Shown here: in pieces, positions 1-64,000 of the stretch
How positions within the stretch are numbered: the first letter of the stretch is position 1
Layout: each line of letters begins with the position of its first letter
Origin: a plasmid
Sequence record: NZ_CP024426.1
Strand: one strand, 5' to 3'
DNA length: 64,000 nucleotides
The notes under the pieces: generated by a model
The model's input: the letters and a program-made list of their open reading frames with translations, nothing else
Database searches by the model: none
What the model was told of the DNA's origin: nothing
Made by a program: the position numbers and the translations under genes

Positions 1-637
1 CGGCGCCGCCCGCGCGGTGATGGAGACGCGGGCCATGCGCGACCCGCAAGCCCCCCTGCGCGTGCTGTTCATGGGCCGGCTGGACCCGCAAAAGGGCGTG
101 CACCGGCTGTCGTCGATCTATCACGCGCTGGCGCTGCGCGCGCCCCGGATCAACCTGACGATCGCCGGCGGCTCGGTCGTGGACGCGGCCCGGGCCGAGT
201 TCTCGTTCCCGCGCCAGACGCGGATGCTGGGCCCGGTGCGCGGGCAGGAATCGCTGACCCTGCTGCTGGCCGACGCGGATGTCATGGTGCTGCCGTCGCA
301 TTACGAGGGGCTGCCCCTGTCGGTGCTTGAGGCGCAGCGCTGCGGCGTGGTGGTTCTGGCGACCGAGGTGGGCGCCATGGAGGAGGCGATCCAGCACGGC
401 AGCACAGGCTTCATCTTGCCCGAGGCCGGCTGCGAGGACAGTTTCGTCGACATGATCCTGACGCTCGACAGCGACCGCGCGCTGCTGGCGCAGGTGTCGC
501 AGAACGCCGCCCGCATGGCGCGCGACTGGTCGCTGGCCGTCGCCCCCGTGCTGGCCTGGCTGAAGCGACGCGAGGGGCCCGGGTCCCTCGGCGAAACCGG
601 GTCCGAGCAGCCCGAGGGCATCCAGGGCAGGGGGTGA
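1..637 (+). CDS. Glycosyltransferase family 4 (GT1 clan), C-terminal part; 5' end lies outside the window
   Basis: Translation carries the EGLPLSVLEAQRCG...TGFIL motif typical of the GT4 C-terminal domain. The ORF runs to the window edge. Confidence 0.6.
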   Translation, partial: GAARAVMETRAMRDPQAPLRVLFMGRLDPQKGVHRLSSIYHALALRAPRINLTIAGGSVVDAARAEFSFPRQTRMLGPVRGQESLTLLLADADVMVLPSHYEGLPLSVLEAQRCGVVVLATEVGAMEEAIQHGSTGFILPEAGCEDSFVDMILTLDSDRALLAQVSQNAARMARDWSLAVAPVLAWLKRREGPGSLGETGSEQPEGIQGRG

Positions 638-739
638 CGGACGGGCCGGCGCCCCGGCCCCGCATGCAACCTTTGGCAATTCCGCGAACAAGGACTCGCC
701 CGGCCTGGGCTTCTGGCGTAGCATGGACCGGCAACACGG

Positions 740-1156
740 ATGCCGCCCATGACCCGCCTTGTCATCACCTGCGCGACGCTTCTTGCCCTGGCCTCATGCG
801 GCACGCCGCAGGAGCGATGCGAACAGCAGGTGTCGTCGGAATATCGCCAGGTTTCGCGCCTGCTGAACGAGGTCAACCAGAACCTGGCCCGAGGCTATGC
901 CTGGGACGACGGCGCGCGCCGCAGCAACGTCAGCTTCTGCGCGGGTGGGTTCAGGAGCCGTGGCTGGGGCGGCGGCATCGGGTTTGGCTATGGCACCTGC
1001 TATGACCTGGACAGCCCGCACAGGCGGGTGCCCATCGACCCCGTCTCTGAAATGCGCAAGCGCGACGCCTTGCAACAGCGGCTGGCCGCCCTGTCCCGGC
1101 GCGGTCCGGCCACCTGCATGGCGCGCTATGGCACGGGCGCCGCGACAGGGGGATAG
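740..1156 (+). CDS. Putative lipoprotein
   Basis: N-terminal signal peptide with lipobox LLALASC|G. Gly-rich secreted region. No family recognised. Confidence 0.4.
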   Translation: MPPMTRLVITCATLLALASCGTPQERCEQQVSSEYRQVSRLLNEVNQNLARGYAWDDGARRSNVSFCAGGFRSRGWGGGIGFGYGTCYDLDSPHRRVPIDPVSEMRKRDALQQRLAALSRRGPATCMARYGTGAATGG

Positions 1157-1262
1157 GACGGCAGCCAGGCGGCCGGGCCTGTCTCGCGGCGCTGGCCTAT
1201 TGCCCGCCAAGGCCCTATCTGCTTCGGTCGGCCCGCTTGGCGACGGGCAGGAGGGTGGCCGC

Positions 1263-2123
1263 ATGAACTGGGATGATTTCAGGATCGTTTCCGCCGTCTG
1301 CAAGACCGGCTCGTTCACCCGGGCCGGGCGGCTTTTGCAGATCAACGAAACCACGGTGGGCCGCCGCATCGGCCGGCTGGAAACGGACATGGGGCTGACC
1401 CTGTTCGATGCGGTGGACGGCATGCGCCAGCCGACGCAGGCCTGCATGGCGATCCTGCGCGGCCTCAAGGACATGGAAAAGGCCGCCGACGAAATACGCC
1501 GCGTGCTGCGCGGCCACGACCTTGCGCAGCGCCGCTTTCGCCTGTCGACCATCGCGGCCATCGCTGAACACTGGCTGGCCCCGCAGTTGCCGCAGCTGCT
1601 GACCGATCTGCCCGACCTGTCGCTCAGCATCGACACGTCCGACCAGAACGTCGACATGTCCCGGTGGGAGGCCGATTTCGCCCTGCGCCTGGGCCGGCCC
1701 AAGCAGGGCTCGTTCCTGATGCGTCGGATCGGGCAGATCGACTTCGTGCTGGTGCGCCCCCGCGCGCCCGTGCCCGAGCCGCTGCTGATCGCCTATCCCG
1801 AGGCGCTGATCGAGATGCCCGAGATGGAGGCCCTGTTCCACAAGGCCGGCACTCGCAACCCGCGGCTGGAAACCTCGAGCCTGAACCTGATGCGCGAGAT
1901 CCTGTCCAGCGGCCGCGCCCTGGGCGTCCTGCCCGAGACCATGGCCGGAGGCCTGCGCGGGCGGGCCGACCTGTGCGTGACCGAAACCGGCGTTTCGCGC
2001 GATATCTGGCTGCTGTCCCAGCCTTCGCTGCGCGAGGATCCGATCGCGCGGCGGTTATCGGCATGGCTGTCGTCCCTGTTCGCGCTGCGCGAGGAATCGG
2101 CAGACCTGCTACCAAAGAACTAG
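1263..2123 (+). CDS. mauR: LysR-family transcriptional regulator, candidate MauR
   Basis: N-terminal wHTH (FRIVSAVCKTGSFTRAGRLLQINETTVGRRIGRLE) plus LysR substrate domain. Sits immediately upstream of mauF. Start chosen at the internal ATG (MNWDD) of ORF 897-2123. Confidence 0.65.
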   Translation: MNWDDFRIVSAVCKTGSFTRAGRLLQINETTVGRRIGRLETDMGLTLFDAVDGMRQPTQACMAILRGLKDMEKAADEIRRVLRGHDLAQRRFRLSTIAAIAEHWLAPQLPQLLTDLPDLSLSIDTSDQNVDMSRWEADFALRLGRPKQGSFLMRRIGQIDFVLVRPRAPVPEPLLIAYPEALIEMPEMEALFHKAGTRNPRLETSSLNLMREILSSGRALGVLPETMAGGLRGRADLCVTETGVSRDIWLLSQPSLREDPIARRLSAWLSSLFALREESADLLPKN

Positions 2124-2159
2124 TTTTCTTAGCCGTTTTTCGGGCAGTTTTTCCTGACT

Positions 2160-2174
2160 GGAAAATCGTTTTCC
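2160..2174. promoter_or_regulatory. Perfect dyad GGAAAATCGTTTTCC (T-N11-A-type LysR box) in the AT-rich mauR-mauF intergenic region
   Basis: 15-bp inverted repeat seen directly, with GTTTTC/GTTTTT repeats nearby. Lies 37 bp after the LysR stop and ~200 bp upstream of mauF. Confidence 0.4.
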
Positions 2175-2372
2175 TTCAACGTTTGCTGGCCGAACGCGTG
2201 ATTCCGCTGGCAGCTGTGCGTTTTTGCAGCCCGTGGTTGCCGAAATAGGGGTTCCGAACTCAAGGCGGCGGACGCACTGTCACATCACTGTAAGGAGTGC
2301 CTTTTCGACGGAATATCAATTCCATCGCGACGGGCAGGCCTTCGAAGGGTCCCGAACGAGAGGAGGCGTGAG

Positions 2373-3197
2373 GTGACTTGGATTTCGCAGGACGAGGTTG
2401 CTGGCGTGCAGGATTGCACGGTTTTCCCCGACAGCTATTCGCGGGTCAGCCGTGCCTTTGTTTTGGGCAGCAGCCTGATTGTGGGGGGCGCGGGCGGCTT
2501 GGTCCTCAGGGGCCTGCCGGACCTCGCCGCAGGATTGTGGGGCGTGATCGGCGTTGCGGCCTTTGCGGGTGGGTTGCTGTCGACCTGGTCGCCGTGTGGC
2601 TATTCCTCGATCTCGCTGCTCAGGCCGACCGGCAGGGGGCTGCGGGCGCTGCGGGACTGGATGCCGACCTTTGCCGCGCATGGCGCGGGCTATGCGGTGG
2701 GGGCGCTGGCGCTCGGGGCGCTTCTGGGCGGCATCGGGGCCCTGCTGGGGTTCTCGGGCCTGGCCACGGGCCCGGGCCTTGCGGTTCTGGCGCTGATCGG
2801 GCTGGTCTATGGTGCCCATCAGCTGGATTTCCTGCGTGTGCCCTATCCGCAGCGCCGGGCGCAGGTGCCCCATGACGCGCGCCAGCGGTTCCCGAAATGG
2901 GTCGTGGGCGGGCTTTACGGGCTGTCGCTGGGGCTGGATTACCTGACCTATGTGCAGACGCCGCTGCTGTATCTGGCGACCGCCGCCGCCATCCTGACCG
3001 GGAATTTCGCCGAGGCCATCGCCATCGTCGCCATCTTCAACCTGGGACGCTTCCTGCCGGTCGCGGTGAACCTGTTCCCGGTGACCGATTATGCGATCCA
3101 GGCCTGGCTTGGCCGGCACCAGGAACGCGCGGCAATCTGCGACGGCGCGATCCTGACGGCGCTGGGGGCGGGCTTTGCCGTCCTCGCGCTGGCCTGA
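2373..3197 (+). CDS. mauF: Methylamine utilisation membrane protein MauF
   Basis: Polytopic Gly/Ala-rich membrane protein in the canonical position before mauB. GTG start preceded by GAGGAGG. Confidence 0.75.
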   Translation: MTWISQDEVAGVQDCTVFPDSYSRVSRAFVLGSSLIVGGAGGLVLRGLPDLAAGLWGVIGVAAFAGGLLSTWSPCGYSSISLLRPTGRGLRALRDWMPTFAAHGAGYAVGALALGALLGGIGALLGFSGLATGPGLAVLALIGLVYGAHQLDFLRVPYPQRRAQVPHDARQRFPKWVVGGLYGLSLGLDYLTYVQTPLLYLATAAAILTGNFAEAIAIVAIFNLGRFLPVAVNLFPVTDYAIQAWLGRHQERAAICDGAILTALGAGFAVLALA

Positions 3198-3281
3198 CGC
3201 CGGCCTCCCTTTCCCGACCCTTTTCATGCTCGGCCCCCGACCTGTCGCCGGGGCCCGGGGAGCCATCACACGGAGGAAACC

Positions 3282-4511
3282 ATGGCTTCTAGCAGCAGAC
3301 CCATCCCCGGATACCTGACCTTTCTAGGCACGGTCGCCATGGCCTCGGGCCTTGCGCTTGGCGCGGCCGCGGCGCAGGACGCCCAGACCGATGGCCAGCG
3401 CGCCGCCGCCGAGGCCGCGCGCCTGCTGGCCGAGGGCCAGGCCGACGAGCCGGTGGTGCTGAACGCGCCCAAGCCCGACGCCCGCCGCGTCTATGTCCAA
3501 GACCCGGCGCATTTCGCCGCGATCACCCAGCAATTCGCCATCGACGGCGAAACCGGCCGCGTGGTCGGCATCACGGACGGCGGCTTCCTGCCCCAGCCCC
3601 TGGTCGCGGACGACGGTTCGTTCATCGCCCAGGCCAGCACGGTCTTTTCGCGCATCGCGCGCGGCACCCGCACCGATTACGTCGAGGTCTTCGACCCCGA
3701 GACCTTCGAGCCGACGGCGGATATCGAACTGCCCAAGGATGCGCGCTTCCTGATCGGGACCTATCAGTGGATGAACGCGCTGACGCCGGACAAGAAGAAG
3801 CTGCTGTTCTATCAGTTCTCGCCCGCGCCGGCGGTCGGCATCGTCGATCTGGAAGGCAAGAAGTTCGACCGCATGGTCGATGTGCCGGACTGCTATCACA
3901 TCTTCCCGGCCTCGCCGACGGTGTTCTACATGAACTGCCGCGACGGCAGCCTGGCGCGCGTGGACATCGCCGAGACCGAGCCCAAGATCACCAACACCGA
4001 GGTCTTCCACGCCGAGGACGAGCTGCTGATCAACCATCCCGCCTATTCGATGCGGGCCGGGCGGCTGGTCTGGCCGACCTATACCGGCAAGATCTTCCAG
4101 ATCGACCTGACCGAGGAAAAGGCCACGTTCCGCGAGCCCATCGAGGCCCTGACCGAGGCCGAGCGCGCCGACAACTGGCGTCCCGGCGGCTGGCAGCAGA
4201 CCGCCTATCACCGCGCCTCGGACCGCATCTTCCTGCTGGTCGACCAACGCGACCAGTGGCGCCACAAGACGGCCAGCCGGTTCGTGGTGGTCCTCGATGC
4301 GGCCACGGGCGAGCGCATCAGCAAGATCGAACTGGGCCACGAGATCGACTCGATCAATGTCAGCCAGGATGCCGAGCCGCTGCTTTACGCCCTGTCCGCC
4401 GGCACGCAGACGCTGCACATCTTCGACGCCGGCACGGGCAAGGAGCTGCGCAAGGTCACGCATCTGGGCCGCGGCCCGCAGATCCTGACCACCCATGACA
4501 TGGGGTCCTGA
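3282..4511 (+). CDS. mauB: Methylamine dehydrogenase heavy (large) subunit MauB
   Basis: 409 aa with signal peptide and beta-propeller-like sequence matching the MADH large subunit. Cluster context. Confidence 0.9.
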
Positions 4512-4512
4512 G

Positions 4513-5076
4513 ATGCTGTCCGCCATCCTGCACGAACCTCTGGTCGTCTGGACGCTGCGCAGCTTTCTGGCCGCGCTGTTCCTGACCGCCGCGCTGTCGA
4601 AGCTGACCGCCATCGACGAATTCCACGGCGTGGTGCGCAATTTCCGCCTGCTGCCCGACGGTCTGGCGCGGCCGGTCGCGATGGTGCTGCCGGTGGTCGA
4701 GATGGCCATCGCCGCCGGGTTGCTGATCCAGCCGCTGGCCCGCGCGGCCTCGCTGTCGGCGGCGGCGCTGCTGGCCGTCTTTGGCATGGCCATCGTAGTC
4801 AACGTGCTGCGCGGCCGGACCCAGATCGATTGCGGCTGTTTCCGCAACGGGATGAAGCAGCGCATCGGCTGGGCGACGGTCGCGCGCAACGGCGTCCTGA
4901 CGGCGCTGGCGCTTGGCGCGGGCGCGCTGCTGGCGCAGGGCCGGGCCGCCTCGGCGGGCGACATCGCCACCGGCCTTGCCGCCGGGCTGACGCTGACGCT
5001 GCTTTACATGGGCGCTGAAATGCTTGGCGGGTTCGTCGCCATGAACAACCGGGCTTCTTCCACGAAAGGCCGCTGA
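4513..5076 (+). CDS. mauE: Methylamine utilisation protein MauE (membrane)
   Basis: Hydrophobic ~187 aa protein between mauB and mauD. An alternative start at 4495 would overlap mauB. Confidence 0.8.
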   Translation: MLSAILHEPLVVWTLRSFLAALFLTAALSKLTAIDEFHGVVRNFRLLPDGLARPVAMVLPVVEMAIAAGLLIQPLARAASLSAAALLAVFGMAIVVNVLRGRTQIDCGCFRNGMKQRIGWATVARNGVLTALALGAGALLAQGRAASAGDIATGLAAGLTLTLLYMGAEMLGGFVAMNNRASSTKGR

Positions 5077-5077
5077 C

Positions 5078-5677
5078 ATGACTTATCTTATCGCTTCCAA
5101 CATCGTGCTGTGGATCGCCGTCCTGGGCCTGACCGTGGTCATGCTGGGCCTGATGCGCCAGGTCGGGCTGCTGCACGAACGCTCGTCCCCCATGGGCGCG
5201 ATGATCACCGATCACGGCCCCGACATCGGCGACAAGGCGCCCGAGTTCGAGCTGCCCGACTATTTCGGGCGCAGCGCGCAGCTTGGCGGCGTCGCGGCCG
5301 ACGGCCGCCCGACGCTGGTGATGTTCACGGCCCCGACCTGCCCGGTCTGCGACAAGCTGTTTCCGATCATCAAGTCCATCGCGCGGGCCGAGAACATCGG
5401 CGTCATCATGGTCAGCGACGGCGCCCCCGAGGAACACGCCCGCTTTCTGGAAAGCCATGAGCTGGGCCAGATCCGCTATGTCGTCTCGGCCGAGATCGGC
5501 ATGGCCTTCCAGGTCGGCAAGATCCCCTATGGCGTGCTGCTGGACGGCCAGGGCGTGATCCGCGCCAAGGGGCTGACCAACACGCGCGAGCATCTGGAAA
5601 GCCTGCTCGAGGCCGACAAGACCGGCTTCGCCTCGCTTCAGCAGTTCATGACCAGCCGCAGGAAGACCGCGGCCTGA
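5078..5677 (+). CDS. mauD: Methylamine utilisation protein MauD (thioredoxin-like, CPVC)
   Basis: N-terminal TM segment, CPVC redox motif, cluster position. Confidence 0.85.
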   Translation: MTYLIASNIVLWIAVLGLTVVMLGLMRQVGLLHERSSPMGAMITDHGPDIGDKAPEFELPDYFGRSAQLGGVAADGRPTLVMFTAPTCPVCDKLFPIIKSIARAENIGVIMVSDGAPEEHARFLESHELGQIRYVVSAEIGMAFQVGKIPYGVLLDGQGVIRAKGLTNTREHLESLLEADKTGFASLQQFMTSRRKTAA

Positions 5678-5719
5678 CCCGGCCTTCCGGCCCCAACCCA
5701 TGCAGAGGGAGGATAAACG

Positions 5720-6286
5720 ATGCTGGGAAATTTCGGTTTCGACACCCTGGTCGAAAAGATGTCGCGCCGCGTGGCGGGACGCACCAGCCGCCGCGGCGCC
5801 CTGGGCCGGCTCGGCACGGTGCTGGCGGGCGTCGCGCTGGTGCCGCTGCTGCCGGTGGACCGCCGCGGCCGCGTCAGCCGCGCCAATGCGGCGACCCCCG
5901 CCGCGGGCACGGACCCGCGCGCCAAGTTCGTGCCGCAGGACACCGACATCCAGTCCTGCGACTACTGGCGGCACTGTTCCATCGACGGCAACATCTGCGA
6001 CTGCTCGGGCGGGTCGCTGACGAACTGCCCGCCGGGCACCAAGCTCGCCTCGGCGTCCTGGGTCGCCAGCTGCTACAACCCGACCGACGGGCAAAGCTAT
6101 CTGATCGCCTATCGCGACTGCTGCGGGCAGAACGTCTCGGGCCGCTGCGCCTGCCTGAACACCGAAGGCGAGTTGCCGGTCTATCGGCCCGAATTCGCCA
6201 ACGACATCATCTGGTGCTTTGGCGCCGAGGATGACGCCATGACCTATCACTGCACCATTTCCCCCATCGTCGGCAAAGCCAGCTGA
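5720..6286 (+). CDS. mauA: Methylamine dehydrogenase light (small) subunit MauA (TTQ-bearing)
   Basis: Tat-type leader (RRGALGRLG), Cys-rich small-subunit sequence (CDYWRHCSIDGNICDC...) typical of the MADH light chain. Confidence 0.9.
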   Translation: MLGNFGFDTLVEKMSRRVAGRTSRRGALGRLGTVLAGVALVPLLPVDRRGRVSRANAATPAAGTDPRAKFVPQDTDIQSCDYWRHCSIDGNICDCSGGSLTNCPPGTKLASASWVASCYNPTDGQSYLIAYRDCCGQNVSGRCACLNTEGELPVYRPEFANDIIWCFGAEDDAMTYHCTISPIVGKAS

Positions 6287-6342
6287 CGCCGGACCGGGCG
6301 CGGCACGTCCCGCGTCCGGGCCCACCCCGACAGGAGCATTCG

Positions 6343-6741
6343 ATGAACGTCCCCATGAAACCCCGGTCCCTTCTTGCCGCCCTGCTGATCGGCGCGCTGA
6401 CCGCGACCGGCGCCCTGGCCGCCGACAAGATCACGGTGCCGAACGAAAAGCCGGTGGCCGAGGCCGAGGCGCCCCCGGCCGCCGTGGTCGTCCATATCGA
6501 CAAGATGAAATACGACGCGCCCGAAGTGACGGTGAAGGCGGGCGACACCGTCGTCTGGGTGAACCAGGAAGCCATGCCCCACAACGTCGCCTTCAAGAAG
6601 GGCGTGGTGGGCGAGGACGCCTTCAAGGGCGCGATGCTGAAGAAGGGCGAGGCCTATGCCATCACCTTCGACGCGGCCGGAACCTATGACTATACCTGCA
6701 CGCCCCACCCGTTCATGCGCGGCAAGGTGATCGTCGAATAA
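6343..6741 (+). CDS. mauC: Amicyanin (type 1 blue copper protein)
   Basis: Strong similarity to amicyanin: KMKYDAPEVTVKAGDTVVWVNQEAMPHNVAF ... GTYDYTCTPHPFMRGKVIVE (Cu ligands H, C, H, M). Confidence 0.9.
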   Translation: MNVPMKPRSLLAALLIGALTATGALAADKITVPNEKPVAEAEAPPAAVVVHIDKMKYDAPEVTVKAGDTVVWVNQEAMPHNVAFKKGVVGEDAFKGAMLKKGEAYAITFDAAGTYDYTCTPHPFMRGKVIVE

Positions 6742-6763
6742 CCCCGCGCGCAAGGAGCCGACG

Positions 6764-7651
6764 ATGTGGATCCCCTATGACATCCGCGCCTCGCTCAAGG
6801 CCGACAGCCCGCCCGAGGCGATCCGGCAGTCGCTGGCCGACGCCGAGCCGCGCGAATTCCTGGTGGGCTTTTTCCTGCGCAACCCCGTGACCCAGGCGTG
6901 GGAGGCCGACATTGCCGTGGAGGGCGCCCCGGCCGAGATGGCAGCGGGCCCCGACCTGCCCGGCGCCCGGATCAGCTTTCACGGCAACGATGTGGGCAAG
7001 CTCTCCGAGGTGATCTATCGGCTGGACGCGACCGCGCACGACCAGGCGCTGGCCCAGGCTCATGCTGACATGCAGCGCCGGATGCTGCGCTGGCTGGTCC
7101 AGATCGGCCGGGGCCTGGCCCTGGCCGGCTGGCGCATCGCCGATCCGGCGCATGGCGCGCGCTGGCGCTGCACGCCGTTCCGCCCCAGCGCGATGCGCGC
7201 CGACCATATCCCGCTGGACCCGATGCCGCCCGATCTTGCGCCCCTGGCCGAACTGTTCCAGCGCGCCCGCAATGCGCCCGATGCCGCAAGCCGGCTGCTG
7301 GCGGCCTTTGCGCTGCTGCACGCGGCGCGGGACCATCCGGCCCTGGCGCGGGCGGACGTCCCCGCGTTCCGCGTGACCCAGGACATGCTGATCCATTCCG
7401 GCGCGATCGCCTGCCCCGAACCGCTCGAGGGTCTGGACCTGGGCCAGCTGATCGCCCATCTGCGCCCCCATCACGACCGGCTGGTCGGGCCCGGCGGGAT
7501 CCTCGCGCCGGTGCTGGACGACCTTGCGGGGCAGCGGCGGCTGGCGCAGCTGGCGAACCTGGCCGACCTGGCGGCCCACCGCCTGATCCTGGCCGAGCTG
7601 CGCGCCCGGCAGGGCGCCGCTGCGGACGCGGCCCTGCGCGCCGGGGCCTGA
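6764..7651 (+). CDS. mauJ: Methylamine utilisation protein MauJ
   Basis: ~295 aa cytoplasmic protein in the canonical position between mauC and mauG. Confidence 0.65.
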   Translation: MWIPYDIRASLKADSPPEAIRQSLADAEPREFLVGFFLRNPVTQAWEADIAVEGAPAEMAAGPDLPGARISFHGNDVGKLSEVIYRLDATAHDQALAQAHADMQRRMLRWLVQIGRGLALAGWRIADPAHGARWRCTPFRPSAMRADHIPLDPMPPDLAPLAELFQRARNAPDAASRLLAAFALLHAARDHPALARADVPAFRVTQDMLIHSGAIACPEPLEGLDLGQLIAHLRPHHDRLVGPGGILAPVLDDLAGQRRLAQLANLADLAAHRLILAELRARQGAAADAALRAGA

Positions 7652-7654
7652 GCC

Positions 7655-8842
7655 GTGACCGGCCGTCTTCCCTCTCGCCTGCTGGTTCTGGCCATTCCCC
7701 TGGCCGGGGCGGTTCTGGTCGGCGCGGCGGCCGGCCGGCAGCCCGCACCGCCCGCGCCGGGCGATCTGGCCGCGCTGGGGCAGCGGCTGTTTCACGACAC
7801 TGCCCTGTCGCGGACGGGCACGCAATCCTGCGCCACCTGCCACGACCCCGAACACGCCTTCACCGACCCCCGCGAAGGGGCGGCGGGACGGGCGGTATCC
7901 TTGGGCGACGACGGCGTTTCCTATGGCGACCGCAACACGCCGACCCTGTCCTATGCCGCGCTGAGCCCGGACTTTCACCGCGACGACAAGGGCCGCTACA
8001 AGGGCGGCCAGTTCTGGGACGGCCGTGCCGACGATCTGGCCGACCAGGCCGGGCAGCCGATGCTGAACCCGGTCGAGATGGGCATGCCCGACAAGGCCGC
8101 CGTGGTCGAGCGGCTGCGCGCCGATCCCGGCTATGCCCAGGATTTCGCGGTGCTGTTCGGCCCCCAGGCGCTTGGCGACGTGGACCGCGCCTTCGACCAT
8201 GCGGCCGAGGCCCTGGCCGCCTATCAGCGCACCGAAACCTTCATGCCCTTCGATTCCCGCTATGACCGCTTCCTGCGCGGCGAAGAGGAACTGACCGCGC
8301 AGGAACGCTTCGGCCACACCGTCTTCATCACCTGGAACTGCCGCCTGTGCCACCAGCTGCAAAAGCAGGGCATCGTCGAACGCGAGACCTTCACCAGCTT
8401 CGAATACCACAACATCGGCGTGCCGGTGAACCGGGCGGCGCGGGACGCGAACGGCCTTGGCCCGGACCATCTGGACCTGGGCCTGCTGGACCGACCCGGG
8501 ATCGACGACCCCGCCCAGGCGGGGCGGATGAAGGTGCCGACCCTGCGCAACGTGGCCGTGACCGGGCCCTATATGCACAACGGCGTCTTTTCCGACCTGC
8601 GCACGGCGGTTCTGTTCTACAACAAATACACCAGCCGGCGCCCCGGGTCGCAGATCAACCCCGAGACCGGCGAGGACTGGGGTCCGGCCGAGATCGACCG
8701 GAACCTGTCGCTGACCGAGTTGCAATCGGGGCTGATGCTGGACGATGCGCGCGTCGATGCGCTGGTGGCCTTCCTGGAAACGCTGACCGACCGCCGCTAC
8801 GAGCCGCTGCTGGCCGAGCGCAAACGCGACACCGCGGACTAG
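7655..8842 (+). CDS. mauG: Di-haem cytochrome c peroxidase-like MauG (TTQ biogenesis)
   Basis: Two CxxCH haem motifs (CATCH, CRLCH), signal peptide, CCP/MauG family architecture. Confidence 0.9.
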   Translation: MTGRLPSRLLVLAIPLAGAVLVGAAAGRQPAPPAPGDLAALGQRLFHDTALSRTGTQSCATCHDPEHAFTDPREGAAGRAVSLGDDGVSYGDRNTPTLSYAALSPDFHRDDKGRYKGGQFWDGRADDLADQAGQPMLNPVEMGMPDKAAVVERLRADPGYAQDFAVLFGPQALGDVDRAFDHAAEALAAYQRTETFMPFDSRYDRFLRGEEELTAQERFGHTVFITWNCRLCHQLQKQGIVERETFTSFEYHNIGVPVNRAARDANGLGPDHLDLGLLDRPGIDDPAQAGRMKVPTLRNVAVTGPYMHNGVFSDLRTAVLFYNKYTSRRPGSQINPETGEDWGPAEIDRNLSLTELQSGLMLDDARVDALVAFLETLTDRRYEPLLAERKRDTAD

Positions 8843-8868
8843 GCCGGGCAAAGGCAAGGGGGGACAGG

Positions 8869-9534
8869 ATGGCATCCAGCAAACGCAAGATGAGCCGCCG
8901 CACCGCCATGACCGAGATCGCGCGCGGCGCCGGCGCCGTGTGCCTGGCCGGCGTGTCCCTGGTCGCCCTGGTCGAGGCCACGGACCGCGCCGATGCCCGC
9001 GCCCTGCGCCCGCCCGGCGCCCTGCCCGAGGACGATTTCCTGGCCGCCTGCGTGCGCTGCGGTCTGTGCGTGCAGGCCTGCCCCTATCACACGCTTTCGC
9101 TGGCCGAATGGGGGCAGGAGGCCGCGGTCGGAACGCCCTTTTTCACGCCGCGCGACACGCCCTGCTACATGTGCCGCGACGTGCCTTGCGCGCGGGCCTG
9201 CCCGACCGGCGCGCTGGACCGCCAGATCCCGTCGATCCGCGATGCCGACATGGGCGTCGCGGTGCTGGTGGGGCATGAGACCTGCCTGAACTACAAGGGG
9301 ATGAACTGCAGCATCTGCGTCCGCGTCTGCCCGATCCGGGGCGATGCGATCACGCTGGAGCCGGCCGAGGTCGACGGCCGCCGCATCCTGGTGCCGACGG
9401 TCCATTCCAGCCATTGCACCGGCTGCGGCACCTGCGAAAAGCATTGCGTGACCGGCCATGCCTCGATCCGGGTGCTGCCGCGCGATCTGGGGCTGGGCGG
9501 CGACGGCCGCAACCGGGCGGGGCGGGCGACATGA
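8869..9534 (+). CDS. mauM: Ferredoxin-type 4Fe-4S protein MauM (NapG-like)
   Basis: Tat-like leader and four CxxCxxCxxxCP clusters. Internal ATG of ORF 8347-9534. Confidence 0.85.
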   Translation: MASSKRKMSRRTAMTEIARGAGAVCLAGVSLVALVEATDRADARALRPPGALPEDDFLAACVRCGLCVQACPYHTLSLAEWGQEAAVGTPFFTPRDTPCYMCRDVPCARACPTGALDRQIPSIRDADMGVAVLVGHETCLNYKGMNCSICVRVCPIRGDAITLEPAEVDGRRILVPTVHSSHCTGCGTCEKHCVTGHASIRVLPRDLGLGGDGRNRAGRAT

Positions 9535-10397
9535 TCGGGCGGCTGGTGTCGGAAAACCGCAGGCTCAGCGTCCAGGTCCGCGGCCTGCTGCGGTCCCACA
9601 AATGGTGGCTGCTGCGCCGGTCAAGCCAGGTTCTGGTGCTGGGACTGTTCATGCTGGGCCCTTGGCTTGGGATCTGGATCGCGCGGGGCAATTTCGGCGC
9701 CAGCCGGATTGGCGACATGCTGACCCTGGCAGATCCCTATGTCCTGTTGCAGGGCATCGCGAGCGGCACCTCGCCCGCCATGCCAGTCGCAATCGGGGCG
9801 GCGACGGTCGCGCTGGCCTATCTGGTGCTGGGCGGGCGGGCCTATTGCGGCTGGGTCTGCCCGGTGAATGTCGTCACCGACACCGCCTTCTGGCTGCGCG
9901 AAAAGACCGGGCTGACCCGCGACCGCAAGCTCGACCGCCGCGCGCGGCTAGCGATCCTGGCCGGGACGCTTCTGGCCTCGGCCGTGACGGGCACCGTGGC
10001 GTGGGAATTCGTGAACCCCGTCAGCCTGCTGCAGCGCGCCCTGATCGGCGGCATCGGGCTGGGCTGGGCCATCATTGCGGCGGTGTTCCTGCTGGACCTG
10101 TTCGTGTCGCGCCGTGCCTGGTGCAGCCACCTGTGCCCGGTCGGCGCCTTCTACGGATTGATCGGGCGGGGGTCGGTGGTCCGCGTCTCGGCCGCGCGGC
10201 GCGACGTCTGCACCGATTGCGGCGCCTGTTTCAACATCTGCCCCGAGCCGCATGTGATCGTCCCCGCGCTGAAGGGCCAGGGCAGCCCGCTGATCCTGTC
10301 GGGCGATTGCCAGAACTGCGGCGGCTGCATCGACGCCTGCCCGGTCAGCGTGTTCCGCATGTCGAGCCGGGCGCACGGTCGGGCGCCCCGTCCCTGA
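9531..10397 (+). CDS. mauN: Membrane-bound 4Fe-4S protein MauN (NapH-like)
   Basis: TM helices plus C-terminal CxxCxxCxxxCP motifs. ATGA overlap with mauM. Confidence 0.85.
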   Translation: MIGRLVSENRRLSVQVRGLLRSHKWWLLRRSSQVLVLGLFMLGPWLGIWIARGNFGASRIGDMLTLADPYVLLQGIASGTSPAMPVAIGAATVALAYLVLGGRAYCGWVCPVNVVTDTAFWLREKTGLTRDRKLDRRARLAILAGTLLASAVTGTVAWEFVNPVSLLQRALIGGIGLGWAIIAAVFLLDLFVSRRAWCSHLCPVGAFYGLIGRGSVVRVSAARRDVCTDCGACFNICPEPHVIVPALKGQGSPLILSGDCQNCGGCIDACPVSVFRMSSRAHGRAPRP

Positions 10398-10453
10398 CGG
10401 AACAATCGCCCCCGCCAGCCGTTGATCCTGACCAAGCGATGAGGAGAGCGCGC

Positions 10454-10702
10454 ATGGCAAACGCAAGCCACAAGAAGTTCGGCGCCGGTCAGCAGGACCA
10501 GGGCAAGGGCGATGGCACCGGCGCCCTTGGTCCTGACGAGATCGAGGAGCTGCCCCCCGGCGAAATCCTGTCCAACCGCGACAAGTCGCGCCATTCGGAC
10601 CAGCGCGGGCTGGATTCGCGCCACGTCCAGACCCAGCAGCACCACGACCACGTCGACAACCGCGATGGCGACCGGGACGACGACACGCCGGGTCAGGCCT
10701 GA
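10454..10702 (+). CDS. Small highly charged hydrophilic protein (82 aa), function unknown
   Basis: Strong SD GAGGAG 7 nt before ATG. High GC3 codon bias. Disordered D/R/H/Q-rich sequence. Confidence 0.35.
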   Translation: MANASHKKFGAGQQDQGKGDGTGALGPDEIEELPPGEILSNRDKSRHSDQRGLDSRHVQTQQHHDHVDNRDGDRDDDTPGQA

Positions 10703-10736
10703 ACCCTGGCCCAGGAACGAACAGGAGCCAAGACCA

Positions 10737-10883
10737 TGACCGGCAAGAAGACCCACGAACAGCAGCAGAAGATCATCGAAAAGCGCGTGGATACGACGAA
10801 CGCCGACAAGGATTTCGACCCGCGCCCCGATCTCAAGGCATCCGACCGGCGCGAGGCGCGCAAGGACGAGGATCAGGAATAGG
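10737..10883 (+). CDS. Small K/E/D-rich hydrophilic protein (48 aa), function unknown
   Basis: AGGAG SD 9 nt upstream. GC3-rich codons. 3' end overlaps the idi 3' end by 11 bp. Confidence 0.3.
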
Positions 10884-11955
10884 GCTCGGTCCCGGCGGGC
10901 AACAGCCGTGCTTGGCGCAACTGCGCCAGGTCGGCGCTGCCGGTGCAGAAACAGGCGGTGCGCAGTTGCGCCAGAACGATGCCAAGGTGTTGTTCCAGCG
11001 CGGCGGGTCCTTCCAGAGCGGCCTGCAGGACCGCACCCGCCATTGAGACCAGATCGGCGCCCAGCCGGATGGCCCGGGCCGCATCCAGCCCCGTGACAAT
11101 TCCGCCCGAGCCGATGACGGTCGCCTTGGGCGCGGCCGCGCGCGTCATGCGGATCGCGGTGGCGGTGGGTATTCCCCAGCCTGCGAAGCAGGCCGCAACC
11201 TCGGCTTGGGCTTGCGACCCTGCCCGGGCGGCCTCGACTCGCGCCCAGTCCGTCCCGCCCGCCCCCGCCACGTCGAAGATGCCGATCCCCGCCTCGGCCA
11301 GCCGTGCGACAACGGCGGCGGAGAGGCCTGCGCCGACCTCTTTCACGATTACCGGCACGGGCAGGGCGCGCGCCAGGTCGCCGATCTTGTCGGTCAGGCC
11401 ACGCCAATCGCGGTCGCCCTCGGGCTGGACCGCCTCTTGCAGGGGGTTCAGGTGCAGGATCAGGGCCTGGGCGTCGATCGCCTCGATGGCGCGCAGTGCC
11501 TGGTCGCGGCCATAGCCCCGGTTCAGTTGCGCCGCGCCCAGATTGGCCAGGATCGGGATGTCGGGAGCGATGCGGCGCAGGCCCCGGTCAAGACCGCCGT
11601 CCCTGTCCCCCTCGATCATCACCCGCTGCGAGCCGACGGCCAGCGGAATGCGCAGCGCCTGGCAGGCCCCGGCCAGGGTGCGGTTGATCTGCGCCGCCCG
11701 GCTTGGTCCCCCGGTCATCGACCCGATCAGCAGCGGCGCCCCGATGGGCCGGCCCAGGAAGCGCGTGGACAAATTGATCGCCTCCCACGAAACTTCCGGC
11801 AGCGCCACGTGTTCAAACCGGACGGCCTCCAGCCCGGTCGTCGTGACCGCCGATGCTTTTCCCGCCAGCACCGCATCCAGATGCTGCTCCTTCCGAGAGG
11901 TCAACGTGCCCGCTTTCGCCCCCGAGCCCCTGCCCTGCCGTCCGATCATGGTCAT
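10873..11955 (-). CDS. idi: Isopentenyl-diphosphate delta-isomerase, type 2 (FMN-dependent)
   Basis: C-terminal 360 aa of the 715-aa ORF match IDI-2 (…VIGSGGIVTGLDAARAIRLGADLV…). Start at MTMIGRQ. Confidence 0.85.
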   Translation of the reverse strand: MTMIGRQGRGSGAKAGTLTSRKEQHLDAVLAGKASAVTTTGLEAVRFEHVALPEVSWEAINLSTRFLGRPIGAPLLIGSMTGGPSRAAQINRTLAGACQALRIPLAVGSQRVMIEGDRDGGLDRGLRRIAPDIPILANLGAAQLNRGYGRDQALRAIEAIDAQALILHLNPLQEAVQPEGDRDWRGLTDKIGDLARALPVPVIVKEVGAGLSAAVVARLAEAGIGIFDVAGAGGTDWARVEAARAGSQAQAEVAACFAGWGIPTATAIRMTRAAAPKATVIGSGGIVTGLDAARAIRLGADLVSMAGAVLQAALEGPAALEQHLGIVLAQLRTACFCTGSADLAQLRQARLLPAGTEPYS

Positions 11956-12027
11956 GCGCTGTCGCCCCGGGGCCCCAGTGCCCGCAAGGGAACGCGGCAG
12001 GATCGCCAAAGGATCATTCCCGTGGCG

Positions 12028-12975
12028 ATGATTTCCGCTGCGGACCCCGGCAGAGATCCGGCTGGAACGGAGGACGCGGGTTTCGTCGCCCTGCTCGAGG
12101 CACGGATCGCGCGGCATCTGGCCGATCTTTCCCCCGCCCCCCAGCGCCTGGTCGCCGCCGCCCGCGGGGCCATGGCGCATGGCAAGCGGCTGCGGCCCTG
12201 TCTGCTGAACCACGTCGCGGGCAAGGACGCCGACCCCGATGCTGTGCTCGACATGGCCGTGGCCTTCGAGATGGTCCATTCCGCCTCGCTGATCCTGGAC
12301 GACCTGCCGGCGATGGACAATGCGCTGCTGCGCCGGGGCCGGCCCACCACCCATGTCCTGCATGGCGAGGCGACGGCGATCCTGGCCGCCATCGGCCTGC
12401 TGAACCAGGCCATCGCCATCGCGAACGCGCTGCCCGGGGTGGATGCCGCGGACCACCAGCGGCTGGTCGCCATCCTGACCGGGGTGATGGGCTGGAACGG
12501 GCTGGTCGCGGGACAGGAACTGGACCTGAACGGCTTCTCGCCCGGCGACGCGGGGGCCTGCGACCCGCAGGAGCGCATCTGCCGCGTCAACCGGCTCAAG
12601 ACCGGCATCCTGCTGTGCGCCGCGGTCGAGGCGGGGGCGCTGCTTGGCCGGCGCCCCGGGGCGGCCTGCGCCCAGCTGTTGCGCTTTGCCGGGGCGCTGG
12701 GGCAGGCATTCCAGATCGCCGACGATCTGGGTGACGCGCATCGGCGCAGCGACCAGACCGGCAAGGACTGCGGCAAGGACGCCGGCAAGGAAACCTTCCT
12801 GGCCGTCTTCGGCACGGCAGAGGCGCTGAACCGCTGCCATGCCCTGCTGGCCGAGGCGGACGGCGCCCTGCACGCCAGCGGCATCGACGCCCGCCCGTTG
12901 CGCCGCATGGTGGGGGCGATCTTCGGGCCGATGCTGTCCCTGCCGCCCGACGACATCCTGCAGGCGGCGGAATGA
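12028..12975 (+). CDS. crtE: Geranylgeranyl diphosphate synthase CrtE
   Basis: Polyprenyl synthase motifs LILDDLPAMDN and FQIADDLGD. Divergent from idi, followed by crtZ. Confidence 0.85.
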   Translation: MISAADPGRDPAGTEDAGFVALLEARIARHLADLSPAPQRLVAAARGAMAHGKRLRPCLLNHVAGKDADPDAVLDMAVAFEMVHSASLILDDLPAMDNALLRRGRPTTHVLHGEATAILAAIGLLNQAIAIANALPGVDAADHQRLVAILTGVMGWNGLVAGQELDLNGFSPGDAGACDPQERICRVNRLKTGILLCAAVEAGALLGRRPGAACAQLLRFAGALGQAFQIADDLGDAHRRSDQTGKDCGKDAGKETFLAVFGTAEALNRCHALLAEADGALHASGIDARPLRRMVGAIFGPMLSLPPDDILQAAE

Positions 12976-13499
12976 CCTGGGTGGGGCCCCTGCTGATCGT
13001 GATCGGCACCGTCGCCGCAATGGAGGCGGTAGCCTGGGCGGTCCACAAATACATCATGCACGGCTGGGGCTGGGGCTGGCACAAGTCGCACCACGAACCC
13101 CATGACGGCGGGTTCGAGTTGAACGACCTTTACGCGCTGGTCTTTGCCGCGGGCTCGGTCGGCCTGTTCTGGTGGGGCCGGGACTGGTGGCCCGCGACCT
13201 GGCTGGGGTCCGGGATGGCGGTCTATGGGCTGCTTTACTTCATTGCCCACGACGGGCTGGTCCACAAGCGATGGCCCTTCAGCTATATCCCCCGGCGCGG
13301 CTATCTCAAGCGGCTGTATCAGGCCCACCGGCTGCATCACGCGGTCGAGGGGCGGGACGGCTGCGTCAGCTTCGGCTTTCTTTATGCCCCGCCCATCGCC
13401 CGGCTCAAGGCGCGGCTGGCGCGGGGCCGGGGATCAGCCCGGCCGCCGGAACAGGGCCGAGCGATCGAACCGGGGAACGGGCCGGCGCAGGGCCAGTAA
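12972..13499 (+). CDS. crtZ: Beta-carotene 3,3'-hydroxylase CrtZ
   Basis: His boxes HKYIMHGWGWGWHKSHHEPH ... HDGLVH ... HRLHH typical of CrtZ. ATGA overlap with crtE. Confidence 0.9.
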   Translation: MTWVGPLLIVIGTVAAMEAVAWAVHKYIMHGWGWGWHKSHHEPHDGGFELNDLYALVFAAGSVGLFWWGRDWWPATWLGSGMAVYGLLYFIAHDGLVHKRWPFSYIPRRGYLKRLYQAHRLHHAVEGRDGCVSFGFLYAPPIARLKARLARGRGSARPPEQGRAIEPGNGPAQGQ

Positions 13500-14360
13500 C
13501 GTGCCGGGCGCCGCCCCGGCGATCAGCCGCAGCTTTCCGGCGGTCGTGGTCGAGATCCGGCCGTCCCAGGCGTCCGGGCCCCGCCGCCGCAGGATCACGC
13601 CGATTTCACGATAGATGGCCTGCGCCGCCGCGATGGCAAAGGCGGGACGGCGATCCAGCGCCGCGACGCCCACGGCGGCGCTGCGGTAATAATCCTCGGC
13701 CAGGTCCAGCAGGTGCAGCGCGCAGCGGTGCAAGGCGGCGCGGTCGGCCCGGTTGTCGGGATCGACGCCCTCCAGCCCCTGGGTCCGCAGCAGCGCCCGG
13801 GGCAGATAGACCCGGCCGATGCGCGCGTCGTCGATCACGTCGCGGGCGATGTTGGTCAGCTGAAAGGCGATCCCCAGGTCGCTGGCGCGGTCCAGCGTGC
13901 CCGGATCGGTGGCTCCCATGATGCGGGCCATCATCACCCCCACCACCCCCGCGACGTGATAGCAGTAGTCCAGCAGGTCCGAGATCGTTTCATAGCGCCG
14001 CCCGGCGACATCCATGCCGAACCCGTCCAGCATCTCGTCCACATGCCGGTGCGGAATGGCATGGCGCGAAACCACCCGGGCGAGCCCGGCAAAGACCTCG
14101 GGGGCAGACCCGCCGGCCAGGGCGCAGTGGGTTTCGTCCCGCAGCGCCTGCAGCCGCTCTGCCGGTGGCGTGGCATCGGTGCCGGCGCCGGCAAAGCCCG
14201 CATCCTGCCCGTCGATCACGTCGTCGGCGTGGCGGCACCAGGCGTAAAGCATCACGCAATCCTGCGACATGGCGGGCGGCAGCAGCCGCGCCGCCAGACC
14301 GAAGCTTTTCGACCCCGCCTTGATGGAGCGGCGGGCATTGGCCACGGTGCTGTCCGTCAT
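13434..14360 (-). CDS. crtB: Phytoene synthase CrtB
   Basis: Squalene/phytoene synthase family motifs (YAWCRHADDVID, FQLTNIARDV). 3' end overlaps the crtZ 3' end by 66 bp. Confidence 0.9.
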   Translation of the reverse strand: MTDSTVANARRSIKAGSKSFGLAARLLPPAMSQDCVMLYAWCRHADDVIDGQDAGFAGAGTDATPPAERLQALRDETHCALAGGSAPEVFAGLARVVSRHAIPHRHVDEMLDGFGMDVAGRRYETISDLLDYCYHVAGVVGVMMARIMGATDPGTLDRASDLGIAFQLTNIARDVIDDARIGRVYLPRALLRTQGLEGVDPDNRADRAALHRCALHLLDLAEDYYRSAAVGVAALDRRPAFAIAAAQAIYREIGVILRRRGPDAWDGRISTTTAGKLRLIAGAAPGTLLALRRPVPRFDRSALFRRPG

Positions 14361-15838
14361 GGCCCCTCCGGCGTCAGGATCAGCGAGGCCGTCGCCTCGG
14401 CCGAGCCGATGACGCCCGGCAGGCCTGCGCCGGGATGGGTGCCGGCGCCGACCAGGAACAGGTTGTCCAGCCGGTCGTCGCGGTTGTGGGGACGGAACCA
14501 GGCGCTTTGGGTCAGGATGGGCTCGATGGAAAAGGCCGAGCCGAGATGCGCGTTCAGCTGCGTCTTGAAGTCCAGCGGCGTGAAATGGCGCAGCGTCACC
14601 AGATCGCGCCGCAGGTTCGGGATATGGCGCGCCTCGAGATAGTCGAGGATGCGGTCGCGATAGGCGGGTGCGGCGCTTTCCCAGTCCGGGTCGGCCGTGC
14701 CCAGATGCGGCACCGGCGCCAGGACGTAATAGGCGCTGTGACCCGGCGGGGCCAGGCTGTCGTCCGTGACCGAAGGCGCGTGCAGGTAAAGCGAGAAATC
14801 CTGCGCCAGGCCGTTGCCGTGAAAGATCTGGTCGACCAGCCCGCGATAGCGCGGGCCGAACAGCACCATGTGGTGGCGCAGGTGCGGGCGCAGGCCGCGC
14901 AGGCCGAAATAGACGACGAACAGCGACATCGAATGGCGCCGCGCCGCCAGCCGGTCGCCCCGGGCGGCATCGCCCAGCAGGGCGCGATAGGTATGGACCA
15001 CATCGGCATTGCTGGCGATCACGTCGAAGGCGTGGCGCCCGCCGCCCGCATGGATCGCGGTGGCGCGGCGGCCCTCGGTCTCGATCCGCTCGACGGGGCT
15101 GTTCAGGCGCAGCGTGCCGCCCAGCCGCTGGAAATGGCGCACCATGCCCGCGACCAGCGCGCCGGTGCCACCCTTGGCGAACCAGACTCCGCCCTTGCGT
15201 TCCAGCGCATGGATCAGCGCATAGATGGCCGAGGTCGAGAACGGGTTCCCGCCCACCAGCAGCGTGTGAAAGCTGAAAGCCTGGCGCAGCCGTTCGTCAC
15301 GGATGTGGCGCGCGACCATGGCATGGACCGAGCGCCACGCCTGCAGCCGCGCCAGTTGCGGCGCCGCGCGGATCATGTCGCTGAAATGCAGGAACGGCAC
15401 CGCGCCCAGCTTTTCGTAGCCTTCGCGATAGACCGCGCGGGAATAGGCCAGGAACCGGCGATAGCCCGCCACGTCGCCCGGGCTGATCGCGGCGATCTGG
15501 CGCTCGATGGCGTCCTGGTCGTCGGCATAGTCAAAGACGGTGCCGTCCTCCCAGCACAGGCGATAGAAGGGATCGACCGGCAGCAGCGTCACGTCGCGGT
15601 CGATGTCGTGGCCGGTCAGGCGCCACAGCCTGCGCAGGCAGTCGGGGTCGGTGATGACCGTGGGGCCCGCGTCGAAGGTAAAGCCCGCGTCATGATAGAC
15701 ATAGGCCCGCCCGCCGGGCTTGTCGCGCGCTTCGAACAGCGTGGTGGCGACGCCCGCCGCCTGCAGCCGGATCGCCAGCGCAAGCCCGCCGAAGCCCGCC
15801 CCGATGACGCCCGCGCTGCGGGTCCCGCCCGCGGTCAC
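14357..15838 (-). CDS. crtI: Phytoene desaturase CrtI
   Basis: N-terminal GIGAGFGGLALAIRL dinucleotide-binding motif with full-length CrtI similarity. GTG start overlapping the crtY stop (GTGA). Confidence 0.9.
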   Translation of the reverse strand: MTAGGTRSAGVIGAGFGGLALAIRLQAAGVATTLFEARDKPGGRAYVYHDAGFTFDAGPTVITDPDCLRRLWRLTGHDIDRDVTLLPVDPFYRLCWEDGTVFDYADDQDAIERQIAAISPGDVAGYRRFLAYSRAVYREGYEKLGAVPFLHFSDMIRAAPQLARLQAWRSVHAMVARHIRDERLRQAFSFHTLLVGGNPFSTSAIYALIHALERKGGVWFAKGGTGALVAGMVRHFQRLGGTLRLNSPVERIETEGRRATAIHAGGGRHAFDVIASNADVVHTYRALLGDAARGDRLAARRHSMSLFVVYFGLRGLRPHLRHHMVLFGPRYRGLVDQIFHGNGLAQDFSLYLHAPSVTDDSLAPPGHSAYYVLAPVPHLGTADPDWESAAPAYRDRILDYLEARHIPNLRRDLVTLRHFTPLDFKTQLNAHLGSAFSIEPILTQSAWFRPHNRDDRLDNLFLVGAGTHPGAGLPGVIGSAEATASLILTPEGP

Positions 15839-16980
15839 AGCGACGCCCCCAGCCGCTCGGGCAGGCACGGCAGCGCGCGGCGGATCGGCACCGGAGGCTT
15901 GCCCATCAGGATGCGGGCCTTGTCGGGCAGCGTGCTGCGCCCGGCATAGAACCGCTCGATCAACCCCTCGGGCAGGCGGTAGAACCGCGCCATGACCGCG
16001 CGGCGCCCCTCGGGCTCGGCCGCCAGAAACAGCATCCGGGCCAGCATCCGGTAGAACCCCTGCGCCCGGGCCAGGTCCAGCGAGTCGCGGCGCAGCGCTT
16101 GGGCCAGGGCGCGCGGGCCTTGCCGCCAGCGGTCGTGGACGATTTCGGCGCTGCGCACGGCGCAAGGCAGGCTATAGCCAGTCAGCGGGTGAAAGCGCCC
16201 CGCCCGCAGCCCGATCACGGGCAGATCCGGGTCACGGTCCCGCCAGAAGGCGGGGGCGTCGAACCGCAATGCAATGGGCAGAACGCCGGTTTCCTCGCGC
16301 AGCACCTGCGCGACGGTCCAGCCCTGCACCGCCACATAGGCCGCGATGCCCTGGCGCAGGGTCTCGGCGGGCAGGGCGGCGGCGTCGGCGTAATGCGTCG
16401 CCTCGACCAGCAGGCGGTCGGGGGCAAAGGGCAGCAGATAGAAAAAGCGATAGCCGTCCTGCTGCGGCACGGTCGCGTCCATGATGACGGGCCGCGCCAG
16501 GCCGTGCGGGGCGGCCAGCCGCAACTCCTGGCCCAGGAACTTCTGGAACCGGATCTCCAGCGCGGGATGGGGCGCAAAGCCGCGCGCGTCGAGGGCGACC
16601 CGCGCCGCGATCCGCCGCCCGCAGGCCAGGGTGACGCCCTCGGGGTCGATCCGGGCGACTTCGCCCCGGACATGGGGCACGTCCGCCACCGCCTGCCCAA
16701 GGCTGTGGCTGTCAAGGCTGGCATAGCCCGCGCGCAGGCGGCGCCCGTAGCCGGGAAAGCGCACCTCCTGCCCCGGCCAGCGGCAGCGCAGGGCCGGAGC
16801 CAGCCAGGCCTGCGCATCGGCCGGGATGTCGCCCGCGTGAAAGGACCAGGTGTGCGCCGCGCGGGGGTCGGGCTTGCGGTCCACCAGCACCACCCGCGCC
16901 GTGCGCCCCAGCCGCAGCGCCGTCAGGGCGGCGGACAGGCCTGCCCCGGCGATGACGATATCGGCCTGATGATCCGGCAT
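15835..16980 (-). CDS. crtY: Lycopene beta-cyclase CrtY
   Basis: ADIVIAGAGLSAAL FAD motif and conserved IMDATVPQQDGYRFFYLLPF, FHPLTGYSLP, LIERFYAG blocks. Confidence 0.9.
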   Translation of the reverse strand: MPDHQADIVIAGAGLSAALTALRLGRTARVVLVDRKPDPRAAHTWSFHAGDIPADAQAWLAPALRCRWPGQEVRFPGYGRRLRAGYASLDSHSLGQAVADVPHVRGEVARIDPEGVTLACGRRIAARVALDARGFAPHPALEIRFQKFLGQELRLAAPHGLARPVIMDATVPQQDGYRFFYLLPFAPDRLLVEATHYADAAALPAETLRQGIAAYVAVQGWTVAQVLREETGVLPIALRFDAPAFWRDRDPDLPVIGLRAGRFHPLTGYSLPCAVRSAEIVHDRWRQGPRALAQALRRDSLDLARAQGFYRMLARMLFLAAEPEGRRAVMARFYRLPEGLIERFYAGRSTLPDKARILMGKPPVPIRRALPCLPERLGASL

Positions 16981-17099
16981 GTCCCTCCGCGCCCTCGGGC
17001 CCTTGTCGCGCCTGCGCGCGTCCTTGCCATGCCCAACGATGGCCGGCCTTTCCTGTTCCCGGCCCTGCGCCAATTCCTTTGCTGCCGGCCGGCAAAGGG

Positions 17100-18302
17100 T
17101 CAGCGGGATCCCGCAACCAGCGCCTCGACCAGGGGCACCGCGCCGGCGGCGCCGGGCGCCGTGGCTGCACGGGCGGCAAAGGGGCGCAGCCGCGCCCGCG
17201 GGCCGGGGTCGGCCAGCAGGGCCGCGACCGCCTGCGCGACAGGGCGGCGGCCGCGCTGCAACGGGCCCAGCACCGACCCGAGCCCGTGGTGGCGGATGCG
17301 CGCCGCGACCCCGGGCTGGTCGTAGGCCAGCGGCAGCGCCAGCATCGGGACGCCGGCGCCCAGGCATTCCAGCACCGTGTTCAGCCCGGCATGGGTCACG
17401 CACAGGTCGGCGCGTGCCAGGACGGCCCGCTGCGGCACGAAATCGCGCACCCAGTCGGCCGGGATCGCCGCCGCCTGTGCGCCGTCCAGGCAGCCGCCAT
17501 GCGACACCAGCACCTGCGCCCCGCACTCCCGGCAGGCTGCGGCGATCCGCGCCAGCACCCCCGCGCGCCGCCCCATGATCGTCCCCAGCGAGACATAGAC
17601 CAGAGGCCGGCCCGGGTCGGGGCGGATGTCGGGCGGAAAACCCTGCGCCGGGTCCGGCGGGGCGAAGGGGCCAAGCTCGGCGATGCGCCAGCCCACCGCG
17701 GGGCGGGGATAGTCAAAGCCCGGGATCATCTGCGCCAGCGTCAGGTGGGGCGACAGGCAGTCGGCCAAGCTGCGCAGGTCGCCCAGGCCCCATTCCCGGC
17801 TGATCCGGGCAACGACGCGATCCTGCGGGGCCATCAGCAGGCCCGCCACCGCCCCGGCCGCGCGCTGGCGTTTCAGCCCGCGCGCCGAAGGATCGTACGG
17901 CCAGGACAGGAAGGGCAGCGGCACGCCGGGCTCGGGGTCCATCGGCACCGCGCAGGCGACCGAGGCCAGCGGCACCCCCAGCGCCCGTGCGATCAGGCCC
18001 GAGGCGGGCTCCATCTGGTCGCCCAGCACCACGTCGACGCCCAGGGATCGCGCCATCGGCAGGCCGTCGCGGCACAGCCGTTCGGTCTGGCGCGCGCCGT
18101 GCCGGGCCAGCGCCAGCACGTTCCCCGGCGGCGGCGCCACCGAAGGGCCGGGCAGGGTCAACGCATCCAACCCCGGCATGGGCGGGCCTCCGGGCAGGAC
18201 CAGAAAACTGGCCCGGTGCCCCCGGTCCGTCCAGGCACGGGCCAGCGCCTGAAAGCCGCGCAGATGGCTGTAAAGCGGCAGGGTGACGAACAGCGCGTGC
18301 AT
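17100..18302 (-). CDS. crtX: Zeaxanthin glucosyltransferase CrtX (GT1 UDP-glycosyltransferase)
   Basis: DQMEPASGLIARALGVPLASVACAVP and HAGLNTVLE...PMLALPLAYDQPGVAARI blocks match CrtX/MGT-family GTs. Operon position upstream of crtY. Confidence 0.85.
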   Translation of the reverse strand: MHALFVTLPLYSHLRGFQALARAWTDRGHRASFLVLPGGPPMPGLDALTLPGPSVAPPPGNVLALARHGARQTERLCRDGLPMARSLGVDVVLGDQMEPASGLIARALGVPLASVACAVPMDPEPGVPLPFLSWPYDPSARGLKRQRAAGAVAGLLMAPQDRVVARISREWGLGDLRSLADCLSPHLTLAQMIPGFDYPRPAVGWRIAELGPFAPPDPAQGFPPDIRPDPGRPLVYVSLGTIMGRRAGVLARIAAACRECGAQVLVSHGGCLDGAQAAAIPADWVRDFVPQRAVLARADLCVTHAGLNTVLECLGAGVPMLALPLAYDQPGVAARIRHHGLGSVLGPLQRGRRPVAQAVAALLADPGPRARLRPFAARAATAPGAAGAVPLVEALVAGSR

Positions 18303-18434
18303 CCGCCCCAACCCGCGCTGCGGCACAAGGGTTGCAGCCCGGCCGATGCGGCGCGGCGCCTGTCTAAATCGGCAGGTCCGGAACCGGCGCCGCGCGCTCG
18401 GGGTTCTCTCGCCAGTTTGGAATGGAGACAAGCC

Positions 18435-18911
18435 ATGCAGAACGCCTTCCTGTTTTCGGCCACGGCCGTCCTTCTGTCGGTGGGCGCGGCGACCGCGCAG
18501 ACCACCACGGTCGTGACCCCGGGCCAGCCGGTCGTCGTCACCCAGCCCCAGGTCACCCATGTCGAAACGACCGATCCCGCCACGACGGGCGGCGGCGCCA
18601 TGGGCGGTGCGACCACGGGCGCCGTGGCTGGCGCCGTTGTCGGCGGCCCGGTTGGTGCGGCGGTGGGCGGCATCGCGGGCGCCATCGTCGGCGACGCGAC
18701 CGAGGATGCCGTGACCCCCGAAACCCGCACCTATGTCCTGGAAAACAAGGTGCAATCCGTTACGCTGAGCGATGTCGCGGTGGGCAGTGCCCTGCCCGAG
18801 ACGGTGCCGGTCCAGCCGATCCCGAATTCGCAGTACCAGTACGTCTATGTCGACGACCAGCCGGTGATCGTCGAGCCGCAGACCCGCAAGGTGCTGTACA
18901 TCGTGAAATAG
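18435..18911 (+). CDS. Secreted Gly-rich protein (DUF1236-like)
   Basis: Signal peptide (AVLLSVGAATAQ), glycine-zipper GAVAGAVVGGPVGAAVGGIAGAIVG, conserved C-terminal module. Confidence 0.5.
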   Translation: MQNAFLFSATAVLLSVGAATAQTTTVVTPGQPVVVTQPQVTHVETTDPATTGGGAMGGATTGAVAGAVVGGPVGAAVGGIAGAIVGDATEDAVTPETRTYVLENKVQSVTLSDVAVGSALPETVPVQPIPNSQYQYVYVDDQPVIVEPQTRKVLYIVK

Positions 18912-18935
18912 GCCGACGCAGGTTTCCTGCGACAC

Positions 18936-18971
18936 GGGGCAGGTCGGGCGCAATGCCGGCCTGCCCTTTTT
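18936..18971 (+). terminator. Rho-independent terminator after the DUF1236-like gene
   Basis: GGGCAGG...CCTGCCC stem followed by TTTTT. Confidence 0.5.
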
Positions 18972-19208
18972 CCTGGCGCCGCGTCGTCACGGAATTGAGA
19001 AAGATTAGTCATAATAGTCCCTTGCCGGCCGAATCCTCCTGCCCGATAATTGCGCGGAACCCCTTGCAGGTGTGCACCGCCTTGACCTTTCGCCTTGTCC
19101 ATAAGGCCGCCCGTCACAGGGCGGCCGCTTTTGCGTCCGCCGGCGGCTTCCGCGACGGCGCCATGTCGCTGGGCCGGCCCTCTGCCTTTACGTCCGAAAG
19201 ACCCGACC

Positions 19209-22200
19209 ATGCTGGATGAAGACGCCCCCGTCACTCCGCCTGACGCCGTGGGGGTGCTGACCCTGCATGCGGTCCTGGCAGCCAAGGTGAACTTCGCCAG
19301 CGCCCAGAACGGCGTCGCCATCGTCAAGCAGCTCGGCATCGAAAATCCAGGGCCCGACCCGATCCGGGATGTGCGGCTGACGCTCTCGGCCAGTCCCGGC
19401 CTGCTGCGCGACAAGACCTGGGCCATCGACCGCATCGCCCCCGGCACCACGGTGCAGCTGGCCGATCTGGACACGCCCCTGGACACCGCCCTGCTGGGGG
19501 GCCTGGACGAGGCCGAATTCGGCCAGCTGGAATTCCGCCTGACCGCGCAGGACCTGCCCGAGACCACCTCGGCCCACCGGGTCGAGATGCTGGCCCGCGA
19601 CGAATGGGGGGGTCTGGCCGAAATGGACAACATCCTGGCGGCCTTCGTGTCGCCCAACCATCCCGCCGTCGCCCAGATCCTGAAAGAGGCGTCGCGCCTG
19701 CTTGAAGCCGGGGGCTATTCCGGCGCGCTGGACGGCTATCAGTCGGGCGATCCGCTGCGTGCGTGGATGCTGGCGGGCGCCATCTGGTCGGCGGCGACGG
19801 GCTTGGGTCTGTCCTATGCGGTGCCCCCCGCCTCGTTCGAGCAGGCAGGCCAGAAGATCCGCGACCCCGGCCGCGTCCTGGCCGAGGGGCTGGCGACCTG
19901 CCTGGACAGCACGCTGCTGCTGGCCGCCGCCTTCGAGGCCGCGGGGCTGAACACCGCCGTCCTGTTTTCCCAGGGCCATGCCTGGGCCGGGGTCTGGCTG
20001 CAGCGCAAGGACTTTGGCCGCCTGGTCGAACCCGACGTGGTGGCCGTGCGCAAGGCCGTGGCGGCGCGCGAATTCGTGCCGATGGAAACCACGCTGCTGA
20101 CGCGCCGCCCCGCCGTGGGCTTCGAGGAGGCCGTCGATGCCGGCCGCGACCGCCTGTCCGAGGCGCGCGAGGCCGAGTTCATCCAGGCCGTGGACATCAA
20201 CCGCGCCCGCGCCGCCCGCATCCGTCCCCTGGCCAGCCACCGCCCGCAGGACGAGGGGCCGGACGAGCCGGGCACCGCCACCCCCGCCGCCCTGCCCCGC
20301 CCGCTGGACCTGGGCCTCCTGCCGGGCGAGCTGGTGGACGAGACGCCCACCACCGCCATCGGCCGGATCGAGCGCTGGCAGCGCAAGCTGCTGGACCTGT
20401 CGCTGGCCAACCGGCTGCTGAACTTTCGCGAAACCCGCGGCGCGGTGCCGCTGATCTGCCCCGACATTTCGGGGACCGAGGACCGGCTGGCCCATGGCGA
20501 GGTCTTTCGCCTGCTCGCGCTCAAGGACGAACAGGCCGTAGGGGGGCGCGACTTGGCCCCCGAGGACGCGCGGCGGATCGAACTGGACCTGGCCCGCGAC
20601 GCCCTGTCGCGCGGCCAGATCGCGGTGCCGCTGACCGCGCGGGACATGGTCGACCGGCTGACCGAGCTTTACCGCAAGGCCCGCAGCGACCTGGCCGAGG
20701 GCGGCACCAACACGCTCTTCCTGGCCGTGGGTTTCCTGCGCTGGAAACGCCCCGGAGACGACAGCCGGACGCATCGCGCGCCCCTGCTGCTGCTGCCCGC
20801 CCGGCTGGACCGGCGCTCGGCCCAGTCCGAGTTCCGGCTGAGCCAGCTCGAGGACGAGGTGCGCATCAACGCCACCCTGCTGGAGATGCTCAAGCGCGAC
20901 TTCGAACTGCGCATCCCTGAACTCGAGGGAGAGCTGCCGCGCGACGACAGCGGGCTCGACATCGCGCGCCTGCTGGACATCCTGCGCCATCGGGTGCGCG
21001 ACGTGCCCGGCTTCGAGGTGGTCGAGGACTGCGCGCTGTCCACCTTTTCCTTTGCCAAATACCTGATGTGGAAAGACCTGGTGGACCGCACCGACAGCCT
21101 GCGCGAAAGCCGGCTGGTGGCCCATCTGGTCGACAGCCCGACCGAGGTCTTCGCGGGCGCGGCCGTGCCGATGCCGCACCCCCGCGACATCGACCGCAAG
21201 CATGCGCCGGGCGACCTGCTGGCGCCGCTGCCGGCCGACAGCTCGCAGCTTGCGGCGGTGCTGGCCGCGGCCGAGGGGCGCGACTTCGTACTGATCGGCC
21301 CGCCGGGCACCGGCAAAAGCCAGACCATCACCAACATCATCGCCGACCAGCTTGGCCGCGGCCGCACCGTGCTGTTCGTGGCCGAGAAATCGGCGGCGCT
21401 GGACGTGGTCCACCGTCGGCTGGAGCGCCACGGCCTGGGCCATGCGGTGCTGGAACTGCATTCCAGCAAGGCCGACCGCAAAAGCGTCCTGGCCCAGCTT
21501 GGCCGGTCCTGGGACCGCGCCAGCGCGGCCAATGCGCAGGACTGGGTCCGTGTGGCCGAGGATCTGCGCCTGACCCGAGACCAGCTGAACGCCTATGTCG
21601 ATGCGCTGCACCGTCCCAGCACCCAGGGCTTCAGCGTCTATCAGGCGATCGGCCGGGTCGCGGGCGGCACGCCGGGCTTTGCGCTGCGCTTCGACAACAA
21701 GGACTGCCACGATCAGGCCGGATTCCAGCGCCTGCGAACCCTGGCGGCCGATCTGGGCGCGCGCCACCGCATCGTGGCGGGACTTGACCCGCAGGGGCCG
21801 CTGTCGCTGCTGGACCGGGGCGAATGGTCCTTTGGCTGGCAGGACCGTTACCTGGACAGCGCCCGCGCCCTGCGGCGGGCCCGCGCCGCCGCGTCCGAGG
21901 CGGGGCAGGCGCTGGCCGCCCGCCTTGGCCTGACCGGGGCGGACGCCGCCCATCCCGACATTGCCGCGGCCCTGGTCTGGCTTGCCGCCCAGCGGCTGGA
22001 CCAGCCCGCCGTCGCGCCCGAGGCGCTGGCCCTGGCCGAGGCCGGCACCGGCACCGACGCCGCCTTGGCAGCGCTGACCGAGGCGCTGTCGCGCGCGGCC
22101 CAGGCTCGGGCGGCGCTGGCCGCCGACTACCCCGACGAAGGGCTGGCCGACATGCCGCTCGACGCGCTGGACCTGCAATGGCGCGAGGCGCAGGGCAAGT

Positions 22201-25115
22201 CCTGGCCCTTTGCGGGCATGGCGCAGAAAAAGCTGCGCCGGATCCTGCAAAGCTACGCCCGCTCGGGCGAGGCGGACCCGGCGCGCGACCTGCCCGCGCT
22301 GCGCCAGCTTCAGCGCGCCAGACGCGACATCGACGGGTCGGACCTGCGCGGGGTGCCGGGCTTTGCGCAGGAACGCTCGGACCCGGCCCGCATCCGGCAA
22401 GAGCTTGAGGCCGCGCAAGGCTTTCTGGGTCTGGAACGCCACCTGCGGGCGGCCGGACTGCCGGCGTCGGTCCTGGGCGCGCAGCGGGCGGAACTGGCCC
22501 GCGCCTCGGGCGGAGAGATGGCGGGCCTGCTGCGGGCGCTGCGCGACGCCGACCGCGCGACCGAAACGGCGCGCGCGGATTTCGCCGAGCTGGGCGGCGC
22601 CCTGCCCCCGCAGGCCGAGGCGCTGCTGGCCGATCTGGAACCCCTGCAGCACCATTTCAGCGACTGGCTGAAATGGCGCGCGTGTCGCGCCGAGGCCATC
22701 GCCGCCGGGCTGGAGCCGCTGGTCCGCGCCATCGAGGACGGCGCCGCGCTTGCCGACACCGCCTGCGCCTTCGAACAGGCCTACATGGCCTGGTGGCTGC
22801 GCCTGGCGATGGACGCCGAGCCCTGCCTGCGCGGCTTTGCCCATTGGGAGCACGACGCCCTGATCCGCCGGTTCCGCGACCTGGACGACACCTTGGCCAA
22901 CCTCGCCTCGGCCGAGGTGATGCGCCGCTTGGGCAACGACCTGCCCGCGCGTGACAGCGTCCCGCGCAATTCGGAACTGGGCATCCTGCGCCAGCAACTG
23001 GGGCTGCAGCGCCCCTCGCGCGCGATCCGCAGCCTGATCGCCGACATGCCGACGACCTTTGCCCGGCTTGCGCCCTGCGTGCTGATGTCGCCCCTGTCGG
23101 TCGCGCAATACCTGCCCGCGGGCCAGGCGCAGTTCGACCTGGTCATCTTTGACGAGGCCTCGCAGATCTCGACCTGGGATGCCATCGGCGCCATCGCCCG
23201 CGGCCGGCAGGCGATCATCGTGGGCGACCCCAGGCAGTTGCCGCCCACGAACTTCTTCGGGCGCAGCGACGAGGGCGTCGAGGAGGGTGCGGCCCTGGCC
23301 GACCATGAAAGGGACATGCCCTCGATCCTGGACGAGGCGGCGGCGGCGGGCATCCCGACCCACCGCCTGAACTGGCACTATCGCAGCCGGGACGAGGCGC
23401 TGATCGCCTTTTCCAACCACTTCTACTATGACGGGGGGCTTGTCACCTTCCCCTCGCCCGGCGGCGCGGGCGACGCGGTGCGGCTGCACAGGATCGCCGG
23501 CACCTATCAGCGCAGCAAGGGTGCGACCAACCCTGACGAGGCCCGCGCCATCGCGGCCTTCATCCGCAACCGCCTGACGGGCTGGCTGGCCCTGCCCGAA
23601 GCGGCGCGCCCGACGCTGGGGGTCATCACCTTCAACGCCCAGCAGCAGGGGCTGATCCTTGACCTGCTGGACGCCGAGCGCAAGGCCGACCCGGCCCTGG
23701 AATGGTTCTTCGCCGACGAGCGCGAGGAGCCCGTGATCGTCAAGAACCTGGAAAACATCCAGGGCGACGAACGCGACGTGATGCTGTTTTCCGTCACCTT
23801 CGGCCCCGACCAGGCCGGCAAGTTCACCATGAACTTCGGTGCGATGAACAAGGACGGGGGCGAGCGGCGGCTGAACGTGGCGGTGACGCGCGCCCGGGCG
23901 GAACTGCATGTCTTCGCCTCCTTCGGCGCTGACCAGATCGACCTGGGCCGCACCCGCGCGCGGGGCGTGGCCGATCTCAAGGCCTTCCTGGACTTTGCCG
24001 AACGCGGGCCGGTGGCGCTGGCCGCACAGGACAGCGGCTCGGTCGGTCCCGCCGAGTCCCCGTTCGAGGAGGCGGTCCGCGATGCCCTGGCCGCGAAGGG
24101 CTGGCAGGTGCAGACCCAGATCGGCGTCTCGGGCTTTCGCATCGACCTGGGCGTGCGCCATCCCGACCATGCCGGCGTCTGGCTGGCCGGGGTGGAATGC
24201 GACGGGGCACGCTATCATTCATCGGCCACGGCGCGCGACCGCGACCGCATCCGTCAGGCCGTGCTGGAGGGATTGGGCTGGTCCATCCTGCGCGTCTGGT
24301 CCACCGACTGGTTCCGCACCCCGCAGGCCACGGCAGACCGCATCGACACCCGGCTGCGCGAGATCCTGGAGGCCGACCGCGCCCGCCGGGCCGAGGCGGC
24401 GCCCGAGGTCGCGGTCGACCTGCCCGCCCAGCCCGACCTGCCCGCCCAGCCCGACCTGCCAGACCTGCCCGACCTGCCAGACCTTCCCGGCACGGATGAG
24501 GGCCCGGCCGACAGCGTGCCCGGACCGGACGCAGGCCACCCCGCGCCGCCCGCCGACGACGCGTTGCCCGCGACCGATGTCCCCCCTTTGTCCACGCCCC
24601 GGCCCGACCCCGAGCGGTTCTTCGACGCGGATTACACGGCGGACCTGCGGGCGATGATGCGGGACATCGTCGCGGCCGACGGACCCATGCCCGACGCAGC
24701 CCTGGCCCGCAGGATCGCCCAGGCGCATGGCTGGCAGCGGACGGGCGCGCGCATCCAGTCCCGCATCGCGGCGCTGCACGGCGACTTCGACCGGACCGAG
24801 GAAGCCGGGGTCCGCTTTCTGTGGACCCGCGGCGCCGTTCGCGACCGGCTGCCGTTTCGCGGTCTTGGCGAACGGGCGCTGCGCGAGGTGTCGCGGGCCG
24901 AGATCGCCGAGGTGGTGGACCGGAATGCCGACCGGATCGCCGCCGCCCCGGATCCCGACCTGGAGCTGGCGCGGCTGTTGGGCATCGCCCGGCTCAGCAA
25001 GGACGCGCGGGACTATCTGCGGGACTGCCGCGCCTGGCGCGACGAAACCACCCTGCCCCGGCCGGGCGGCACGTCAAAGGCCGGGATCAGCCCTGATAGC
25101 CTCGGCGGCGCTTGA
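19209..25115 (+). CDS. Giant (~1968 aa) SF1 (Upf1/DNA2-like) helicase with a Vsr/DUF559-type endonuclease domain and DUF3320-like C-terminus (DUF4011-helicase family)
   Basis: Walker A GPPGTGKSQTI (~21297-21320). Motif II/III-like FDLVIFDEASQ and IVGDPRQLPPT. Motif VI VAVTRAR. Endonuclease-like GFRIDLGVRH...ECDGARYH block. N-terminal region carries a transglutaminase-like C/H signature (ATCLDS...GHAWAGVW). ORF opens at 19095, but a GC hairpin at 19105-19133 favours the ATG at 19209. Confidence 0.85.
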   Translation: MLDEDAPVTPPDAVGVLTLHAVLAAKVNFASAQNGVAIVKQLGIENPGPDPIRDVRLTLSASPGLLRDKTWAIDRIAPGTTVQLADLDTPLDTALLGGLDEAEFGQLEFRLTAQDLPETTSAHRVEMLARDEWGGLAEMDNILAAFVSPNHPAVAQILKEASRLLEAGGYSGALDGYQSGDPLRAWMLAGAIWSAATGLGLSYAVPPASFEQAGQKIRDPGRVLAEGLATCLDSTLLLAAAFEAAGLNTAVLFSQGHAWAGVWLQRKDFGRLVEPDVVAVRKAVAAREFVPMETTLLTRRPAVGFEEAVDAGRDRLSEAREAEFIQAVDINRARAARIRPLASHRPQDEGPDEPGTATPAALPRPLDLGLLPGELVDETPTTAIGRIERWQRKLLDLSLANRLLNFRETRGAVPLICPDISGTEDRLAHGEVFRLLALKDEQAVGGRDLAPEDARRIELDLARDALSRGQIAVPLTARDMVDRLTELYRKARSDLAEGGTNTLFLAVGFLRWKRPGDDSRTHRAPLLLLPARLDRRSAQSEFRLSQLEDEVRINATLLEMLKRDFELRIPELEGELPRDDSGLDIARLLDILRHRVRDVPGFEVVEDCALSTFSFAKYLMWKDLVDRTDSLRESRLVAHLVDSPTEVFAGAAVPMPHPRDIDRKHAPGDLLAPLPADSSQLAAVLAAAEGRDFVLIGPPGTGKSQTITNIIADQLGRGRTVLFVAEKSAALDVVHRRLERHGLGHAVLELHSSKADRKSVLAQLGRSWDRASAANAQDWVRVAEDLRLTRDQLNAYVDALHRPSTQGFSVYQAIGRVAGGTPGFALRFDNKDCHDQAGFQRLRTLAADLGARHRIVAGLDPQGPLSLLDRGEWSFGWQDRYLDSARALRRARAAASEAGQALAARLGLTGADAAHPDIAAALVWLAAQRLDQPAVAPEALALAEAGTGTDAALAALTEALSRAAQARAALAADYPDEGLADMPLDALDLQWREAQGKSWPFAGMAQKKLRRILQSYARSGEADPARDLPALRQLQRARRDIDGSDLRGVPGFAQERSDPARIRQELEAAQGFLGLERHLRAAGLPASVLGAQRAELARASGGEMAGLLRALRDADRATETARADFAELGGALPPQAEALLADLEPLQHHFSDWLKWRACRAEAIAAGLEPLVRAIEDGAALADTACAFEQAYMAWWLRLAMDAEPCLRGFAHWEHDALIRRFRDLDDTLANLASAEVMRRLGNDLPARDSVPRNSELGILRQQLGLQRPSRAIRSLIADMPTTFARLAPCVLMSPLSVAQYLPAGQAQFDLVIFDEASQISTWDAIGAIARGRQAIIVGDPRQLPPTNFFGRSDEGVEEGAALADHERDMPSILDEAAAAGIPTHRLNWHYRSRDEALIAFSNHFYYDGGLVTFPSPGGAGDAVRLHRIAGTYQRSKGATNPDEARAIAAFIRNRLTGWLALPEAARPTLGVITFNAQQQGLILDLLDAERKADPALEWFFADEREEPVIVKNLENIQGDERDVMLFSVTFGPDQAGKFTMNFGAMNKDGGERRLNVAVTRARAELHVFASFGADQIDLGRTRARGVADLKAFLDFAERGPVALAAQDSGSVGPAESPFEEAVRDALAAKGWQVQTQIGVSGFRIDLGVRHPDHAGVWLAGVECDGARYHSSATARDRDRIRQAVLEGLGWSILRVWSTDWFRTPQATADRIDTRLREILEADRARRAEAAPEVAVDLPAQPDLPAQPDLPDLPDLPDLPGTDEGPADSVPGPDAGHPAPPADDALPATDVPPLSTPRPDPERFFDADYTADLRAMMRDIVAADGPMPDAALARRIAQAHGWQRTGARIQSRIAALHGDFDRTEEAGVRFLWTRGAVRDRLPFRGLGERALREVSRAEIAEVVDRNADRIAAAPDPDLELARLLGIARLSKDARDYLRDCRAWRDETTLPRPGGTSKAGISPDSLGGA
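24418..24483 (+). repeat. In-frame tandem repeat (18 bp x2, then 9 bp x3-4) encoding a (DLPAQP)2(DLP)n linker inside the helicase-nuclease gene
   Basis: cccgcccagcccgacctg duplicated, followed by cc[ac]gacct[gt] units, seen directly. Confidence 0.7.
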
Positions 25116-25377
25116 CGCGGGCCAGGCGCATCAGGGCGGTGATCGCCTCGCCCTCGTCGCGGTGGGGTTCGATCAGCATGTGGCCCCGGGTGCCGATGCG
25201 GCCCCATTCGCGGATCAGGCTGGTGCCGCCGAACAGGTCGCGCTCGACCCTCATGCGGTAATAGCGGTTCATGTTGCGTTCCGCGTCGCAGCGGCGCAAC
25301 CGAAGCTGGCGGGGAAAGACCTCGGCCTGGGGATCGTCGCAGTCTGACATGAGGATGCTGCCTGTTCCGCCGGCCAT
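25087..25377 (-). CDS. Standalone WGR-domain protein
   Basis: YYRMRVERDLFGGTSLIREWGRIGTRGHML...EGEAITALMRLARVKRRRGY is a canonical WGR domain. Convergent with the helicase gene, overlapping it by 29 bp. Confidence 0.7.
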   Translation of the reverse strand: MAGGTGSILMSDCDDPQAEVFPRQLRLRRCDAERNMNRYYRMRVERDLFGGTSLIREWGRIGTRGHMLIEPHRDEGEAITALMRLARVKRRRGYQG

Positions 25378-25416
25378 CCTAGCAGCGAACCGCCCGGGAC
25401 CAAGCGAAAACCGCGC

Positions 25417-26169
25417 TCAGGGCGCCTCGATCCGGTCCAGAAGCTGCACGGACAGGCCGTGCGGCCCATCGGCCACCTGCGCCGTCACGCCAAAGCAGCG
25501 CGCCAGGTTTGCGGACGTCAGAACCTGGCGGGGCAGGCCGTCCGCCATGATCCGGCCCCGGTCCAGCAGCACCAGCCGCGTGCAGTGCCGCCCCGCCAGC
25601 CCCAGGTCGTGAAGCGAGGCAAGGACCGTCCTGCCCGCGTCCGCCAGGCCCCGGAACAGGCGCATGACGCCGATCTGCGCGGCAGGGTCCAGCCCGGCGG
25701 TGGGCTCGTCCGCGATCAGCAGGGGCGTTTCCTGCGCCAGCGCTCGGGCCAGCAGCACGCGCGTCTGTTCGCCCCCCGACAGCGCGGTGGCCGGGCGATG
25801 GCGCAGCGCGCCGATCGACAGCGCCTCCAGCGCACGGTCGACCGCCGCCCGATCCGCCGCCCCGGCGCTGCCCGGATGGGCGATGCGGCCCAGCGAGACC
25901 AGCGCCTCGACCGTCATCGGCCAGGCGATGTCACGCGACTGCGGCATGAAGGCGGCGGCGCGGGCCCGGTCGCGGGGCGGCAGCGTCGCCAGCGAACTGT
26001 GCCCGGTCGCCGGCAAAAGCCCCAGCGCGGCGCGCAGAAGCGTCGTCTTGCCCGCCCCGTTCGGGCCCAGCAGGCCGACGAATTCGCCCGGCCGCAGCAC
26101 CAGCCCGATGTCCTCGATCACCGCGCGGGGGCCGCGCCGGCAGGTCAGTCCCGACAGCACCAGCGTCAT
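25417..26169 (-). CDS. ABC transporter ATP-binding protein (iron-siderophore/cobalamin type, BtuD/FecE-like)
   Basis: Walker A GPNGAGKTT, signature LSGGEQ, Walker B LLIADEPT. Confidence 0.85.
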   Translation of the reverse strand: MTLVLSGLTCRRGPRAVIEDIGLVLRPGEFVGLLGPNGAGKTTLLRAALGLLPATGHSSLATLPPRDRARAAAFMPQSRDIAWPMTVEALVSLGRIAHPGSAGAADRAAVDRALEALSIGALRHRPATALSGGEQTRVLLARALAQETPLLIADEPTAGLDPAAQIGVMRLFRGLADAGRTVLASLHDLGLAGRHCTRLVLLDRGRIMADGLPRQVLTSANLARCFGVTAQVADGPHGLSVQLLDRIEAP

Positions 26170-27158
26170 GGCGCCCGCCCCCGGGTGGCCAGCACCAGAT
26201 GCAGGAAAAAGGGTGCCCCCACCAGCGCCGTCAGCACCCCAAGCTTGAGGTCGCGCCCCGGCAGGACCAGCCGCACCGCGATATCGGCGGCCAGCACCAT
26301 GGCCGCGCCCCCCAGGGCCGAGGCCGCCAGCAGCCGCCCCGGCCGCGCGCCGACGGCGCGGCGCAGCACATGCGGGACGACCAGGCCGACAAAGCCGATG
26401 GCTCCCGCCACCGCCGTCGCGCCCCCGACCAGCGCAGCGCTGCCCAGGACCAGGCGCAGCCGCAGCCGGCGCATGTCGATCCCCAGCGCGGCGGCCCCGT
26501 CCTCGCCCAGGGTCAGCGCGTCCAGGCCCCGGCCGCAGGGCAGGACCAGCGCCGCGCCCAGCCCGATCAGCGGCGCCGCGATCCAGACATGCAGCATCGA
26601 ACGGTCCGCCAGCGAGCCCATCATCCAGAACAGGATCTCGCTGACGGCAAAGGGATTCGGCGACAGGTTCAGCACCAGCGAGGTCGCGGCCCCCGCCAGC
26701 GCCGCAATGGCGATCCCCGCCAGGATCAGCGCCAGCGTGCCGCCGCGCGGCCCGGCCAGCACCAGCACCAGCCCGACCGACAGCATCGCGCCCGCCAGCG
26801 CCATCAGCGGCAGCGCCAGCGGAAAGGCGGCGGCGATCCCCAGGTGGATCGCCAGCACCGCCCCCAGCGCCGCCGAGGCCGAGGTGCCGATCAGCCCGGG
26901 CTCGGCCAGGGGGTTGCGCAACAGCCCCTGCATCGCCGCCCCCGACAGCCCCAGCGCCGCCCCGACCATCAGGCCAAGGGCGGCGCGGGGCAGCCGGATC
27001 TCGCGCAGGACCAGCCCCAGCATCGCGTCGCCCCGCCCGGTCAGGGCGGCGAACGAGGGGCCGATCCCCAGGGGACCGATCAGCAGCGAGGCCAGAAACA
27101 GCGCCGCAACCAGCCCGCCCAGGCCCGCCAGAAGCAGGGGATAGCCGCGCCCCGTCAT
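26166..27158 (-). CDS. FecCD-family ABC permease (BtuC-like)
   Basis: Polytopic protein with FecCD-type sequence. Start at MTGRGYP leaves a 58-bp gap to the receptor gene. Confidence 0.8.
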   Translation of the reverse strand: MTGRGYPLLLAGLGGLVAALFLASLLIGPLGIGPSFAALTGRGDAMLGLVLREIRLPRAALGLMVGAALGLSGAAMQGLLRNPLAEPGLIGTSASAALGAVLAIHLGIAAAFPLALPLMALAGAMLSVGLVLVLAGPRGGTLALILAGIAIAALAGAATSLVLNLSPNPFAVSEILFWMMGSLADRSMLHVWIAAPLIGLGAALVLPCGRGLDALTLGEDGAAALGIDMRRLRLRLVLGSAALVGGATAVAGAIGFVGLVVPHVLRRAVGARPGRLLAASALGGAAMVLAADIAVRLVLPGRDLKLGVLTALVGAPFFLHLVLATRGRAP

Positions 27159-27216
27159 GACCGGGCGGCGCGGCGACGGCAGCCCAGGCCGCGGGCGGGC
27201 GTGCAGGGCCCCCCGC

Positions 27217-29145
27217 CTACCATCGGGCCTGCAATCCGGCATAGGCGGTGCGGCCCTGCGTGGCATAGCCCCAGACCTCGGAGTAATCGCGGTCGAACAG
27301 GTTCACCACCCGGCCCGTCAGGCGGATGTTGTCGGTCAGGTCATAGCCGGCGGCAAGGTTCACCACGGTAAAGGACGGCATCTCGCGCGTCTGGTCGTTC
27401 CAGAACTGCGTGTCGAAATTGCCCGAGACATGGCGCAGGTCGGCGGTCAGCGATCCGCGCCCGTCCAGCACGGCCAGCGTGGCCGACAGGCCCAGTTCGT
27501 GCCGGGGCCGACGGATCTCGACCGCGCCATCGGGGTCCTTGGCGTCGAGGTAGGTATAGTTCAGCGCCAGGTCCAGGTTCCGGGTGGCATTGACGCGGGC
27601 GGCCAGTTCGACGCCTTCGCGCGGGCTTTCGCCGGGCTGGTTGACATAGGTGCCGCGCCAGTCCGGCGCCGTGCCGCCGACATAGGTGATCTCGTCCTCG
27701 AGCGTTTCGCGGAAATAGGTCAGATCGACGCTGCCGCGCCCGTCCGGCAGGGACAGTTCGACCCCCAGGTCGAAGCCGCGGTTCTTTTCGGGCCGCAGAT
27801 AGGGATTGCCCCGCGTATAGCCGTCATCGGCGTAAAGCTCGTAATAGGACGGGTTGACCAGCCCGGTCCCGGCCGAGGCGTGCAGCCGGAAGGGCCGGTC
27901 CGGCACCTGCCAGGACAGCGCCAGGGTCCAGCTGGTGAAATCGTCGAAGACGCGGTTGTCGTCGTGGCGAACGCCGGCCTGCAGGTTCAGTCCGTTGTCC
28001 AGGAAGCCGCGATATTCCAGCGCCAGCGAGGTCATCTCACGGCGATAATCCGGCGCGGCGGTGGAGCTGTCCTCCTGCCGCTCGGCCAGCAGGCCCAGGA
28101 TATGGGCCGCATCCTCGACCGGCCGGCCATCCAGTCCCAGGCTGCCCCGGTACTTCAGCTTGCGCGTCTTGCCGGTGGTCCAGCCGCCGCCTTCGTTGTT
28201 CTGCTTGAAGACCGAGTCCTGATAGTCCAGCCGATGGGTCAGCCGGCCGTCCAGGCTGGCGAATTCGGCCCATAGCGCGCCCTGGCGCTCGTCGCGCTTG
28301 CCAAACAGCGCGGGGTCGTCGTTCACATAGCCTTCGGGGCCGGTGACGGGGTTGCCCCCGGCATCGACATAGCCGCCGGTCAGAAAGTCGTAGGTGGCCA
28401 GCGCGTCGCTGTCGTACCGCTCCCACGACCGACGCAGGGTGGCGCCCAGGCGCAGCGCGTCGGTCGCCTGGACCCAACCCGAAAGGCCCAGCGTCTTGCG
28501 ATGGATGCCGTCCTTTTCGCCGCCGTCGCCCGACAGGTCGAAACCGTGGTCGTCGCGCGCCGACAGGTTCAGCGCCAGGCCGCCCCGCTCGCCGTTGCGG
28601 CTGACATGGGCCGAGGCGGCCGCGCCGTTGCCAAGCTCGACCCCGCCGCCGTAATGCAGGCCCGGCTCGCCCCCGCGGGTGATGATGTTGATGACCCCGG
28701 CCGAGGCGTTCGAGCCGTAATAGACCGACTGCGGGCCGCGCAGCACCTCGATGCGGTCGATGTTGGCGGTTTCCAGCCCGGTCAGGACGTATTCGTCGCC
28801 GCCGCCCGCCACTTCGATCCCGTCGATCAGGATCAGGCTGTGGCTGGCCTCGGCCCCGCGGATGCGGACCTGGGTGAAGCTTGTCCCCGCGCTCGAGACC
28901 GAGACGCCGGGCACGGCGCGCAGCGCGTCCTGGACGGTCGCGATGCCGCGGGCCTCGATCTCGGCGGCGGTCAGCACGGTCGCCGCGCGGCCATAGGCGT
29001 CGGCGGCCTGGGGCGCAAAGCCGGCCGACAGGATCACGGGGTCCAGCGTCACCGCGTCCTGCGCGGAACCGGCGGCGGGCAGCAGGGCGGCGGCCGACAG
29101 GGTGGCCAGCGCGATCAGCGGGGTTCGTTTGGGGTGCATGTCCAA
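27217..29145 (-). CDS. TonB-dependent outer-membrane receptor (BtuB-like, cobalamin)
   Basis: Signal peptide, TonB box DPVILSA, plug domain motifs, C-terminal aromatic residue (…LQARW). Downstream of a cobalamin riboswitch. Confidence 0.85.
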   Translation of the reverse strand: MDMHPKRTPLIALATLSAAALLPAAGSAQDAVTLDPVILSAGFAPQAADAYGRAATVLTAAEIEARGIATVQDALRAVPGVSVSSAGTSFTQVRIRGAEASHSLILIDGIEVAGGGDEYVLTGLETANIDRIEVLRGPQSVYYGSNASAGVINIITRGGEPGLHYGGGVELGNGAAASAHVSRNGERGGLALNLSARDDHGFDLSGDGGEKDGIHRKTLGLSGWVQATDALRLGATLRRSWERYDSDALATYDFLTGGYVDAGGNPVTGPEGYVNDDPALFGKRDERQGALWAEFASLDGRLTHRLDYQDSVFKQNNEGGGWTTGKTRKLKYRGSLGLDGRPVEDAAHILGLLAERQEDSSTAAPDYRREMTSLALEYRGFLDNGLNLQAGVRHDDNRVFDDFTSWTLALSWQVPDRPFRLHASAGTGLVNPSYYELYADDGYTRGNPYLRPEKNRGFDLGVELSLPDGRGSVDLTYFRETLEDEITYVGGTAPDWRGTYVNQPGESPREGVELAARVNATRNLDLALNYTYLDAKDPDGAVEIRRPRHELGLSATLAVLDGRGSLTADLRHVSGNFDTQFWNDQTREMPSFTVVNLAAGYDLTDNIRLTGRVVNLFDRDYSEVWGYATQGRTAYAGLQARW

Positions 29146-29284
29146 GGGCCTTCCGGGTGGCAGGCAGGGCCTGCCGGTTGCAGAAATGTCCTGGAACCGG
29201 GGACAGGCGGGCCCCCGCAGGACGGCTCCTCACCTCTGCGGATAGGCCGCTATCCGGGCGCGCCCCGCGGCCCGAAATGGGTGA

Positions 29285-29460
29285 TCGCCTTGGCAGGTCT
29301 CCTGGCTTGCGGATCATCGCTCGGGCCGGCCTTCCCGGGACGGATCCCAGTGGCGTCGTCGGCCGTCGCTCTCCGCCCACAGTTGCGGGGGCAGCCCCGG
29401 ATTGGCCGCAGGCGGCCCGCCGGGTTCCCTTTTCATCCGGCCTTGCGGGCCGGAACCAAA
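29285..29460 (-). promoter_or_regulatory. Cobalamin (AdoCbl) riboswitch in the 5' leader of the TonB receptor operon
   Basis: Minus-strand RNA contains AAAAGGGAACCCGG, GCTGCCCCCGCAACTGT, the B12 box GCCACTG, GGGAAGGC and AAGCCAGGAGACCTGCC. These are all hallmark cobalamin riboswitch blocks in the correct order. Confidence 0.8.
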
Positions 29461-29556
29461 GCGCGCACCTGTTCGCGCAACTGCCCCCGGCCTGTCAAGC
29501 GCCAAGCGCAAGCCCGGGGCGGGCGGTTGCGGGACCGGGGCGAAAAGGCCCCGGTG

Positions 29557-29847
29557 TCAGGGCTGGCGGGACAGCCGCTCGACCGCCTCGGCGGTGCGGC
29601 GGGTGTTGTTGTAGATGCCCAGGCCCAGATAGACCATGCCGCCCATCAGCAGCAGATAGATCGCGCCCATGATCCAGGCCAGAAGCCCCTGCAGGACGCC
29701 CCCCGTCGGGGACAGCATCACCGCGATGCCCCCGGCGAAGACGCCGATCGCGCCCAGGACGATCACCACATTGATGATCCGTTCCATCCACAAAATGAAG
29801 AAGTCGCGCATGATCGCCCCCATGCCGTTGCCGGCCGATGCTGGCAC
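29557..29847 (-). CDS. Small two-TM membrane protein (DUF4282-like)
   Basis: Hydrophobic 96-aa ORF (IINVVIVLGAIGVFAGGIAVM...). Start codon uncertain (alternatives at 29823 and 29811). Confidence 0.4.
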   Translation of the reverse strand: MPASAGNGMGAIMRDFFILWMERIINVVIVLGAIGVFAGGIAVMLSPTGGVLQGLLAWIMGAIYLLLMGGMVYLGLGIYNNTRRTAEAVERLSRQP

Positions 29848-29999
29848 GACCTTCGGCGGCGCGCAACCGCAGGATGCAGCCCCGGGCCGCCGTGCCCTGT
29901 CCCTTCACCGTTATGATGCATGGCATTCCTGGTCGAACTCCTGAATGGTGTGGTTCGGCGGCCAGGATGGCGCCGGACGCAAAGAAGGGGGAAACGGCC

Positions 30000-30770
30000 A
30001 TGTGGGAACAGATCAGGATCGGCGATCTCGACGGCAAGCGGGTGCTGGTGACGGGCGGCTCGACCGGGATCGGGGCGGCGGTGGCGGCGGCGCTGGCTGC
30101 GCAGGGCGCCCGCGTCGCGGTCCATTACAACGAAAGCGGCACGGCCGCGCAGGCGGTTCAGGCCCAGGCGCCCGGGCGCATCGTGCTGGTGCAGGGCGAC
30201 ATGGGCAGCGGCGGCACCGCGCAGCGCGTGGTCGATGAGGCGGCGGAGGCCCTGGGCGGGCTGGACGGGCTGATCAACAACGCGGGCGGCATGTTGGGCC
30301 GGGTGCCCACCACCGAAGCCACGCCCGAGCATTTCGACCGCGTGCTGGACCTGAACGCCAAGTCCGTCTGGCAGGCGACCGCGGCCGCCCACCCGCATCT
30401 GAAGGCGGCGGGTGGCGGCTTCGTCATCAACACGACCTCGGTCGCGGCGCGCAACGGCGGCGGAGGCGGCGCGGTGCTTTACGCCGCTGCCAAGGGCTTC
30501 GTCAGCACGCTGACGCGCGGCCAGGCCAAGGAATTCGTGGCCGACGGCATCCGGGTCAACGCCGTGGCGCCCGGCCTGATCCAGACCCCGTTCCACGACC
30601 GCTATACCTCGCCGCAGGCGATGGCCGCGCAGCGCGCCACCATCCCGATGGGCCGCGAAGGCACGGCCGAGGAATGCGTCGGCGCCTTCCTGTTCCTCGC
30701 CTCGGGGATCCTGTCGGGCTATGTCACCGGCCAGGTGATCGAGGTGAACGGCGGCCAATTGATGCCGTAA
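30000..30770 (+). CDS. Short-chain dehydrogenase/reductase (SDR) family oxidoreductase
   Basis: TGGSTGIGAA cofactor motif, YAAAK catalytic motif, AAGAAGGGGGA SD. Internal ATG of ORF 29838-30770. Confidence 0.8.
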   Translation: MWEQIRIGDLDGKRVLVTGGSTGIGAAVAAALAAQGARVAVHYNESGTAAQAVQAQAPGRIVLVQGDMGSGGTAQRVVDEAAEALGGLDGLINNAGGMLGRVPTTEATPEHFDRVLDLNAKSVWQATAAAHPHLKAAGGGFVINTTSVAARNGGGGGAVLYAAAKGFVSTLTRGQAKEFVADGIRVNAVAPGLIQTPFHDRYTSPQAMAAQRATIPMGREGTAEECVGAFLFLASGILSGYVTGQVIEVNGGQLMP

Positions 30771-30837
30771 GCCCACGGCGGCGCGCGCGTTTCATCCTGC
30801 CGCGTCGCGCCGCATGCGGGGAAACCGCCGTCCGCCT

Positions 30838-31878
30838 TCACGCCCCCGCCGCTGCCGCTGCCGGGGCGTGGCCGCGCCGGTATTCGGCGGGGCTTTGTCC
30901 CGACCAGCGGCGAAAGGCGCGGCTGAAGCTCGTTTCGTCGCGATAGCCCGCCAGATGGGCGATGCGCTTGATGGGCAGCGTCCCACGCACCAGCAGGCCC
31001 GCCGCCCGTTCAAGCCGGGCCCGGGTTTTCAGCGCGGCAAGCGACGTGCCTTCGTCGCGCAGGTGCCGCTGCAGGCTGCGCAGCGATATGCCCAGGGACG
31101 CCGCGATGGTCTCGGCGTCGGGCTGGGCGGCAGGGGGTGCCGACGCCAGCAGCGCCGTGATCCGGTGCGACAGCAGCCGGTCCTGGCGATAGACGCGCGC
31201 CATCAGCGGGATCGGCTGGCGCAGCAGCGTGCGCAGGTCGCGGTCGTCGCGCACGACGGGCAGCTCCAGATAGGCCGCATCCATGACCAGCCCCGCCGTA
31301 TCCGCGCCAAAGCGCACAGGCCCGGGAAACATCCGGCGCAGCGCCTCGGCCCAGGGCGGTGCGTCGAAGGGGAAATGCGCCTCGCGCAGGGGAATGCGGC
31401 TGTCGGCCAGCCAGCAGCCAACGCCGTGCAGGTTGCGCAGCAGGCTGACCAGGCAGAACCGTCGCAGGGGTCCCGGCGCGCGCGCCTCGGCCACGCGGAC
31501 CCGGGCGGCATCGCTGTCGCGGGCAAGGGTCAGGCGGACGTCCTCGGTCAGCAGGTTGTGGTGCCGGCACCAGCGCCCCAGCGCCACCCCCAGATCGGGC
31601 GACGGCAGCGACGCGCGCAGCACCATCCCGTAGCTGCCCCAAGGCAGGCGGCGCGAAAACCAGCCGAGCGCCTCGTCGTCGAGTTCGCGCATGGCGTGGG
31701 CGGACAGCGCCTCGAACCGCTCGAGCGCGACCAGCCCCTGCGGATCGGCCAGATCGACCGGGCCCAGCCCCGCCGCCGCCAGCGCAGGTCCCGCGTCCAT
31801 GCCCCGGTCCGCATAGGCGCGCAGGATCGCCTGGACAAAGGCGACCGGGGTCTGGCGGCGCGACAGCGACTTGCGCAT
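30838..31878 (-). CDS. AraC-family transcriptional regulator (divergent from the liu operon)
   Basis: C-terminal AraC HTH (…IAHLAGYRDETSFSRAFRRWSGQSPAEYR). The upstream extension of ORF 30838-33591 is an antisense shadow of ivd. Confidence 0.8.
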   Translation of the reverse strand: MRKSLSRRQTPVAFVQAILRAYADRGMDAGPALAAAGLGPVDLADPQGLVALERFEALSAHAMRELDDEALGWFSRRLPWGSYGMVLRASLPSPDLGVALGRWCRHHNLLTEDVRLTLARDSDAARVRVAEARAPGPLRRFCLVSLLRNLHGVGCWLADSRIPLREAHFPFDAPPWAEALRRMFPGPVRFGADTAGLVMDAAYLELPVVRDDRDLRTLLRQPIPLMARVYRQDRLLSHRITALLASAPPAAQPDAETIAASLGISLRSLQRHLRDEGTSLAALKTRARLERAAGLLVRGTLPIKRIAHLAGYRDETSFSRAFRRWSGQSPAEYRRGHAPAAAAAGA

Positions 31879-32049
31879 GAACGGGTCCTTTCGTGGCGCA
31901 TCCTGCACAGGATCTGGCGCCGAATGCAATCCGGCCGCCGCTAAGCTGCCCGTGGGGAGAGAGAGGGACAGCACGGCCGCCTTTGGCGGTCTGCCGGCCC
32001 ATCCCCGCAAGGCACAGGCAGGACCCGCCCGGCGGATGGAGGAAAGAAC

Positions 32050-33213
32050 ATGTTCAACGCGGTGATGAATTTCGGTCTGGGCGCGGACATCGAGGCGCTG
32101 CGCGACACGGTGCGCCGCTTTGCCGCGGCCGAGATCGCGCCCCGCGCCGCCCGGATCGACGCCGAGAACGAGTTCCCGCAGGACCTGTGGCGCAAGCTGG
32201 GCGACCTGGGCCTGCTGGGCATCACCGTGCCCGAGGAGGACGGCGGCGCCGGCATGGGCTATCTCGCGCATTGCATCGCGATCGAGGAGATCAGCCGCGC
32301 CTCGGCCTCGGTGGGGCTGTCCTATGGCGCGCATTCGAACCTGTGCGTGAACCAGATGCGGCGCTGGGGCACGGCGGACCAGAAGGCGCGCTACCTGCCC
32401 GGGCTGATCTCGGGTGCGCAGGTCGGCGCGCTGGCCATGTCCGAGCCCGGCGCGGGGTCCGACGTGGTCGGCATGAAGCTGCGCGCGACCCGCGACGGCG
32501 ACACCTATGTGCTGAACGGCAACAAGATGTGGATCACCAACGGCCCCGACGCCAGCACCCTGATCGTCTATGCCAAGACCGACCCCGAGGCCGGGCCGCG
32601 CGGCATCACCGCCTTCATCGTCGAACGCGGGATGGCAGGCTTTTCGACGGCGCAAAAGCTGGACAAGCTGGGGATGCGGGGCTCGAACACCTGCGAGCTG
32701 GTGTTCCAGGACTGCCGCGTCCCGGCGGAAAACGTGCTGGGTCAGGTCGGCCAGGGCGTCAAGGTGCTGATGTCGGGGCTGGATTACGAACGCGTCGTGC
32801 TGGCCGCCGGCCCGCTGGGCATCATGGCGGCCGCGCTGGATATCGTCGTGCCCTATGTCCACCAGCGCGAACAGTTTGGCCAGCCCATCGGCAGCTTCCA
32901 GTTGATGCAGGGCAAGATCGCGGACATGTATACCACGATGAACGCCTGCCGGGCCTATGTCTATGCCGTGGCCGCCGCCTGCGACCGGGGCGAGACCACG
33001 CGCCAGGACAGCGCCGGCTGCATCCTCTATGCCGCCGAAAAGGCGACGCAGGTGGCGCTGGAGGCGATCCAGTGCCTGGGCGGCAACGGCTATATCAACG
33101 AGTTCGCCACCGGCCGGCTGCTGCGCGACGCCAAGCTTTACGAGATCGGCGCCGGCACCTCGGAAATCCGGCGGATGCTGATCGGCCGCGAAATCTTTGC
33201 GCAGACGGCCTGA
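32050..33213 (+). CDS. ivd: Isovaleryl-CoA dehydrogenase
   Basis: Acyl-CoA dehydrogenase motifs with high similarity to IVD/LiuA across the full length. Confidence 0.9.
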
Positions 33214-33216
33214 GCC

Positions 33217-34824
33217 ATGGCCCGCATCGCCAGCCAGATCGCCCCCGGATCGCCCGAATTCGCCGCCAATGCGGCCCGGATGCAGGCGCTGATCGCCGAA
33301 ACCGCGGCGCTTGCCGAACAGACCATGCGGGGCGGCGACGCAAAGTCGCGCGACCGCCATGTCGCGCGCGGCAAGCTGCTGCCCCGGGACCGGGTGGCGC
33401 GGCTGCTGGACCCGGGCAGCCCCTTTCTGGAAATCGGCCTGTTCGCCGCGCATGGTGTCTATGACAGCGCCATTCCGGCTGCGGGCGTGGTCGCGGGCAT
33501 CGGAAGGGTGTCGGGGCGGGACTGCATGATCCTGTCGAACGACGCCACCGTCAAGGGCGGCACCTATTACCCGCTGACGGTCAAGAAGCACCTGCGCGCG
33601 CAGGAGATCGCCCAGGAAAACCGCCTGCCCTGCATCTATCTGGTGGATTCGGGCGGCGCCAACCTACCCAACCAGGACGAGGTCTTTCCCGACCGCGACC
33701 ATTTCGGCCGCATCTTCTACAACCAGGCCAGGATGAGCGCGCAGGGCATCGCCCAGATCGCCGTCGTCATGGGCTCCTGCACCGCCGGCGGCGCCTATGT
33801 CCCGGCGATGAGCGACCAGACCATCATCGTGCGCGATCAGGGCACGATCTTTCTGGCCGGCCCGCCGCTGGTCAAGGCCGCCACCGGCGAGGTGGTCGAT
33901 GCCGAGACGCTGGGCGGCGGCGACACCCACACCCGGCTGTCCGGCGTCGCCGACTACCTGGCCGAGGACGACGCCCATGCCATCGCCCTGGCCCGGCAGG
34001 CGGTGGCGAACCTCGGCCCCGCGCCCACGCCGTCCATCCCGCTGCGGGCGTCCGTCGCCCCGGTGCTGGACCCCGCCCAGATCCCCGGCGTCATCCCCGT
34101 CGACGCCAAGACCCCCTATGACATCCGCGAGATCATCGGCCGCATCGTCGACGGCTCGGATTTCGAGGAGTTCAAGGAGCGTTTCGGCACCACGCTGGTC
34201 TGCGGCTTTGCCCATGTCGACGGCATCCCCATAGGCATCATCGCCAACAACGGCGTGCTGTTTTCCGAAAGCGCCCAAAAGGGCGCGCATTTCATCGAAC
34301 TTTGCTGCCAGCGGAAAATCCCGCTGCTGTTCTTGCAAAACATCACCGGCTTCATGGTCGGCCAGAAATACGAGGCCGGCGGGATCGCCCGCGACGGCGC
34401 GAAGCTGGTGCAGGCGGTCTCTACCGCAGCGGTGCCCAAGGTGACGGTGATCGTCGGCGGCTCGTTCGGGGCCGGGAACTATGGCATGTGCGGGCGCGCC
34501 TTCGGCCCGCGCTTTCTGTGGATGTGGCCCAACGCCCGCATCGCCGTCATGGGGGGCGAGCAGGCCGCCGGGGTGCTGGCCACCGTGCGCCGCGCCGCCG
34601 TCGAGGCACGCGGCGGCAGCGTCTCGGACGCCGAGGAAGCGGCGCTGAAGCAGCCCGTCCTGGACCAGTTCGAAACGCAGTCGCATCCGCTTTATGCCTC
34701 GGCCCGGCTGTGGGACGACGGCATCATCGACCCGCGCACGACCCGCGACGTGGTGGCGCTGTCCCTGCGCGCCTGCCTGAACGCGCCGGTCGAGGACACG
34801 CGCTTTGGCGTCTTTCGCATGTAA
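33217..34824 (+). CDS. mccB: Methylcrotonyl-CoA carboxylase beta subunit (carboxyltransferase)
   Basis: Carboxyltransferase family, 535 aa, directly after ivd. Confidence 0.9.
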
Positions 34825-34834
34825 GGGGGCAGGC

Positions 34835-36787
34835 ATGTTCACGAAAATCCTGATCGCCAACCGGGGCGAAATCGCCTGCCGCGTCATCGACACCGCCCGC
34901 CGCATGGGCATCGCCACGGTCGCGGTCTATTCCGATGCCGACGCCGATGCCCGCCACCGCGACCTGGCGGACGAGGCGGTCTACATCGGCCCCGCCCCCG
35001 CCGCCGACAGCTATCTGCGCGGCGATCGCATCATCGCGGCGGCCCTGGAAACCGGGGCGCAGGCGATCCATCCGGGCTATGGCTTCCTGTCGGAAAATCC
35101 GGGCTTCGTGCAGGCCGTGCAGGACGCGGGGCTGGTCTTCATCGGCCCTTCGGCCGCCTCGATCCGGGCCATGGGGCTCAAGGACGCGGCCAAGGCGCTG
35201 ATGGAGGCCGCCGGCGTCCCGGTCGTGCCGGGCTATCACGGCGAAAACCAGGACGCGGCCTTCCTGGCCGAGCAGGCGGCGCGCATCGGCTATCCGGTCC
35301 TCATCAAGGCCCGCGCCGGCGGCGGTGGCAAGGGGATGCGGCGGGTCGCCGACCCCGCCGATTTCGCCGCCGCCCTGGAAGGCGCGCAGCGCGAGGGACA
35401 GTCCAGTTTCGGCGACCCCGCCGTGCTGATCGAGAAATACATCACCACCCCCCGCCACATCGAAGTGCAGGTCTTTGGCGACAGCCACGGCACCATCGTC
35501 CACCTCTATGAACGCGACTGTTCGCTGCAGCGCCGCCATCAGAAGGTGATCGAGGAGGCCCCCGCCCCCGACATGCCGCCCGAGGTCCGCACCGCGATGA
35601 CCCAGGCCGCCGTCCAGGCCGCCCGTGCGGTGGATTACCGGAACGCCGGCACCGTCGAGTTCATCGCCGACGGCTCGGGCCCGCTGCGCGCCGACGGGTT
35701 CTGGTTCATGGAGATGAACACCCGGCTTCAGGTCGAACATCCCGTGACCGAGGCGATCACCGGCCTCGACCTGGTCGAATGGCAGCTGCGCGTGGCCGCG
35801 GGCGAACCTCTGCCCCTGACGCAGGACCGGATCGGGCTGACCGGCCACGCCTTCGAGGCCCGGATCTATGCCGAAGACCCCGCCCGCGACTTCCTGCCCG
35901 CGCCGGGGCCGCTGGTGCACGTGGCCTTCCCCGAAGGCGCGCGCATCGACACCGGCGTGCGCGGCGGCGACCGGATCAGCCCGCATTACGACCCGATGAT
36001 CGCCAAGCTGACCACCCATGCCGCGACGCGGCAGCAGGCGCTGTCGGCGCTGCACCGCGCGCTTGGGCAGACCCATATCGCGGGCACGGCGACGAACCTG
36101 GGCTTTCTGCAGGCGCTGTGCCGCGACCCCGATTTCGCCGCAGGGCGCATGGACACCGGGCTGATCGGCCGCAAGCAGGAGGCGCTGACCCATGTGCCGG
36201 ACCCCGACGACGCGGCCTTCCTGTTCGCGGCGCTGGCGGCGCTGAATCTGGACCCCGCGGCACCGCAGGCCGGGCTCCGGCTGTGGGGGCCGGCCAGCCT
36301 GCATGTCGACCTTGCCCACGGCAAGGAGCGGATCGCCCGCGATCTGCACCTGCTGGGCCCGGGCCATGTCGCGGTGGGCGACAGCGCCTTCACCGCCGTT
36401 GCCCTGGGCGCGGACGGCACCGCCCGCGCGCGCCGGAACGGGCGCAACCTGACGGCGCGCGTGGCGCGGCGGGGCGACGCCGTCTCGGTCCTGCTGGACG
36501 GGCGGATCACCGATTTCGCGCGGATCGACCCGCTGGCCGTGGAACGCGCGAGCGGCGCGGGCGACGGCCGGATCGCCGCGCCGATGACCGGGCTCGTGCG
36601 CGCGGTTCCCGCCATGGCCGGCGCCCGGGTCGCGCCGGGCGACATCCTGGTGGTGATCGAGGCGATGAAGATGGAACACAGCCTGCGCGCCGCGGGCGCC
36701 GGCACCGTCCAGGCCATCCATTGCGCGGTCGGCGACACCGTGGCCGACGGTGCGCTGCTGGTGGAGCTGGAGCCCGCCGATGCCTGA
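34835..36787 (+). CDS. mccA: Methylcrotonyl-CoA carboxylase alpha subunit (biotin carboxylase + BCCP)
   Basis: Biotin carboxylase N-terminus (KILIANRGEIACRV). C-terminal biotinyl motif EAMKMEH. Confidence 0.9.
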   Translation: MFTKILIANRGEIACRVIDTARRMGIATVAVYSDADADARHRDLADEAVYIGPAPAADSYLRGDRIIAAALETGAQAIHPGYGFLSENPGFVQAVQDAGLVFIGPSAASIRAMGLKDAAKALMEAAGVPVVPGYHGENQDAAFLAEQAARIGYPVLIKARAGGGGKGMRRVADPADFAAALEGAQREGQSSFGDPAVLIEKYITTPRHIEVQVFGDSHGTIVHLYERDCSLQRRHQKVIEEAPAPDMPPEVRTAMTQAAVQAARAVDYRNAGTVEFIADGSGPLRADGFWFMEMNTRLQVEHPVTEAITGLDLVEWQLRVAAGEPLPLTQDRIGLTGHAFEARIYAEDPARDFLPAPGPLVHVAFPEGARIDTGVRGGDRISPHYDPMIAKLTTHAATRQQALSALHRALGQTHIAGTATNLGFLQALCRDPDFAAGRMDTGLIGRKQEALTHVPDPDDAAFLFAALAALNLDPAAPQAGLRLWGPASLHVDLAHGKERIARDLHLLGPGHVAVGDSAFTAVALGADGTARARRNGRNLTARVARRGDAVSVLLDGRITDFARIDPLAVERASGAGDGRIAAPMTGLVRAVPAMAGARVAPGDILVVIEAMKMEHSLRAAGAGTVQAIHCAVGDTVADGALLVELEPADA

Positions 36788-37640
36788 GCCGGTCACGATA
36801 TACGAGGTCGGCCCCCGCGACGGCCTGCAGAACGAACCGGGTTTCGTTGCCACCGAAACCAAGGTCGCGCTGATCGACCTGCTTTCGGACACCGGGCTGA
36901 CCCGGATCGAGGCCGCCAGCTTCGTGTCCCCGAGATGGGTGCCGCAGATGGCCGACGCGGCCGAGGTGATGGCCGCCATCCACCGCCGCCCCGGCATCCG
37001 CTATGCCGCCCTGACCCCGAACATGCAGGGGTTTCAGGCGGCGCAGGCGGCCCGCGCGGACGAGGTCGCGATCTTCGCCTCGGCCTCGGAAGGGTTCAGC
37101 CGGCGCAACATCAACTGCTCGATCGCCGAAAGCCTTGCGCGCTTCGAGCCCGTGGCGCAGGCGGCGCGAGCGGCGGGCATTCCCCTGCGCGGCTATGTGT
37201 CCTGCGTGGTGGAATGTCCCTATGACGGCGCGGTCGCGCCCGAGGCGGTGCGCCGCGTGACCCAGGCGCTGCTGGACATGGGCTGCTATCAGGTTTCGCT
37301 GGGCGATACCATCGGGCGGGCCGGGCCCGACGACATCGACCGGCTGCTGGCCCACCTGGACGCGGCCATCGACCCGGTGCGGCTGGCCGGGCATTTCCAC
37401 GACACCGGCGGCCGCGCGCTTGAAAACGTCGCCGTGGCGCTGGACCACGGGCTGCGCACCTTCGACAGCGCCATCGGCGGGCTTGGCGGCTGCCCCTATG
37501 CACCGGGCGCGCGGGGCAATGTCTCGACCCTGCCCCTGGCGCGGATGCTGGCGGACGCCGGCTGGGACGCGGGGCTGGACCTTGGCCTGCTGGCGCGGGC
37601 CGAGGCGTTCATGGCCACCCTCAAGGCGGAAAGCGCATGA
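36780..37640 (+). CDS. hmgL: Hydroxymethylglutaryl-CoA lyase
   Basis: TIM-barrel HMGL-like (EVGPRDGLQNE…). Start overlaps the mccA stop. Confidence 0.85.
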   Translation: MPEPVTIYEVGPRDGLQNEPGFVATETKVALIDLLSDTGLTRIEAASFVSPRWVPQMADAAEVMAAIHRRPGIRYAALTPNMQGFQAAQAARADEVAIFASASEGFSRRNINCSIAESLARFEPVAQAARAAGIPLRGYVSCVVECPYDGAVAPEAVRRVTQALLDMGCYQVSLGDTIGRAGPDDIDRLLAHLDAAIDPVRLAGHFHDTGGRALENVAVALDHGLRTFDSAIGGLGGCPYAPGARGNVSTLPLARMLADAGWDAGLDLGLLARAEAFMATLKAESA

Positions 37641-38398
37641 TGCGGACCATCCTGATCCAGCGCGATGCACAGGGCATCGCCACCCTGACCCTGAACCGCC
37701 CGGACAAGCATCACGCGATGGATGCCCGGATGATCGGCGAACTGACCGAGGCGGCGGCCCTGCTGGGCGAGGACGCCGATGTGCGCGCGGTGGTGCTGGC
37801 CTCGACCGGGCCGACGTTCTGCGCCGGGGGCGACCTGGAATGGATGCGAGCCCAGCAGGCGGCCGACCGCGCCGGCAAGATGGCCGAGGCGGGGCGGCTG
37901 TCGGCGATGCTGGCGGCGCTGAACGCGCTGCCGAAACCGCTGATCGCGCGGGTCCAGGGCCATGCCTATGGCGGTGGGCTGGGGCTGATCGCGGTCAGCG
38001 ACATCGCCATCGCGGCGACCGGCGTGCGGCTGGCGCTGACCGAGACGCGGCTGGGCCTGATCCCCGCGACCATCGGCCCCTTCGTCGTCGCCCGCATGGG
38101 CCAGGGCATGGCGCGGCAGGTGTTCTTTACCGGCCAGGCCTTCGGCACCGATTTCGCCCTGCGCGCAGGGCTGATCCACGACGCCTGCCTGCCGGAGGCG
38201 CTGGAGGAGCGCGTCGCGGCCACGGCGGCGGCCGTGCTGAAGACGGCACCGGGGGCGGTGGCGCGGGCCAAGGCGCTGTGCCTGCGGCTGGGACGCGATC
38301 AGGCGGACGACATCGCTGCCTCGATCACCGCGCTGGCCGATTGCTGGGAAAGCCCCGAGGCGCAGGACCGCATCCGCGCCTTTCTGGGGCAGCGATGA
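37637..38398 (+). CDS. Enoyl-CoA hydratase family (methylglutaconyl-CoA hydratase, LiuC-like)
   Basis: Crotonase fold motifs (FCAGGDL, GHAYGGGLGL). ATGA overlap with hmgL. Confidence 0.8.
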   Translation: MMRTILIQRDAQGIATLTLNRPDKHHAMDARMIGELTEAAALLGEDADVRAVVLASTGPTFCAGGDLEWMRAQQAADRAGKMAEAGRLSAMLAALNALPKPLIARVQGHAYGGGLGLIAVSDIAIAATGVRLALTETRLGLIPATIGPFVVARMGQGMARQVFFTGQAFGTDFALRAGLIHDACLPEALEERVAATAAAVLKTAPGAVARAKALCLRLGRDQADDIAASITALADCWESPEAQDRIRAFLGQR

Positions 38399-38422
38399 CA
38401 GGAAAAGGGGAGGGAGGATTTC

Positions 38423-40111
38423 ATGGGGGAACCAAGCTATGTGTCCGGGGTCTCGGACCAGCCGCTGCTGGGCATGACCATCGGCCAGGCTCTGGACCGG
38501 GCGGCGCGGGAATGGCCGGGGCAGCAGGCGCTGGTCGCCCCCGCCCAGGGCATCCGCTGGACCTGGGCCGAACTGCGCGAACGCGCCGAGGCGCTGGCCG
38601 CCGGCCTGCTGGCGCTTGGCCTTCGGCGCGGCAACCGCATCGGGATCTGGTCGCTCAACCGCGCGGAATGGGCGCTGGTGCAATTCGCCGCCGCCCGCGC
38701 GGGACTGGTGCTGGTCACGATCAACCCCGCCTACCGCCTGACCGAGCTGGAATACGCGCTGAACAAGGTCGGCTGCGCGGCGCTGGTCACGGCGACCGCG
38801 TTCAAGTCCAGCGACTACATGGGGATGCTGGAAACGCTGGCACCGGAACTGGCCGCGTCCGATCCCGGGCGGCTGTCCTGCGCCCGGCTGCCGAACCTGC
38901 GCACGGTGATCCAGATCGGCGGCCCGGCGCGGGATGGCTGCATCGGCTTTGACGCGGTGGCGGACCTGGGCGGCCCCGCCGAACAGGGCGAACTGGCCCG
39001 GCTGGCCGGCGCGTTGCAGTTCGATGACCCGATCAACATCCAGTTCACCAGCGGCACCACGGGCTCGCCCAAGGGCGTGACGCTGACCCACCACAACATC
39101 CTGAACAACGGCTATTTCGTCGGCCGCGCGCTGAAGCTGTCGCCCGAGGACCGGATCTGTATCCCGGTGCCGCTGTATCACTGCTTCGGCATGGTCATGG
39201 GCAACCTGGCGGCCGTGACCCATGGCGCGGCGATGGTCTATCCCGGCGAGGGCTTCGACCCGCTGGCCACGCTGGAAACGGTCCAGGCCGAACGCTGCAC
39301 CGCGCTTTACGGCGTGCCGACGATGTTCATTGCCGAACTCGAACATCCCGAATTCGACCGCTTCGACCTGTCGTCGCTGCGCACCGGGATCATGGCGGGA
39401 TCGCCCTGCCCCATCGAGGTGATGAAGAAGGTGGTTCAGCGCATGCACATGCGCGACGTGACGATCGCCTATGGCATGACCGAAACCAGCCCGGTCAGCT
39501 TTCAAAGCGCGACCGACGACCCGCTGGACCGGCGCGTTTCGACCGTGGGCCGCATCCATCCGCATCTTGAGGTCAAGGTGGTGGACGCCGATGGCCGCAT
39601 CGTGCCGCGCGGCGAGCCGGGCGAATTGTGCACCCGCGGCTATTCGGTGATGCTGGGCTATTGGGACGACCCCGAAAAGACCGCCGAGGTCATCGACGCG
39701 GGCGGGTGGATGCACACGGGCGACCTGGCCCGGATCGACGATCAGGGCTATTGCAACATCGTCGGCCGCATCAAGGACATGGTGATCCGGGGCGGCGAGA
39801 ACCTGTATCCGACCGAGATCGAGGAATTCCTGTTCACCCATCCCAAGATCCGCTCGGTCCAGGTCTTCGGCGTCGCCGACCACCGCTTCGGCGAAGAGCT
39901 TTGCGCCTGGATCGTGCTGCGCGACGGCGCGGCGATGACCGATGACGAGGTCCGCGATTTCTGCCGCGGCCAGATCGCGCACCAGAAGATCCCGCGCTAT
40001 GTCGAATTCGTCGAAAGCTTCCCGATGACCGTGACCGGCAAGGTGCAGAAGTTCATCATGCGCCGCGAGGTCGAGGCGCGGCTGGGCCTGGTGGCCGAGG
40101 AGACGGCATAG
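38423..40111 (+). CDS. AMP-forming acyl-CoA synthetase (isovalerate/short-branched acid CoA ligase candidate)
   Basis: AMP-binding motifs [28 protein letters not shown]…GKVQK. Confidence 0.8.
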
Positions 40112-40946
40112 GCTCGGCCGCGACCTCGGCCCAAAGCGCGCGCAGCATCTTGGCCAGCGCCTGCGATTCCGCCCAGCGGTCGGACAGGTCGTTGCCGTCG
40201 GGCCCGGCAATGGCATAGGGCTGCGGGCCCAGTTCGCAGGTGCAGACCAGCGTGGCACCCGGCGCCGCCCGCGCGCGCCAGTCGCGAAAGCCCTGGCCCC
40301 ACCAGCCCATGAACAGGTCAAGCAAGGGGCGATGGTGGGGAAAGGAAATCTCGACCTGGACCTGTTCGCGCGAGGCGACACGGGCGTGAAAGGCCCAGGC
40401 GTTTTGCAAGATACGACCGATCATGGCGTGGTTTTCGGCATCGACCGGCATGGCGAATTCGCGCCCGACCAGGACATGCGACAGGTCGGCCAGCAGCGGC
40501 AGGTCGGGACGCGCCTCCAGCAGGTCAAGGGTAAAGAACAGGTCGGTGGTCATGCGGTCGCGATGCGTCTCAATCAACACGGGGACGCCGGCTGCCTCGG
40601 CCAGCGCCACCCAGCCGTCGAGCAGCGGCAGGCAGTCCGCGACCCGGCGCGGGCGCACGTCGGGTTGCAGGGTGATGTGACGCACCGGATAGTCCCGCGC
40701 CAGTTCCAGCGGCAGGCGCAGGTCGTCGACCGTCCTGGGAAAGCAGACGCCCTCGATCCCAAGGCCGGTGCCCGCCAGCGCCCGGTCCAGCGCCGCAACC
40801 TGCGCGGGGTCGGTGTAATGGGCGCTGACACCGTCGAACCCCGCGCCCGCGATCAGGGCAATGTTCTCGGGCAGCGCGCGCTCAATCCCGTCGGTCTGGC
40901 GCCGCTCCATCGCCCAAAGCGACTGGAACACCTGAAAGCCGTGCAT
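40056..40946 (-). CDS. Sugar phosphate isomerase/epimerase (xylose-isomerase-like TIM barrel)
   Basis: AP-endonuclease-2/TIM-barrel-like sequence. ATGA overlap with the upstream reductase gene. 3' end overlaps the convergent acyl-CoA synthetase by 56 bp. Confidence 0.65.
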
Positions 40947-42142
40947 CACGCCGCCCGCGCGGTTTTCAGCAGCGACTTCAGCGCGACGGCGGGGTCCGCC
41001 AAGGCGTCGGGGTCGGGGGACAGGCCGGCGGCGATCAGCATCTCGGCCAGCTTGATGTCGCGCGCGATGCTGGCGCCGGGACCCAGGCCCGCCGCAGCGA
41101 CCAGCCGTCCGCCGTCGAGAGAGAAGGCGATTTCCGCGTCCCCCTGCCGGCGCAGGATCGTGGCGTGATCCGGCCGGGGCAGACCCGCGACCTGCAAGCC
41201 CAGATCGTATTGATCCGACCAGAACCATGGCAGGCCGGCGAACGCCTGCCCCTGGCCCAGCATGGTGCGCGCCGCCGCCTCGGCCTGGGCGCGGGCATTG
41301 CGCCAGCTTTCCTGGCGCAGGTGGCCGCCGCCCGGCAGCGCCACGGCGGCGCAATCCCCCGCCGCCAGGATATGCGGGTCCGAGGTGACAAGCCGCCCGT
41401 CCGTCAGGATGCCGTCGCCGGTCGCAAGCCCTGCCGCCCGCGCCAGCACGATGTCGGGCGCGACGCCGATGGCGCTGACGACCAGACCCGCCGGAACCCG
41501 CCCGCCCGAGGCGAGCAGCACCCCGTCCGCGTTGATCCCGGCCACGGTCTCGCCCAGGCGAAAGCAGACGCCTTCGGCCAGGTGCCGCTGGTAAAGCGCG
41601 GCGGCAAAGCGGGGCGGCACGGCGCGCGCCAAGGGGGCGGGGCCGGCCTCGATCACCGTCACCGGCAGGCCCATGCCGCGCAGGACGGCGGCAAGCTCCA
41701 TCCCGATCAGCCCGGCGCCGATGATGGCGACGGGCCCGCGCGCGGCGGCAAAGACCGCCTCGGCATCGGCATGGCTGCGGAAGTCCCGCGCCAGATCCGC
41801 GCCCGGACAGGACAGCCGCCGGGGCCGTGCGCCGGTCGCCAGCAGCAGCCGGTCATAGCCAAGGCTGCCCCCCGCCAGCATCACCCGGCGCGCGGCGGGG
41901 TCGATCCCCTGCACCACGGTGCCGGGGCGATAGTCGATACCGGCCCCCGCCAGCGCCGCCGCGTCGCAGATCGGCTTGCGGCGGACGCCAGCCTCGCCAG
42001 GTTTGGACAGCGGCGGGCGTTCATAGGGCAGGCCGGGTTCCGCCCCGATCAGGGTGACGGGACCGGCCCAGCCCGCCTCGCGCAGCGCAAAGGCCGCGCG
42101 GGTGCCGCATTCGCCGGCGCCGCTGATGACCATGCCGTCCAT
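40946..42142 (-). CDS. FAD-dependent ferredoxin--NAD(P)+ reductase (putidaredoxin/Rieske-ferredoxin reductase type)
   Basis: N-terminal ISGAGECG and second IIGAGLIGMELA dinucleotide motifs. Start taken at MDGMV; the ORF opens at 42175. Confidence 0.8.
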   Translation of the reverse strand: MDGMVISGAGECGTRAAFALREAGWAGPVTLIGAEPGLPYERPPLSKPGEAGVRRKPICDAAALAGAGIDYRPGTVVQGIDPAARRVMLAGGSLGYDRLLLATGARPRRLSCPGADLARDFRSHADAEAVFAAARGPVAIIGAGLIGMELAAVLRGMGLPVTVIEAGPAPLARAVPPRFAAALYQRHLAEGVCFRLGETVAGINADGVLLASGGRVPAGLVVSAIGVAPDIVLARAAGLATGDGILTDGRLVTSDPHILAAGDCAAVALPGGGHLRQESWRNARAQAEAAARTMLGQGQAFAGLPWFWSDQYDLGLQVAGLPRPDHATILRRQGDAEIAFSLDGGRLVAAAGLGPGASIARDIKLAEMLIAAGLSPDPDALADPAVALKSLLKTARAA

Positions 42143-42158
42143 GGCGTTCCCCTTGCGA

Positions 42159-43106
42159 TCAGTTCCGGCCGGCATAGGCGGCCATGGTCTGCGGGCTGAC
42201 CAGTTCGAACGGCACCATCATCTGGCGTTCCACCGTTTGCCCGCGCGCCAGGGCCAGGGCCGCGTCCATGGCGCTGGCGGCCTGGCCGGCGGCATTCTGG
42301 AACACGGTCACGTCCAGATCGCCCGCCCCCATCGCGGCAAGCCCGTCGGCGGTGGCGTCGATGCCCACGACCACCACATCCTGCATGGGCGTGCCCGCCG
42401 CCTTCAGCGCCTGGATCGCGCCGATGGCCATTTCGTCGTTGTTGGCCAGGATCGCGTCGATCGGCCGGCCCGAGGTGATCCAGTTCGTCGTCAGGTCCAG
42501 CGCATTGGTGCGCTGCCAGGCGGCGGGCTGTTCGTCGGCGATGGTCGCGCCCTTGCAATCGCCCGCCGCCAGCGTGTCCTTGGCCGACTGGGTTCGTTCG
42601 CGCGTCGCCTCATGCGCCAGATCGCCCATCAGGATATAGACCTGCGCGCTGTCGGCCTTGCCCTGCGCCTTGAGCAGATCGCAGGCGGCCTTCGCCCCCA
42701 GCGCGCCCGATTCCGCCTCGCGCGAGCCGACATAGGCCTGGGTTTCGGGCAGGCTGTCGATATTGGCCGGCTGCAGGTTCAGATAGACCAGTGGGATGCC
42801 CGCCGATTCCGCCGCGGCCGAGATGCCGGGCGCGGCCGAGGTGTCGGCCAGCGTCAGAATGATCGCATCGACCCCCAGCGCGATGAAGTTGTTCACCTGG
42901 TTCAGCTGCTTGGCCACGTCGGTCTGGGCGTCCTCGATCTGCAGCGCGACGCCGCCGACCTCGTCCGCGCGCTTTTGCAGGGCCTGGCGCAGCAATGTCT
43001 GGAAATTGTTGTCGAAGCTTTGCATCGAGACGGCGATGGTTTCCGCCCGCGCTGCGCCAGCCGCCATCAGTGCCGCGACCGAGGCCGCTGCCAGTATCGT
43101 TTTCAT
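42159..43106 (-). CDS. Periplasmic sugar-binding protein (RbsB/ribose-family SBP), no cognate permease/ATPase adjacent
   Basis: Signal peptide MKTILAAASVAALMAAGAARA. Periplasmic binding protein type I fold. Confidence 0.8.
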   Translation of the reverse strand: MKTILAAASVAALMAAGAARAETIAVSMQSFDNNFQTLLRQALQKRADEVGGVALQIEDAQTDVAKQLNQVNNFIALGVDAIILTLADTSAAPGISAAAESAGIPLVYLNLQPANIDSLPETQAYVGSREAESGALGAKAACDLLKAQGKADSAQVYILMGDLAHEATRERTQSAKDTLAAGDCKGATIADEQPAAWQRTNALDLTTNWITSGRPIDAILANNDEMAIGAIQALKAAGTPMQDVVVVGIDATADGLAAMGAGDLDVTVFQNAAGQAASAMDAALALARGQTVERQMMVPFELVSPQTMAAYAGRN

Positions 43107-43205
43107 GCTATTCTCCCTGTCGGGGTGCCGGTTCACCCCTGTGCGTGCCGGGGCCCGTGACAGTGCTTGGTTCGTGCCGGGCCTTGGTTCGTGGCGCGGC
43201 CCGCC

Positions 43206-43526
43206 TTAAAGGGCCACGCGGATCTCGCCATTCACGACCTGGACCGGATAGGTCTTGAGGTTCGCGCAGGCCGGCAGGCGCAGCGCCTCGCCCGTGCGAT
43301 AGTCGAAGGCGCCCGAGTGCTTGGGGCATTCGACCTCGTAATCCATCACCAGCCCGTCGGCGAGGTGGATCGCCTCGTGCGTGCACAGGCCCGCGGTGCA
43401 GTAAACGCTGTCGTCGGGCGCGCGAAAGATCGCGTAGGTGCGGCCGGCGTGGTCGAAACGGATGGCGCCTTCCTGTTCGATGTCGTCCAGGGTGGCGGCG
43501 GTGATCCAGGTCATTGTGTCGGTCAT
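43206..43526 (-). CDS. Rieske [2Fe-2S] ferredoxin
   Basis: CTHEAIHL...CPKHSGAF (CxH…CxxH). 107 aa. Start overlaps the stop of the upstream hydroxylase gene (ATGA). Confidence 0.8.
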   Translation of the reverse strand: MTDTMTWITAATLDDIEQEGAIRFDHAGRTYAIFRAPDDSVYCTAGLCTHEAIHLADGLVMDYEVECPKHSGAFDYRTGEALRLPACANLKTYPVQVVNGEIRVAL

Positions 43527-44557
43527 TCGGTGGCTCCTTTCGCTTCCGTGCGGGCCTGGCGGGCCGCGATCCGTTCCTTGCGCTTGCGATAGCGCGCCTG
43601 CATCCGGGCCTCGCCCTCGGCCGATCCGTCGTGCCAGGTGCCGAACCATTTATCCAAGGGGATCAGCGCGTCGCCGTAGTTCACCTCGAAATACTTGTGG
43701 TGCAGGTAATGGGCATAGGCGTGGCTATCGACCAGCTTGTCCTCGCCCACCTCGATCTTGTCGAAGCCGACATGGCCCGGGATGGCGCCGAAGCCCGCGA
43801 AGTTCATCTGATAGATCATGATGATCGGGTTCGAGGGCAGGATCAGGTGCCAGAAGGCCGTGCCGAAATACAGCAGGTGTTCGACCGGATGCATCGCCAG
43901 CGACGACCAGGGCGAGGGGTTGACCGAATTGTGGTGGACCGAGTGCACCCATTTATAAAGCCAGGGCGTGTGGATCAGCCGGTGCACGCAGAAGAAATGC
44001 ACCTCGTGGATCAGCGGTACGGCCAAGGCCACCAGCGCCAGCGTCCAGGGCCGTTCGGCGAACGACAGCCAGGGGGCGTAGCCGTTGGCATAGGCCCACA
44101 GCATCACCGCCTCGACCGCCGTCCAGATGGTGACGCCCGAAAGGAACGTGCGCAGCATGCTGTCGATCACCTGGCTTTCGAACCAGAACGCCTTGCTTTT
44201 CTGCTCGGACGGGAACTTGGCGTTGTATTTGAAGCGGTTGCCCTGGCGGCGCAGAACGTAAAGGTGCAGTTCGAACGCGCCATAGAACAGGAACACGCAG
44301 ACCGCGTTCACCGCGTAAAGCCAAAGCACCCAGCCGAAGCCGATGGTTCGCAGCGTTTCGACCGGCGGGATCACCCAAGCCCAATAGGCCACGGCCGAAA
44401 GCGCGAACAGGATGTTCCAGGGAAAGAAGTAATGCGGCAGCCAATGCAGAATGGCCTTCAGGTCAAAGGGCAGGCGCCAGATCGGGGCAGGCTGGACGGT
44501 ATCGTTCGGTGTCCAGTCGCCGCGCTTGTTTCGCTTGCCGAATTGCAGATCGTCCAT
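43523..44557 (-). CDS. Fatty acid hydroxylase / sterol desaturase superfamily integral membrane di-iron enzyme
   Basis: Multiple TM helices and His boxes HRLIH, HSVHH, HYLHH. Confidence 0.8.
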   Translation of the reverse strand: MDDLQFGKRNKRGDWTPNDTVQPAPIWRLPFDLKAILHWLPHYFFPWNILFALSAVAYWAWVIPPVETLRTIGFGWVLWLYAVNAVCVFLFYGAFELHLYVLRRQGNRFKYNAKFPSEQKSKAFWFESQVIDSMLRTFLSGVTIWTAVEAVMLWAYANGYAPWLSFAERPWTLALVALAVPLIHEVHFFCVHRLIHTPWLYKWVHSVHHNSVNPSPWSSLAMHPVEHLLYFGTAFWHLILPSNPIIMIYQMNFAGFGAIPGHVGFDKIEVGEDKLVDSHAYAHYLHHKYFEVNYGDALIPLDKWFGTWHDGSAEGEARMQARYRKRKERIAARQARTEAKGATE

Positions 44558-44644
44558 GACGCGCTCCGAAAGGGGGTGGCGGGACGGGGGCCGTCCTTCT
44601 GCGGCAAGATGTAGCAGCGGCGAAGGGACGCGGCGAAAGGTTCG

Positions 44645-44662
44645 TTGATCAGATCAGATCAA
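44645..44662. promoter_or_regulatory. Near-palindromic TTGATCAGATCAGATCAA, candidate LacI-family operator upstream of the hydroxylase operon
   Basis: 18-bp inverted repeat with one mismatch, between the lacI-family gene 3' end and the operon start. Confidence 0.35.
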
Positions 44663-45660
44663 AGACTTTCGGCGGTGACGGTGACGAACCGGATCGGGCT
44701 TTGGTCGGGTTCGATCTGCGTCAGCCCGGCGCGGCGCAGGACCAGGTCCAGCGCGCGGCGGGCCTGCGCCTCGGGCGCCTGGTCCAGCACCACGTCCATG
44801 ATCCCGTCCGACAGCGCGGCGCGGGTATAGTCGGTCAGTTCGTGGCCCACGAAGAACAGCTCGCGCCCGCGCGGGTGGCGGCGCAGCACGTCGATCAGCG
44901 CGGCATTGGCGCCGCCGGCGTTATAGAGCCCCGCCAGGTCCGGCATTCGCTGCAGGGCGCGATACAGGATGTCGGCGGACAGATCCTCGCGATCCTCGCC
45001 AAAGCCGATCAGGTCCAGCGTCAGCCCCGAGGGATGGGCCTGCATATAGTCCGACAGCCCCCGGATGCGGTCGCGATGGACGCCATAGATCGGATGGCAG
45101 ATCGCCAGGACCGAGCCCCGGCGCGGCGCCATGCGCGACAGGAACAGCCCCGCCGTGCGTCCCGCCGCCTGGTTGTCGATGCCCACGAATTCGCCCACCC
45201 GATCCGAGGCGCGCGTCACCACATGCACGATGGGCAGGCCTTGGCCCGCGACCTGTTCGACCGCCGCGCGCACCACCGGATGGTCAGGCACGGCCAGGAT
45301 CAGCCCCGCCCGCCGCATCTCGGCCGACAGGATGCGGTCGGCCACCTCGCGCGGGTTCATCTCGGGGGCAAAGCTGCGGTGGACGACGATCAGCGGGTCA
45401 AGCGTCGCCGCGATCCGCTCGAAGGCGCGCGAGAGCCTGCGATAGAAGGTCGTCTCGGGGCGCACCATCAGGACCTCGATCCGCATCAGGCCGCGATGCG
45501 CCTCGGGCAGGATGCGGGCATAGCCCAGGGCGCGGGCGGCCAGCACGACCTTTTCCATCGTCTCGGGGCGCACCCCGCCGCGCCCGTTCAGCACGCGCTC
45601 GACCGTCGCCGTGCCGACGCCGGCCTTGCGGGCGATGTCGCCGAAGGTGGGCCTTGCCAT
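44659..45660 (-). CDS. LacI-family transcriptional regulator
   Basis: N-terminal HTH TFGDIARKAGVGTATVERVLNG plus periplasmic-binding-like effector domain. Internal ATG of ORF 44659-46695. Confidence 0.85.
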   Translation of the reverse strand: MARPTFGDIARKAGVGTATVERVLNGRGGVRPETMEKVVLAARALGYARILPEAHRGLMRIEVLMVRPETTFYRRLSRAFERIAATLDPLIVVHRSFAPEMNPREVADRILSAEMRRAGLILAVPDHPVVRAAVEQVAGQGLPIVHVVTRASDRVGEFVGIDNQAAGRTAGLFLSRMAPRRGSVLAICHPIYGVHRDRIRGLSDYMQAHPSGLTLDLIGFGEDREDLSADILYRALQRMPDLAGLYNAGGANAALIDVLRRHPRGRELFFVGHELTDYTRAALSDGIMDVVLDQAPEAQARRALDLVLRRAGLTQIEPDQSPIRFVTVTAESL

Positions 45661-45783
45661 CTGTTTCCCCCCGCTGTCCCGGCCTGTTCTAGCGCCTTTC
45701 GCAGGCGCTGCCAGCGCCATGAAGCGATTGGCCCGCCCCGCCCTGACGCGGCCACGGAACCCGCCCCCCGCCTTGGCCGTTCG

Positions 45784-46833
45784 ATGCGACAGCAGATGCG
45801 GCACATGATGGGCAAACCCGAAAAAGACGATCCTGCGGCGGGTGCCCTGGTTTATGTCTCGGACAGCGAGCCGGGCATCACGCGGCGCCGCGCGGGCAAG
45901 GGCTTCAGCTATCGCGGGCCGGACGGCCGGCCCCTGGATCGCGCCGAACTGGCGCGGGTGCGCAGCCTGGGGATCCCGCCCGCCTATACCGACGTCTGGA
46001 TCTGCCCGCTGCCGAACGGCCATCTGCAGGCAACCGGCCGCGATGCGCGCGGGCGCAAGCAATACCGCTATCACCCTGACTGGCAGGCATCGCAGTCGCA
46101 GACGAAATATACCCAGCTTGCCGCCTTCGGCCAGGCGCTGCCCGGACTGCGCCGCCGCCTGCGGCGCGACCTGCAGGGCGAGGTCGGCGACCGCGCCTTC
46201 AGCCTGGCGGCGCTGGTCCTGCTGCTGGACCGCACCTGCCTGCGCGTCGGCAACGAAACCTATACGGCGCAGAACCGGACCTTCGGCGCCTCGACCCTGC
46301 AGACGCGGCACCTGCGGCTTAGCGAGGATGGCTTCCTGCAACTGCGGTTCCGGGCCAAGGGCGGCAAGCTGTGCCGCCAGACGCTGCGGGACAAGCGGCT
46401 GAACCGGATCCTTCAGGACATTGGCGACCTGCCGGGGCGCAACATCTTCACCTATATCGACGACAGCGGTGCGGTTCGACGCCTTCATTCGCAGGATGTG
46501 AACGACTATGTCGCCGATGTGGTCGGCCAGGGGTTCACCGCCAAGACCTTCCGCACCTGGGGGGGAACGCTTGCGGCCTTCGAACTGGCCAGCGGCCTTG
46601 CGCCCGACCAGAAGCTGACGATCCGCATGATGGCCGATGCAGCGGCCGAGCGGCTGTTCAACACGCCGCTGATCTGCCGCAAATCCTATATCCACCCCGC
46701 CGTTCTGGGTCTTGCCGAACTGGCGCCCGAGGCGCGCGTGGACTTGCTTGGCAGCCTTCCCCGCCCCGATCTGGCCGAGCTGCGCAGTTCCGAACGCAGC
46801 CTGCTCGGGTTCCTCACCAATCAGATGGGCTGA
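45784..46833 (+). CDS. DNA topoisomerase IB (bacterial poxvirus-like TopIB)
   Basis: LVYVSDSEPGITRRR…YRYHPDWQ…RVGNETY…TKTFRTWGG…RKSYIHPAV are conserved TopIB blocks, including the catalytic-Tyr region. Internal start in ORF 44701-46833. Confidence 0.75.
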   Translation: MRQQMRHMMGKPEKDDPAAGALVYVSDSEPGITRRRAGKGFSYRGPDGRPLDRAELARVRSLGIPPAYTDVWICPLPNGHLQATGRDARGRKQYRYHPDWQASQSQTKYTQLAAFGQALPGLRRRLRRDLQGEVGDRAFSLAALVLLLDRTCLRVGNETYTAQNRTFGASTLQTRHLRLSEDGFLQLRFRAKGGKLCRQTLRDKRLNRILQDIGDLPGRNIFTYIDDSGAVRRLHSQDVNDYVADVVGQGFTAKTFRTWGGTLAAFELASGLAPDQKLTIRMMADAAAERLFNTPLICRKSYIHPAVLGLAELAPEARVDLLGSLPRPDLAELRSSERSLLGFLTNQMG

Positions 46834-46836
46834 GGA

Positions 46837-47103
46837 TCAAGGCGCGCGGCCTTCAAGCCGCTCGGCAATCTGGCGAAAGGTTTCGGCGATGCGCAATTCG
46901 GTCGCAAGCCCGTCATCCATGACGGCGCCGGGGTCCTCTTGCCCGTCGGAAAAGACCTTGCGGTCCTCCAGCCAGTCCAGGACGGCGCGCAGGCTTTGCT
47001 CATCCAGCAGGTCCGGCAGGGCGGCGACCAGCTTGCCATAGGCGATCAGCTGGCCCTCGGTTGCATGCGGGGGAAGGGGCGGGGTCGCGGGGGGCTTGTC
47101 CAT
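46837..47103 (-). CDS. Hypothetical small acidic protein
   Basis: ORF only. No family recognised. Confidence 0.3.
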   Translation of the reverse strand: MDKPPATPPLPPHATEGQLIAYGKLVAALPDLLDEQSLRAVLDWLEDRKVFSDGQEDPGAVMDDGLATELRIAETFRQIAERLEGRAP

Positions 47104-47175
47104 GATCCTCTCGAACGGTTGGCGTCGTGTCTGCAAAACCCGGCCTACCGGGGTGGCGTTCCCGCGACAGCAGGC

Positions 47176-48267
47176 TCAGGGCCGTTCCGGCGGACCGGGG
47201 CGGCGCAGGCGCCCGACCAGCAGCAGTGCCAGCGCGCCGACCAGCACCAGCCCGTGACCGGGCGCGGCCGGCTGGGCAGCCTGGGCAGGGGCAGGCGCGG
47301 CGGGCATCGGCGCGGGGTCCTTCGGCGGCGTGGAGGCGGGGGCGGCCTGATCAAAGACCGAACTGTGCGCGTCTCCGGCGGCGCCGGAATCCTGCCGCTC
47401 GATTTCGGAATTCAGCTCTGCCCCCATCAGCATGGCATAGGCCGAAACCCACAGCCAGGTCAGCAGGATGACCACGCCGCCCAAGGCGCCATAGGTTTCC
47501 GTGTAGCTGCCGAAGTAGCGCGCATAAAGCGAAAAGCCCACGGTGCCCGCGATCCACAGTGCCGTGCCCAGCACCGCCCCCGGGCTGATCCAGCGCCAGC
47601 CGGCCGAGCGCTTGGCCGGCCCGATCCGATAGACCAGCGCAAATCCCAGCACCGCGATCCCGGCCAGGATCGGCCAGCGCAGCCACAGCAGACCCGAACC
47701 TGCCGCCTGCGTGTCGCCCAGTGCCGGCAGGACCGGCAGCAGCACGACCACGCCGATGGCCAGCGCCATGCCCACGATCAGCCCCAGCGTCAGGGCGAAG
47801 GCCGTCGCGTAAAGCCGGACGATGCCACGGGTTTCCTGTTCGCCATAGGCGATGTTGAGCCCCTCGATCAGGGTCAGGATGCTTTTCATCGCGCCATAGA
47901 CGGCGATGGCAAAGCCCGCCAGCGCGACGAACCCGGTCGCGGTGTTCTCGCCGCCCGCGACCTTCGTCACCTGGTCGCCGATGATCGCCCCGGCGCTTTC
48001 GGGCAGGACGGCGACCAGGTCCGACACCTCGCCCGCGACCTCGGCCGGGTCCAGGATCAGCCCCGCGACCGAGATGAAGGCCGCGATCGCCGGAAAGATC
48101 GACAGCAGCGTATAGAAGGCGATGCCCGCCGCCACGACCCCGATGTGATCCTGCGAGATCTGCTCGCGCAGGCGCGACAGGATCGCCTTCCACCCGGCCA
48201 GATCCCGGTGCCAGGCATTGCCGCCCCCGGCTTTCGATTGCGTTCCCGCCGTGCGTGTCGTTGCCAT
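47176..48267 (-). CDS. YihY/BrkB (virulence factor BrkB / RNase BN-like) family membrane protein
   Basis: Six-TM pattern with VAAGIAFYTLLSIFP signature. Start at MATTRTAG. Confidence 0.75.
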   Translation of the reverse strand: MATTRTAGTQSKAGGGNAWHRDLAGWKAILSRLREQISQDHIGVVAAGIAFYTLLSIFPAIAAFISVAGLILDPAEVAGEVSDLVAVLPESAGAIIGDQVTKVAGGENTATGFVALAGFAIAVYGAMKSILTLIEGLNIAYGEQETRGIVRLYATAFALTLGLIVGMALAIGVVVLLPVLPALGDTQAAGSGLLWLRWPILAGIAVLGFALVYRIGPAKRSAGWRWISPGAVLGTALWIAGTVGFSLYARYFGSYTETYGALGGVVILLTWLWVSAYAMLMGAELNSEIERQDSGAAGDAHSSVFDQAAPASTPPKDPAPMPAAPAPAQAAQPAAPGHGLVLVGALALLLVGRLRRPGPPERP

Positions 48268-48456
48268 CGCCTGTCCCCCGCTTCTGGTCCGCCCGGGCAA
48301 GGGGCGCGCGGAATTCAACGTCCACGCCACCGCCGGAAGTTCCCCGGACCACGCAAGATCCGGTGGAGCCGGGGAAAACCGGCAACAGCCCCCCGTCATC
48401 GCTGTTTTCAGCAACGGTTTTTCGTGCTATGCTGGTGGGGTTGTTAGGAGGTGCGA

Positions 48457-48564
48457 ATGAAACCCCTGGTTCTTTTCCTGACGTTGACCTTTTCCCTGAT
48501 TGGTGCCCTGGACAGCGGCCCGGCCCACGCCGGACCTTGCAATCCCAACGTCCAACGCTGCTGA
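48457..48564 (+). CDS. 35-aa secreted microprotein precursor MKPLVLFLTLTFSLIGALDSGPAHA|GPCNPNVQRC
   Basis: Perfect SD (TTAGGAGGTgcgaATG). Classic Sec signal with AHA cleavage site. Mature decapeptide with two Cys. Immediately upstream of the giant membrane-protein gene. Confidence 0.55.
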   Translation: MKPLVLFLTLTFSLIGALDSGPAHAGPCNPNVQRC

Positions 48565-48570
48565 ACGACT

Positions 48571-48614
48571 CCGGCGCCGACCCCTGGGGCCGGCGCCCGG
48601 TTTTCCGTATTTGT
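48571..48614 (+). terminator. GC-rich hairpin plus U-rich tract after the microprotein gene (possible partial terminator/attenuator)
   Basis: GGCGCCGACCCC-tg-GGGGCCGGCGCC (1 mismatch) followed by GTTTTCCGTATTTG. Confidence 0.35.
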
Positions 48615-48635
48615 TAATCGGTATTCGGAGGCCCC

Positions 48636-51600
48636 ATGGCAGACCCATGGCCGGCCGAGGTGCCCGCGTCCCTGTGGACCTTCAACCAGCTTTCCGCCGA
48701 AGAGGTGGTGCAGGTCCCCATGATGGGCGTCAAATTCGCCTCGGGCTTCTTGTACGCCTTTGCCTTTGGCTGCATTTTCATCGCGGTTTTCGCCTGGCAA
48801 AGATTTCGCATCAAGACGGTGGTGAAATCCCCGTCGCGCGCCCTGACCCAGCTTGGGCCCAATGACCTTGGCGGCCAGGCTGCCCTGATCCGGGCCTATT
48901 TCATCTATGCGGGCTCGATCCTGCTGCTTTATGTCTCGTTGACGTTCTTTGGCAAGCTGCTGGTGCAGATGGCCCGCCTGGTGCCTGCCATCGGCATCGA
49001 CGCCTATGCAGACAAGCTGCGCTTCGACAGCCCGCAATGGCCGCTGATGCTGGCATTCGGCTTTGCAGGCCTGGCGCAGATGCTGCCCCCGGTCGCCGCG
49101 ATCGAAGGCTGGCTGCGGCTGCGCGCCTATCGCGCGGTGGGCATCCCGGTGCGGCTGGAACAGACCATGCGCAACCTGATCGTGACCCTGGAGCGCGCGG
49201 GGCCGAAAGGCGACCTAGAGGAATCCCCGCTGGGCAAGGCGCTGTCATGCTATCGCGCGCAATGGGACGGGATAATCAAAGGCCACGCCTGGGCGGGCGC
49301 CTGGGCGCGGCGGCGCGCGAGCCGCGCGCAGGACCTGGTTTCGCTGTTGTCGCAGCTTGAACTGCTGGTGTCCTGGTCCAAAAGCAAGCGCGGCAGCTGG
49401 CCGGGACACGAGGTGTCCCAGACCGTGCGCGACCTTGAGGAAACCTATGTCCGCGAAAGCGGAGACCTGCTGAACGAATTCCAGCAGCGCATGAGCGAAC
49501 CGCCCGAGATCGACGACAGGCGCCTGTCCGGCACCCGCGAGGCCCGGTTGGACGATTATCTTAACACGACGTTCAGCAAAGCCGAAGGCTTGCGCCATGA
49601 CTTGGTGGGAATCCTTGCGATCTTTCTGGAACGCGACATCGACAGCCCCGACCGCACTGATGACTTCAAGGATCACAGCTATACGGACCCTGCCCTGCAC
49701 GCGCTTCTGATCAAGACCGCGCGGGCGGACAGCGCGGGGACAGGCCCGGAATCGGGGCTGTTCGCCGCCCTGATCGCCGTCTTCGTCCTGTGCGCCGCCG
49801 CGGCTTGGCGGGGACTGCAGGATCCGGTGGGGCAATATGTCGAGCGGACGAACCTTTACGGGATGCTGATCTCGGCGCTGGTGGAAACGCTGCGCCTGGC
49901 TTCCCTGACCTGGCTGCCGCTTCTTGCCGCATTTTCGCTGCGCCAATACCTGTGGGACAACGGCGACTGGGCCCGCGCGCGCTACAGCACCAAGCCCGAT
50001 CACTATGCCGGGCAGATCCTAGTCTGCACGTCGCTTGGCGTTGCGACAGGTGTGCTGGGACTGGTTCTGGTGGCTGCGCTGAAGGCGTTCTTCATTGCCA
50101 CAAACCGCGAGTATTTTGCCGAATTGCTGGCGGGGGGCCCCGCGCCGTTCCTGCTTTACTATCCGACGCAGGCGATCATCCTGCCCGCGCTGATCCCCCT
50201 GGCCATCTATTCCGCCGATCTAAGCAAGACCCCGCACCGCCGGCTGATCTGGGGTGTCGTGGCGGCCCTGGTGATCGGGACGCTATGGCTTGCCCATGCA
50301 ACCTACTGGAACGGGACCGTCCTGATCCGCGACTGCGTGTCCGCGACCGCAATTCTGACCGAGGCCTGCGTCCGCCGGATGGACCTGATAAGCCATCTGG
50401 CCCTGATGACACTGACCTTTCTGGCGGTCGGCATCTTTGGCGACCTGCCCGAGCGGCGCCGCGCGAATGTCCGTGAACGCGAGCGGACCGGGACAGGCGT
50501 CGAAAGCGCCGCCGGTCTGGCATTGCTGGCGATGCTGTTCCCGATGCTGGTCTTGGCGCCAACGTCAGCCCGCGCCGAGCCCGAGCCGGTTCGCATCGGG
50601 TTTCGCTTCGACATCGCGCCATTTTCCTATCGGAATGAAGCAAGCGGCCCGCGCCAGTTCCACGGCTATCTGGCCGATATGTGCTTTGACATCTTCGACG
50701 GCTATCCCGCCTACAAGGTCGAGGCCGTGCCCGTCGGGGCGAAAGACCGCTTCGACATGTTCAACGCGGGTAACGTGGATCTCTTGTGCGACGCCGTTAC
50801 CATGCGGTTTTCCGAACGCGACCGATCCGAAAAGGGGATCTATTCACCCATCGTCTTCGTATCGGGCGTGTCCTATCTGGAAACGGGCAACCGCAATGTC
50901 GGGGCGGTCGCTCTGGGCTTCGTGCTGAACGCGACGGCGCGGGACGTTGCGCTCAAGACCTGCCATGTGGACCAGTTTCGGGTCTTCATGCCGGATACGC
51001 GGGCGCTGCTGGTGGAACGCTGCAACCTGCGCTGGCAGGCGGCATTGCTGGCCCAGCGTTTGCTGAACGAACCAAGCATCGTGCAAAGCCCCGCAAGCCA
51101 GATCGCGGTCACGCAGGTCGATCCACGCCGGCGCGCATCCCTTGATGCTGTCATGGAGTCTTGGCGTCGCCTGCACGAGGACTGGGAAACGCTTCACCAA
51201 AGGGCCGAAAATCTGAACACGATGGTCCAGGACCAGAACATCACGCGGTTGAGCACCGCCACCACGGCACTGATCAAAACCGTGCTGAGTGACGGGAACG
51301 GTATCCAGACCTGCCTGGACAGCCTAGGGAGGAACGCTGCGGTCTGCGCCGAGGCCAGCAAAGCCCTGTCCGACCCGCGTTGCGGCGGGATCGCCGACAA
51401 GAACGCCTCTGCCAAGGCACCGGCCGATGCGAACATCCCCTTTGAGCAGCGCATATGGGACGATTACAGTTTTTGCCCCATGTCCGACCACGGCGCGCTG
51501 ATCAAGTGGTTCTGCACATCCGGCAAGGACCTGCGCCGAGTCTATCTGGGCGACCGCGAGCTGATCGTCGCCAAGCGCGACGCCTGGGCGCGCGACATCG

Positions 51601-51920
51601 GTTCATGCCCGGTGCAGCGGGCCGAGGGGGCCGAGTTCCTGTCCTATGAGCCTTATGCATTTCTGGTTCAAAGGAAAAAGCCCGCCCTGGCGGCCTTCGT
51701 CCAGCAGCGGGTCTATGAGCTGTTTTCGAACCGCGCCCAGATGATCGCGCGCTTCAACGCCAGCTTTTCCAGGAAGGATGCTTCCGGCAGCGGCCAGCCG
51801 GATGTTCGCATGTCCGTGCCTCTGGCCTATCTGTTCCTGCTGAACGCCGTCGAGAACGACACGCTGTTCCTGCCGAACGCCGATCTGTCGCCGGAAGCGG
51901 CGGCGGGGAACCGCCCTTAG
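48636..51920 (+). CDS. 1094-aa polytopic membrane protein with a C-terminal periplasmic, Cys-rich solute-binding-protein (SBP family 3-like) domain; family unknown
   Basis: GGAGG SD 5 nt upstream. Roughly 10 predicted TM helices in aa 1-645. Internal signal-like helix (aa 625-646). Then RIGFRFDIAPFSY…YEPYAFLVQRKKP, which resembles bilobed polar amino-acid SBPs, interrupted by a Cys-rich insert. Confidence 0.85.
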   Translation: MADPWPAEVPASLWTFNQLSAEEVVQVPMMGVKFASGFLYAFAFGCIFIAVFAWQRFRIKTVVKSPSRALTQLGPNDLGGQAALIRAYFIYAGSILLLYVSLTFFGKLLVQMARLVPAIGIDAYADKLRFDSPQWPLMLAFGFAGLAQMLPPVAAIEGWLRLRAYRAVGIPVRLEQTMRNLIVTLERAGPKGDLEESPLGKALSCYRAQWDGIIKGHAWAGAWARRRASRAQDLVSLLSQLELLVSWSKSKRGSWPGHEVSQTVRDLEETYVRESGDLLNEFQQRMSEPPEIDDRRLSGTREARLDDYLNTTFSKAEGLRHDLVGILAIFLERDIDSPDRTDDFKDHSYTDPALHALLIKTARADSAGTGPESGLFAALIAVFVLCAAAAWRGLQDPVGQYVERTNLYGMLISALVETLRLASLTWLPLLAAFSLRQYLWDNGDWARARYSTKPDHYAGQILVCTSLGVATGVLGLVLVAALKAFFIATNREYFAELLAGGPAPFLLYYPTQAIILPALIPLAIYSADLSKTPHRRLIWGVVAALVIGTLWLAHATYWNGTVLIRDCVSATAILTEACVRRMDLISHLALMTLTFLAVGIFGDLPERRRANVRERERTGTGVESAAGLALLAMLFPMLVLAPTSARAEPEPVRIGFRFDIAPFSYRNEASGPRQFHGYLADMCFDIFDGYPAYKVEAVPVGAKDRFDMFNAGNVDLLCDAVTMRFSERDRSEKGIYSPIVFVSGVSYLETGNRNVGAVALGFVLNATARDVALKTCHVDQFRVFMPDTRALLVERCNLRWQAALLAQRLLNEPSIVQSPASQIAVTQVDPRRRASLDAVMESWRRLHEDWETLHQRAENLNTMVQDQNITRLSTATTALIKTVLSDGNGIQTCLDSLGRNAAVCAEASKALSDPRCGGIADKNASAKAPADANIPFEQRIWDDYSFCPMSDHGALIKWFCTSGKDLRRVYLGDRELIVAKRDAWARDIGSCPVQRAEGAEFLSYEPYAFLVQRKKPALAAFVQQRVYELFSNRAQMIARFNASFSRKDASGSGQPDVRMSVPLAYLFLLNAVENDTLFLPNADLSPEAAAGNRP

Positions 51921-51957
51921 CCGACCCATCCGCAACCCTTGCAGGCAGGAGCCGCCC

Positions 51958-54900
51958 ATGAAGCTGCAGATCCACGGCCAAAAGCAGGTCCCGGTCGACG
52001 AGACGCCGGCAGCAAACGGGGCCGTTACCGTCGAGGTCAAGGACAGGGTCACCGTGACCGGCCTCCGCGGCGATGCCCTGCCGGTGCAGATCGACCTGCC
52101 GCCGGACCATGTGCTGGAACTGCAGATGGAGGGCGAGGGCGCCCCCCGCCTGCTGCTGCGCGGGGACGAGGCGCAGGCCCTGCTGGCGGGCGGCGCGGCG
52201 ATGACCCGCGACGGCGCGGGCGACGATCTGCTGGTGCTGCCGACCCATCTGCAGCTTGACCCGCCCGCGCGCGGTCGCCGCGGTCTGGACCGGGGACTGC
52301 TGGCCTGGGCGGTTAAGACCGTCCAGGTGCTCAAGGTCGATGGCAAGCCCGCCGAGGCAGCCCGCCAGCTTGAGGATCAGAACCCCGCGCTGGGGCTGAA
52401 CCGCTGGCTGCCCGACGGCACGCTGGAGCCCCTTGCCCCCGGCACCGCAGCCGAGGGCAAGACCTGGCTTTTGTTCCTGCACGGCACGGCCTCTTCGACG
52501 CTGGAGGGCTTTGGCAAGCTGATCGGGGCGCAGCCGGCGATCTGGCGCCAGCTGCATGCGACCTACCCCGGACGGGTGCTGGCCTTCGACCACCGCACCC
52601 TGACCGAGGATCCGATCCAGAACGCCACGACGCTGCTGGCGGCGCTGCCTCCGGACATCACTCTGCACCTTGTCAGCCACAGCCGCGGCGGGCTGGTGGG
52701 CGAATTGCTGGCCCGGCCGCAACTGGTCGCGCCGGGCACCGACACGGTGTTCGACCCGGCCGAGGTGCAGGAACTGGCCGAACGGGACCGCCCTGCGGCC
52801 GAGGAACTGGGCCAGGCGCTGGTCGCTAGCGGGGTGCGGGTCACGCGCTTTGTCCGGGTGGCCTGCCCGGCGCGCGGCACCGACCTTGCCGGTGGCCGGC
52901 TGGACCGCTGGCTGAACCTGCTGTTCAACCTGGTGCAGCAAACGATCGACCCCCTGGCCATCGACGATGCTGTGAAGCGCAAGGTCGAGGGGCTGCGGCG
53001 GCTGGCCTTGGCGGCCTCGGCCGGGAAAGACAACCCCGACGCCCTGCCCGGCATCGCGGCCATGGCGCCGGATTCGTCCCCGCTGCTGGCCATCCTGAAC
53101 CGCCGCCCCGCCAACCCCGCCCCGCCCCAGGACGAAGCCCCCGCACAGGACGGGCTGGTCGTCATCGGCGGCGACGCCGAGCCGGCGGGCGTCGTCAAGC
53201 GCCTGCTGGTCTGGCTGGCCGACGCGCTGCTCCAGGGAGAGAACGACCTGGTGGTGGAAACCGGCTCGGTCGGGGGCGGGACGCCCCGCGCCGTGGCCCC
53301 GCCCCTGGTGCTGGATCGCGGGCCGCAGGTCGATCATTCGCGCTTCTTCGCCAACGACCGGACCGCGCAGGCGATGCTGCTGGGATTGCGCGACCCCGCC
53401 CTGCTGAGAGAGGGCTCGGTCCCCTCGCTGCCCGAGCAGATGCGCGAGGCCGAGGCCAGGCTGCGCAGCACGATCCGCTCGGCCGATGCCGCGCCTTTTC
53501 TGTCGCGGGGCCGGGGCACGCCACTGGCCGTTATACTGCCTGGGATCACCGGCAGCCACCTTGCCGTGGGGAAGAATCGCGTCTGGGTCAGCCCTTTCGG
53601 CATCTGCACGCGGGGCGTGAAGTCCCTGGCGCTCGGCAAGACGCAGATCACGGAAGACGGGGTGGTCGGGCTTTACTACGGCGCGCTTTGCGATCATCTG
53701 GCGCGCAGCCACGAGGTCGTGGCCATGCCTTATGACTGGCGCCTGTCCCTGCAGGACCTGGGCGCCCGCCTGGCGGCAAGGCTGACGGCCCTGCTGGCCC
53801 AGGACGACAGCCGCCCGCTTCACATCGTCGGCCATTCGATGGGCGGGCTGGTCGCGCGCATGGCGCTGGCCCAGTCGCCCGAGCTGATGCGCGGCTTTCT
53901 GGCCCATCCCGAATCGCGCTTGCTGATGCTGGGGACGCCGAACGGCGGGTCCTGGCAGATGGGGCTGGCGCTGTTGGGACGGACCCGGACGGTCAAGGCG
54001 CTGGCCCTGCTCAGCCCGCATGACGACATCGGCGACATCACCGCCATCCTGCGCGAATGGCCCGGCGCGGTGCAGCTTTTGCCGCCCGAGCTGCTGGTCC
54101 CGGAACCCTGGGCGGGATTTGACGCCGAAGCGCCCTCGGCCCAGGCTTTGGCCTTGGCGGCGCAGGCCCAGGTCCTGCTGCGGGACAAGGCGGGCATTCC
54201 GAAAGGCCGCAGCCTTTACGTCGCCGGGATGGGCGATACCTGCGCCGAGCTTCTTGTCGTCGATGGCGCGTTGAGCATGCGGGTTTCGCCCGAGGGCGAC
54301 GGCACCGTCTTGTGGCGCACCGGCATCCCCGACGGGGTCCCGGTCTGGTATGCGCCGTCGGAACACGGCGACCTGTGCAAGGACGCCTATCTGCATCCGG
54401 CAATCGCCGACCTGCTGCTGCGGGGAACGACCACCCTGCTGTCGGACCGGCCGGGCCGGCGCGGGGCGACTGCCGCAGTGGCGGCCACCCAGGTCGTCCC
54501 GGCCACGGAGGTTCTGCCCCTGATCCCTTCGGGCCCGCAGCTGCTGGCGATGGCCATGGGGGCCAGCCCGCCCGCGCTGCTGGACCGCTCGGCCCCCAGC
54601 CCCGAGGTCCGCGTGACCGTGGTCCACGGCAACCTGGAGTTCGCGCGCCACCCGATTCTGGTCGGCCACAACCTGGGCGATCCGATCATGGGGGCCGAGG
54701 CGGCGCTGGACCGCAGCCTGAACGGCAGGCTCAGCCGGCGCAATGCGCGCGGCCTGCACCCCGGCATCATCGAAAGCTGGGATGTGCATGTGGAACCCGT
54801 CACCACGACCGATGCGGGCGGCGCGGCGGGCACGGGCCTGCGGGGCGGCATCGTGGTGGGGCTGGGCGTCGCCTCGGCACTGACCACGGGCAGCCTGATG

Positions 54901-57327
54901 CGGACCATCCGCTGCGGTCTGCTGGCCTATGCCGACGCCGTCCAGCAGACCGACACGGACCGGCGCGCCCTGGCCGTTTCGGTGGTGTTGCTGGGCAGCG
55001 GCAGCGGCATGATCGCGGTCGCCGACAGCGTCAACGCCATCCTGAACGCGGTCGACCAGGCCAACCGCCTGCTGGAAACCGAGCCTGCCGGCGCGGTCCC
55101 GGGCGACGAGCCCCTGCGCTTTACCGAGATCGAGATCATCGAGTCGGTCGAACAGATCGCCGTCACCGCCTGGCACTCGGCGCGCGGCCGCATCACCCGC
55201 CTGCCCGGCCGCTTCGCCCTGGCCGGCCGGCTGGAGCAGGGGCGTGGCGGCTGGCGCCGGACCGGCCCCGAAACCGCGCCCGACTGGTGGATGGAGGTGT
55301 CGATCACCTCGGACCCGCCCGAGCCGGCCGCGCCCGGCCAGCCCGGCCGCGAAGGCCCGCTGCGCTATCTGCTGGTGGACGGGCGCGCCCGGGTCGAGGC
55401 CAAGGTGGTCGCCACCAGCCGCCGGCTGGTCGGGCACTATGTCTCGATGATCCCGGACAGCGTGGGCATGGCGGACCCGCGGGGCCTGTCGCCGGGGCGG
55501 ACGCTGTTTGAACTGCTGTGGCCCGCAGAGCTGAAGCAGCACAGCATCGAGGACCGCAACCTGCGCTTGGTTCTGGACCGCGAGACGGCTGCGATCCCGT
55601 GGGAGATGCTGGACGACCGCCGCCCCGCGCGCGACGGCTTCGGCGAAGAGGTCCTGATGGCGACCAAGCCCCCGTCCGTGCGCTACGGGGTGCTGCGCCA
55701 GCTGTTGGCGCAACGCGAGCGTCCGCTTCGGCCTCTGGGCGGCGGCAACCGGCAGGCGCTGGTCATCGGCGATCCGCGCGGGGGCGGCAGCACGCTGCCC
55801 ACCCTGCCCGGCGCCCGGGCCGAGGCCGAAGCGGTCGCAGGTCTGCTGGAGGCGGCAGGCTATGGCGTGACGCGCATGATCGGCGACACCGCCACCCCGG
55901 ACCAGGTGATCGCCGCGCTGTTCTCGCGCGTGTGGGACGTGATCCATGTGGCCAGCCACGGCGTCCTTGACTGGCAACCCACCCCCGACCAGCCGCCGCG
56001 CACCGGGATCGTGCTGGGCGCGCCGCCGCTGGACGTGATCGAATCCGGCATCCTGGCGCAACTGCCCGAGCCGCCGGCGCTGGCCTTTCTGAACTGTTGC
56101 CACCTGGGCAGCATCCCCGAAAGCGACCGTCACCTGCGCCGCGACCGGCCGGCCCTGGCCGCAAGCCTGGCGGTCGAACTGATCGAGGCGGGCTGCCCCG
56201 CCGTGGTCGCCTGCGGCTGGGCCGTCGACGACGGCTCCGCCATGCGCTTTGCCCGCACGCTTTACACCGATCTTTGCGGCGGCCAGAACTTTGGCGCCGC
56301 CGTGCGCCATGCGCGCGAGGTGGCCCATGACGGCGCCACCACCGACAACACCTGGGGCGCCTATCAGTGCTATGGGCATCCGGGCTTTGCGCTGTCGCTT
56401 GCGCCCAGGGGCTGGACCGAGGCCACGCCGGACGCCGCCTCTCCGTCCGAGGCGGTGGCGGTTCTGCAGCGCCTGAGCACCTGCGCCACCGCCCCGCCTG
56501 CGCCGCTGTCCGGCGATCCCGCCGGGACCCAGCGCCTGCGCCAGGACTTCTTGGCCACGCGCGAGGCCGATTTGATCCGCCTGGGCAAGTTCGAGGAGGA
56601 CATCCGCAGGAACGGCTGGGCCGACCGCTCGGATGTGGCAAGCGCGCTTGGCGATGCCTATGCCGCCTGCGGCGACATCACCAGCGCCGTCGATGCCTAT
56701 CGCCGCGCGGCCATGGCCGAGACGCTGACCCTGCCGGTGCGCGCGCTGCAGGACCGATTTGCGCTGCCTTTGCGCCTGCCGAAGGATGACGCCAACGAAC
56801 TGCGCGCCGCGGTCCAGGCGATGGGCCTGCTGAACACCGCCTGCGGCCCCAGCCCGCAGCGGCTGGAACTGATCGCGGGCCTGCACCTGCGCCTGGCCGC
56901 CCTGGAAAGCCAGGCCAAGCCCCGGAACGCCGCGCTGGACCAGGCCCTGGACGCGCTGAACGAGGCGCATGATCTGGCCACCCAAGGCGGCAGCGTTGCC
57001 GCGGCCGGGCGTATCGCGCTGCGGCGGCTGCTGGCGGCCATCCTGCGCGGCAAGAATGCGGCCGACACGGCAACGGCCGCCGGGGCGGCGCTGGCGGCCT
57101 TGCCACGGGACGACCCGCAGCGCCCGCTGGCGCTGTTCCTGCAGGCGCTGGCGCAGGGCGACACGAATGCAATCGCCGCCCTGCCCCGGGACGACGCCCT
57201 TCAAGCCCTGGACTCCGACACGCTGTGGACCCTGGCCGAGGCGGCGCGGCTGGCCGGGGACTGCCTGACCGGATCCTTGGGCGATGCGGCCAAGGCCTGC
57301 GCCCGCGACCTGTCGATGCTGATCTAG
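51958..57327 (+). CDS. 1789-aa cytoplasmic multidomain protein with two lipase-like alpha/beta hydrolase domains, a CHAT (caspase-like) protease domain and a helical/TPR-like C-terminus
   Basis: Hydrolase 1: LFLHGTASS oxyanion motif and nucleophile SHSRGG (Ser242, nt 52681-52683). Hydrolase 2: PGITGSH and GHSMGG (Ser627, nt 53836-53838). CHAT: HVASHG (His1334, nt 55957-55959) and FLNCCHLG (Cys1381, nt 56098-56100). AGGAG SD. No signal peptide. Confidence 0.85.
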   Translation: MKLQIHGQKQVPVDETPAANGAVTVEVKDRVTVTGLRGDALPVQIDLPPDHVLELQMEGEGAPRLLLRGDEAQALLAGGAAMTRDGAGDDLLVLPTHLQLDPPARGRRGLDRGLLAWAVKTVQVLKVDGKPAEAARQLEDQNPALGLNRWLPDGTLEPLAPGTAAEGKTWLLFLHGTASSTLEGFGKLIGAQPAIWRQLHATYPGRVLAFDHRTLTEDPIQNATTLLAALPPDITLHLVSHSRGGLVGELLARPQLVAPGTDTVFDPAEVQELAERDRPAAEELGQALVASGVRVTRFVRVACPARGTDLAGGRLDRWLNLLFNLVQQTIDPLAIDDAVKRKVEGLRRLALAASAGKDNPDALPGIAAMAPDSSPLLAILNRRPANPAPPQDEAPAQDGLVVIGGDAEPAGVVKRLLVWLADALLQGENDLVVETGSVGGGTPRAVAPPLVLDRGPQVDHSRFFANDRTAQAMLLGLRDPALLREGSVPSLPEQMREAEARLRSTIRSADAAPFLSRGRGTPLAVILPGITGSHLAVGKNRVWVSPFGICTRGVKSLALGKTQITEDGVVGLYYGALCDHLARSHEVVAMPYDWRLSLQDLGARLAARLTALLAQDDSRPLHIVGHSMGGLVARMALAQSPELMRGFLAHPESRLLMLGTPNGGSWQMGLALLGRTRTVKALALLSPHDDIGDITAILREWPGAVQLLPPELLVPEPWAGFDAEAPSAQALALAAQAQVLLRDKAGIPKGRSLYVAGMGDTCAELLVVDGALSMRVSPEGDGTVLWRTGIPDGVPVWYAPSEHGDLCKDAYLHPAIADLLLRGTTTLLSDRPGRRGATAAVAATQVVPATEVLPLIPSGPQLLAMAMGASPPALLDRSAPSPEVRVTVVHGNLEFARHPILVGHNLGDPIMGAEAALDRSLNGRLSRRNARGLHPGIIESWDVHVEPVTTTDAGGAAGTGLRGGIVVGLGVASALTTGSLMRTIRCGLLAYADAVQQTDTDRRALAVSVVLLGSGSGMIAVADSVNAILNAVDQANRLLETEPAGAVPGDEPLRFTEIEIIESVEQIAVTAWHSARGRITRLPGRFALAGRLEQGRGGWRRTGPETAPDWWMEVSITSDPPEPAAPGQPGREGPLRYLLVDGRARVEAKVVATSRRLVGHYVSMIPDSVGMADPRGLSPGRTLFELLWPAELKQHSIEDRNLRLVLDRETAAIPWEMLDDRRPARDGFGEEVLMATKPPSVRYGVLRQLLAQRERPLRPLGGGNRQALVIGDPRGGGSTLPTLPGARAEAEAVAGLLEAAGYGVTRMIGDTATPDQVIAALFSRVWDVIHVASHGVLDWQPTPDQPPRTGIVLGAPPLDVIESGILAQLPEPPALAFLNCCHLGSIPESDRHLRRDRPALAASLAVELIEAGCPAVVACGWAVDDGSAMRFARTLYTDLCGGQNFGAAVRHAREVAHDGATTDNTWGAYQCYGHPGFALSLAPRGWTEATPDAASPSEAVAVLQRLSTCATAPPAPLSGDPAGTQRLRQDFLATREADLIRLGKFEEDIRRNGWADRSDVASALGDAYAACGDITSAVDAYRRAAMAETLTLPVRALQDRFALPLRLPKDDANELRAAVQAMGLLNTACGPSPQRLELIAGLHLRLAALESQAKPRNAALDQALDALNEAHDLATQGGSVAAAGRIALRRLLAAILRGKNAADTATAAGAALAALPRDDPQRPLALFLQALAQGDTNAIAALPRDDALQALDSDTLWTLAEAARLAGDCLTGSLGDAAKACARDLSMLI

Positions 57328-58694
57328 GAGGGCGCGCTGTCGCCCAGGCGATCGTACCAGCGCCGGGCATGAAGGCGCAGCGCGTCGGCCTGCGCGGGCA
57401 CCGGCCAGGTCCGGGTGGCGGGTGCGGTGCGGGGCGGCAGGCACAGCAGCGCCGCCCCGACCGAGGTCCCCGTGGCCGAGGTCGCGGTTTCCACCCCCTC
57501 GCCGCGCAGCGCGGCCAGCATGTCGAGAAAATCGCCATTGCGGGCGAAGGGCCCCTCGACGATGACCGGGCCCTGCGCGCCGACCAGGCGTAGGCAACTG
57601 TCGGTCATCAGCGCCAGATACCAGGACAGGGCGGCCATGCGCTGGCAGTCGCCCGCAGGCGGTCGGGTCCACGCCATTGTGCGGCCACGGAATGGGCCGG
57701 AACCCGGCTCGACCGCCGGCAGGATCATCAGCCCGGCGTCCAGCGCGGCCGCGCGGTCGCGGTCGGACGGCTCGGCGGCGCTGCCGGCGCGAATGATCTC
57801 GAACTCGCGCCCGCCCATGAACCGGGCCGAGGGCGTGGGCGCCCCCAGCGCATTCACATTGACCAGCACGTCGCGGCCTGGGTCCAGCGCGCCGGGCCGG
57901 CCGCCCACCGCCATCGCCACCACCCAGGTGCCGGTCGAGACCACCGAGAACGCCCCCTGCCGCCCCAGCACATGCGCGAAAAGCGAGGCGTTGCTGTCAT
58001 GGATGCCGACCGCGACCGGCGTGCCGGCCGGGATGCCGGTGGCCTGCGCGACATCGGGCAGCAGGCCGCCCAGCACCTCGTTCGCGCGGCGCGCCGGGGC
58101 GATGCGGCCGGTCAGGTCCAGCCGTTCGACCAGATCCGAGAACCGTCCCGACCAGGGGTTCCAAAGATCGGTGTGGCAGCCCAGCGAGGTCACGTCGCTG
58201 GCGCGTTCCCCCGTCAGCCGCCAGCCCCAGTATTGCGGATAGGTCACGACATCGGCGACGTGCCCCGCAACATCGGGGTCCGACAGCAGCCAATGCAGTT
58301 GCGCGCCCAGGTTCAGCCCCATGGGCAGCCGGGGCGAGCCGGTCTGCGCGAAATCGGGCCGGATCGCGTCATAGGCAGCGGCCAGAGTGTCGGGGCCGGG
58401 GTGTTCGTAGTCCAGCATCGGCAGCGCCCGCCCCTGCCCCTCCAGCAGCACGGCCGAGGCGCCATGCGTCGTCACCGAGATCGCATCGACGCCGTGCCGG
58501 GCATGGAAATCGGCCAGGTGGTGCAGAAAGAACTGCCAATGCCCCTCAAGGTCGAAATGCGGCCAGGGGGGGCCGGGCAGGACGCGGTTCGGGCGGGTGA
58601 CGACGGCGATCTCGGCCAGGGTCTCGGCCTCGACCAGCGCCAGCTTGGCATTGGTCTTGCCGATGTCGATGACGGCGATGCGGGCGGGGGTCAT
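57324..58694 (-). CDS. FGGY-family carbohydrate kinase (rhamnulokinase-like)
   Basis: N-terminal [15 protein letters not shown] and FGGY motifs. Located in the rhamnose cluster. Start at MTPARIAV. Confidence 0.8.
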
Positions 58695-59008
58695 GGCAGG
58701 TGGAACATCGGGACCAGGGGGACGGCGACCGGGGCGCCGTCCGGCTGGGTCGCCATGATGTCGGCCATATGCGCCCACCAGCGCCGCATCACCAGATGGG
58801 CAGGCAGGTCGTCCATGCGGTGGTCGTCGGTCCGCCACAGCACGGCGAACAGGGCGTCGGTTTCCGGGTCCAGGTGGATCGAATAGTCCCGCACGCCCGC
58901 GTCCCGCAGCAGCGCGACCAGTTCCGGCCAGATCGCGTCGTGGCGGCGGCGGTATTCATCGGCCATGCCGGGGTTCAGCCGCATGCGAAAGGCGTGTTTC
59001 TGCATCAT
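58691..59008 (-). CDS. rhaM: L-rhamnose mutarotase
   Basis: [29 protein letters not shown] matches the RhaM family. ATGA overlap with the kinase gene. Confidence 0.8.
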
Positions 59009-60003
59009 GCCCTCCGCCGCATGGACCACAGGCGCGGGAGCGCGATCACCGCGATCAGCAGGGCGCCGACGACGATGGACATGACGATGCCCGGCACGTT
59101 CAGAAGCCCCAGCCCGAAGGTCACCAGCCCCATGACCACGGCCGCCAGCACCACGCCCAGGATGCTGCCCGAGCCGCCCAGGATGCTGACGCCGCCCAGG
59201 ACGACGATGGTCACGACCTCAAGCTCGAACCCCGAGGCGATCGAGGGGCGGGTGGATCCCAGGCGCGAGGTCAGGCAGACGGCGGCGATCCCGCTCATCA
59301 GCCCGGTCAGCAGGAACAGGATGAAGCGCACACGCTCGACCCGGATGCCGGAAAACCGTGCGGCGGTGGCGTTGTTGCCGATGGCCTGGACCATGCGGCC
59401 AAAGCTGGTGCGGTGCAGAAGCACGCCAAAGACCAGGGCGGCCAGCGCAAAGATCACCGGTTCGACCGTGATGACCCAGAAGACATAGCCCTGCCCGAAC
59501 CAGGCAAAGCTGTCGGGATAGCCGGTGAAGGCGCCGTCGCCCAGCACGATGTAACTGATGCCGCGAAACAGGCTCATGGTGCCGATGGTCACGACGATGG
59601 AGGGCAGGCCGAAGCGCGCGACCAGAAGCCCGTTGAACGCGCCGCAGAGAACCCCCGTGCCCAGGCCCAGGGCCACCAGCACCGGGGTCGAGGCTCCCGC
59701 CGCCATCGCCAGCCCTATGACCGTCGAGGCCAGCGCGATGATCGCGCCGACAGACAGGTCGATCTCGCCCGCGACGATCAGCATGGCCATGGCGAAGGCG
59801 ATCATCGCCTTTTCGGTGAAGTTGAAGCTGGCGTCCGACAGGTTCCACGGGTCCAGGAAATAGGGCGAGGCCCAGGCGTTCAGGGCAAAGATCGCGACCG
59901 CGACCAGGGCCAGCAGGGCCTCCCAGCTTTTCAGGGCGCGGGACGCGGGGCTGGTCAGGCGGTCGGGGATGTGACGGGCAGCGTTGTTTGGGACGGCGGT
60001 CAT
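59005..60003 (-). CDS. Sugar ABC transporter permease (rhamnose RhaQ-like)
   Basis: Ribose/rhamnose-type permease (10-TM) sequence. Start at MTAVPNN. Confidence 0.8.
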
Positions 60004-60971
60004 GACGCGACCTCGGCTTTCTTCAGGATGATGCGGCCCGGCTCGCGCCGGCTCATGGCGTTGAAGGCGATGGCCAGCAGGATCGCGCTGCCCGAAATCG
60101 CCATCTGCCAAAAGGGCGAGATGCCGACCACCGGCAGGGCGTTCTTGATGATGCCCAGAAACAGCGCCCCCATGACCGCGCCCGCGACGGTGCCCGACCC
60201 GCCCGCGATGGCGATGCCGCCGATCACGCAGGCGGCGACCACGTCCAGTTCAAAACCCCCGGCGATATCCACATAGGCCACGGCATAGCGCGCCACCCAG
60301 AGGTATCCGGTCAGCCCGGCCAGCGCGCCCGACAGCACGAAGGCCGCGAACTGCGTGCGCCCAACCGAAATGCCGGTATAGACCGCCGCGTGGGGGTTGC
60401 CGCCGACCGCGTAAAGCGCGCGGCCAAGCGCGGTGCGGGTCAGCAGGATGGCGACGGCGGCAATCGCGGCCAGCGCGATCCAGGCCATGACCGGCAGGCC
60501 CAGCACGACATGGCGCGGCAGGGCCTTGAACCCCTCGCTCATCTGGTGGGCGTTGATCCAGGCGCCGCCGGTCATCAGGAAGATGCTGCCGCGATAGATC
60601 GTCATGGTGCCCAGCGTCACCACGATGGACGGGATGCCCAGCTTCCAGACCAGCAACCCGTTCACCGCCCCAAGCGCCGCGCCAAGCGCCACCACCGCCA
60701 GCAGGATCAGCGGCAGGGGCACACCCGCGCCGTTCATCAGCGCCGCGACCATGCCGCAGAGCGCCAGGTTCGCGGCCACCGACAGGTCGATGCATTTCGT
60801 CAGGATGACCGCCATCTGCCCCAGAGCCAGCAGGATCAGGGGCGCGGTGTCGGTGAAGACGCGAGCCAGGTTCGCCGGCGCGACAAAGCCCGGGAAGCGG
60901 CTGGCGATCAGCGCCAGCAGCGCCAGGATCGCAAGGCCAAGGATGGTTTCGCGCGATTTCAGCAGGCTCAT
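60000..60971 (-). CDS. Sugar ABC transporter permease (rhamnose RhaP-like)
   Basis: Branched-chain/ribose-type permease fold. Start at MSLLKSRE. Confidence 0.8.
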   Translation of the reverse strand: MSLLKSRETILGLAILALLALIASRFPGFVAPANLARVFTDTAPLILLALGQMAVILTKCIDLSVAANLALCGMVAALMNGAGVPLPLILLAVVALGAALGAVNGLLVWKLGIPSIVVTLGTMTIYRGSIFLMTGGAWINAHQMSEGFKALPRHVVLGLPVMAWIALAAIAAVAILLTRTALGRALYAVGGNPHAAVYTGISVGRTQFAAFVLSGALAGLTGYLWVARYAVAYVDIAGGFELDVVAACVIGGIAIAGGSGTVAGAVMGALFLGIIKNALPVVGISPFWQMAISGSAILLAIAFNAMSRREPGRIILKKAEVAS

Positions 60972-62506
60972 GCGGCTTTCCCCTGCGGTTGACCGATGCC
61001 CGCTGCGGCGCGGACCAGGTTTTCGGGTGTCATCGCCTCGCCCGCGAATTCGCCGGCAATGCGGCCTTCGCGCATGACGATGACGCGGTCGGACATGCCC
61101 AGCACCTCGGGGATCTCGCTGCTGACCATGATGACCGCCAGCCCCTCGGCGGCCAGTTCGGACATGAAGTCGTGGACGGCGGCCTTGGACCCGATGTCGA
61201 TGCCCTTGGTCGGCTCGTCCAGGATGATGACGCGGGGCCTGGTCGCCAGCCATTTGGCGATGACCACCTTCTGCTGGTTGCCGCCCGACAGCAGCCCCAC
61301 GTCCTGATCGAGGCTTGCCGCGCGCAGGTCCAGCCGGCGGGTGTATTCGCGGGCCAGCGCGAATTCCTGCGCCAGCCGCAGGAAGCCGTCGCGGCTGGTG
61401 CGGGAAAGCGACGGCAGCGTGACGTTCTGATAGATCGGCAGGCCCTTGATCGCGCCCTGCCGGCCCCGATCCTCGGGGACATAGACGATGCCCGCCTGAA
61501 CCGCCTGCGCGGTCGAGCGGATGACCCGCACCTGATCGTCGATGCGGCAGGCCCCGCGCGACGGCCGGGTGATGCCGAACAGCGCCTGCATCAGTTCCGA
61601 CCGGCCGGCGCCGACCAGGCCGTAAAAGCCCAGGATCTCGCCCCGGTGCAGGGTAAAGTCGATGCCCTCGAATTCGGTCGGATGGGCATAGCCCGCGACG
61701 GTCAGGACCGGCCGGCCGATCCGGGCCGGGCGCTTGGGATAGATCTGGTCGACCGAGCGGCCGACCATCATTCGCACCAGGTCGCCCTCGGTCACGTCGG
61801 CCATCAGACCCTGGCCCACGAATTGCCCGTCGCGGAACACGGTCCAGCGGTCGGCGATGCGAAAGATCTCGTCGAACTTGTGGCTGATGAACAGGATCGC
61901 CTTGCCCTGGCGCTTGAGCGTGTCGACCAGGTCGTAAAGCTCGGCGATTTCCTTGTGGGAGAGCGCGGCGGTCGGTTCGTCCATGATGACCACGCGCGCG
62001 TCGATGGATAGCGCCCGGGCGATGGCGACCAGGTGCTTGCTGGCTATCCCCAGGTCGCGCAGGCGCGTGCCGGGATCAAGCTCGGCGCCGATGCCGCGCA
62101 GGATGGCGCGGGCTCGCTCGCGCATGGCGGCGCGGTCGATCAGGCCCAGGCGGGTGCGGGGCGCGTGGCCGATGAAGATGTTCTCGGCCACCGTCAGTTC
62201 GTCGAACAGCACCGTTTCCTGGTGGATCGCCGTCACCCCCGCCTGCCCCGCCGCCTGGGCGGTAGGGAAATGCGCGGGGCGGCCATCGACCAGGATCTGC
62301 CCCTCGTCCGGCTGGTAGATGCCGGTCAGGACCTTGACGATGGTGGACTTGCCGGCGCCGTTCTCGCCCACCAGCGCCGTGACCTGGCCGGGGTAAAGGT
62401 CCAGTTCGACCCCGCCAAGGGCGCGGACACCGGGGAATGTCTTGACGATGCCGCGCAGCGACAGCACCGGCGCGGTGCCGTCCAGCGGCCGGGGTTCAGC
62501 CTGCAT
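60968..62506 (-). CDS. Sugar ABC transporter ATP-binding protein with duplicated ABC domains (RhaT-like)
   Basis: Two Walker A/signature sets (GENGAGKST…, GLVGAGRSEL…LSGGNQQK). Start at MQAEPRP. Confidence 0.85.
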   Translation of the reverse strand: MQAEPRPLDGTAPVLSLRGIVKTFPGVRALGGVELDLYPGQVTALVGENGAGKSTIVKVLTGIYQPDEGQILVDGRPAHFPTAQAAGQAGVTAIHQETVLFDELTVAENIFIGHAPRTRLGLIDRAAMRERARAILRGIGAELDPGTRLRDLGIASKHLVAIARALSIDARVVIMDEPTAALSHKEIAELYDLVDTLKRQGKAILFISHKFDEIFRIADRWTVFRDGQFVGQGLMADVTEGDLVRMMVGRSVDQIYPKRPARIGRPVLTVAGYAHPTEFEGIDFTLHRGEILGFYGLVGAGRSELMQALFGITRPSRGACRIDDQVRVIRSTAQAVQAGIVYVPEDRGRQGAIKGLPIYQNVTLPSLSRTSRDGFLRLAQEFALAREYTRRLDLRAASLDQDVGLLSGGNQQKVVIAKWLATRPRVIILDEPTKGIDIGSKAAVHDFMSELAAEGLAVIMVSSEIPEVLGMSDRVIVMREGRIAGEFAGEAMTPENLVRAAAGIGQPQGKAA

Positions 62507-62573
62507 GATCCGGTTCCTTGATATGTCCCGGCACGGGCAGCAGCCCATGCCGGAGGCCGACGGTCGCGACGGA

Positions 62574-63566
62574 TCAGAAGATCGCGGCGAACTGGTCGAT
62601 GTTGGAGGCGTCATAGACGAAGGGATCGGCCATCGCCGCCTCGGTCTTGTCGTCCAGCGTGATCTGGCCCATGCGGCCGATCGGGATGGTCGCGCCGGGC
62701 TCGGCCTTCACCTCGCCCTTGGCCAGGTGATAGGCGGCCATGGTCGCCGAATAGCCCAGGTCAATGGGGTTCCAGATCGCGAAAGACTTCGAGGCGCCCG
62801 ATTTCACATGCCCCGCCATTTCCGACGGCAGCCCCAGCCCGGTCACGTTCACCTGGCCGATCTTGCCCGCGTCCGTCACCGCCTGGGCGGCCGCGACGAT
62901 GCCCACGCTGGTCGGCGCGATGATGGCCTTGAGGTTCGGATAGGTCTGCATCAGGCCCTGCGCCTCGCGATAGGACTTGTCGGCCAGGTCGTCGCCATAG
63001 ACCGTACCCACGACCTTCACGTTCGGATAGTTGCCCGCGACCTTGTTCATCTCTTCGATCCAGGTGTTCTGGTTGGTCGAGGTGGTGGTGGCCGACAGGA
63101 CCGCGACCTCGCCGCCCTCGGGCAGATGGTCGGCGGCCAGCTTGATGATCGTGTTGCCGATCAGCGCGGGCGAGGACGGGTTCAGCTGCATCTGCCGCCC
63201 TTCGGGCGCGACGCCGCTGTCCCAGCTGATGACGGTGATGCCGCGCTGCATGGCCTTTTTCAGCGTCGGCACCAGCGCGTCGGTGTCATTGGCGCTGATC
63301 GCGATGGCGTCGACCTTTTGCGCGATCAGGCTGTTGATGACCTCGATCTGGCCCTCGGCGGTGGTGTCGGTCGGGCCGGTATAGATGATCTCGACGTCGC
63401 CCAGCTCCTTGGCGGCTTCCTGCGCGCCCTTGTTCGCGGCCTCGAAAAAGCCGATGCCAAGCGCCTTGGCGACCAGCGCGATACGCACGGGCTCGGCCTG
63501 CGCCGCCCCGGCCATCAAAGCGCTGGCGACGGCGGCCGTGGTCAGTGCCTTTCGGATGATGCTCAT
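62574..63566 (-). CDS. Rhamnose-type ABC transporter periplasmic binding protein (RhaS-like)
   Basis: Signal peptide AVASALMAGAAQA. Type I periplasmic binding fold. Confidence 0.85.
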   Translation of the reverse strand: MSIIRKALTTAAVASALMAGAAQAEPVRIALVAKALGIGFFEAANKGAQEAAKELGDVEIIYTGPTDTTAEGQIEVINSLIAQKVDAIAISANDTDALVPTLKKAMQRGITVISWDSGVAPEGRQMQLNPSSPALIGNTIIKLAADHLPEGGEVAVLSATTTSTNQNTWIEEMNKVAGNYPNVKVVGTVYGDDLADKSYREAQGLMQTYPNLKAIIAPTSVGIVAAAQAVTDAGKIGQVNVTGLGLPSEMAGHVKSGASKSFAIWNPIDLGYSATMAAYHLAKGEVKAEPGATIPIGRMGQITLDDKTEAAMADPFVYDASNIDQFAAIF

Positions 63567-63600
63567 GTGTCTTCCCCTCCCATTGAGCGTTTCGCGCCGC

Positions 63601-64000
63601 CTACTCTTCGGCGCGTTTTCGGTTGTCCGGCGCGGCCTCGGCCACGATCAGACGGATCTCCGCCGCTTCCAGCATGCGGGCGGCGCGGTCGTCGATGCCT
63701 TCGTCGGTGATGACGGTGTGGATGCGCGCCAGCGGGCAGAGCAGCAGGCTGGAGCGCTGGTCGAATTTCGAGCTGTCGGCCAGCACGATCAGTTCGTCCG
63801 CCTGGCCGATCAGCTTCTGTTCGGCCTGGATCAGCAGCGGGTCGCCCTCCATCAGCCCCAGCGGCCCGAGGCCCCGGCAGCCGATGAACATGCGCCGGGC
63901 ATAGAAATGGCTGCTGCCGTCCTCGTCGAAGGGCGACAGGATGATGTTCTGTTCGCGATAGATCGCGCCCGCCGGCAAAAGCACCGTGTTCTTGCTGTGC
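63601..64000 (-). CDS. DeoR-family transcriptional regulator, C-terminal sugar-binding domain (5' end beyond window)
   Basis: DeoR C-terminal domain sequence (…IQAEQKLIGQADELIVLADSSKF…). The ORF runs off the window edge. Confidence 0.6.
   Translation of the reverse strand, partial: HSKNTVLLPAGAIYREQNIILSPFDEDGSSHFYARRMFIGCRGLGPLGLMEGDPLLIQAEQKLIGQADELIVLADSSKFDQRSSLLLCPLARIHTVITDEGIDDRAARMLEAAEIRLIVAEAAPDNRKRAEE

What the first reader, a model, noticed from the sequence alone, without database searches (positions are those of the whole stretch)
48405..57327. Undescribed three-gene module: secreted Cys-peptide, giant SBP-domain membrane protein and giant lipase-lipase-CHAT protease protein
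Three co-oriented genes, each with a strong Shine-Dalgarno, lie between yihY and the rhamnose cluster. They encode:
- a 35-aa signal-peptide microprotein (48457-48564);
- a 1094-aa polytopic membrane protein ending in a periplasmic, Cys-rich solute-binding-protein-like domain;
- a 1789-aa cytoplasmic protein carrying two tandem lipase-type alpha/beta-hydrolase domains (SHSRG and GHSMG nucleophile elbows), a CHAT caspase-like protease (His1334/Cys1381) and a helical repeat tail.

CHAT proteases and lipase effectors are individually known from conflict/defence systems. I do not recognise this combination with a membrane SBP-sensor and a cognate secreted peptide as any named system. A plausible model is an extracytoplasmic peptide or ligand sensing module that controls a cytoplasmic protease/phospholipase effector (abortive-infection-like or signalling). 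A promoter-like TTTTCA-N17-TATGCT lies just upstream (~48405-48440).
Basis: partly seen in the sequence, partly recalled or inferred. Interest (0 to 1): 0.85.

Follow-up and report, generated by a model that had tools for sequence, protein, structure and literature searches.

The report
Peptide-sensor module with giant lipase-protease
This plasmid carries an undescribed gene set for a tiny secreted ring peptide, a matching membrane receptor and a giant lipase-protease enzyme, which may let bacteria couple a signal outside the cell to a self-destructive response.

Summary
All three ORFs, their Shine-Dalgarno sites, domains and catalytic residues are as described. Only the promoter call is weak.

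The interpretation needs reshaping. The conserved unit is a secreted peptide ending in C-[N/D]-P-x-[V/I/L]-Q-x-C, a ~600-aa 10-TM protein with no Pfam family or matching solved fold, and a type-2 solute-binding protein. I found this unit in about 45 alphaproteobacterial and metagenomic loci. The membrane and binding parts are fused in the window and separate elsewhere.

The 1789-aa protein belongs to a large, uncharacterised family (DUF7379, LCAT-like, CHAT, TPR tail; over 1000 relatives). That family usually stands alone among TIR and CHAT genes. It joins the peptide-receptor pair only in one Paracoccus clade, where the genes are co-oriented and often overlap by 4 nt.

Elsewhere the same core sits beside non-homologous giant hydrolases (GDSL lipase with caspase or amidase and M15 peptidase, and trypsin-like peptidase).

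Two P. yeei strains share near-identical flanks and CHAT gene. Their receptor gene is only ~65% identical, and the mature peptide differs at two residues.

Best reading (confidence 0.4): an envelope peptide-receptor sensor that controls a latent protease/lipase death effector. No function has been tested, and I found no description of the core.

The parts
48405..48433 (+).
   Evidence: The sequence is present but matches only 8 of 12 consensus positions and is not reported by the promoter scan. It is identical in the second P. yeei allele, as is nearly all of this intergenic stretch.
48446..48451 (+). Shine-Dalgarno AGGAGG of the peptide gene
   Evidence: 5-nt spacing to the ATG at 48457.
48457..48564 (+). 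Precursor-peptide gene (35 aa). Codons 1-25 (48457-48531) form a Sec-type signal peptide ending A-H-A. Codons 26-35 (48532-48561) encode the predicted mature peptide GPCNPNVQRC, about 1.08 kDa with one disulfide, followed by the stop codon.
   Evidence: The same arrangement sits upstream of the membrane gene in all but one related locus. There are 39 distinct peptides, 36 of them C-x6-C with consensus C-[ND]-P-x-[VIL]-Q-x-C at the C-terminus. Cleavage and the disulfide are inferred, not shown.
48575..48603 (+). G+C-rich stem-loop followed by TTTT, just after the peptide stop (terminator- or attenuator-like)
   Evidence: Stem-loops occur in the same spacer in many related loci. The folding energy is not better than shuffles (z 0.27), so this part is weak.
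48636..51920 (+). Fused membrane transducer and binding protein (1094 aa)
48636..50471 (+). Membrane module (aa 1-612): nine of the ten TM helices, with no Pfam family and no matching solved fold
49113..49745 (+). Predicted cytoplasmic helical domain (aa ~160-370) between TM3 and TM4; candidate output or docking surface
   Evidence: long helices. Motifs RAYRAVGIPVR, RGxWPGxEVS and LAIFLERD are conserved. The cytoplasmic location rests on the positive-inside rule and is an inference.
50499..50570 (+). TM10 (aa ~622-645), ending in S-A-R-A|E. It may be an internal signal peptide that is cleaved to free the binding domain.
   Evidence: Most fused relatives keep A-x-A followed by Q or E here. Where the binding protein is a separate gene, it starts with an ordinary signal peptide at the equivalent place. 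Cleavage is an inference.
50583..51845 (+). Periplasmic type-2 binding-protein domain (aa ~650-1070) with eight invariant cysteines
   Evidence: Pfam SBP_bac_3. Foldseek target TM-scores of about 0.6-0.75 to stand-alone amino-acid binding proteins such as DEBP, GlnBP and ArgBP. Invariant residues include C683, C718, C776, C796, C916, C947, C960, C991 and D719/T722/R724.
50991..51455 (+). Helical insertion inside the binding domain (aa ~786-940); the most variable part of the protein
   Evidence: Helices in the AF2 model. Identity between the two P. yeei alleles is 23-42% here, with dN 0.65 and dS 1.27.
48696..51922 (+). Sharply bounded hyper-divergent allelic segment within P. yeei, coinciding with the receptor gene
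   Evidence: Per-150-nt identity to L051 is 21-87% inside the segment and 97-100% on both sides. dS is 0.76 here against 0.035 in the CHAT gene.
51958..57327 (+). Giant effector protein (1789 aa), with no signal peptide
   Evidence: A 37-nt spacer with an AGGAG Shine-Dalgarno and no terminator-like site precedes it.
52450..53397 (+). First alpha/beta-hydrolase domain (DUF7379, aa ~165-480); HGT oxyanion motif at 175-177 and nucleophile S242
53515..54447 (+). Second alpha/beta-hydrolase domain (LCAT/LPLA2-like, aa ~520-830); nucleophile S627
54595..55467 (+). Conserved middle region (aa ~880-1170) with no assigned family
   Evidence: Conserved blocks in alignment A4; no Pfam match.
55492..56376 (+). 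CHAT caspase-like protease domain (aa 1179-1473); dyad H1334/C1381
56425..57324 (+). Helical repeat tail (aa ~1490-1789), TPR / 14-3-3-like. More distant family members score as Pfam TPR-S here.

Best explanation
This is an envelope-spanning peptide-receptor module that controls a latent degradative effector.

Shown:
- Three co-oriented, tightly spaced genes.
- A conserved core of precursor peptide, 10-TM protein and type-2 binding protein.
- A giant protein with two lipase-type hydrolase domains, a CHAT protease with an intact His-Cys dyad, and a TPR-like tail.

Inferred:
1. The 35-aa precursor is exported by Sec and cut after A-H-A. DsbA-type oxidation then closes a Cys3-Cys10 ring, giving the ~1.08 kDa peptide GPCNPNVQRC in the periplasm, and possibly outside the cell.
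2. The peptide is the ligand of the periplasmic binding domain. Its free C-terminal carboxylate may take the place of an amino acid's carboxylate at the conserved D719/T722/R724 motif.
3. Occupancy of the binding domain is passed through the 10-TM module to its ~210-aa cytoplasmic helical domain.
4. That domain holds or releases the 1789-aa protein. Once licensed, the CHAT protease cleaves in cis or trans and unleashes the two lipase domains on membrane lipids, causing growth arrest or death.

I cannot decide what the circuit reads out. It could be a self or kin signal, in the manner of a pherotype. It could equally be a guard that fires when peptide supply or envelope integrity fails, for example during phage takeover.
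For: 1. Peptide and membrane gene are adjacent in all but one of about 45 loci, across membrane proteins only ~20% identical. The peptide ends in C-[ND]-P-x-[VIL]-Q-x-C and is preceded by a signal-peptidase-type site.
2. The binding protein is fused in some genomes and a separate adjacent gene in others, a Rosetta-stone link.
3. The CHAT protein follows the receptor in 9 inspected loci (Paracoccus genomes and unnamed assemblies encoding close relatives) at ~50% protein identity, with a 4-nt overlap in three of them.
4. The same core sits with non-homologous giant hydrolases: GDSL + caspase + M15 in L027 and L028, and GDSL + Amidase_3 + M15 followed by Trypsin_2 in L016 and L042, where the spacers are 11-38 nt. 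A subtilase, a PLD-like protein and an SLT protein are neighbours in L001, L007 and L023.
5. In two P. yeei strains the receptor gene is ~65% identical, while the flanks and the CHAT gene are 97-100% identical. The peptide's signal part is identical, but its mature part differs at 2 of 10 residues.
6. Wider relatives of the CHAT protein lie among TIR_2, DUF4062 and CHAT-TPR genes, and some carry a TIR domain.
7. Caspase-like proteases that activate alpha/beta-hydrolase zymogens to kill the cell have been demonstrated experimentally (PMC12642450).
Against: - About two thirds of peptide-receptor loci have only housekeeping neighbours, so the core works without an adjacent effector.
- More than 1000 relatives of the CHAT protein lack this partner. 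One at 49% identity has no receptor gene beside it.
- The same CHAT protein (98.8% identical) is paired with receptors 35% divergent. This argues against a tightly co-adapted protein-protein interface, although receptor residues 1-200 remain 80-97% identical.
- The membrane protein has no recognisable signalling domain.
- Peptide cleavage, the disulfide, binding to the receptor, protease activity and lipase activity are all untested.
- No phage or kin phenotype is known.
Confidence: 0.4

Rival explanations
1. There are two independent systems side by side. The 1789-aa protein is a self-contained conflict protein whose own TPR tail is the sensor. It landed next to an unrelated peptide-receptor pair in an ancestor of one Paracoccus clade and has been inherited as a block.
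For: - The CHAT family has over 1000 relatives without this neighbour, and these often lie among TIR and CHAT genes.
- A 49%-identical relative in Paenirhodobacter lacks the receptor.
- Most receptor loci lack any hydrolase.
- The receptor allele was swapped in P. yeei with no change in the CHAT protein.
Against: - Adjacency with a 4-nt overlap or 20-96-nt spacers, and co-orientation, persists at ~50% protein identity in at least 9 inspected loci.
- Independent, non-homologous giant lipase/peptidase genes are joined to the same core in at least 5 other genomes, in both fused and unfused forms. This is hard to explain by chance.
- The clade linked to the receptor has lost the Pfam TPR-S signal in its tail.
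Confidence: 0.2
2. The core is a new kind of binding-protein-dependent uptake system. The secreted peptide, or something it captures, is bound by the binding protein and imported through the 10-TM protein. The hydrolases are merely neighbours, or they process the cargo.
For: - A binding protein encoded next to a polytopic membrane protein is the layout of ABC, TRAP and TTT importers (established knowledge).
- The binding fold resembles amino-acid binding proteins, and the D-x-x-T-x-R motif is conserved.
- One distant locus has a TonB-dependent receptor about 3 kb downstream.
Against: - The membrane domain has no similarity to any permease family or solved transporter fold, and the operon has no ATPase.
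- A nutrient importer is not expected to show a sharply bounded allele with dS 0.76 in 97-100% identical surroundings.
- It is also not expected to be recurrently linked to caspase, trypsin or lipase giants.
- Cys-x6-Cys in the oxidising periplasm suggests a disulfide rather than a metal site (inference).
Confidence: 0.15
3. The order of action is reversed. The giant protease is the sensor, and the membrane protein is its substrate and executioner: cleaving the cytoplasmic helical domain turns the 10-TM protein into a membrane-damaging pore, following gasdermin-like logic.
For: - The protease classes found beside the core are CHAT, caspase C14, trypsin-like and subtilase. These match PADLOC's generic caspase, trypsin-like and subtilase models.
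- Protease-activated pore-forming or hydrolase effectors are documented (PMC12642450).
Against: - This does not explain the secreted peptide or the periplasmic binding domain, which are the most conserved partners.
- Most core loci have no protease nearby.
- The giant proteins carry their own lipase and peptidoglycan-hydrolase effector domains.
Confidence: 0.1
4. The membrane protein is a gated export or lysis conduit, holin-like or a new secretion route. It lets leaderless envelope-degrading enzymes reach the periplasm or other cells, under control of the peptide.
For: The associated giants include Amidase_3, Peptidase_M15, SLT, GDSL and Tle1-like lipase domains. Their usual substrates are outside the cytoplasm, yet the proteins lack signal peptides.
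Against: - No outer-membrane or energising component is conserved.
- A 190-kDa protein passing through a 10-TM monomer is implausible without oligomerisation.
- The CHAT, TPR and TIR context of the wider family points to an intracellular role.
Confidence: 0.1

Closest known systems
Protease-linked latent death effectors of antiviral defence (caspase-like protease plus alpha/beta-hydrolase zymogen; PMC12642450)
   Same: A caspase-family protease with a repeat-type sensor region is combined with lipase-like alpha/beta-hydrolase effector domains. The wider family sits in defence-like surroundings.
   Different: - Here protease and two hydrolase domains are one 1789-aa polypeptide.
- The hydrolases are DUF7379 and LCAT-like; homology to the characterised hydrolase was not tested.
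- The protein is preceded by a peptide and a membrane receptor, which those modules lack.
TPR-CHAT proteases: type III-E Craspase (Csx29), the DdvA anti-sigma factor (PMC11506125) and the Borvo BovA candidate
   Same: A CHAT domain with a His-Cys dyad joined to helical repeats. DdvA shows that CHAT-based switches can be wired to sensing in the periplasm.
   Different: - There is no CRISPR partner and no sigma/anti-sigma pair.
- The CHAT domain here is predicted cytoplasmic, and sensing would be done by a separate membrane protein.
- The BovA match is 22.9 bits and covers only the CHAT part.
Peptide pheromone and receptor systems (Agr AgrD/AgrC, ComC/ComD, PrgZ/Opp-dependent pheromones); from my own knowledge
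   Same: - A short ribosomal peptide is encoded next to its presumed membrane receptor.
- The peptide is a small ring.
- Mature peptide and receptor ectodomain co-vary between strains while the leader stays constant.
   Different: - Export uses an ordinary Sec signal peptide, and the ring is a disulfide rather than a thiolactone.
- The receptor has no histidine kinase, and there is no response regulator.
- The peptide scaffold is conserved across genera instead of being hypervariable.
Binding-protein-coupled membrane proteins: LuxP-LuxQ, the BvgS Venus-flytrap domains, TRAP/TTT importers, GluR0/iGluR channels; from my own knowledge
   Same: A type-2 periplasmic binding fold is attached to, or encoded beside, a polytopic membrane protein. 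Foldseek also retrieves iGluR ligand-binding domains.
   Different: - The membrane part matches none of these families.
- The binding domain carries a ~150-aa helical, cysteine-containing insertion.
- A dedicated secreted peptide gene is part of the unit.
Computationally defined conflict systems with TPR-S sensors and caspase, TIR or lipase effectors (PMC7159879)
   Same: More distant relatives of the 1789-aa protein score for Pfam TPR-S, and some carry TIR. The protein is a large multi-effector conglomerate.
   Different: I did not check whether this exact architecture is listed in that paper. No NTPase is present. The envelope peptide-receptor partner is not part of those systems as far as I know.

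Membership tests
CHAT caspase-like proteases (Pfam PF12770) | Profile match above the curated cut-off | tested here: met
   108.7 bits against a cut-off of 24, aa 1179-1473, covering positions 3-288 of the 289-position profile.
CHAT caspase-like proteases (Pfam PF12770) | Catalytic His-Cys dyad | tested here: met
   H1334 and C1380/C1381 are invariant in 18 relatives of 32-58% identity.
CHAT caspase-like proteases (Pfam PF12770) | Proteolytic activity | not testable with these tools
   Needs biochemistry.
Lipase-type alpha/beta hydrolases (DUF7379 PF24096; LCAT PF02450) | Profile matches above the curated cut-offs | tested here: met
   DUF7379 scores 126.5 bits against 33, and LCAT 31.1 against 21. 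A family profile matches LPLA2/LCAT structures at E 4e-6.
Lipase-type alpha/beta hydrolases (DUF7379 PF24096; LCAT PF02450) | Nucleophile elbow and oxyanion motif conserved | tested here: met
   H175-G176-T177 and H241-S242-R243-G244-G245 are invariant. H626, G629 and G630 are invariant, and S627 is kept in at least 90%. The two domains align at the elbow.
Lipase-type alpha/beta hydrolases (DUF7379 PF24096; LCAT PF02450) | Complete Ser-Asp-His triad mapped | tested here: inconclusive
   Conserved D781 and H803/D805 are candidates for the second domain, but I did not map them on a structure. The acid and base of the first domain are not assigned.
Borvo defence system (BovA, PADLOC) | Full-length match to BovA | tested here: not met
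   22.9 bits, E 9e-6, covering only positions 508-670 of the 711-position profile, which is the CHAT part.
Protease plus alpha/beta-hydrolase zymogen death modules (PMC12642450) | A caspase-like protease linked to an alpha/beta-hydrolase effector | tested here: met
   Both are in one polypeptide. The published modules are two genes.
Protease plus alpha/beta-hydrolase zymogen death modules (PMC12642450) | Homology of the hydrolase to the characterised LcHydrolase, and activation by two cleavages | not tested
Type-2 periplasmic binding proteins (SBP_bac_3, PF00497) | Profile match and two-lobe fold | tested here: met
   27.4 bits against a cut-off of 26.4, which is marginal. Foldseek gives target TM-scores of about 0.6-0.75 to stand-alone amino-acid binding proteins. 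Separate-gene versions score 27.7-39.3 bits.
Binding-protein-dependent importers (ABC, TRAP, TTT) | Membrane permease of a known importer family, plus an ATPase for ABC systems | tested here: not met
   [not shown]
Two-component peptide quorum sensing (Agr/Com type) | Histidine-kinase receptor and response regulator | tested here: not met
   The receptor has no HisKA or HATPase_c domain. No regulator is conserved nearby; a response-regulator gene appears in only one locus, L017.
Two-component peptide quorum sensing (Agr/Com type) | Secreted peptide encoded beside the receptor and co-varying with it | tested here: met
   Secretion is predicted, not shown.
Ligand-gated channels of the iGluR/GluR0 type | Potassium-channel-like pore domain joined to the binding fold | tested here: not met
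   Only the ligand-binding part aligns. There is no Lig_chan or Ion_trans match.

The most novel reading that the evidence does not exclude
This would be a previously unknown class of bacterial cell-envelope receptor. A Sec-exported, disulfide-closed decapeptide, a dedicated periplasmic binding protein and a 10-TM transducer with a new fold form a specificity-diversifying ligand-receptor pair. That pair licenses giant cytoplasmic protease/lipase (or peptidoglycan-hydrolase) death effectors. It would be a peptide-keyed self, kin or infection checkpoint in Alphaproteobacteria, with interchangeable effectors.
Probability: 0.3. Interest if true: 0.9.

Novelty: categorically new. Interest (0 to 1): 0.78.

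Why it matters
If the model holds, it adds a new signalling principle to Gram-negative bacteria: a genetically encoded periplasmic ring peptide read by a binding-protein receptor, with no kinase. It would also connect that signal to caspase-like and lipase death effectors, which so far are known mainly as intracellular phage sensors.

It would give a first handle on the large, uncharacterised DUF7379-CHAT family (over 1000 relatives). It would also define a new membrane-protein fold family of 231 representative clusters, and explain a striking allelic polymorphism on Paracoccus yeei plasmids. P. yeei is an opportunistic human pathogen.

The system is small enough to test directly: three genes, and a peptide that can be synthesised. 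Even if the link to the effector proves incidental, the peptide, membrane and binding-protein triad is a conserved, unannotated system. Its peptide gene is missing from the RefSeq plasmid record I inspected.

Tried and rejected
- NCBIfam gave only sub-threshold hits, and PADLOC gave only a weak BovA match over the CHAT part. phmmer of the 1789-aa protein against PDB sequences found nothing.
I rebuilt the alignment from recorded proteins.
- An alignment of all stand-alone relatives was too diverse for a metagenome scan, so I used a closer subset.
- Literature searches for DUF7379, for the peptide strings, and for CHAT plus binding protein in Paracoccus found nothing relevant.
- The stem-loop after the peptide gene folds no better than shuffled sequence, although similar hairpins recur in other loci. 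I therefore leave it as a weak feature.
- I first took a third peptide variant (GPCDPNVQTC, L053) for a third P. yeei allele. Its flanks are only 55-89% identical, so it comes from another species.
- I considered a lipoprotein, but there is no lipobox: a residue separates G/A from the Cys. I considered a metal-binding peptide, but C-x6-C in the periplasm fits a disulfide better. I considered a radical-SAM or other modified peptide, but no maturase is conserved nearby. All three were dropped on sequence grounds.
- Pfam scans of about 30 further neighbours showed mostly housekeeping genes. The hydrolase link therefore holds for roughly a third of the loci, not all.

Full report
**1.

The window carries three co-oriented ORFs:
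- 48457-48564, 35 aa: MKPLVLFLTLTFSLIGALDSGPAHAGPCNPNVQRC.
- 48636-51920, 1094 aa.
- 51958-57327, 1789 aa.

Each is preceded by a Shine-Dalgarno site: AGGAGG, GGAGG and AGGAG.

Pfam places SBP_bac_3 at the C-terminus of the 1094-aa protein. In the 1789-aa protein it finds DUF7379, LCAT and CHAT.

The HSRGG elbow, H1334 and C1380/C1381 are invariant, and S627 is nearly so, in 18 relatives down to 32% identity. The DUF7379 region and the LCAT-like region align with each other around the nucleophile elbow (hhalign probability 92%). "Two tandem lipase-type domains" is therefore fair. A family profile also hits LPLA2/LCAT structures, and TPR / 14-3-3 repeats in the tail.

The proposed promoter is present but matches only 8 of 12 consensus positions and is not picked up by the scan.

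The region is 98-99% identical to Paracoccus yeei plasmids. There RefSeq names the two large genes "transporter substrate-binding domain-containing protein" and "CHAT domain-containing protein", and does not annotate the peptide.

**2. The conserved unit is peptide, membrane protein and binding protein**

Relatives of the 1094-aa protein are few (73 clusters). They are confined to Paracoccus, other Rhodobacterales and the rhizobia. I examined 33 species genomes:
- A small ORF lies 45-200 nt upstream of the membrane gene in all but one locus (L029), including L032 and L033, which were found on a second look.
- Each ORF has a signal peptide, an A-x-A-type cleavage site, and a short tail ending in two cysteines.

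A profile of the membrane part alone, searched against 1.84 billion representatives, found 231 proteins. These include stand-alone forms of ~580-660 aa with no Pfam family.

A still more distant stand-alone clade is ~20% identical to the window protein and comes from DNA of 55-70% G+C. It shows the same layout:
- Upstream peptides such as ...AAAQCNPAVQQCR, ...AQTACNPATQYCR and ...AQATCNPEVQVCR.
- A downstream binding-protein gene that carries an insertion.

In all there are 39 distinct peptides. Thirty-six have a C-x6-C loop with consensus C-[N/D]-P-x-[V/I/L]-Q-x-C, at or within one residue of the C-terminus.

The microprotein is therefore a real gene. The fused 1094-aa protein is a Rosetta-stone fusion of two partners.

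**3. What the receptor looks like**

AF2 models have pLDDT 76 for residues 1-612 and 82.5 for the full length. Together with hydropathy they give:
- Ten TM helices.
- A ~210-aa helical domain between TM3 and TM4.
- A C-terminal two-lobe binding fold, interrupted by a ~150-aa helical insertion.

By the positive-inside rule the helical domain is cytoplasmic. The binding domain, with eight invariant cysteines, is periplasmic; this topology is inferred.

The binding domain resembles amino-acid binding proteins (target TM-scores of about 0.6-0.75 to the stand-alone ones) and keeps a D-x-x-T-x-R motif.

TM10 ends in A-x-A followed by Q or E in most fused relatives. It corresponds to the ordinary signal peptide of the separate binding proteins. 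The fused product may thus be cut into two chains; this is an inference.

**4. The giant protein belongs to a broad family that usually stands alone**

More than 1000 relatives share the DUF7379, LCAT-like and CHAT architecture with a TPR-type tail (Pfam TPR-S). They occur across Proteobacteria and beyond, and some carry an extra TIR domain.

Neighbourhoods of distant members contain TIR_2, DUF4062 and CHAT-TPR genes, or nothing notable.

I found no literature on DUF7379. The closest experimentally grounded analogy is recent work on caspase-like proteases in defence. These activate alpha/beta-hydrolase zymogens by cleavage and so kill the cell (PMC12642450). DdvA shows that a TPR-CHAT unit can be wired to periplasmic sensing (PMC11506125).

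**5. Is the trio a unit?**

Within the clade of CHAT proteins at least 48% identical to the window's, the peptide, receptor and CHAT order is kept in every locus I inspected but one:
- *P. yeei*: two alleles.
- *P. siganidrum*, *P. litorisediminis*, *P. simplex* and *P. binzhouensis*.
- *Paracoccus* sp. DMF.
- Two further unnamed assemblies.

The spacers are 20-96 nt, or the genes overlap by 4 nt. Five more metagenome contigs are inferred from shared contig lengths. The exception is a Paenirhodobacter relative that instead follows a Tle1-like phospholipase.

More telling, the same core is joined to non-homologous giants elsewhere:
- *P. lichenicola* and *P. aerius*: a 1792-aa GDSL lipase + caspase C14 + M15 peptidase protein.
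- *Ensifer aridi*: a related 657-aa hydrolase.

A subtilase, a PLD-like protein and an SLT protein are neighbours in three further loci.

None of the giants I examined has a signal peptide.

About two thirds of core loci, however, have only housekeeping neighbours. The link is recurrent and unlikely to be chance, but it is facultative.

**6. A natural experiment within *P. yeei***

A second strain carries the same locus between the same flanks.
- DNA identity is 97-100% on both sides, including the whole CHAT gene; the CHAT protein is 98.8% identical.
- Identity falls to 21-87% per 150-nt window exactly across the receptor gene, 48696-51922. The receptor protein is ~65% identical.
- Both synonymous and non-synonymous divergence are more than 20-fold higher in the receptor (dS 0.76, dN 0.25) than in the CHAT gene (dS 0.035, dN 0.006).
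- Divergence is highest in the helical insertion of the binding domain (dN 0.65).

The two alleles are each other's closest relatives. This looks like an old polymorphism or an allelic replacement, not simple fast evolution.

In the nearly identical peptide gene, the signal peptide is unchanged. The 10-residue mature part differs at two positions: GPCNPNVQRC against GPCDPNIQRC. The numbers are small, but the pattern is what a ligand-receptor specificity pair would show.

It also shows that one CHAT protein tolerates very different receptors. This weakens the idea of a finely co-adapted interface between them.

**7. Most likely mechanism, and rivals**

I favour a peptide-receptor sensor controlling a latent protease/lipase effector, at confidence 0.4. 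The steps would be:
1. The peptide is exported, cut and oxidised.
2. It binds the periplasmic domain.
3. The 10-TM module passes occupancy to its cytoplasmic helical domain.
4. That domain restrains or licenses the giant protein.
5. The CHAT protease then frees the lipase domains.

Every step after "the genes are conserved together" is inference. Whether the circuit reads a self or kin signal, or guards peptide supply or envelope integrity during infection, is open.

Rivals:
- Two independent systems inherited as a block (0.2).
- A new binding-protein-dependent importer for the peptide or its cargo (0.15).
- The membrane protein as the protease's substrate and pore-forming executioner (0.1).
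- A gated conduit for leaderless envelope hydrolases (0.1).

**8. Novelty and verdict**

The 1789-aa protein is a new member of a catalogued but uncharacterised family. It resembles known protease-effector death modules.

The peptide, membrane protein and binding-protein core fails the membership tests for importers, two-component peptide sensing and ligand-gated channels. It matches no family model or solved fold, and I could not find it in the searchable literature.

I therefore rate the module as categorically new in composition, with its function still unproven. Interest is 0.78.

Noticed in passing
window 48696-51922, compared with L051 8060-11213: The receptor gene exists in two very divergent alleles (~65% protein identity; dS 0.76) at the same P. 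yeei locus. The flanks and the CHAT gene are 97-100% identical. The mature peptide differs at 2 of 10 residues, while its signal peptide is unchanged.
   Followed up: yes
L038 9237-10682 and 10670-12520 (P. yeei CCUG 32053 plasmid pYEE1): In this strain RefSeq annotates the receptor as two overlapping CDSs ('hypothetical protein' and 'transporter substrate-binding domain-containing protein'). This suggests a frameshift or a sequencing error. The peptide gene is not annotated.
   Followed up: no
L027 4215-9593 (-), Paracoccus lichenicola; relatives in L028, L018 and L016: A 1792-aa protein with GDSL lipase, caspase (Peptidase_C14) and Peptidase_M15 domains lies divergently upstream of a peptide-receptor pair. 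It is not homologous to the window's giant protein but follows the same lipase-plus-protease logic.
   Followed up: partly
[not shown]
   Followed up: partly
L036 5853-7574 and L054 11318-13483: T6SS Tle1-like phospholipase genes sit next to close relatives of the CHAT protein. One case lacks the receptor and the other has the full trio.
   Followed up: no
L039 1226-2698 and 12219-13196; L041 12472-16447; L040 6001-12417: Distant relatives of the 1789-aa protein are flanked by TIR_2, DUF4062 and CHAT-TPR genes, and in Geobacter the protein is fused to a TIR domain. This gives a defence-island-like context for the wider family.
   Followed up: partly
window 50499-50570 (receptor aa 622-645): The last TM helix ends in an A-x-A motif followed by Q or E, conserved in most fused relatives. 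It corresponds to the signal peptide of the separately encoded binding proteins. The fused protein may therefore be cleaved into two chains.
   Followed up: partly
window 48575-48603, and the equivalent spacers in L003-L006, L010, L014, L015, L017, L024: A G+C-rich stem-loop often follows the peptide gene, which could set the peptide-to-receptor expression ratio. In the window its folding energy is no better than shuffled sequence.
   Followed up: partly
window 29275-29475 (-): A cobalamin riboswitch (Rfam RF00174, 126 bits), unrelated to the finding.
   Followed up: no
L015 4632-5813 (P. ravus); one search hit P0174 (R. leguminosarum plasmid): Several peptide-receptor loci lie on plasmids or next to a Rep3 replication initiator, as in the window. 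The system may travel on secondary replicons.
   Followed up: no

Follow-up and report, generated by a model that had tools for sequence, protein, structure and literature searches.

A giant gene and its upstream neighbours

The window analyzed here, a 64,000-nucleotide stretch of plasmid sequence (NZ_CP024426.1), carries on its + strand a small peptide ORF, a gene for a polytopic membrane protein (the partner gene) and a giant ORF, all of which are collected with their parts in Table 1. The giant ORF is preceded by AGGAG at 51947–51951, 6 nt 5′ of its ATG, and its GC content by codon position (0.76/0.52/0.89) is the coding pattern at a genome GC of 70%. An ORF of 1972 aa on the opposite strand (51754..57672, −) is a high-GC artefact, since its GC content peaks at codon position 1 (0.88/0.54/0.74). 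The Paracoccus yeei plasmid annotation calls the giant a 'CHAT domain-containing protein' (WP_080623266.1). The gene is 98.3–98.8% identical in nucleotides to copies on three P. yeei plasmids, and at the protein level its identity to a metagenome cluster is 98%. Compared with the copy on L090, a syntenic P. yeei-like contig, it has a dN/dS of 0.17 at a dS of 0.035, which indicates purifying selection. The protein has no signal peptide.

The immediate neighbours of the giant are metabolic genes. The next gene in the 3′ direction is a convergent FGGY kinase, and no small immunity-like gene was found on that side. Additionally, phmmer searches with 5 TIR and 2 C14 seeds, which have limited sensitivity, detected no TIR or C14 gene among the 526 ORFs of the window. 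Given this absence and the metabolic neighbours, the locus is no obvious defence island.

Table 1. Features of the locus, with positions in the window
Feature	Position	Strand	Size or residues	Description or basis
Small peptide ORF	48457..48564	+	35 aa	MKPLVLFLTLTFSLIGALDSGPAHA followed by GPCNPNVQRC
Terminator-like hairpin	48584..48604	+		GC-rich hairpin, then T-run; consensus scan; between peptide ORF and partner gene
Partner gene	48636..51920	+	1094 aa	Polytopic membrane protein
Hypervariable tract in partner gene	48795..51805	+		43–83% nucleotide identity to L090
Giant ORF	51958..57327	+	1789 aa	ATG start; ORF listing
β-rich N-terminal domain	51958..52452	+	aa 1–165	Secondary structure of model
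Hydrolase 1 (Pfam DUF7379)	52453..53502	+		Lipase-type α/β-hydrolase; Pfam, conservation, model
Hydrolase 2	53509..54537	+		Phospholipase-type α/β-hydrolase (LCAT-, LPLA2-, Tle4-like)
Macro-fold domain	54595..55242	+	aa ∼880–1095	Peptidase_M17_N type; between hydrolase 2 and CHAT
CHAT protease domain	55492..56376	+	aa 1179–1473	Clan CD, caspase-like; Pfam
TPR solenoid	56425..57324	+	aa ∼1490–1789	All-helical; model, TPR matches

Domains and predicted catalytic residues of the giant

From N- to C-terminus, the giant consists of a β-rich domain, hydrolase 1, hydrolase 2, a macro-fold domain, CHAT and a TPR solenoid. A preliminary description of the ORF had read two lipase-like hydrolases, a CHAT protease with a His/Cys dyad and a TPR-like C-terminus from the sequence, and both the ORF and all six of the motifs it named are present where it placed them. 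These motifs are more than chance matches: the Pfam families DUF7379, CHAT and LCAT score above their cut-offs, and the motif residues vary hardly or not at all in an alignment of 105 relatives, which underlies all residue counts given below. Pfam, a structure model run with 42 sequences, and profile and structure matches likewise support this architecture. To it can be added the β-rich N-terminal domain, the macro-fold domain, a large named family to which the protein belongs and the upstream peptide and receptor genes, none of which the description contained. A search of the giant against NCBIfam returned α/β-hydrolase matches at noise level only.

The N-terminal 165 residues are the least conserved part of the giant (column conservation 0.36–0.43); they have no Pfam match, and a structure search yielded no family or distinct fold for them. 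The adjoining hydrolase 1 matches DUF7379 (PF24096; 126.5 bits, cut-off 33). LFLHGTASS (aa 172–180) contains the oxyanion residues His175-Gly176, VSHSRGG (aa 239–245) contains the elbow serine, and the putative triad comprises Ser242 (52681–52683), Asp430 (53245–53247) and His460 (53335–53337). Nucleophile elbow, oxyanion His-Gly, acid and histidine occur in the canonical order of a lipase, and the order of strands and helices in the model is compatible with an α/β-hydrolase. His175-Gly176, Ser242, Arg243, Gly244, Gly245, Asp430 and His460 are invariant in 105/105 relatives. The first elbow position, residue 240, is Ser in 83, Thr in 19, Gly in 2 and Ala in 1; because it is Ser or Thr in 102 of the 105, [ST]-H-S-R-G-G is, as judged from this alignment, a family signature of the hydrolase 1 elbow. 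The S-x-S-x-G form had first been taken as possibly degenerate or regulatory, a suggestion that the comparison does not support: with the triad invariant in every relative, a degenerate pseudo-enzyme was rejected. With Geobacillus lipases of family I.5, the family profile shows a weak alignment (E ∼0.1) in a stretch that includes AHSQGG, and a second stretch, at NDGIVNT, is non-significant (score −1.1).

Hydrolase 2 is covered in part by Pfam LCAT (PF02450; aa 584–671, 31.1 bits, cut-off 21). It contains PGITGSH (aa 528–534) and GHSMGG (aa 625–630), and its predicted triad is Ser627 (53836–53838), Asp781 (54298–54300) and His803 (54364–54366). The LCAT/PGAP1-like assignment made earlier is borne out by the Pfam score, the conserved Ser-Asp-His triad and an LCAT-like fold, and in a structure search the nearest solved structures were phospholipases A, namely LPLA2, the T6SS toxin Tle4 and PlaB. 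Asp781 and His803 are invariant among the relatives, but Ser627 is replaced by Gly in 11/105, so catalysis by hydrolase 2 is not universally required. In the window copy, both hydrolase triads are intact by sequence.

Residues ∼880–1095 were assigned to the macro fold. The window segment itself has zero matches to Pfam PF02789 (Peptidase_M17_N), while 29 of 46 relatives match the family at E up to 1 (top match 9.5e-6) and one short-form relative exceeds its cut-off (28.7 vs 23.4 bits). Gly903-His904, Glu914, Gly968 and Gly970 are invariant; Gly1013 is invariant in alignments of 30 and 42 sequences and nearly so among the 105. The invariant Gly-His, Glu and Gly-x-Gly positions suggest a putative pocket in this domain. 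The N-domain of M17 aminopeptidases is non-catalytic, and no ADP-ribose binding is known for it.

The CHAT domain matches its Pfam family well above threshold (PF12770; 108.7 bits, cut-off 24, E 5e-31). Besides the HMM match it has a His in x-H-G and a Cys in N-x-C, each following a strand, as in clan CD. His1334-Gly1335 and Asn1379-Cys1380-Cys1381 are invariant among relatives, and they fall in the two motifs, VIHVASHG (aa 1328–1335) and FLNCCHLG (aa 1377–1384), that had been proposed to hold the dyad. The dyad most probably consists of His1334 (55957–55959) and Cys1381 (56098–56100), the second of the two cysteines, to judge from alignment. Searching PDB sequences with the CHAT segment itself gave no match, and alignment needed the family profile. 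Foldseek returned SAVED-CHAT (8tl0) as the top PDB match, and in the profile alignment with 8tl0, His1334 pairs with His375 and Cys1381 with Cys422, the catalytic residues of SAVED-CHAT (Steens et al., 10.1101/2023.06.23.546230).

The C-terminal 300 residues, described at the outset as TPR-like helical hairpins, are indeed predicted to be all-helical at high confidence (pLDDT mostly >90) and match TPR proteins. Single-TPR Pfam matches in the window copy are sub-threshold (E ∼0.02), PF20308 (TPR-S) gave no match at E up to 1, and no TPR-S match was found in the closest clade (P0001–P0017) either. TPR-S itself was reportedly defined by Burroughs and Aravind in 2020. When the window clade was aligned with a TPR-S-positive clade by hhalign, the two matched over 190 columns with a probability of 99.7% (E 2e-25). 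By this profile comparison, the solenoid shares homology with the TPR-S ('sensor') region of relatives over its first ∼200 residues; its final ∼90 aa fall outside the alignment and are clade-specific.

Relatives and the upstream peptide-receptor pair

Relatives of the giant are encoded by at least 593 species of bacteria from about ten phyla, with a patchy distribution, and are annotated merely as "CHAT/DUF7379 domain-containing protein". The giant aligns collinearly with more than 100 clusters at 32–58% identity over 85–100% of its length, as a member of one family. We found no published experiments on any family member, and no papers under 'DUF7379' or under 'TPR-S' with 'CHAT'. Among 55 same-strand ORFs immediately upstream of relatives, 20 encode Peptidase_C14, four C11 and three TIR_2, and there is one each of Tle1-like, patatin, HD and pYEATS. 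TIR_2 is fused to the protein in 16/120 homologues among the matches listed, and individual loci adjoin TIR, DUF4062 and CAP12-PCTIR_TIR genes. Short relatives of 890–1010 aa, which are common, contain an M17_N-like macro domain, CHAT and TPR-S alone. Because such lipase-less forms exist, the lipases can be regarded as an added effector module.

The window copy has a different companion. The partner is predicted from hydropathy and K+R counts to have about 9–10 TM helices within aa 34–640, a cytoplasmic loop of ∼216 aa (aa 157–372) and a periplasmic C-terminal domain of ∼450 aa with 10 Cys. It matches SBP_bac_3, a type 2 periplasmic-binding family, at 27.4 bits (cut-off 26.4), and no cytoplasmic output domain was recognizable by Pfam. 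The gap between partner and giant is 37 nt in the window; in Paracoccus sp. DMF, whose partner is 46% identical, the two genes overlap by 4 nt. The partner family comprises 73 clusters, exclusively from Paracoccus and Rhizobiaceae, and was found in only 1/86 loci of giant relatives. It is thus clade-specific, and a TM-SBP protein as general companion of the giant is ruled out.

Upstream of the partner, the small ORF is preceded by AGGAGG (48446–48451) and encodes a Sec-type signal peptide with an A-x-A cleavage motif and a predicted mature part of 10 residues with a C-x6-C pattern. An equivalent ORF lies 61–114 nt 5′ of the partner gene in all seven distinct partner loci (the window, L090, L001, L088, L089, L091 and L093), and in L090 a gene caller also predicted it as a 35-aa gene. 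As a control, the peptide pattern was run on 29,527 small ORFs from 93 loci; it matched only six of the seven peptide sites and the duplicates L002 and L092, and the L093 site was recovered by a looser screen. The putative hairpin in Table 1 could give a high ratio of peptide to receptor expression. A sigma-70 promoter scan of 48–58 kb found nothing.

Window and L090 diverge sharply inside the partner gene. Its dS is 0.76 and its dN 0.26, compared with a dS of 0.020–0.033 for flanking genes; the flanks and the giant gene are 98–100% identical between the two. GC content in the hypervariable tract is 0.63–0.65 vs 0.72 in the giant. The mature peptide differs at 2/10 residues between the same two sequences, and the signal peptide differs by one synonymous change only. 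Rhizobiaceae partner homologues are surrounded by peptidoglycan hydrolases, and in distant lineages the peptide-receptor pair adjoins a GDSL+C14 fusion, a Lipase_3+S8 fusion, Trypsin_2, a CHAT protein and patatin.

Proposed function and comparison with known systems

We give about an even chance to the giant being a cytoplasmic conflict-system effector of the immunity or programmed-death type, acting as a regulated protease-phospholipase. Its sensor-protease core would consist of the macro-fold domain, CHAT and the TPR-S-type solenoid, with two phospholipase-type hydrolases and the β-rich domain added N-terminally. The functional steps, from trigger and cleavage to lipase substrate and cell death, are ones that we infer. 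At rest, the solenoid, possibly together with the macro-fold domain, would hold CHAT inactive. The trigger in most relatives would probably be a cue from an invader or an NAD+ metabolite derived from TIR, and in the window clade it may be a signal from the upstream membrane receptor. CHAT would probably be activated by oligomerization, in a SAVED-CHAT-like manner, and might cleave a specific substrate: the giant itself (freeing or unmasking the lipases), a partner protein or the C14 caspase encoded next to relatives. The phospholipases would then attack membrane lipid, leading to cell death or arrest. The domains, the conserved catalytic residues, the neighbourhoods of relatives, their modularity, purifying selection and carriage on plasmids in P. 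yeei all favour an effector, as do the patchy distribution of the family and the precedents of SAVED-CHAT, VMAP and Thoeris type VIII systems (see below). Weighed against it are the weak match to BovA (see below), the metabolic neighbours and the failure of the seed searches to detect TIR or C14 in the window, TPR-S and M17_N scores below Pfam thresholds, the clade-specific last ∼90 aa and the loss of Ser627 in some relatives.

The upstream genes raise the unlikely but plausible alternative that the C-x6-C decapeptide, the hypervariable periplasmic-binding receptor and the giant form one system for allorecognition or pherotype switching. The receptor would read self or non-self peptide, or loss of the peptide, in the periplasm and control a cytoplasmic CHAT-lipase executioner, serving kin discrimination or quorum-gated death and not phage sensing. 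The occurrence of the peptide ORF at every partner locus and nowhere else in the 93 loci fits this idea, as do the divergent receptor interior amid flanks of ∼98.5% identity, the accompanying change in the mature peptide, the adjacency of partner and giant in both the window and Paracoccus sp. DMF, the peptide-receptor pairs beside lipase and protease genes in distant lineages, and the clade-specific C-terminal third of the giant's solenoid. However, the receptor lacks a recognizable cytoplasmic output domain, and the high dS comes from a single pair of alleles and points to recombination of old alleles, not per se to diversifying selection. Moreover, 85/86 loci of giant relatives are without the partner, which therefore cannot be the ancestral input. 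We consider distinctly doubtful the more detailed proposal of a three-gene death switch in which a secreted, disulfide-cyclised GPCNPNVQRC is read in the periplasm by the hypervariable binding domain of a 10-TM receptor that gates a cytoplasmic executioner made of a caspase-like protease and two phospholipases, the same peptide-receptor module having been coupled independently to the GDSL+C14 and Lipase_3+S8 fusions in Rhizobiaceae.

Two further explanations concern what the hydrolases do and where. The protease might be the executioner, with CHAT doing the damage by itself or, in relatives, by way of a caspase cascade; the hydrolases would then be membrane anchors, processors of ligands or signals, or pseudo-enzymes under regulation. 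Loss of the hydrolase 2 nucleophile with retention of Asp781 and His803, the common lipase-less form and the report that α/β-hydrolase and caspase form an obligate pairing, not independent effectors (Kaur et al., PMC7159879), speak for such a role. Yet the hydrolase 1 triad never varies among the 105 relatives, both triads are intact in the window, the structural neighbours are true phospholipases that include the toxin Tle4, and the CHAT proteases studied to date (SAVED-CHAT) are narrow-specificity initiators (10.1101/2023.06.23.546230); we hold this explanation to be decidedly unlikely. It is highly improbable that the whole giant or just its lipase half acts as a Tle-like antibacterial toxin that is exported into competitors, with the partner responsible for export or for immunity. 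Upstream of the Paenirhodobacter homologue there is a Tle1-like gene, and Rhizobiaceae partner homologues sit among peptidoglycan hydrolases, but the giant has no signal peptide, neither it nor its scanned neighbours match a secretion-system or toxin-delivery Pfam family, and TPR-S, CHAT and TIR contexts are typical for intracellular sensors. The gene 3′ of the giant is also the convergent kinase instead of an immunity-like small gene.

As an effector or otherwise, the giant unites in one chain a predicted caspase-like protease, phospholipase and a macro/TPR nucleotide-sensor scaffold, three functions on which cell death and immunity of eukaryotes depend centrally. If the death switch were true, it would be a bacterial counterpart to the lipase and protease allorecognition of fungal HET/NLR systems, and peptide-receptor control would broaden regulated cell death in bacteria beyond phage sensing, to the recognition of self and non-self by means of peptides. 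The P. yeei copy is a practical entry point because its catalytic residues are intact and the species is culturable and clinically isolated. It bears on whether CHAT licenses lipases, on TPR-S sensing without a TIR gene and on control of a death effector by a mini-peptide and a polymorphic receptor.

Among known systems, Borvo (BovA) is said to have been described by Millman et al. in 2022 as a single-gene CHAT defence system. BovA was the sole PADLOC match of the giant, a weak one at the level of CHAT (aa 1287–1460, E 9e-6, 22.9 bits). Only profile positions 508–670 of 711 were matched and BovA has no lipase, macro or TPR-S domain, and membership in Borvo was rejected. SAVED-CHAT is the best PDB match to the CHAT domain by fold and by profile, with an aligned His/Cys dyad, and like many giant relatives it has a C14 caspase gene nearby. 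It specifically cleaves and activates the C14 'PCaspase' encoded three genes downstream (10.1101/2023.06.23.546230). Unlike this type III-B CRISPR system, the window has no SAVED, CRISPR, CD-NTase or C14 gene, and the giant, in which Pfam detects no SAVED domain, has a TPR solenoid and macro fold as candidate sensor as well as fused lipases. TPR-CHAT (Csx29) of the type III-E Craspase likewise joins a TPR solenoid and CHAT in one chain, and by analogy both proteins may be narrow-specificity proteases turned on by a sensor. In Csx29, however, the TPR is N-terminal and not C-terminal, the window has no Cas7-11 partner, and giant and Csx29 show no significant sequence match.

Thoeris-type effectors (type II Macro, type IV caspase-like ThsE and type VIII TPR-containing ThsI) recall the giant in that its relatives are fused or adjacent to TIR. 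Type VIII effectors contain a TPR domain whose participation in TIR signalling had been predicted by Burroughs and Aravind (10.64898/2025.12.03.692087). In contrast, no TIR gene was detected in the window, the macro fold of the giant is closest to the M17 aminopeptidase N-domain, and its architecture is absent from all listed Thoeris types. In VMAP systems, a caspase-superfamily domain is invariably accompanied by a gene for an α/β-hydrolase (Kaur et al. 2020, PMC7159879). The window lacks the MoxR, vWA and VMAP genes of these MoxR-vWA ternary systems, and the giant carries its hydrolase and caspase-like domains on a single chain together with a TPR-S-type sensor. By structure and by profile, the hydrolase part of the giant is most like LPLA2/LCAT and Tle4, with conservation of the GHSMGG elbow, the Asp motif GDG and the His motif HGD. 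LPLA2/LCAT and Tle4 are secreted or lysosomal single-domain enzymes, whereas hydrolase 2 is internal to a cytoplasmic multidomain chain and adjoins a second domain of similar kind, DUF7379. The Paracoccus clade differs from other DUF7379/CHAT giants (PF24096, PF02450, PF12770 and PF20308) in having no Pfam-detectable TPR-S and a different upstream partner, but it shares their architecture and their length of 1750–1830 aa, and the giant of the window is a member of this family.

Coding strand and modules of the giant

The giant's ATG is preceded by AGGAG at 51947–51951, and codon-position GC of 0.76/0.52/0.89 indicates that the + strand is coding. A 1972-aa antisense ORF spanning the entire giant (51754–57672, −) was rejected as a high-GC artefact, non-coding by its codon-position GC. 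Each of the six motifs named in the preliminary description was located at the claimed residues and nucleotides. Pfam matched DUF7379 (126.5 bits), CHAT (108.7 bits, aa 1179–1473) and LCAT (31.1 bits, aa 584–671), with weaker PGAP1 and DUF676 matches on the same elbow as LCAT.

AlphaFold2 models of aa 1–1150 (pLDDT 83, pTM 0.71) and aa 1100–1789 (pLDDT 86), both with 42 homologues, together with profile searches define six modules, the first of which (aa 1–165) gave no family match. The S-x-S-x-G elbow of hydrolase 1 had been suspected of being degenerate, but 105 relatives show no variation at Ser242, Asp430 or His460, nor at His175-Gly176, the Arg-Gly-Gly following Ser242, or Asp406; the elbow opens with Ser or Thr in 102 of them. 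Geobacillus family I.5 lipases gave a weak alignment to the family profile that covers AHSQGG and ATPHDGTTL, with NDGIVNT matched in a second, non-significant stretch only. This weak alignment indicates a putative Ser242-Asp430-His460 triad.

The best PDB match of CHAT was SAVED-CHAT (8tl0), in which His1334 falls on catalytic His375 and Cys1381 on Cys422. The alignment agrees with the proposed His/Cys dyad and points to the second Cys of FLNCCHLG, Cys1381, as its probable Cys. The C-terminus, previously called TPR-like, is a TPR solenoid in the model and in profile matches. While Pfam found no TPR-S in the solenoid, hhalign (99.7%, E 2e-25) established homology between the ~200 residues at its start and the TPR-S region of relatives; the last ~90 are clade-specific.

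Coordinates of features at the giant locus and at compared loci (L numbers)
Feature	Location	Strand	Description
Giant ORF	51958–57327	+	ATG start, 1789 aa
N-terminal β-rich domain	giant aa 1–165		least conserved part
Hydrolase 1 (DUF7379)	giant aa ~166–515
TPR solenoid	giant aa ~1490–1789		all-helical
Partner gene	48636–51920	+	1094 aa, 37-nt gap to giant
Allelic replacement tract	~48795–51805		inside partner gene; lower GC, 0.63–0.65
Mini-peptide ORF	48457–48564	+	35 codons, ~70 nt upstream of partner
Terminator-like hairpin and T-run	48584–48604	+	between mini-peptide ORF and partner
2009-aa ORF	19086–25115	+	DUF4011, AAA_11/AAA_12 (SF1 helicase), MTES_1575 restriction-endonuclease-like domain, DUF3320
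Other mini-peptide ORFs	L001 6578–6685; L088 9797–9907; L089 9798–9911; L090 9821–9928; L091 9770–9886; L093 ~6720–6857
Lipase/protease genes by peptide-receptor pairs	L088 15071–16978; L093 184–3033; L089 1152–6392; L091 116–5083, 16877–20194
Cap15_CD_rec, Prok-JAB, ThiF	L088 7801–9588		CBASS-accessory-like; directly upstream of partner homologue

Family variation and the macro-CHAT-TPR-S core

The analysis established the composition, conservation, context and selection of the giant. Its architecture is common to >1000 protein clusters, with relatives encoded in at least 593 species genomes of Alpha-, Beta-, Gamma- and Deltaproteobacteria, Acidobacteriota, Nitrospirota, Verrucomicrobiota, Bacteroidota, Planctomycetota, Chloroflexota and Actinomycetota. 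The giant is a clear member of this DUF7379/CHAT family, which is known only as catalogued: source annotations read "CHAT domain-containing" or "DUF7379 domain-containing" protein. An extra TIR_2 domain occurs in 16 of the 120 homologues listed.

In one subclade (P0053, P0055, P0059, P0060, P0068, P0073, P0079, P0083, P0087, P0090 and P0092) the equivalent of Ser627 is Gly, giving the elbow AHGMGG (AHGEGG in P0087), while the Asp and His of hydrolase 2 and the entire hydrolase 1 triad are kept. The dispensable hydrolase is therefore the opposite one from that first suspected, which is new here.

The macro-fold segment alone retrieved 755 representatives at E ≤1e-10, many of them 890–1010-aa proteins beginning with this domain. 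Seven of nine matches scanned with Pfam lacked any lipase domain: five consist of [M17_N-like]-CHAT-TPR-S only, one has no TPR-S match, and one, of 1236 aa, carries ~270 unassigned N-terminal residues. These short forms indicate that the core is macro-CHAT-TPR-S, to which two lipases have been added N-terminally; identifying the macro-fold domain and this core is likewise new. The lipase-less form of 890–1010 aa is common (P0194, P0232, P0245, P0261, P0272, P0237, P0260), and some entries could be metagenome fragments.

A putative peptide-receptor module upstream of the giant

By simple ORF calling at 55 loci, the immediately upstream same-strand gene encodes a Peptidase_C14 caspase in 20, Peptidase_C11 in four, TIR_2 in three, and Tle1-like, patatin, HD and pYEATS proteins in one each. 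TIR, DUF4062, CAP12-PCTIR_TIR and TPR-S/MAP3K_TRAF_bd neighbours occur in individual loci. A search with only a few seed sequences found no TIR gene in the window. The window also encodes a large helicase-nuclease (19086–25115); such proteins are often found among defence genes.

The window matches three Paracoccus yeei plasmids (174–482 kb) at 98.3–98.8% identity over 9 kb, on which the giant is annotated as "CHAT domain-containing protein" and the partner as "transporter substrate-binding domain-containing protein". The partner has ~9–10 predicted TM helices, a predicted 216-aa cytoplasmic loop and a Cys-rich, SBP_bac_3-like, predicted periplasmic C-terminus. Its family is small (73 clusters, Paracoccus and Rhizobiaceae), and it occurs in one of 86 loci of the wider giant family, that of Paracoccus sp. 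DMF; there a 46%-identical partner and the giant's homologue share 4 nt, and the two genes occupy a different genomic site. Several metagenome contigs apparently carry both genes, as contigs of equal length recur among the matches to the giant and to the partner.

In a comparison of one strain pair, the window and the syntenic P. yeei-like contig L090 share 98–100% identity in the flanks and giant, and 43–83% nucleotide identity within the partner's tract. The partner gave dS 0.76 and dN 0.26, against 0.035 and 0.0059 (dN/dS 0.17) for the giant, 0.020 and 0.0026 for the flanking BrkB gene, and 0.033 and 0.0051 for the flanking FGGY kinase gene.

A mini-peptide ORF precedes the partner in all seven distinct loci examined (31–45 codons, 35–38 in six; 61–114 nt upstream). 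In the window, a predicted signal peptide ending A-x-A is followed by mature GPCNPNVQRC; mature peptides elsewhere are GVCDPNLQRC, GPCDPNIQRC, GPCDRSVATC, GSPCNPNIQNCP, GSPCNSNIQNCP and AGPCNPDVQRC (consensus C-x6-C, G-P-C-N-P-N-V/I-Q-R-C). Among 29,527 small ORFs from 93 loci, the strict pattern matched only six of the seven sites and the duplicates L002 and L092; the L093 ORF was recovered by a looser screen. The ORF is absent from the PLSDB gene table of the P. yeei plasmid, a table that is itself incomplete. Both amino-acid changes between the window and L090 lie within the mature decapeptide. The intervening hairpin, which L090 shares apart from one indel, may act as an attenuator or set expression stoichiometry. 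In this clade the usual caspase/TIR partner is swapped for a conserved, predicted secreted mini-peptide and a hypervariable, putative periplasmic receptor, a further new observation.

The peptide-receptor pair recurrently adjoins other lipase/protease genes in Rhizobium, Sinorhizobium, Mesorhizobium and a metagenome contig: GDSL+C14 and Lipase_3+S8 fusions, Trypsin_2, a 1655-aa CHAT protein, patatin and several peptidoglycan hydrolases. The Rhizobium replicon of L088 is apparently of repABC type.

A proposed regulated effector, its alternatives and known systems

There is about an even chance that the giant is, in general scheme, a regulated intracellular effector, for which we infer trigger, cleavage, lipid substrate and phenotype. 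The macro-CHAT-TPR-S core would sense a cue and switch on a protease of narrow specificity; the fused phospholipases, once unmasked through cleavage or a conformational change, would kill or arrest the cell. A TPR scaffold was reportedly predicted by Burroughs and Aravind in 2020 to recognise NAD+-derived signals.

A peptide-pherotype or allorecognition switch could instead be built on the upstream peptide-receptor module, although we consider this unlikely. We give slightly less weight to a reading in which the protease is the executioner and the hydrolases do no killing, which was prompted by the Ser627-to-Gly subclade and by the core form that lacks lipases. Export of the giant as a Tle-like toxin is improbable.

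Defining features of Borvo, SAVED-CHAT, Craspase and the listed Thoeris types were looked for, in the case of TIR with a few seed sequences, and not found, and thus the giant is none of these. Several known systems nevertheless offer supporting precedents for the effector scheme. SAVED-CHAT activates a neighbouring C14 PCaspase (10.1101/2023.06.23.546230), and in VMAP systems a caspase-superfamily domain is always paired with an α/β-hydrolase gene (PMC7159879). In Thoeris, a Macro domain is the sensor of the TIR-derived signal in type II, and a TPR domain is the sensor in type VIII, with a predicted role in TIR signalling (10.64898/2025.12.03.692087).
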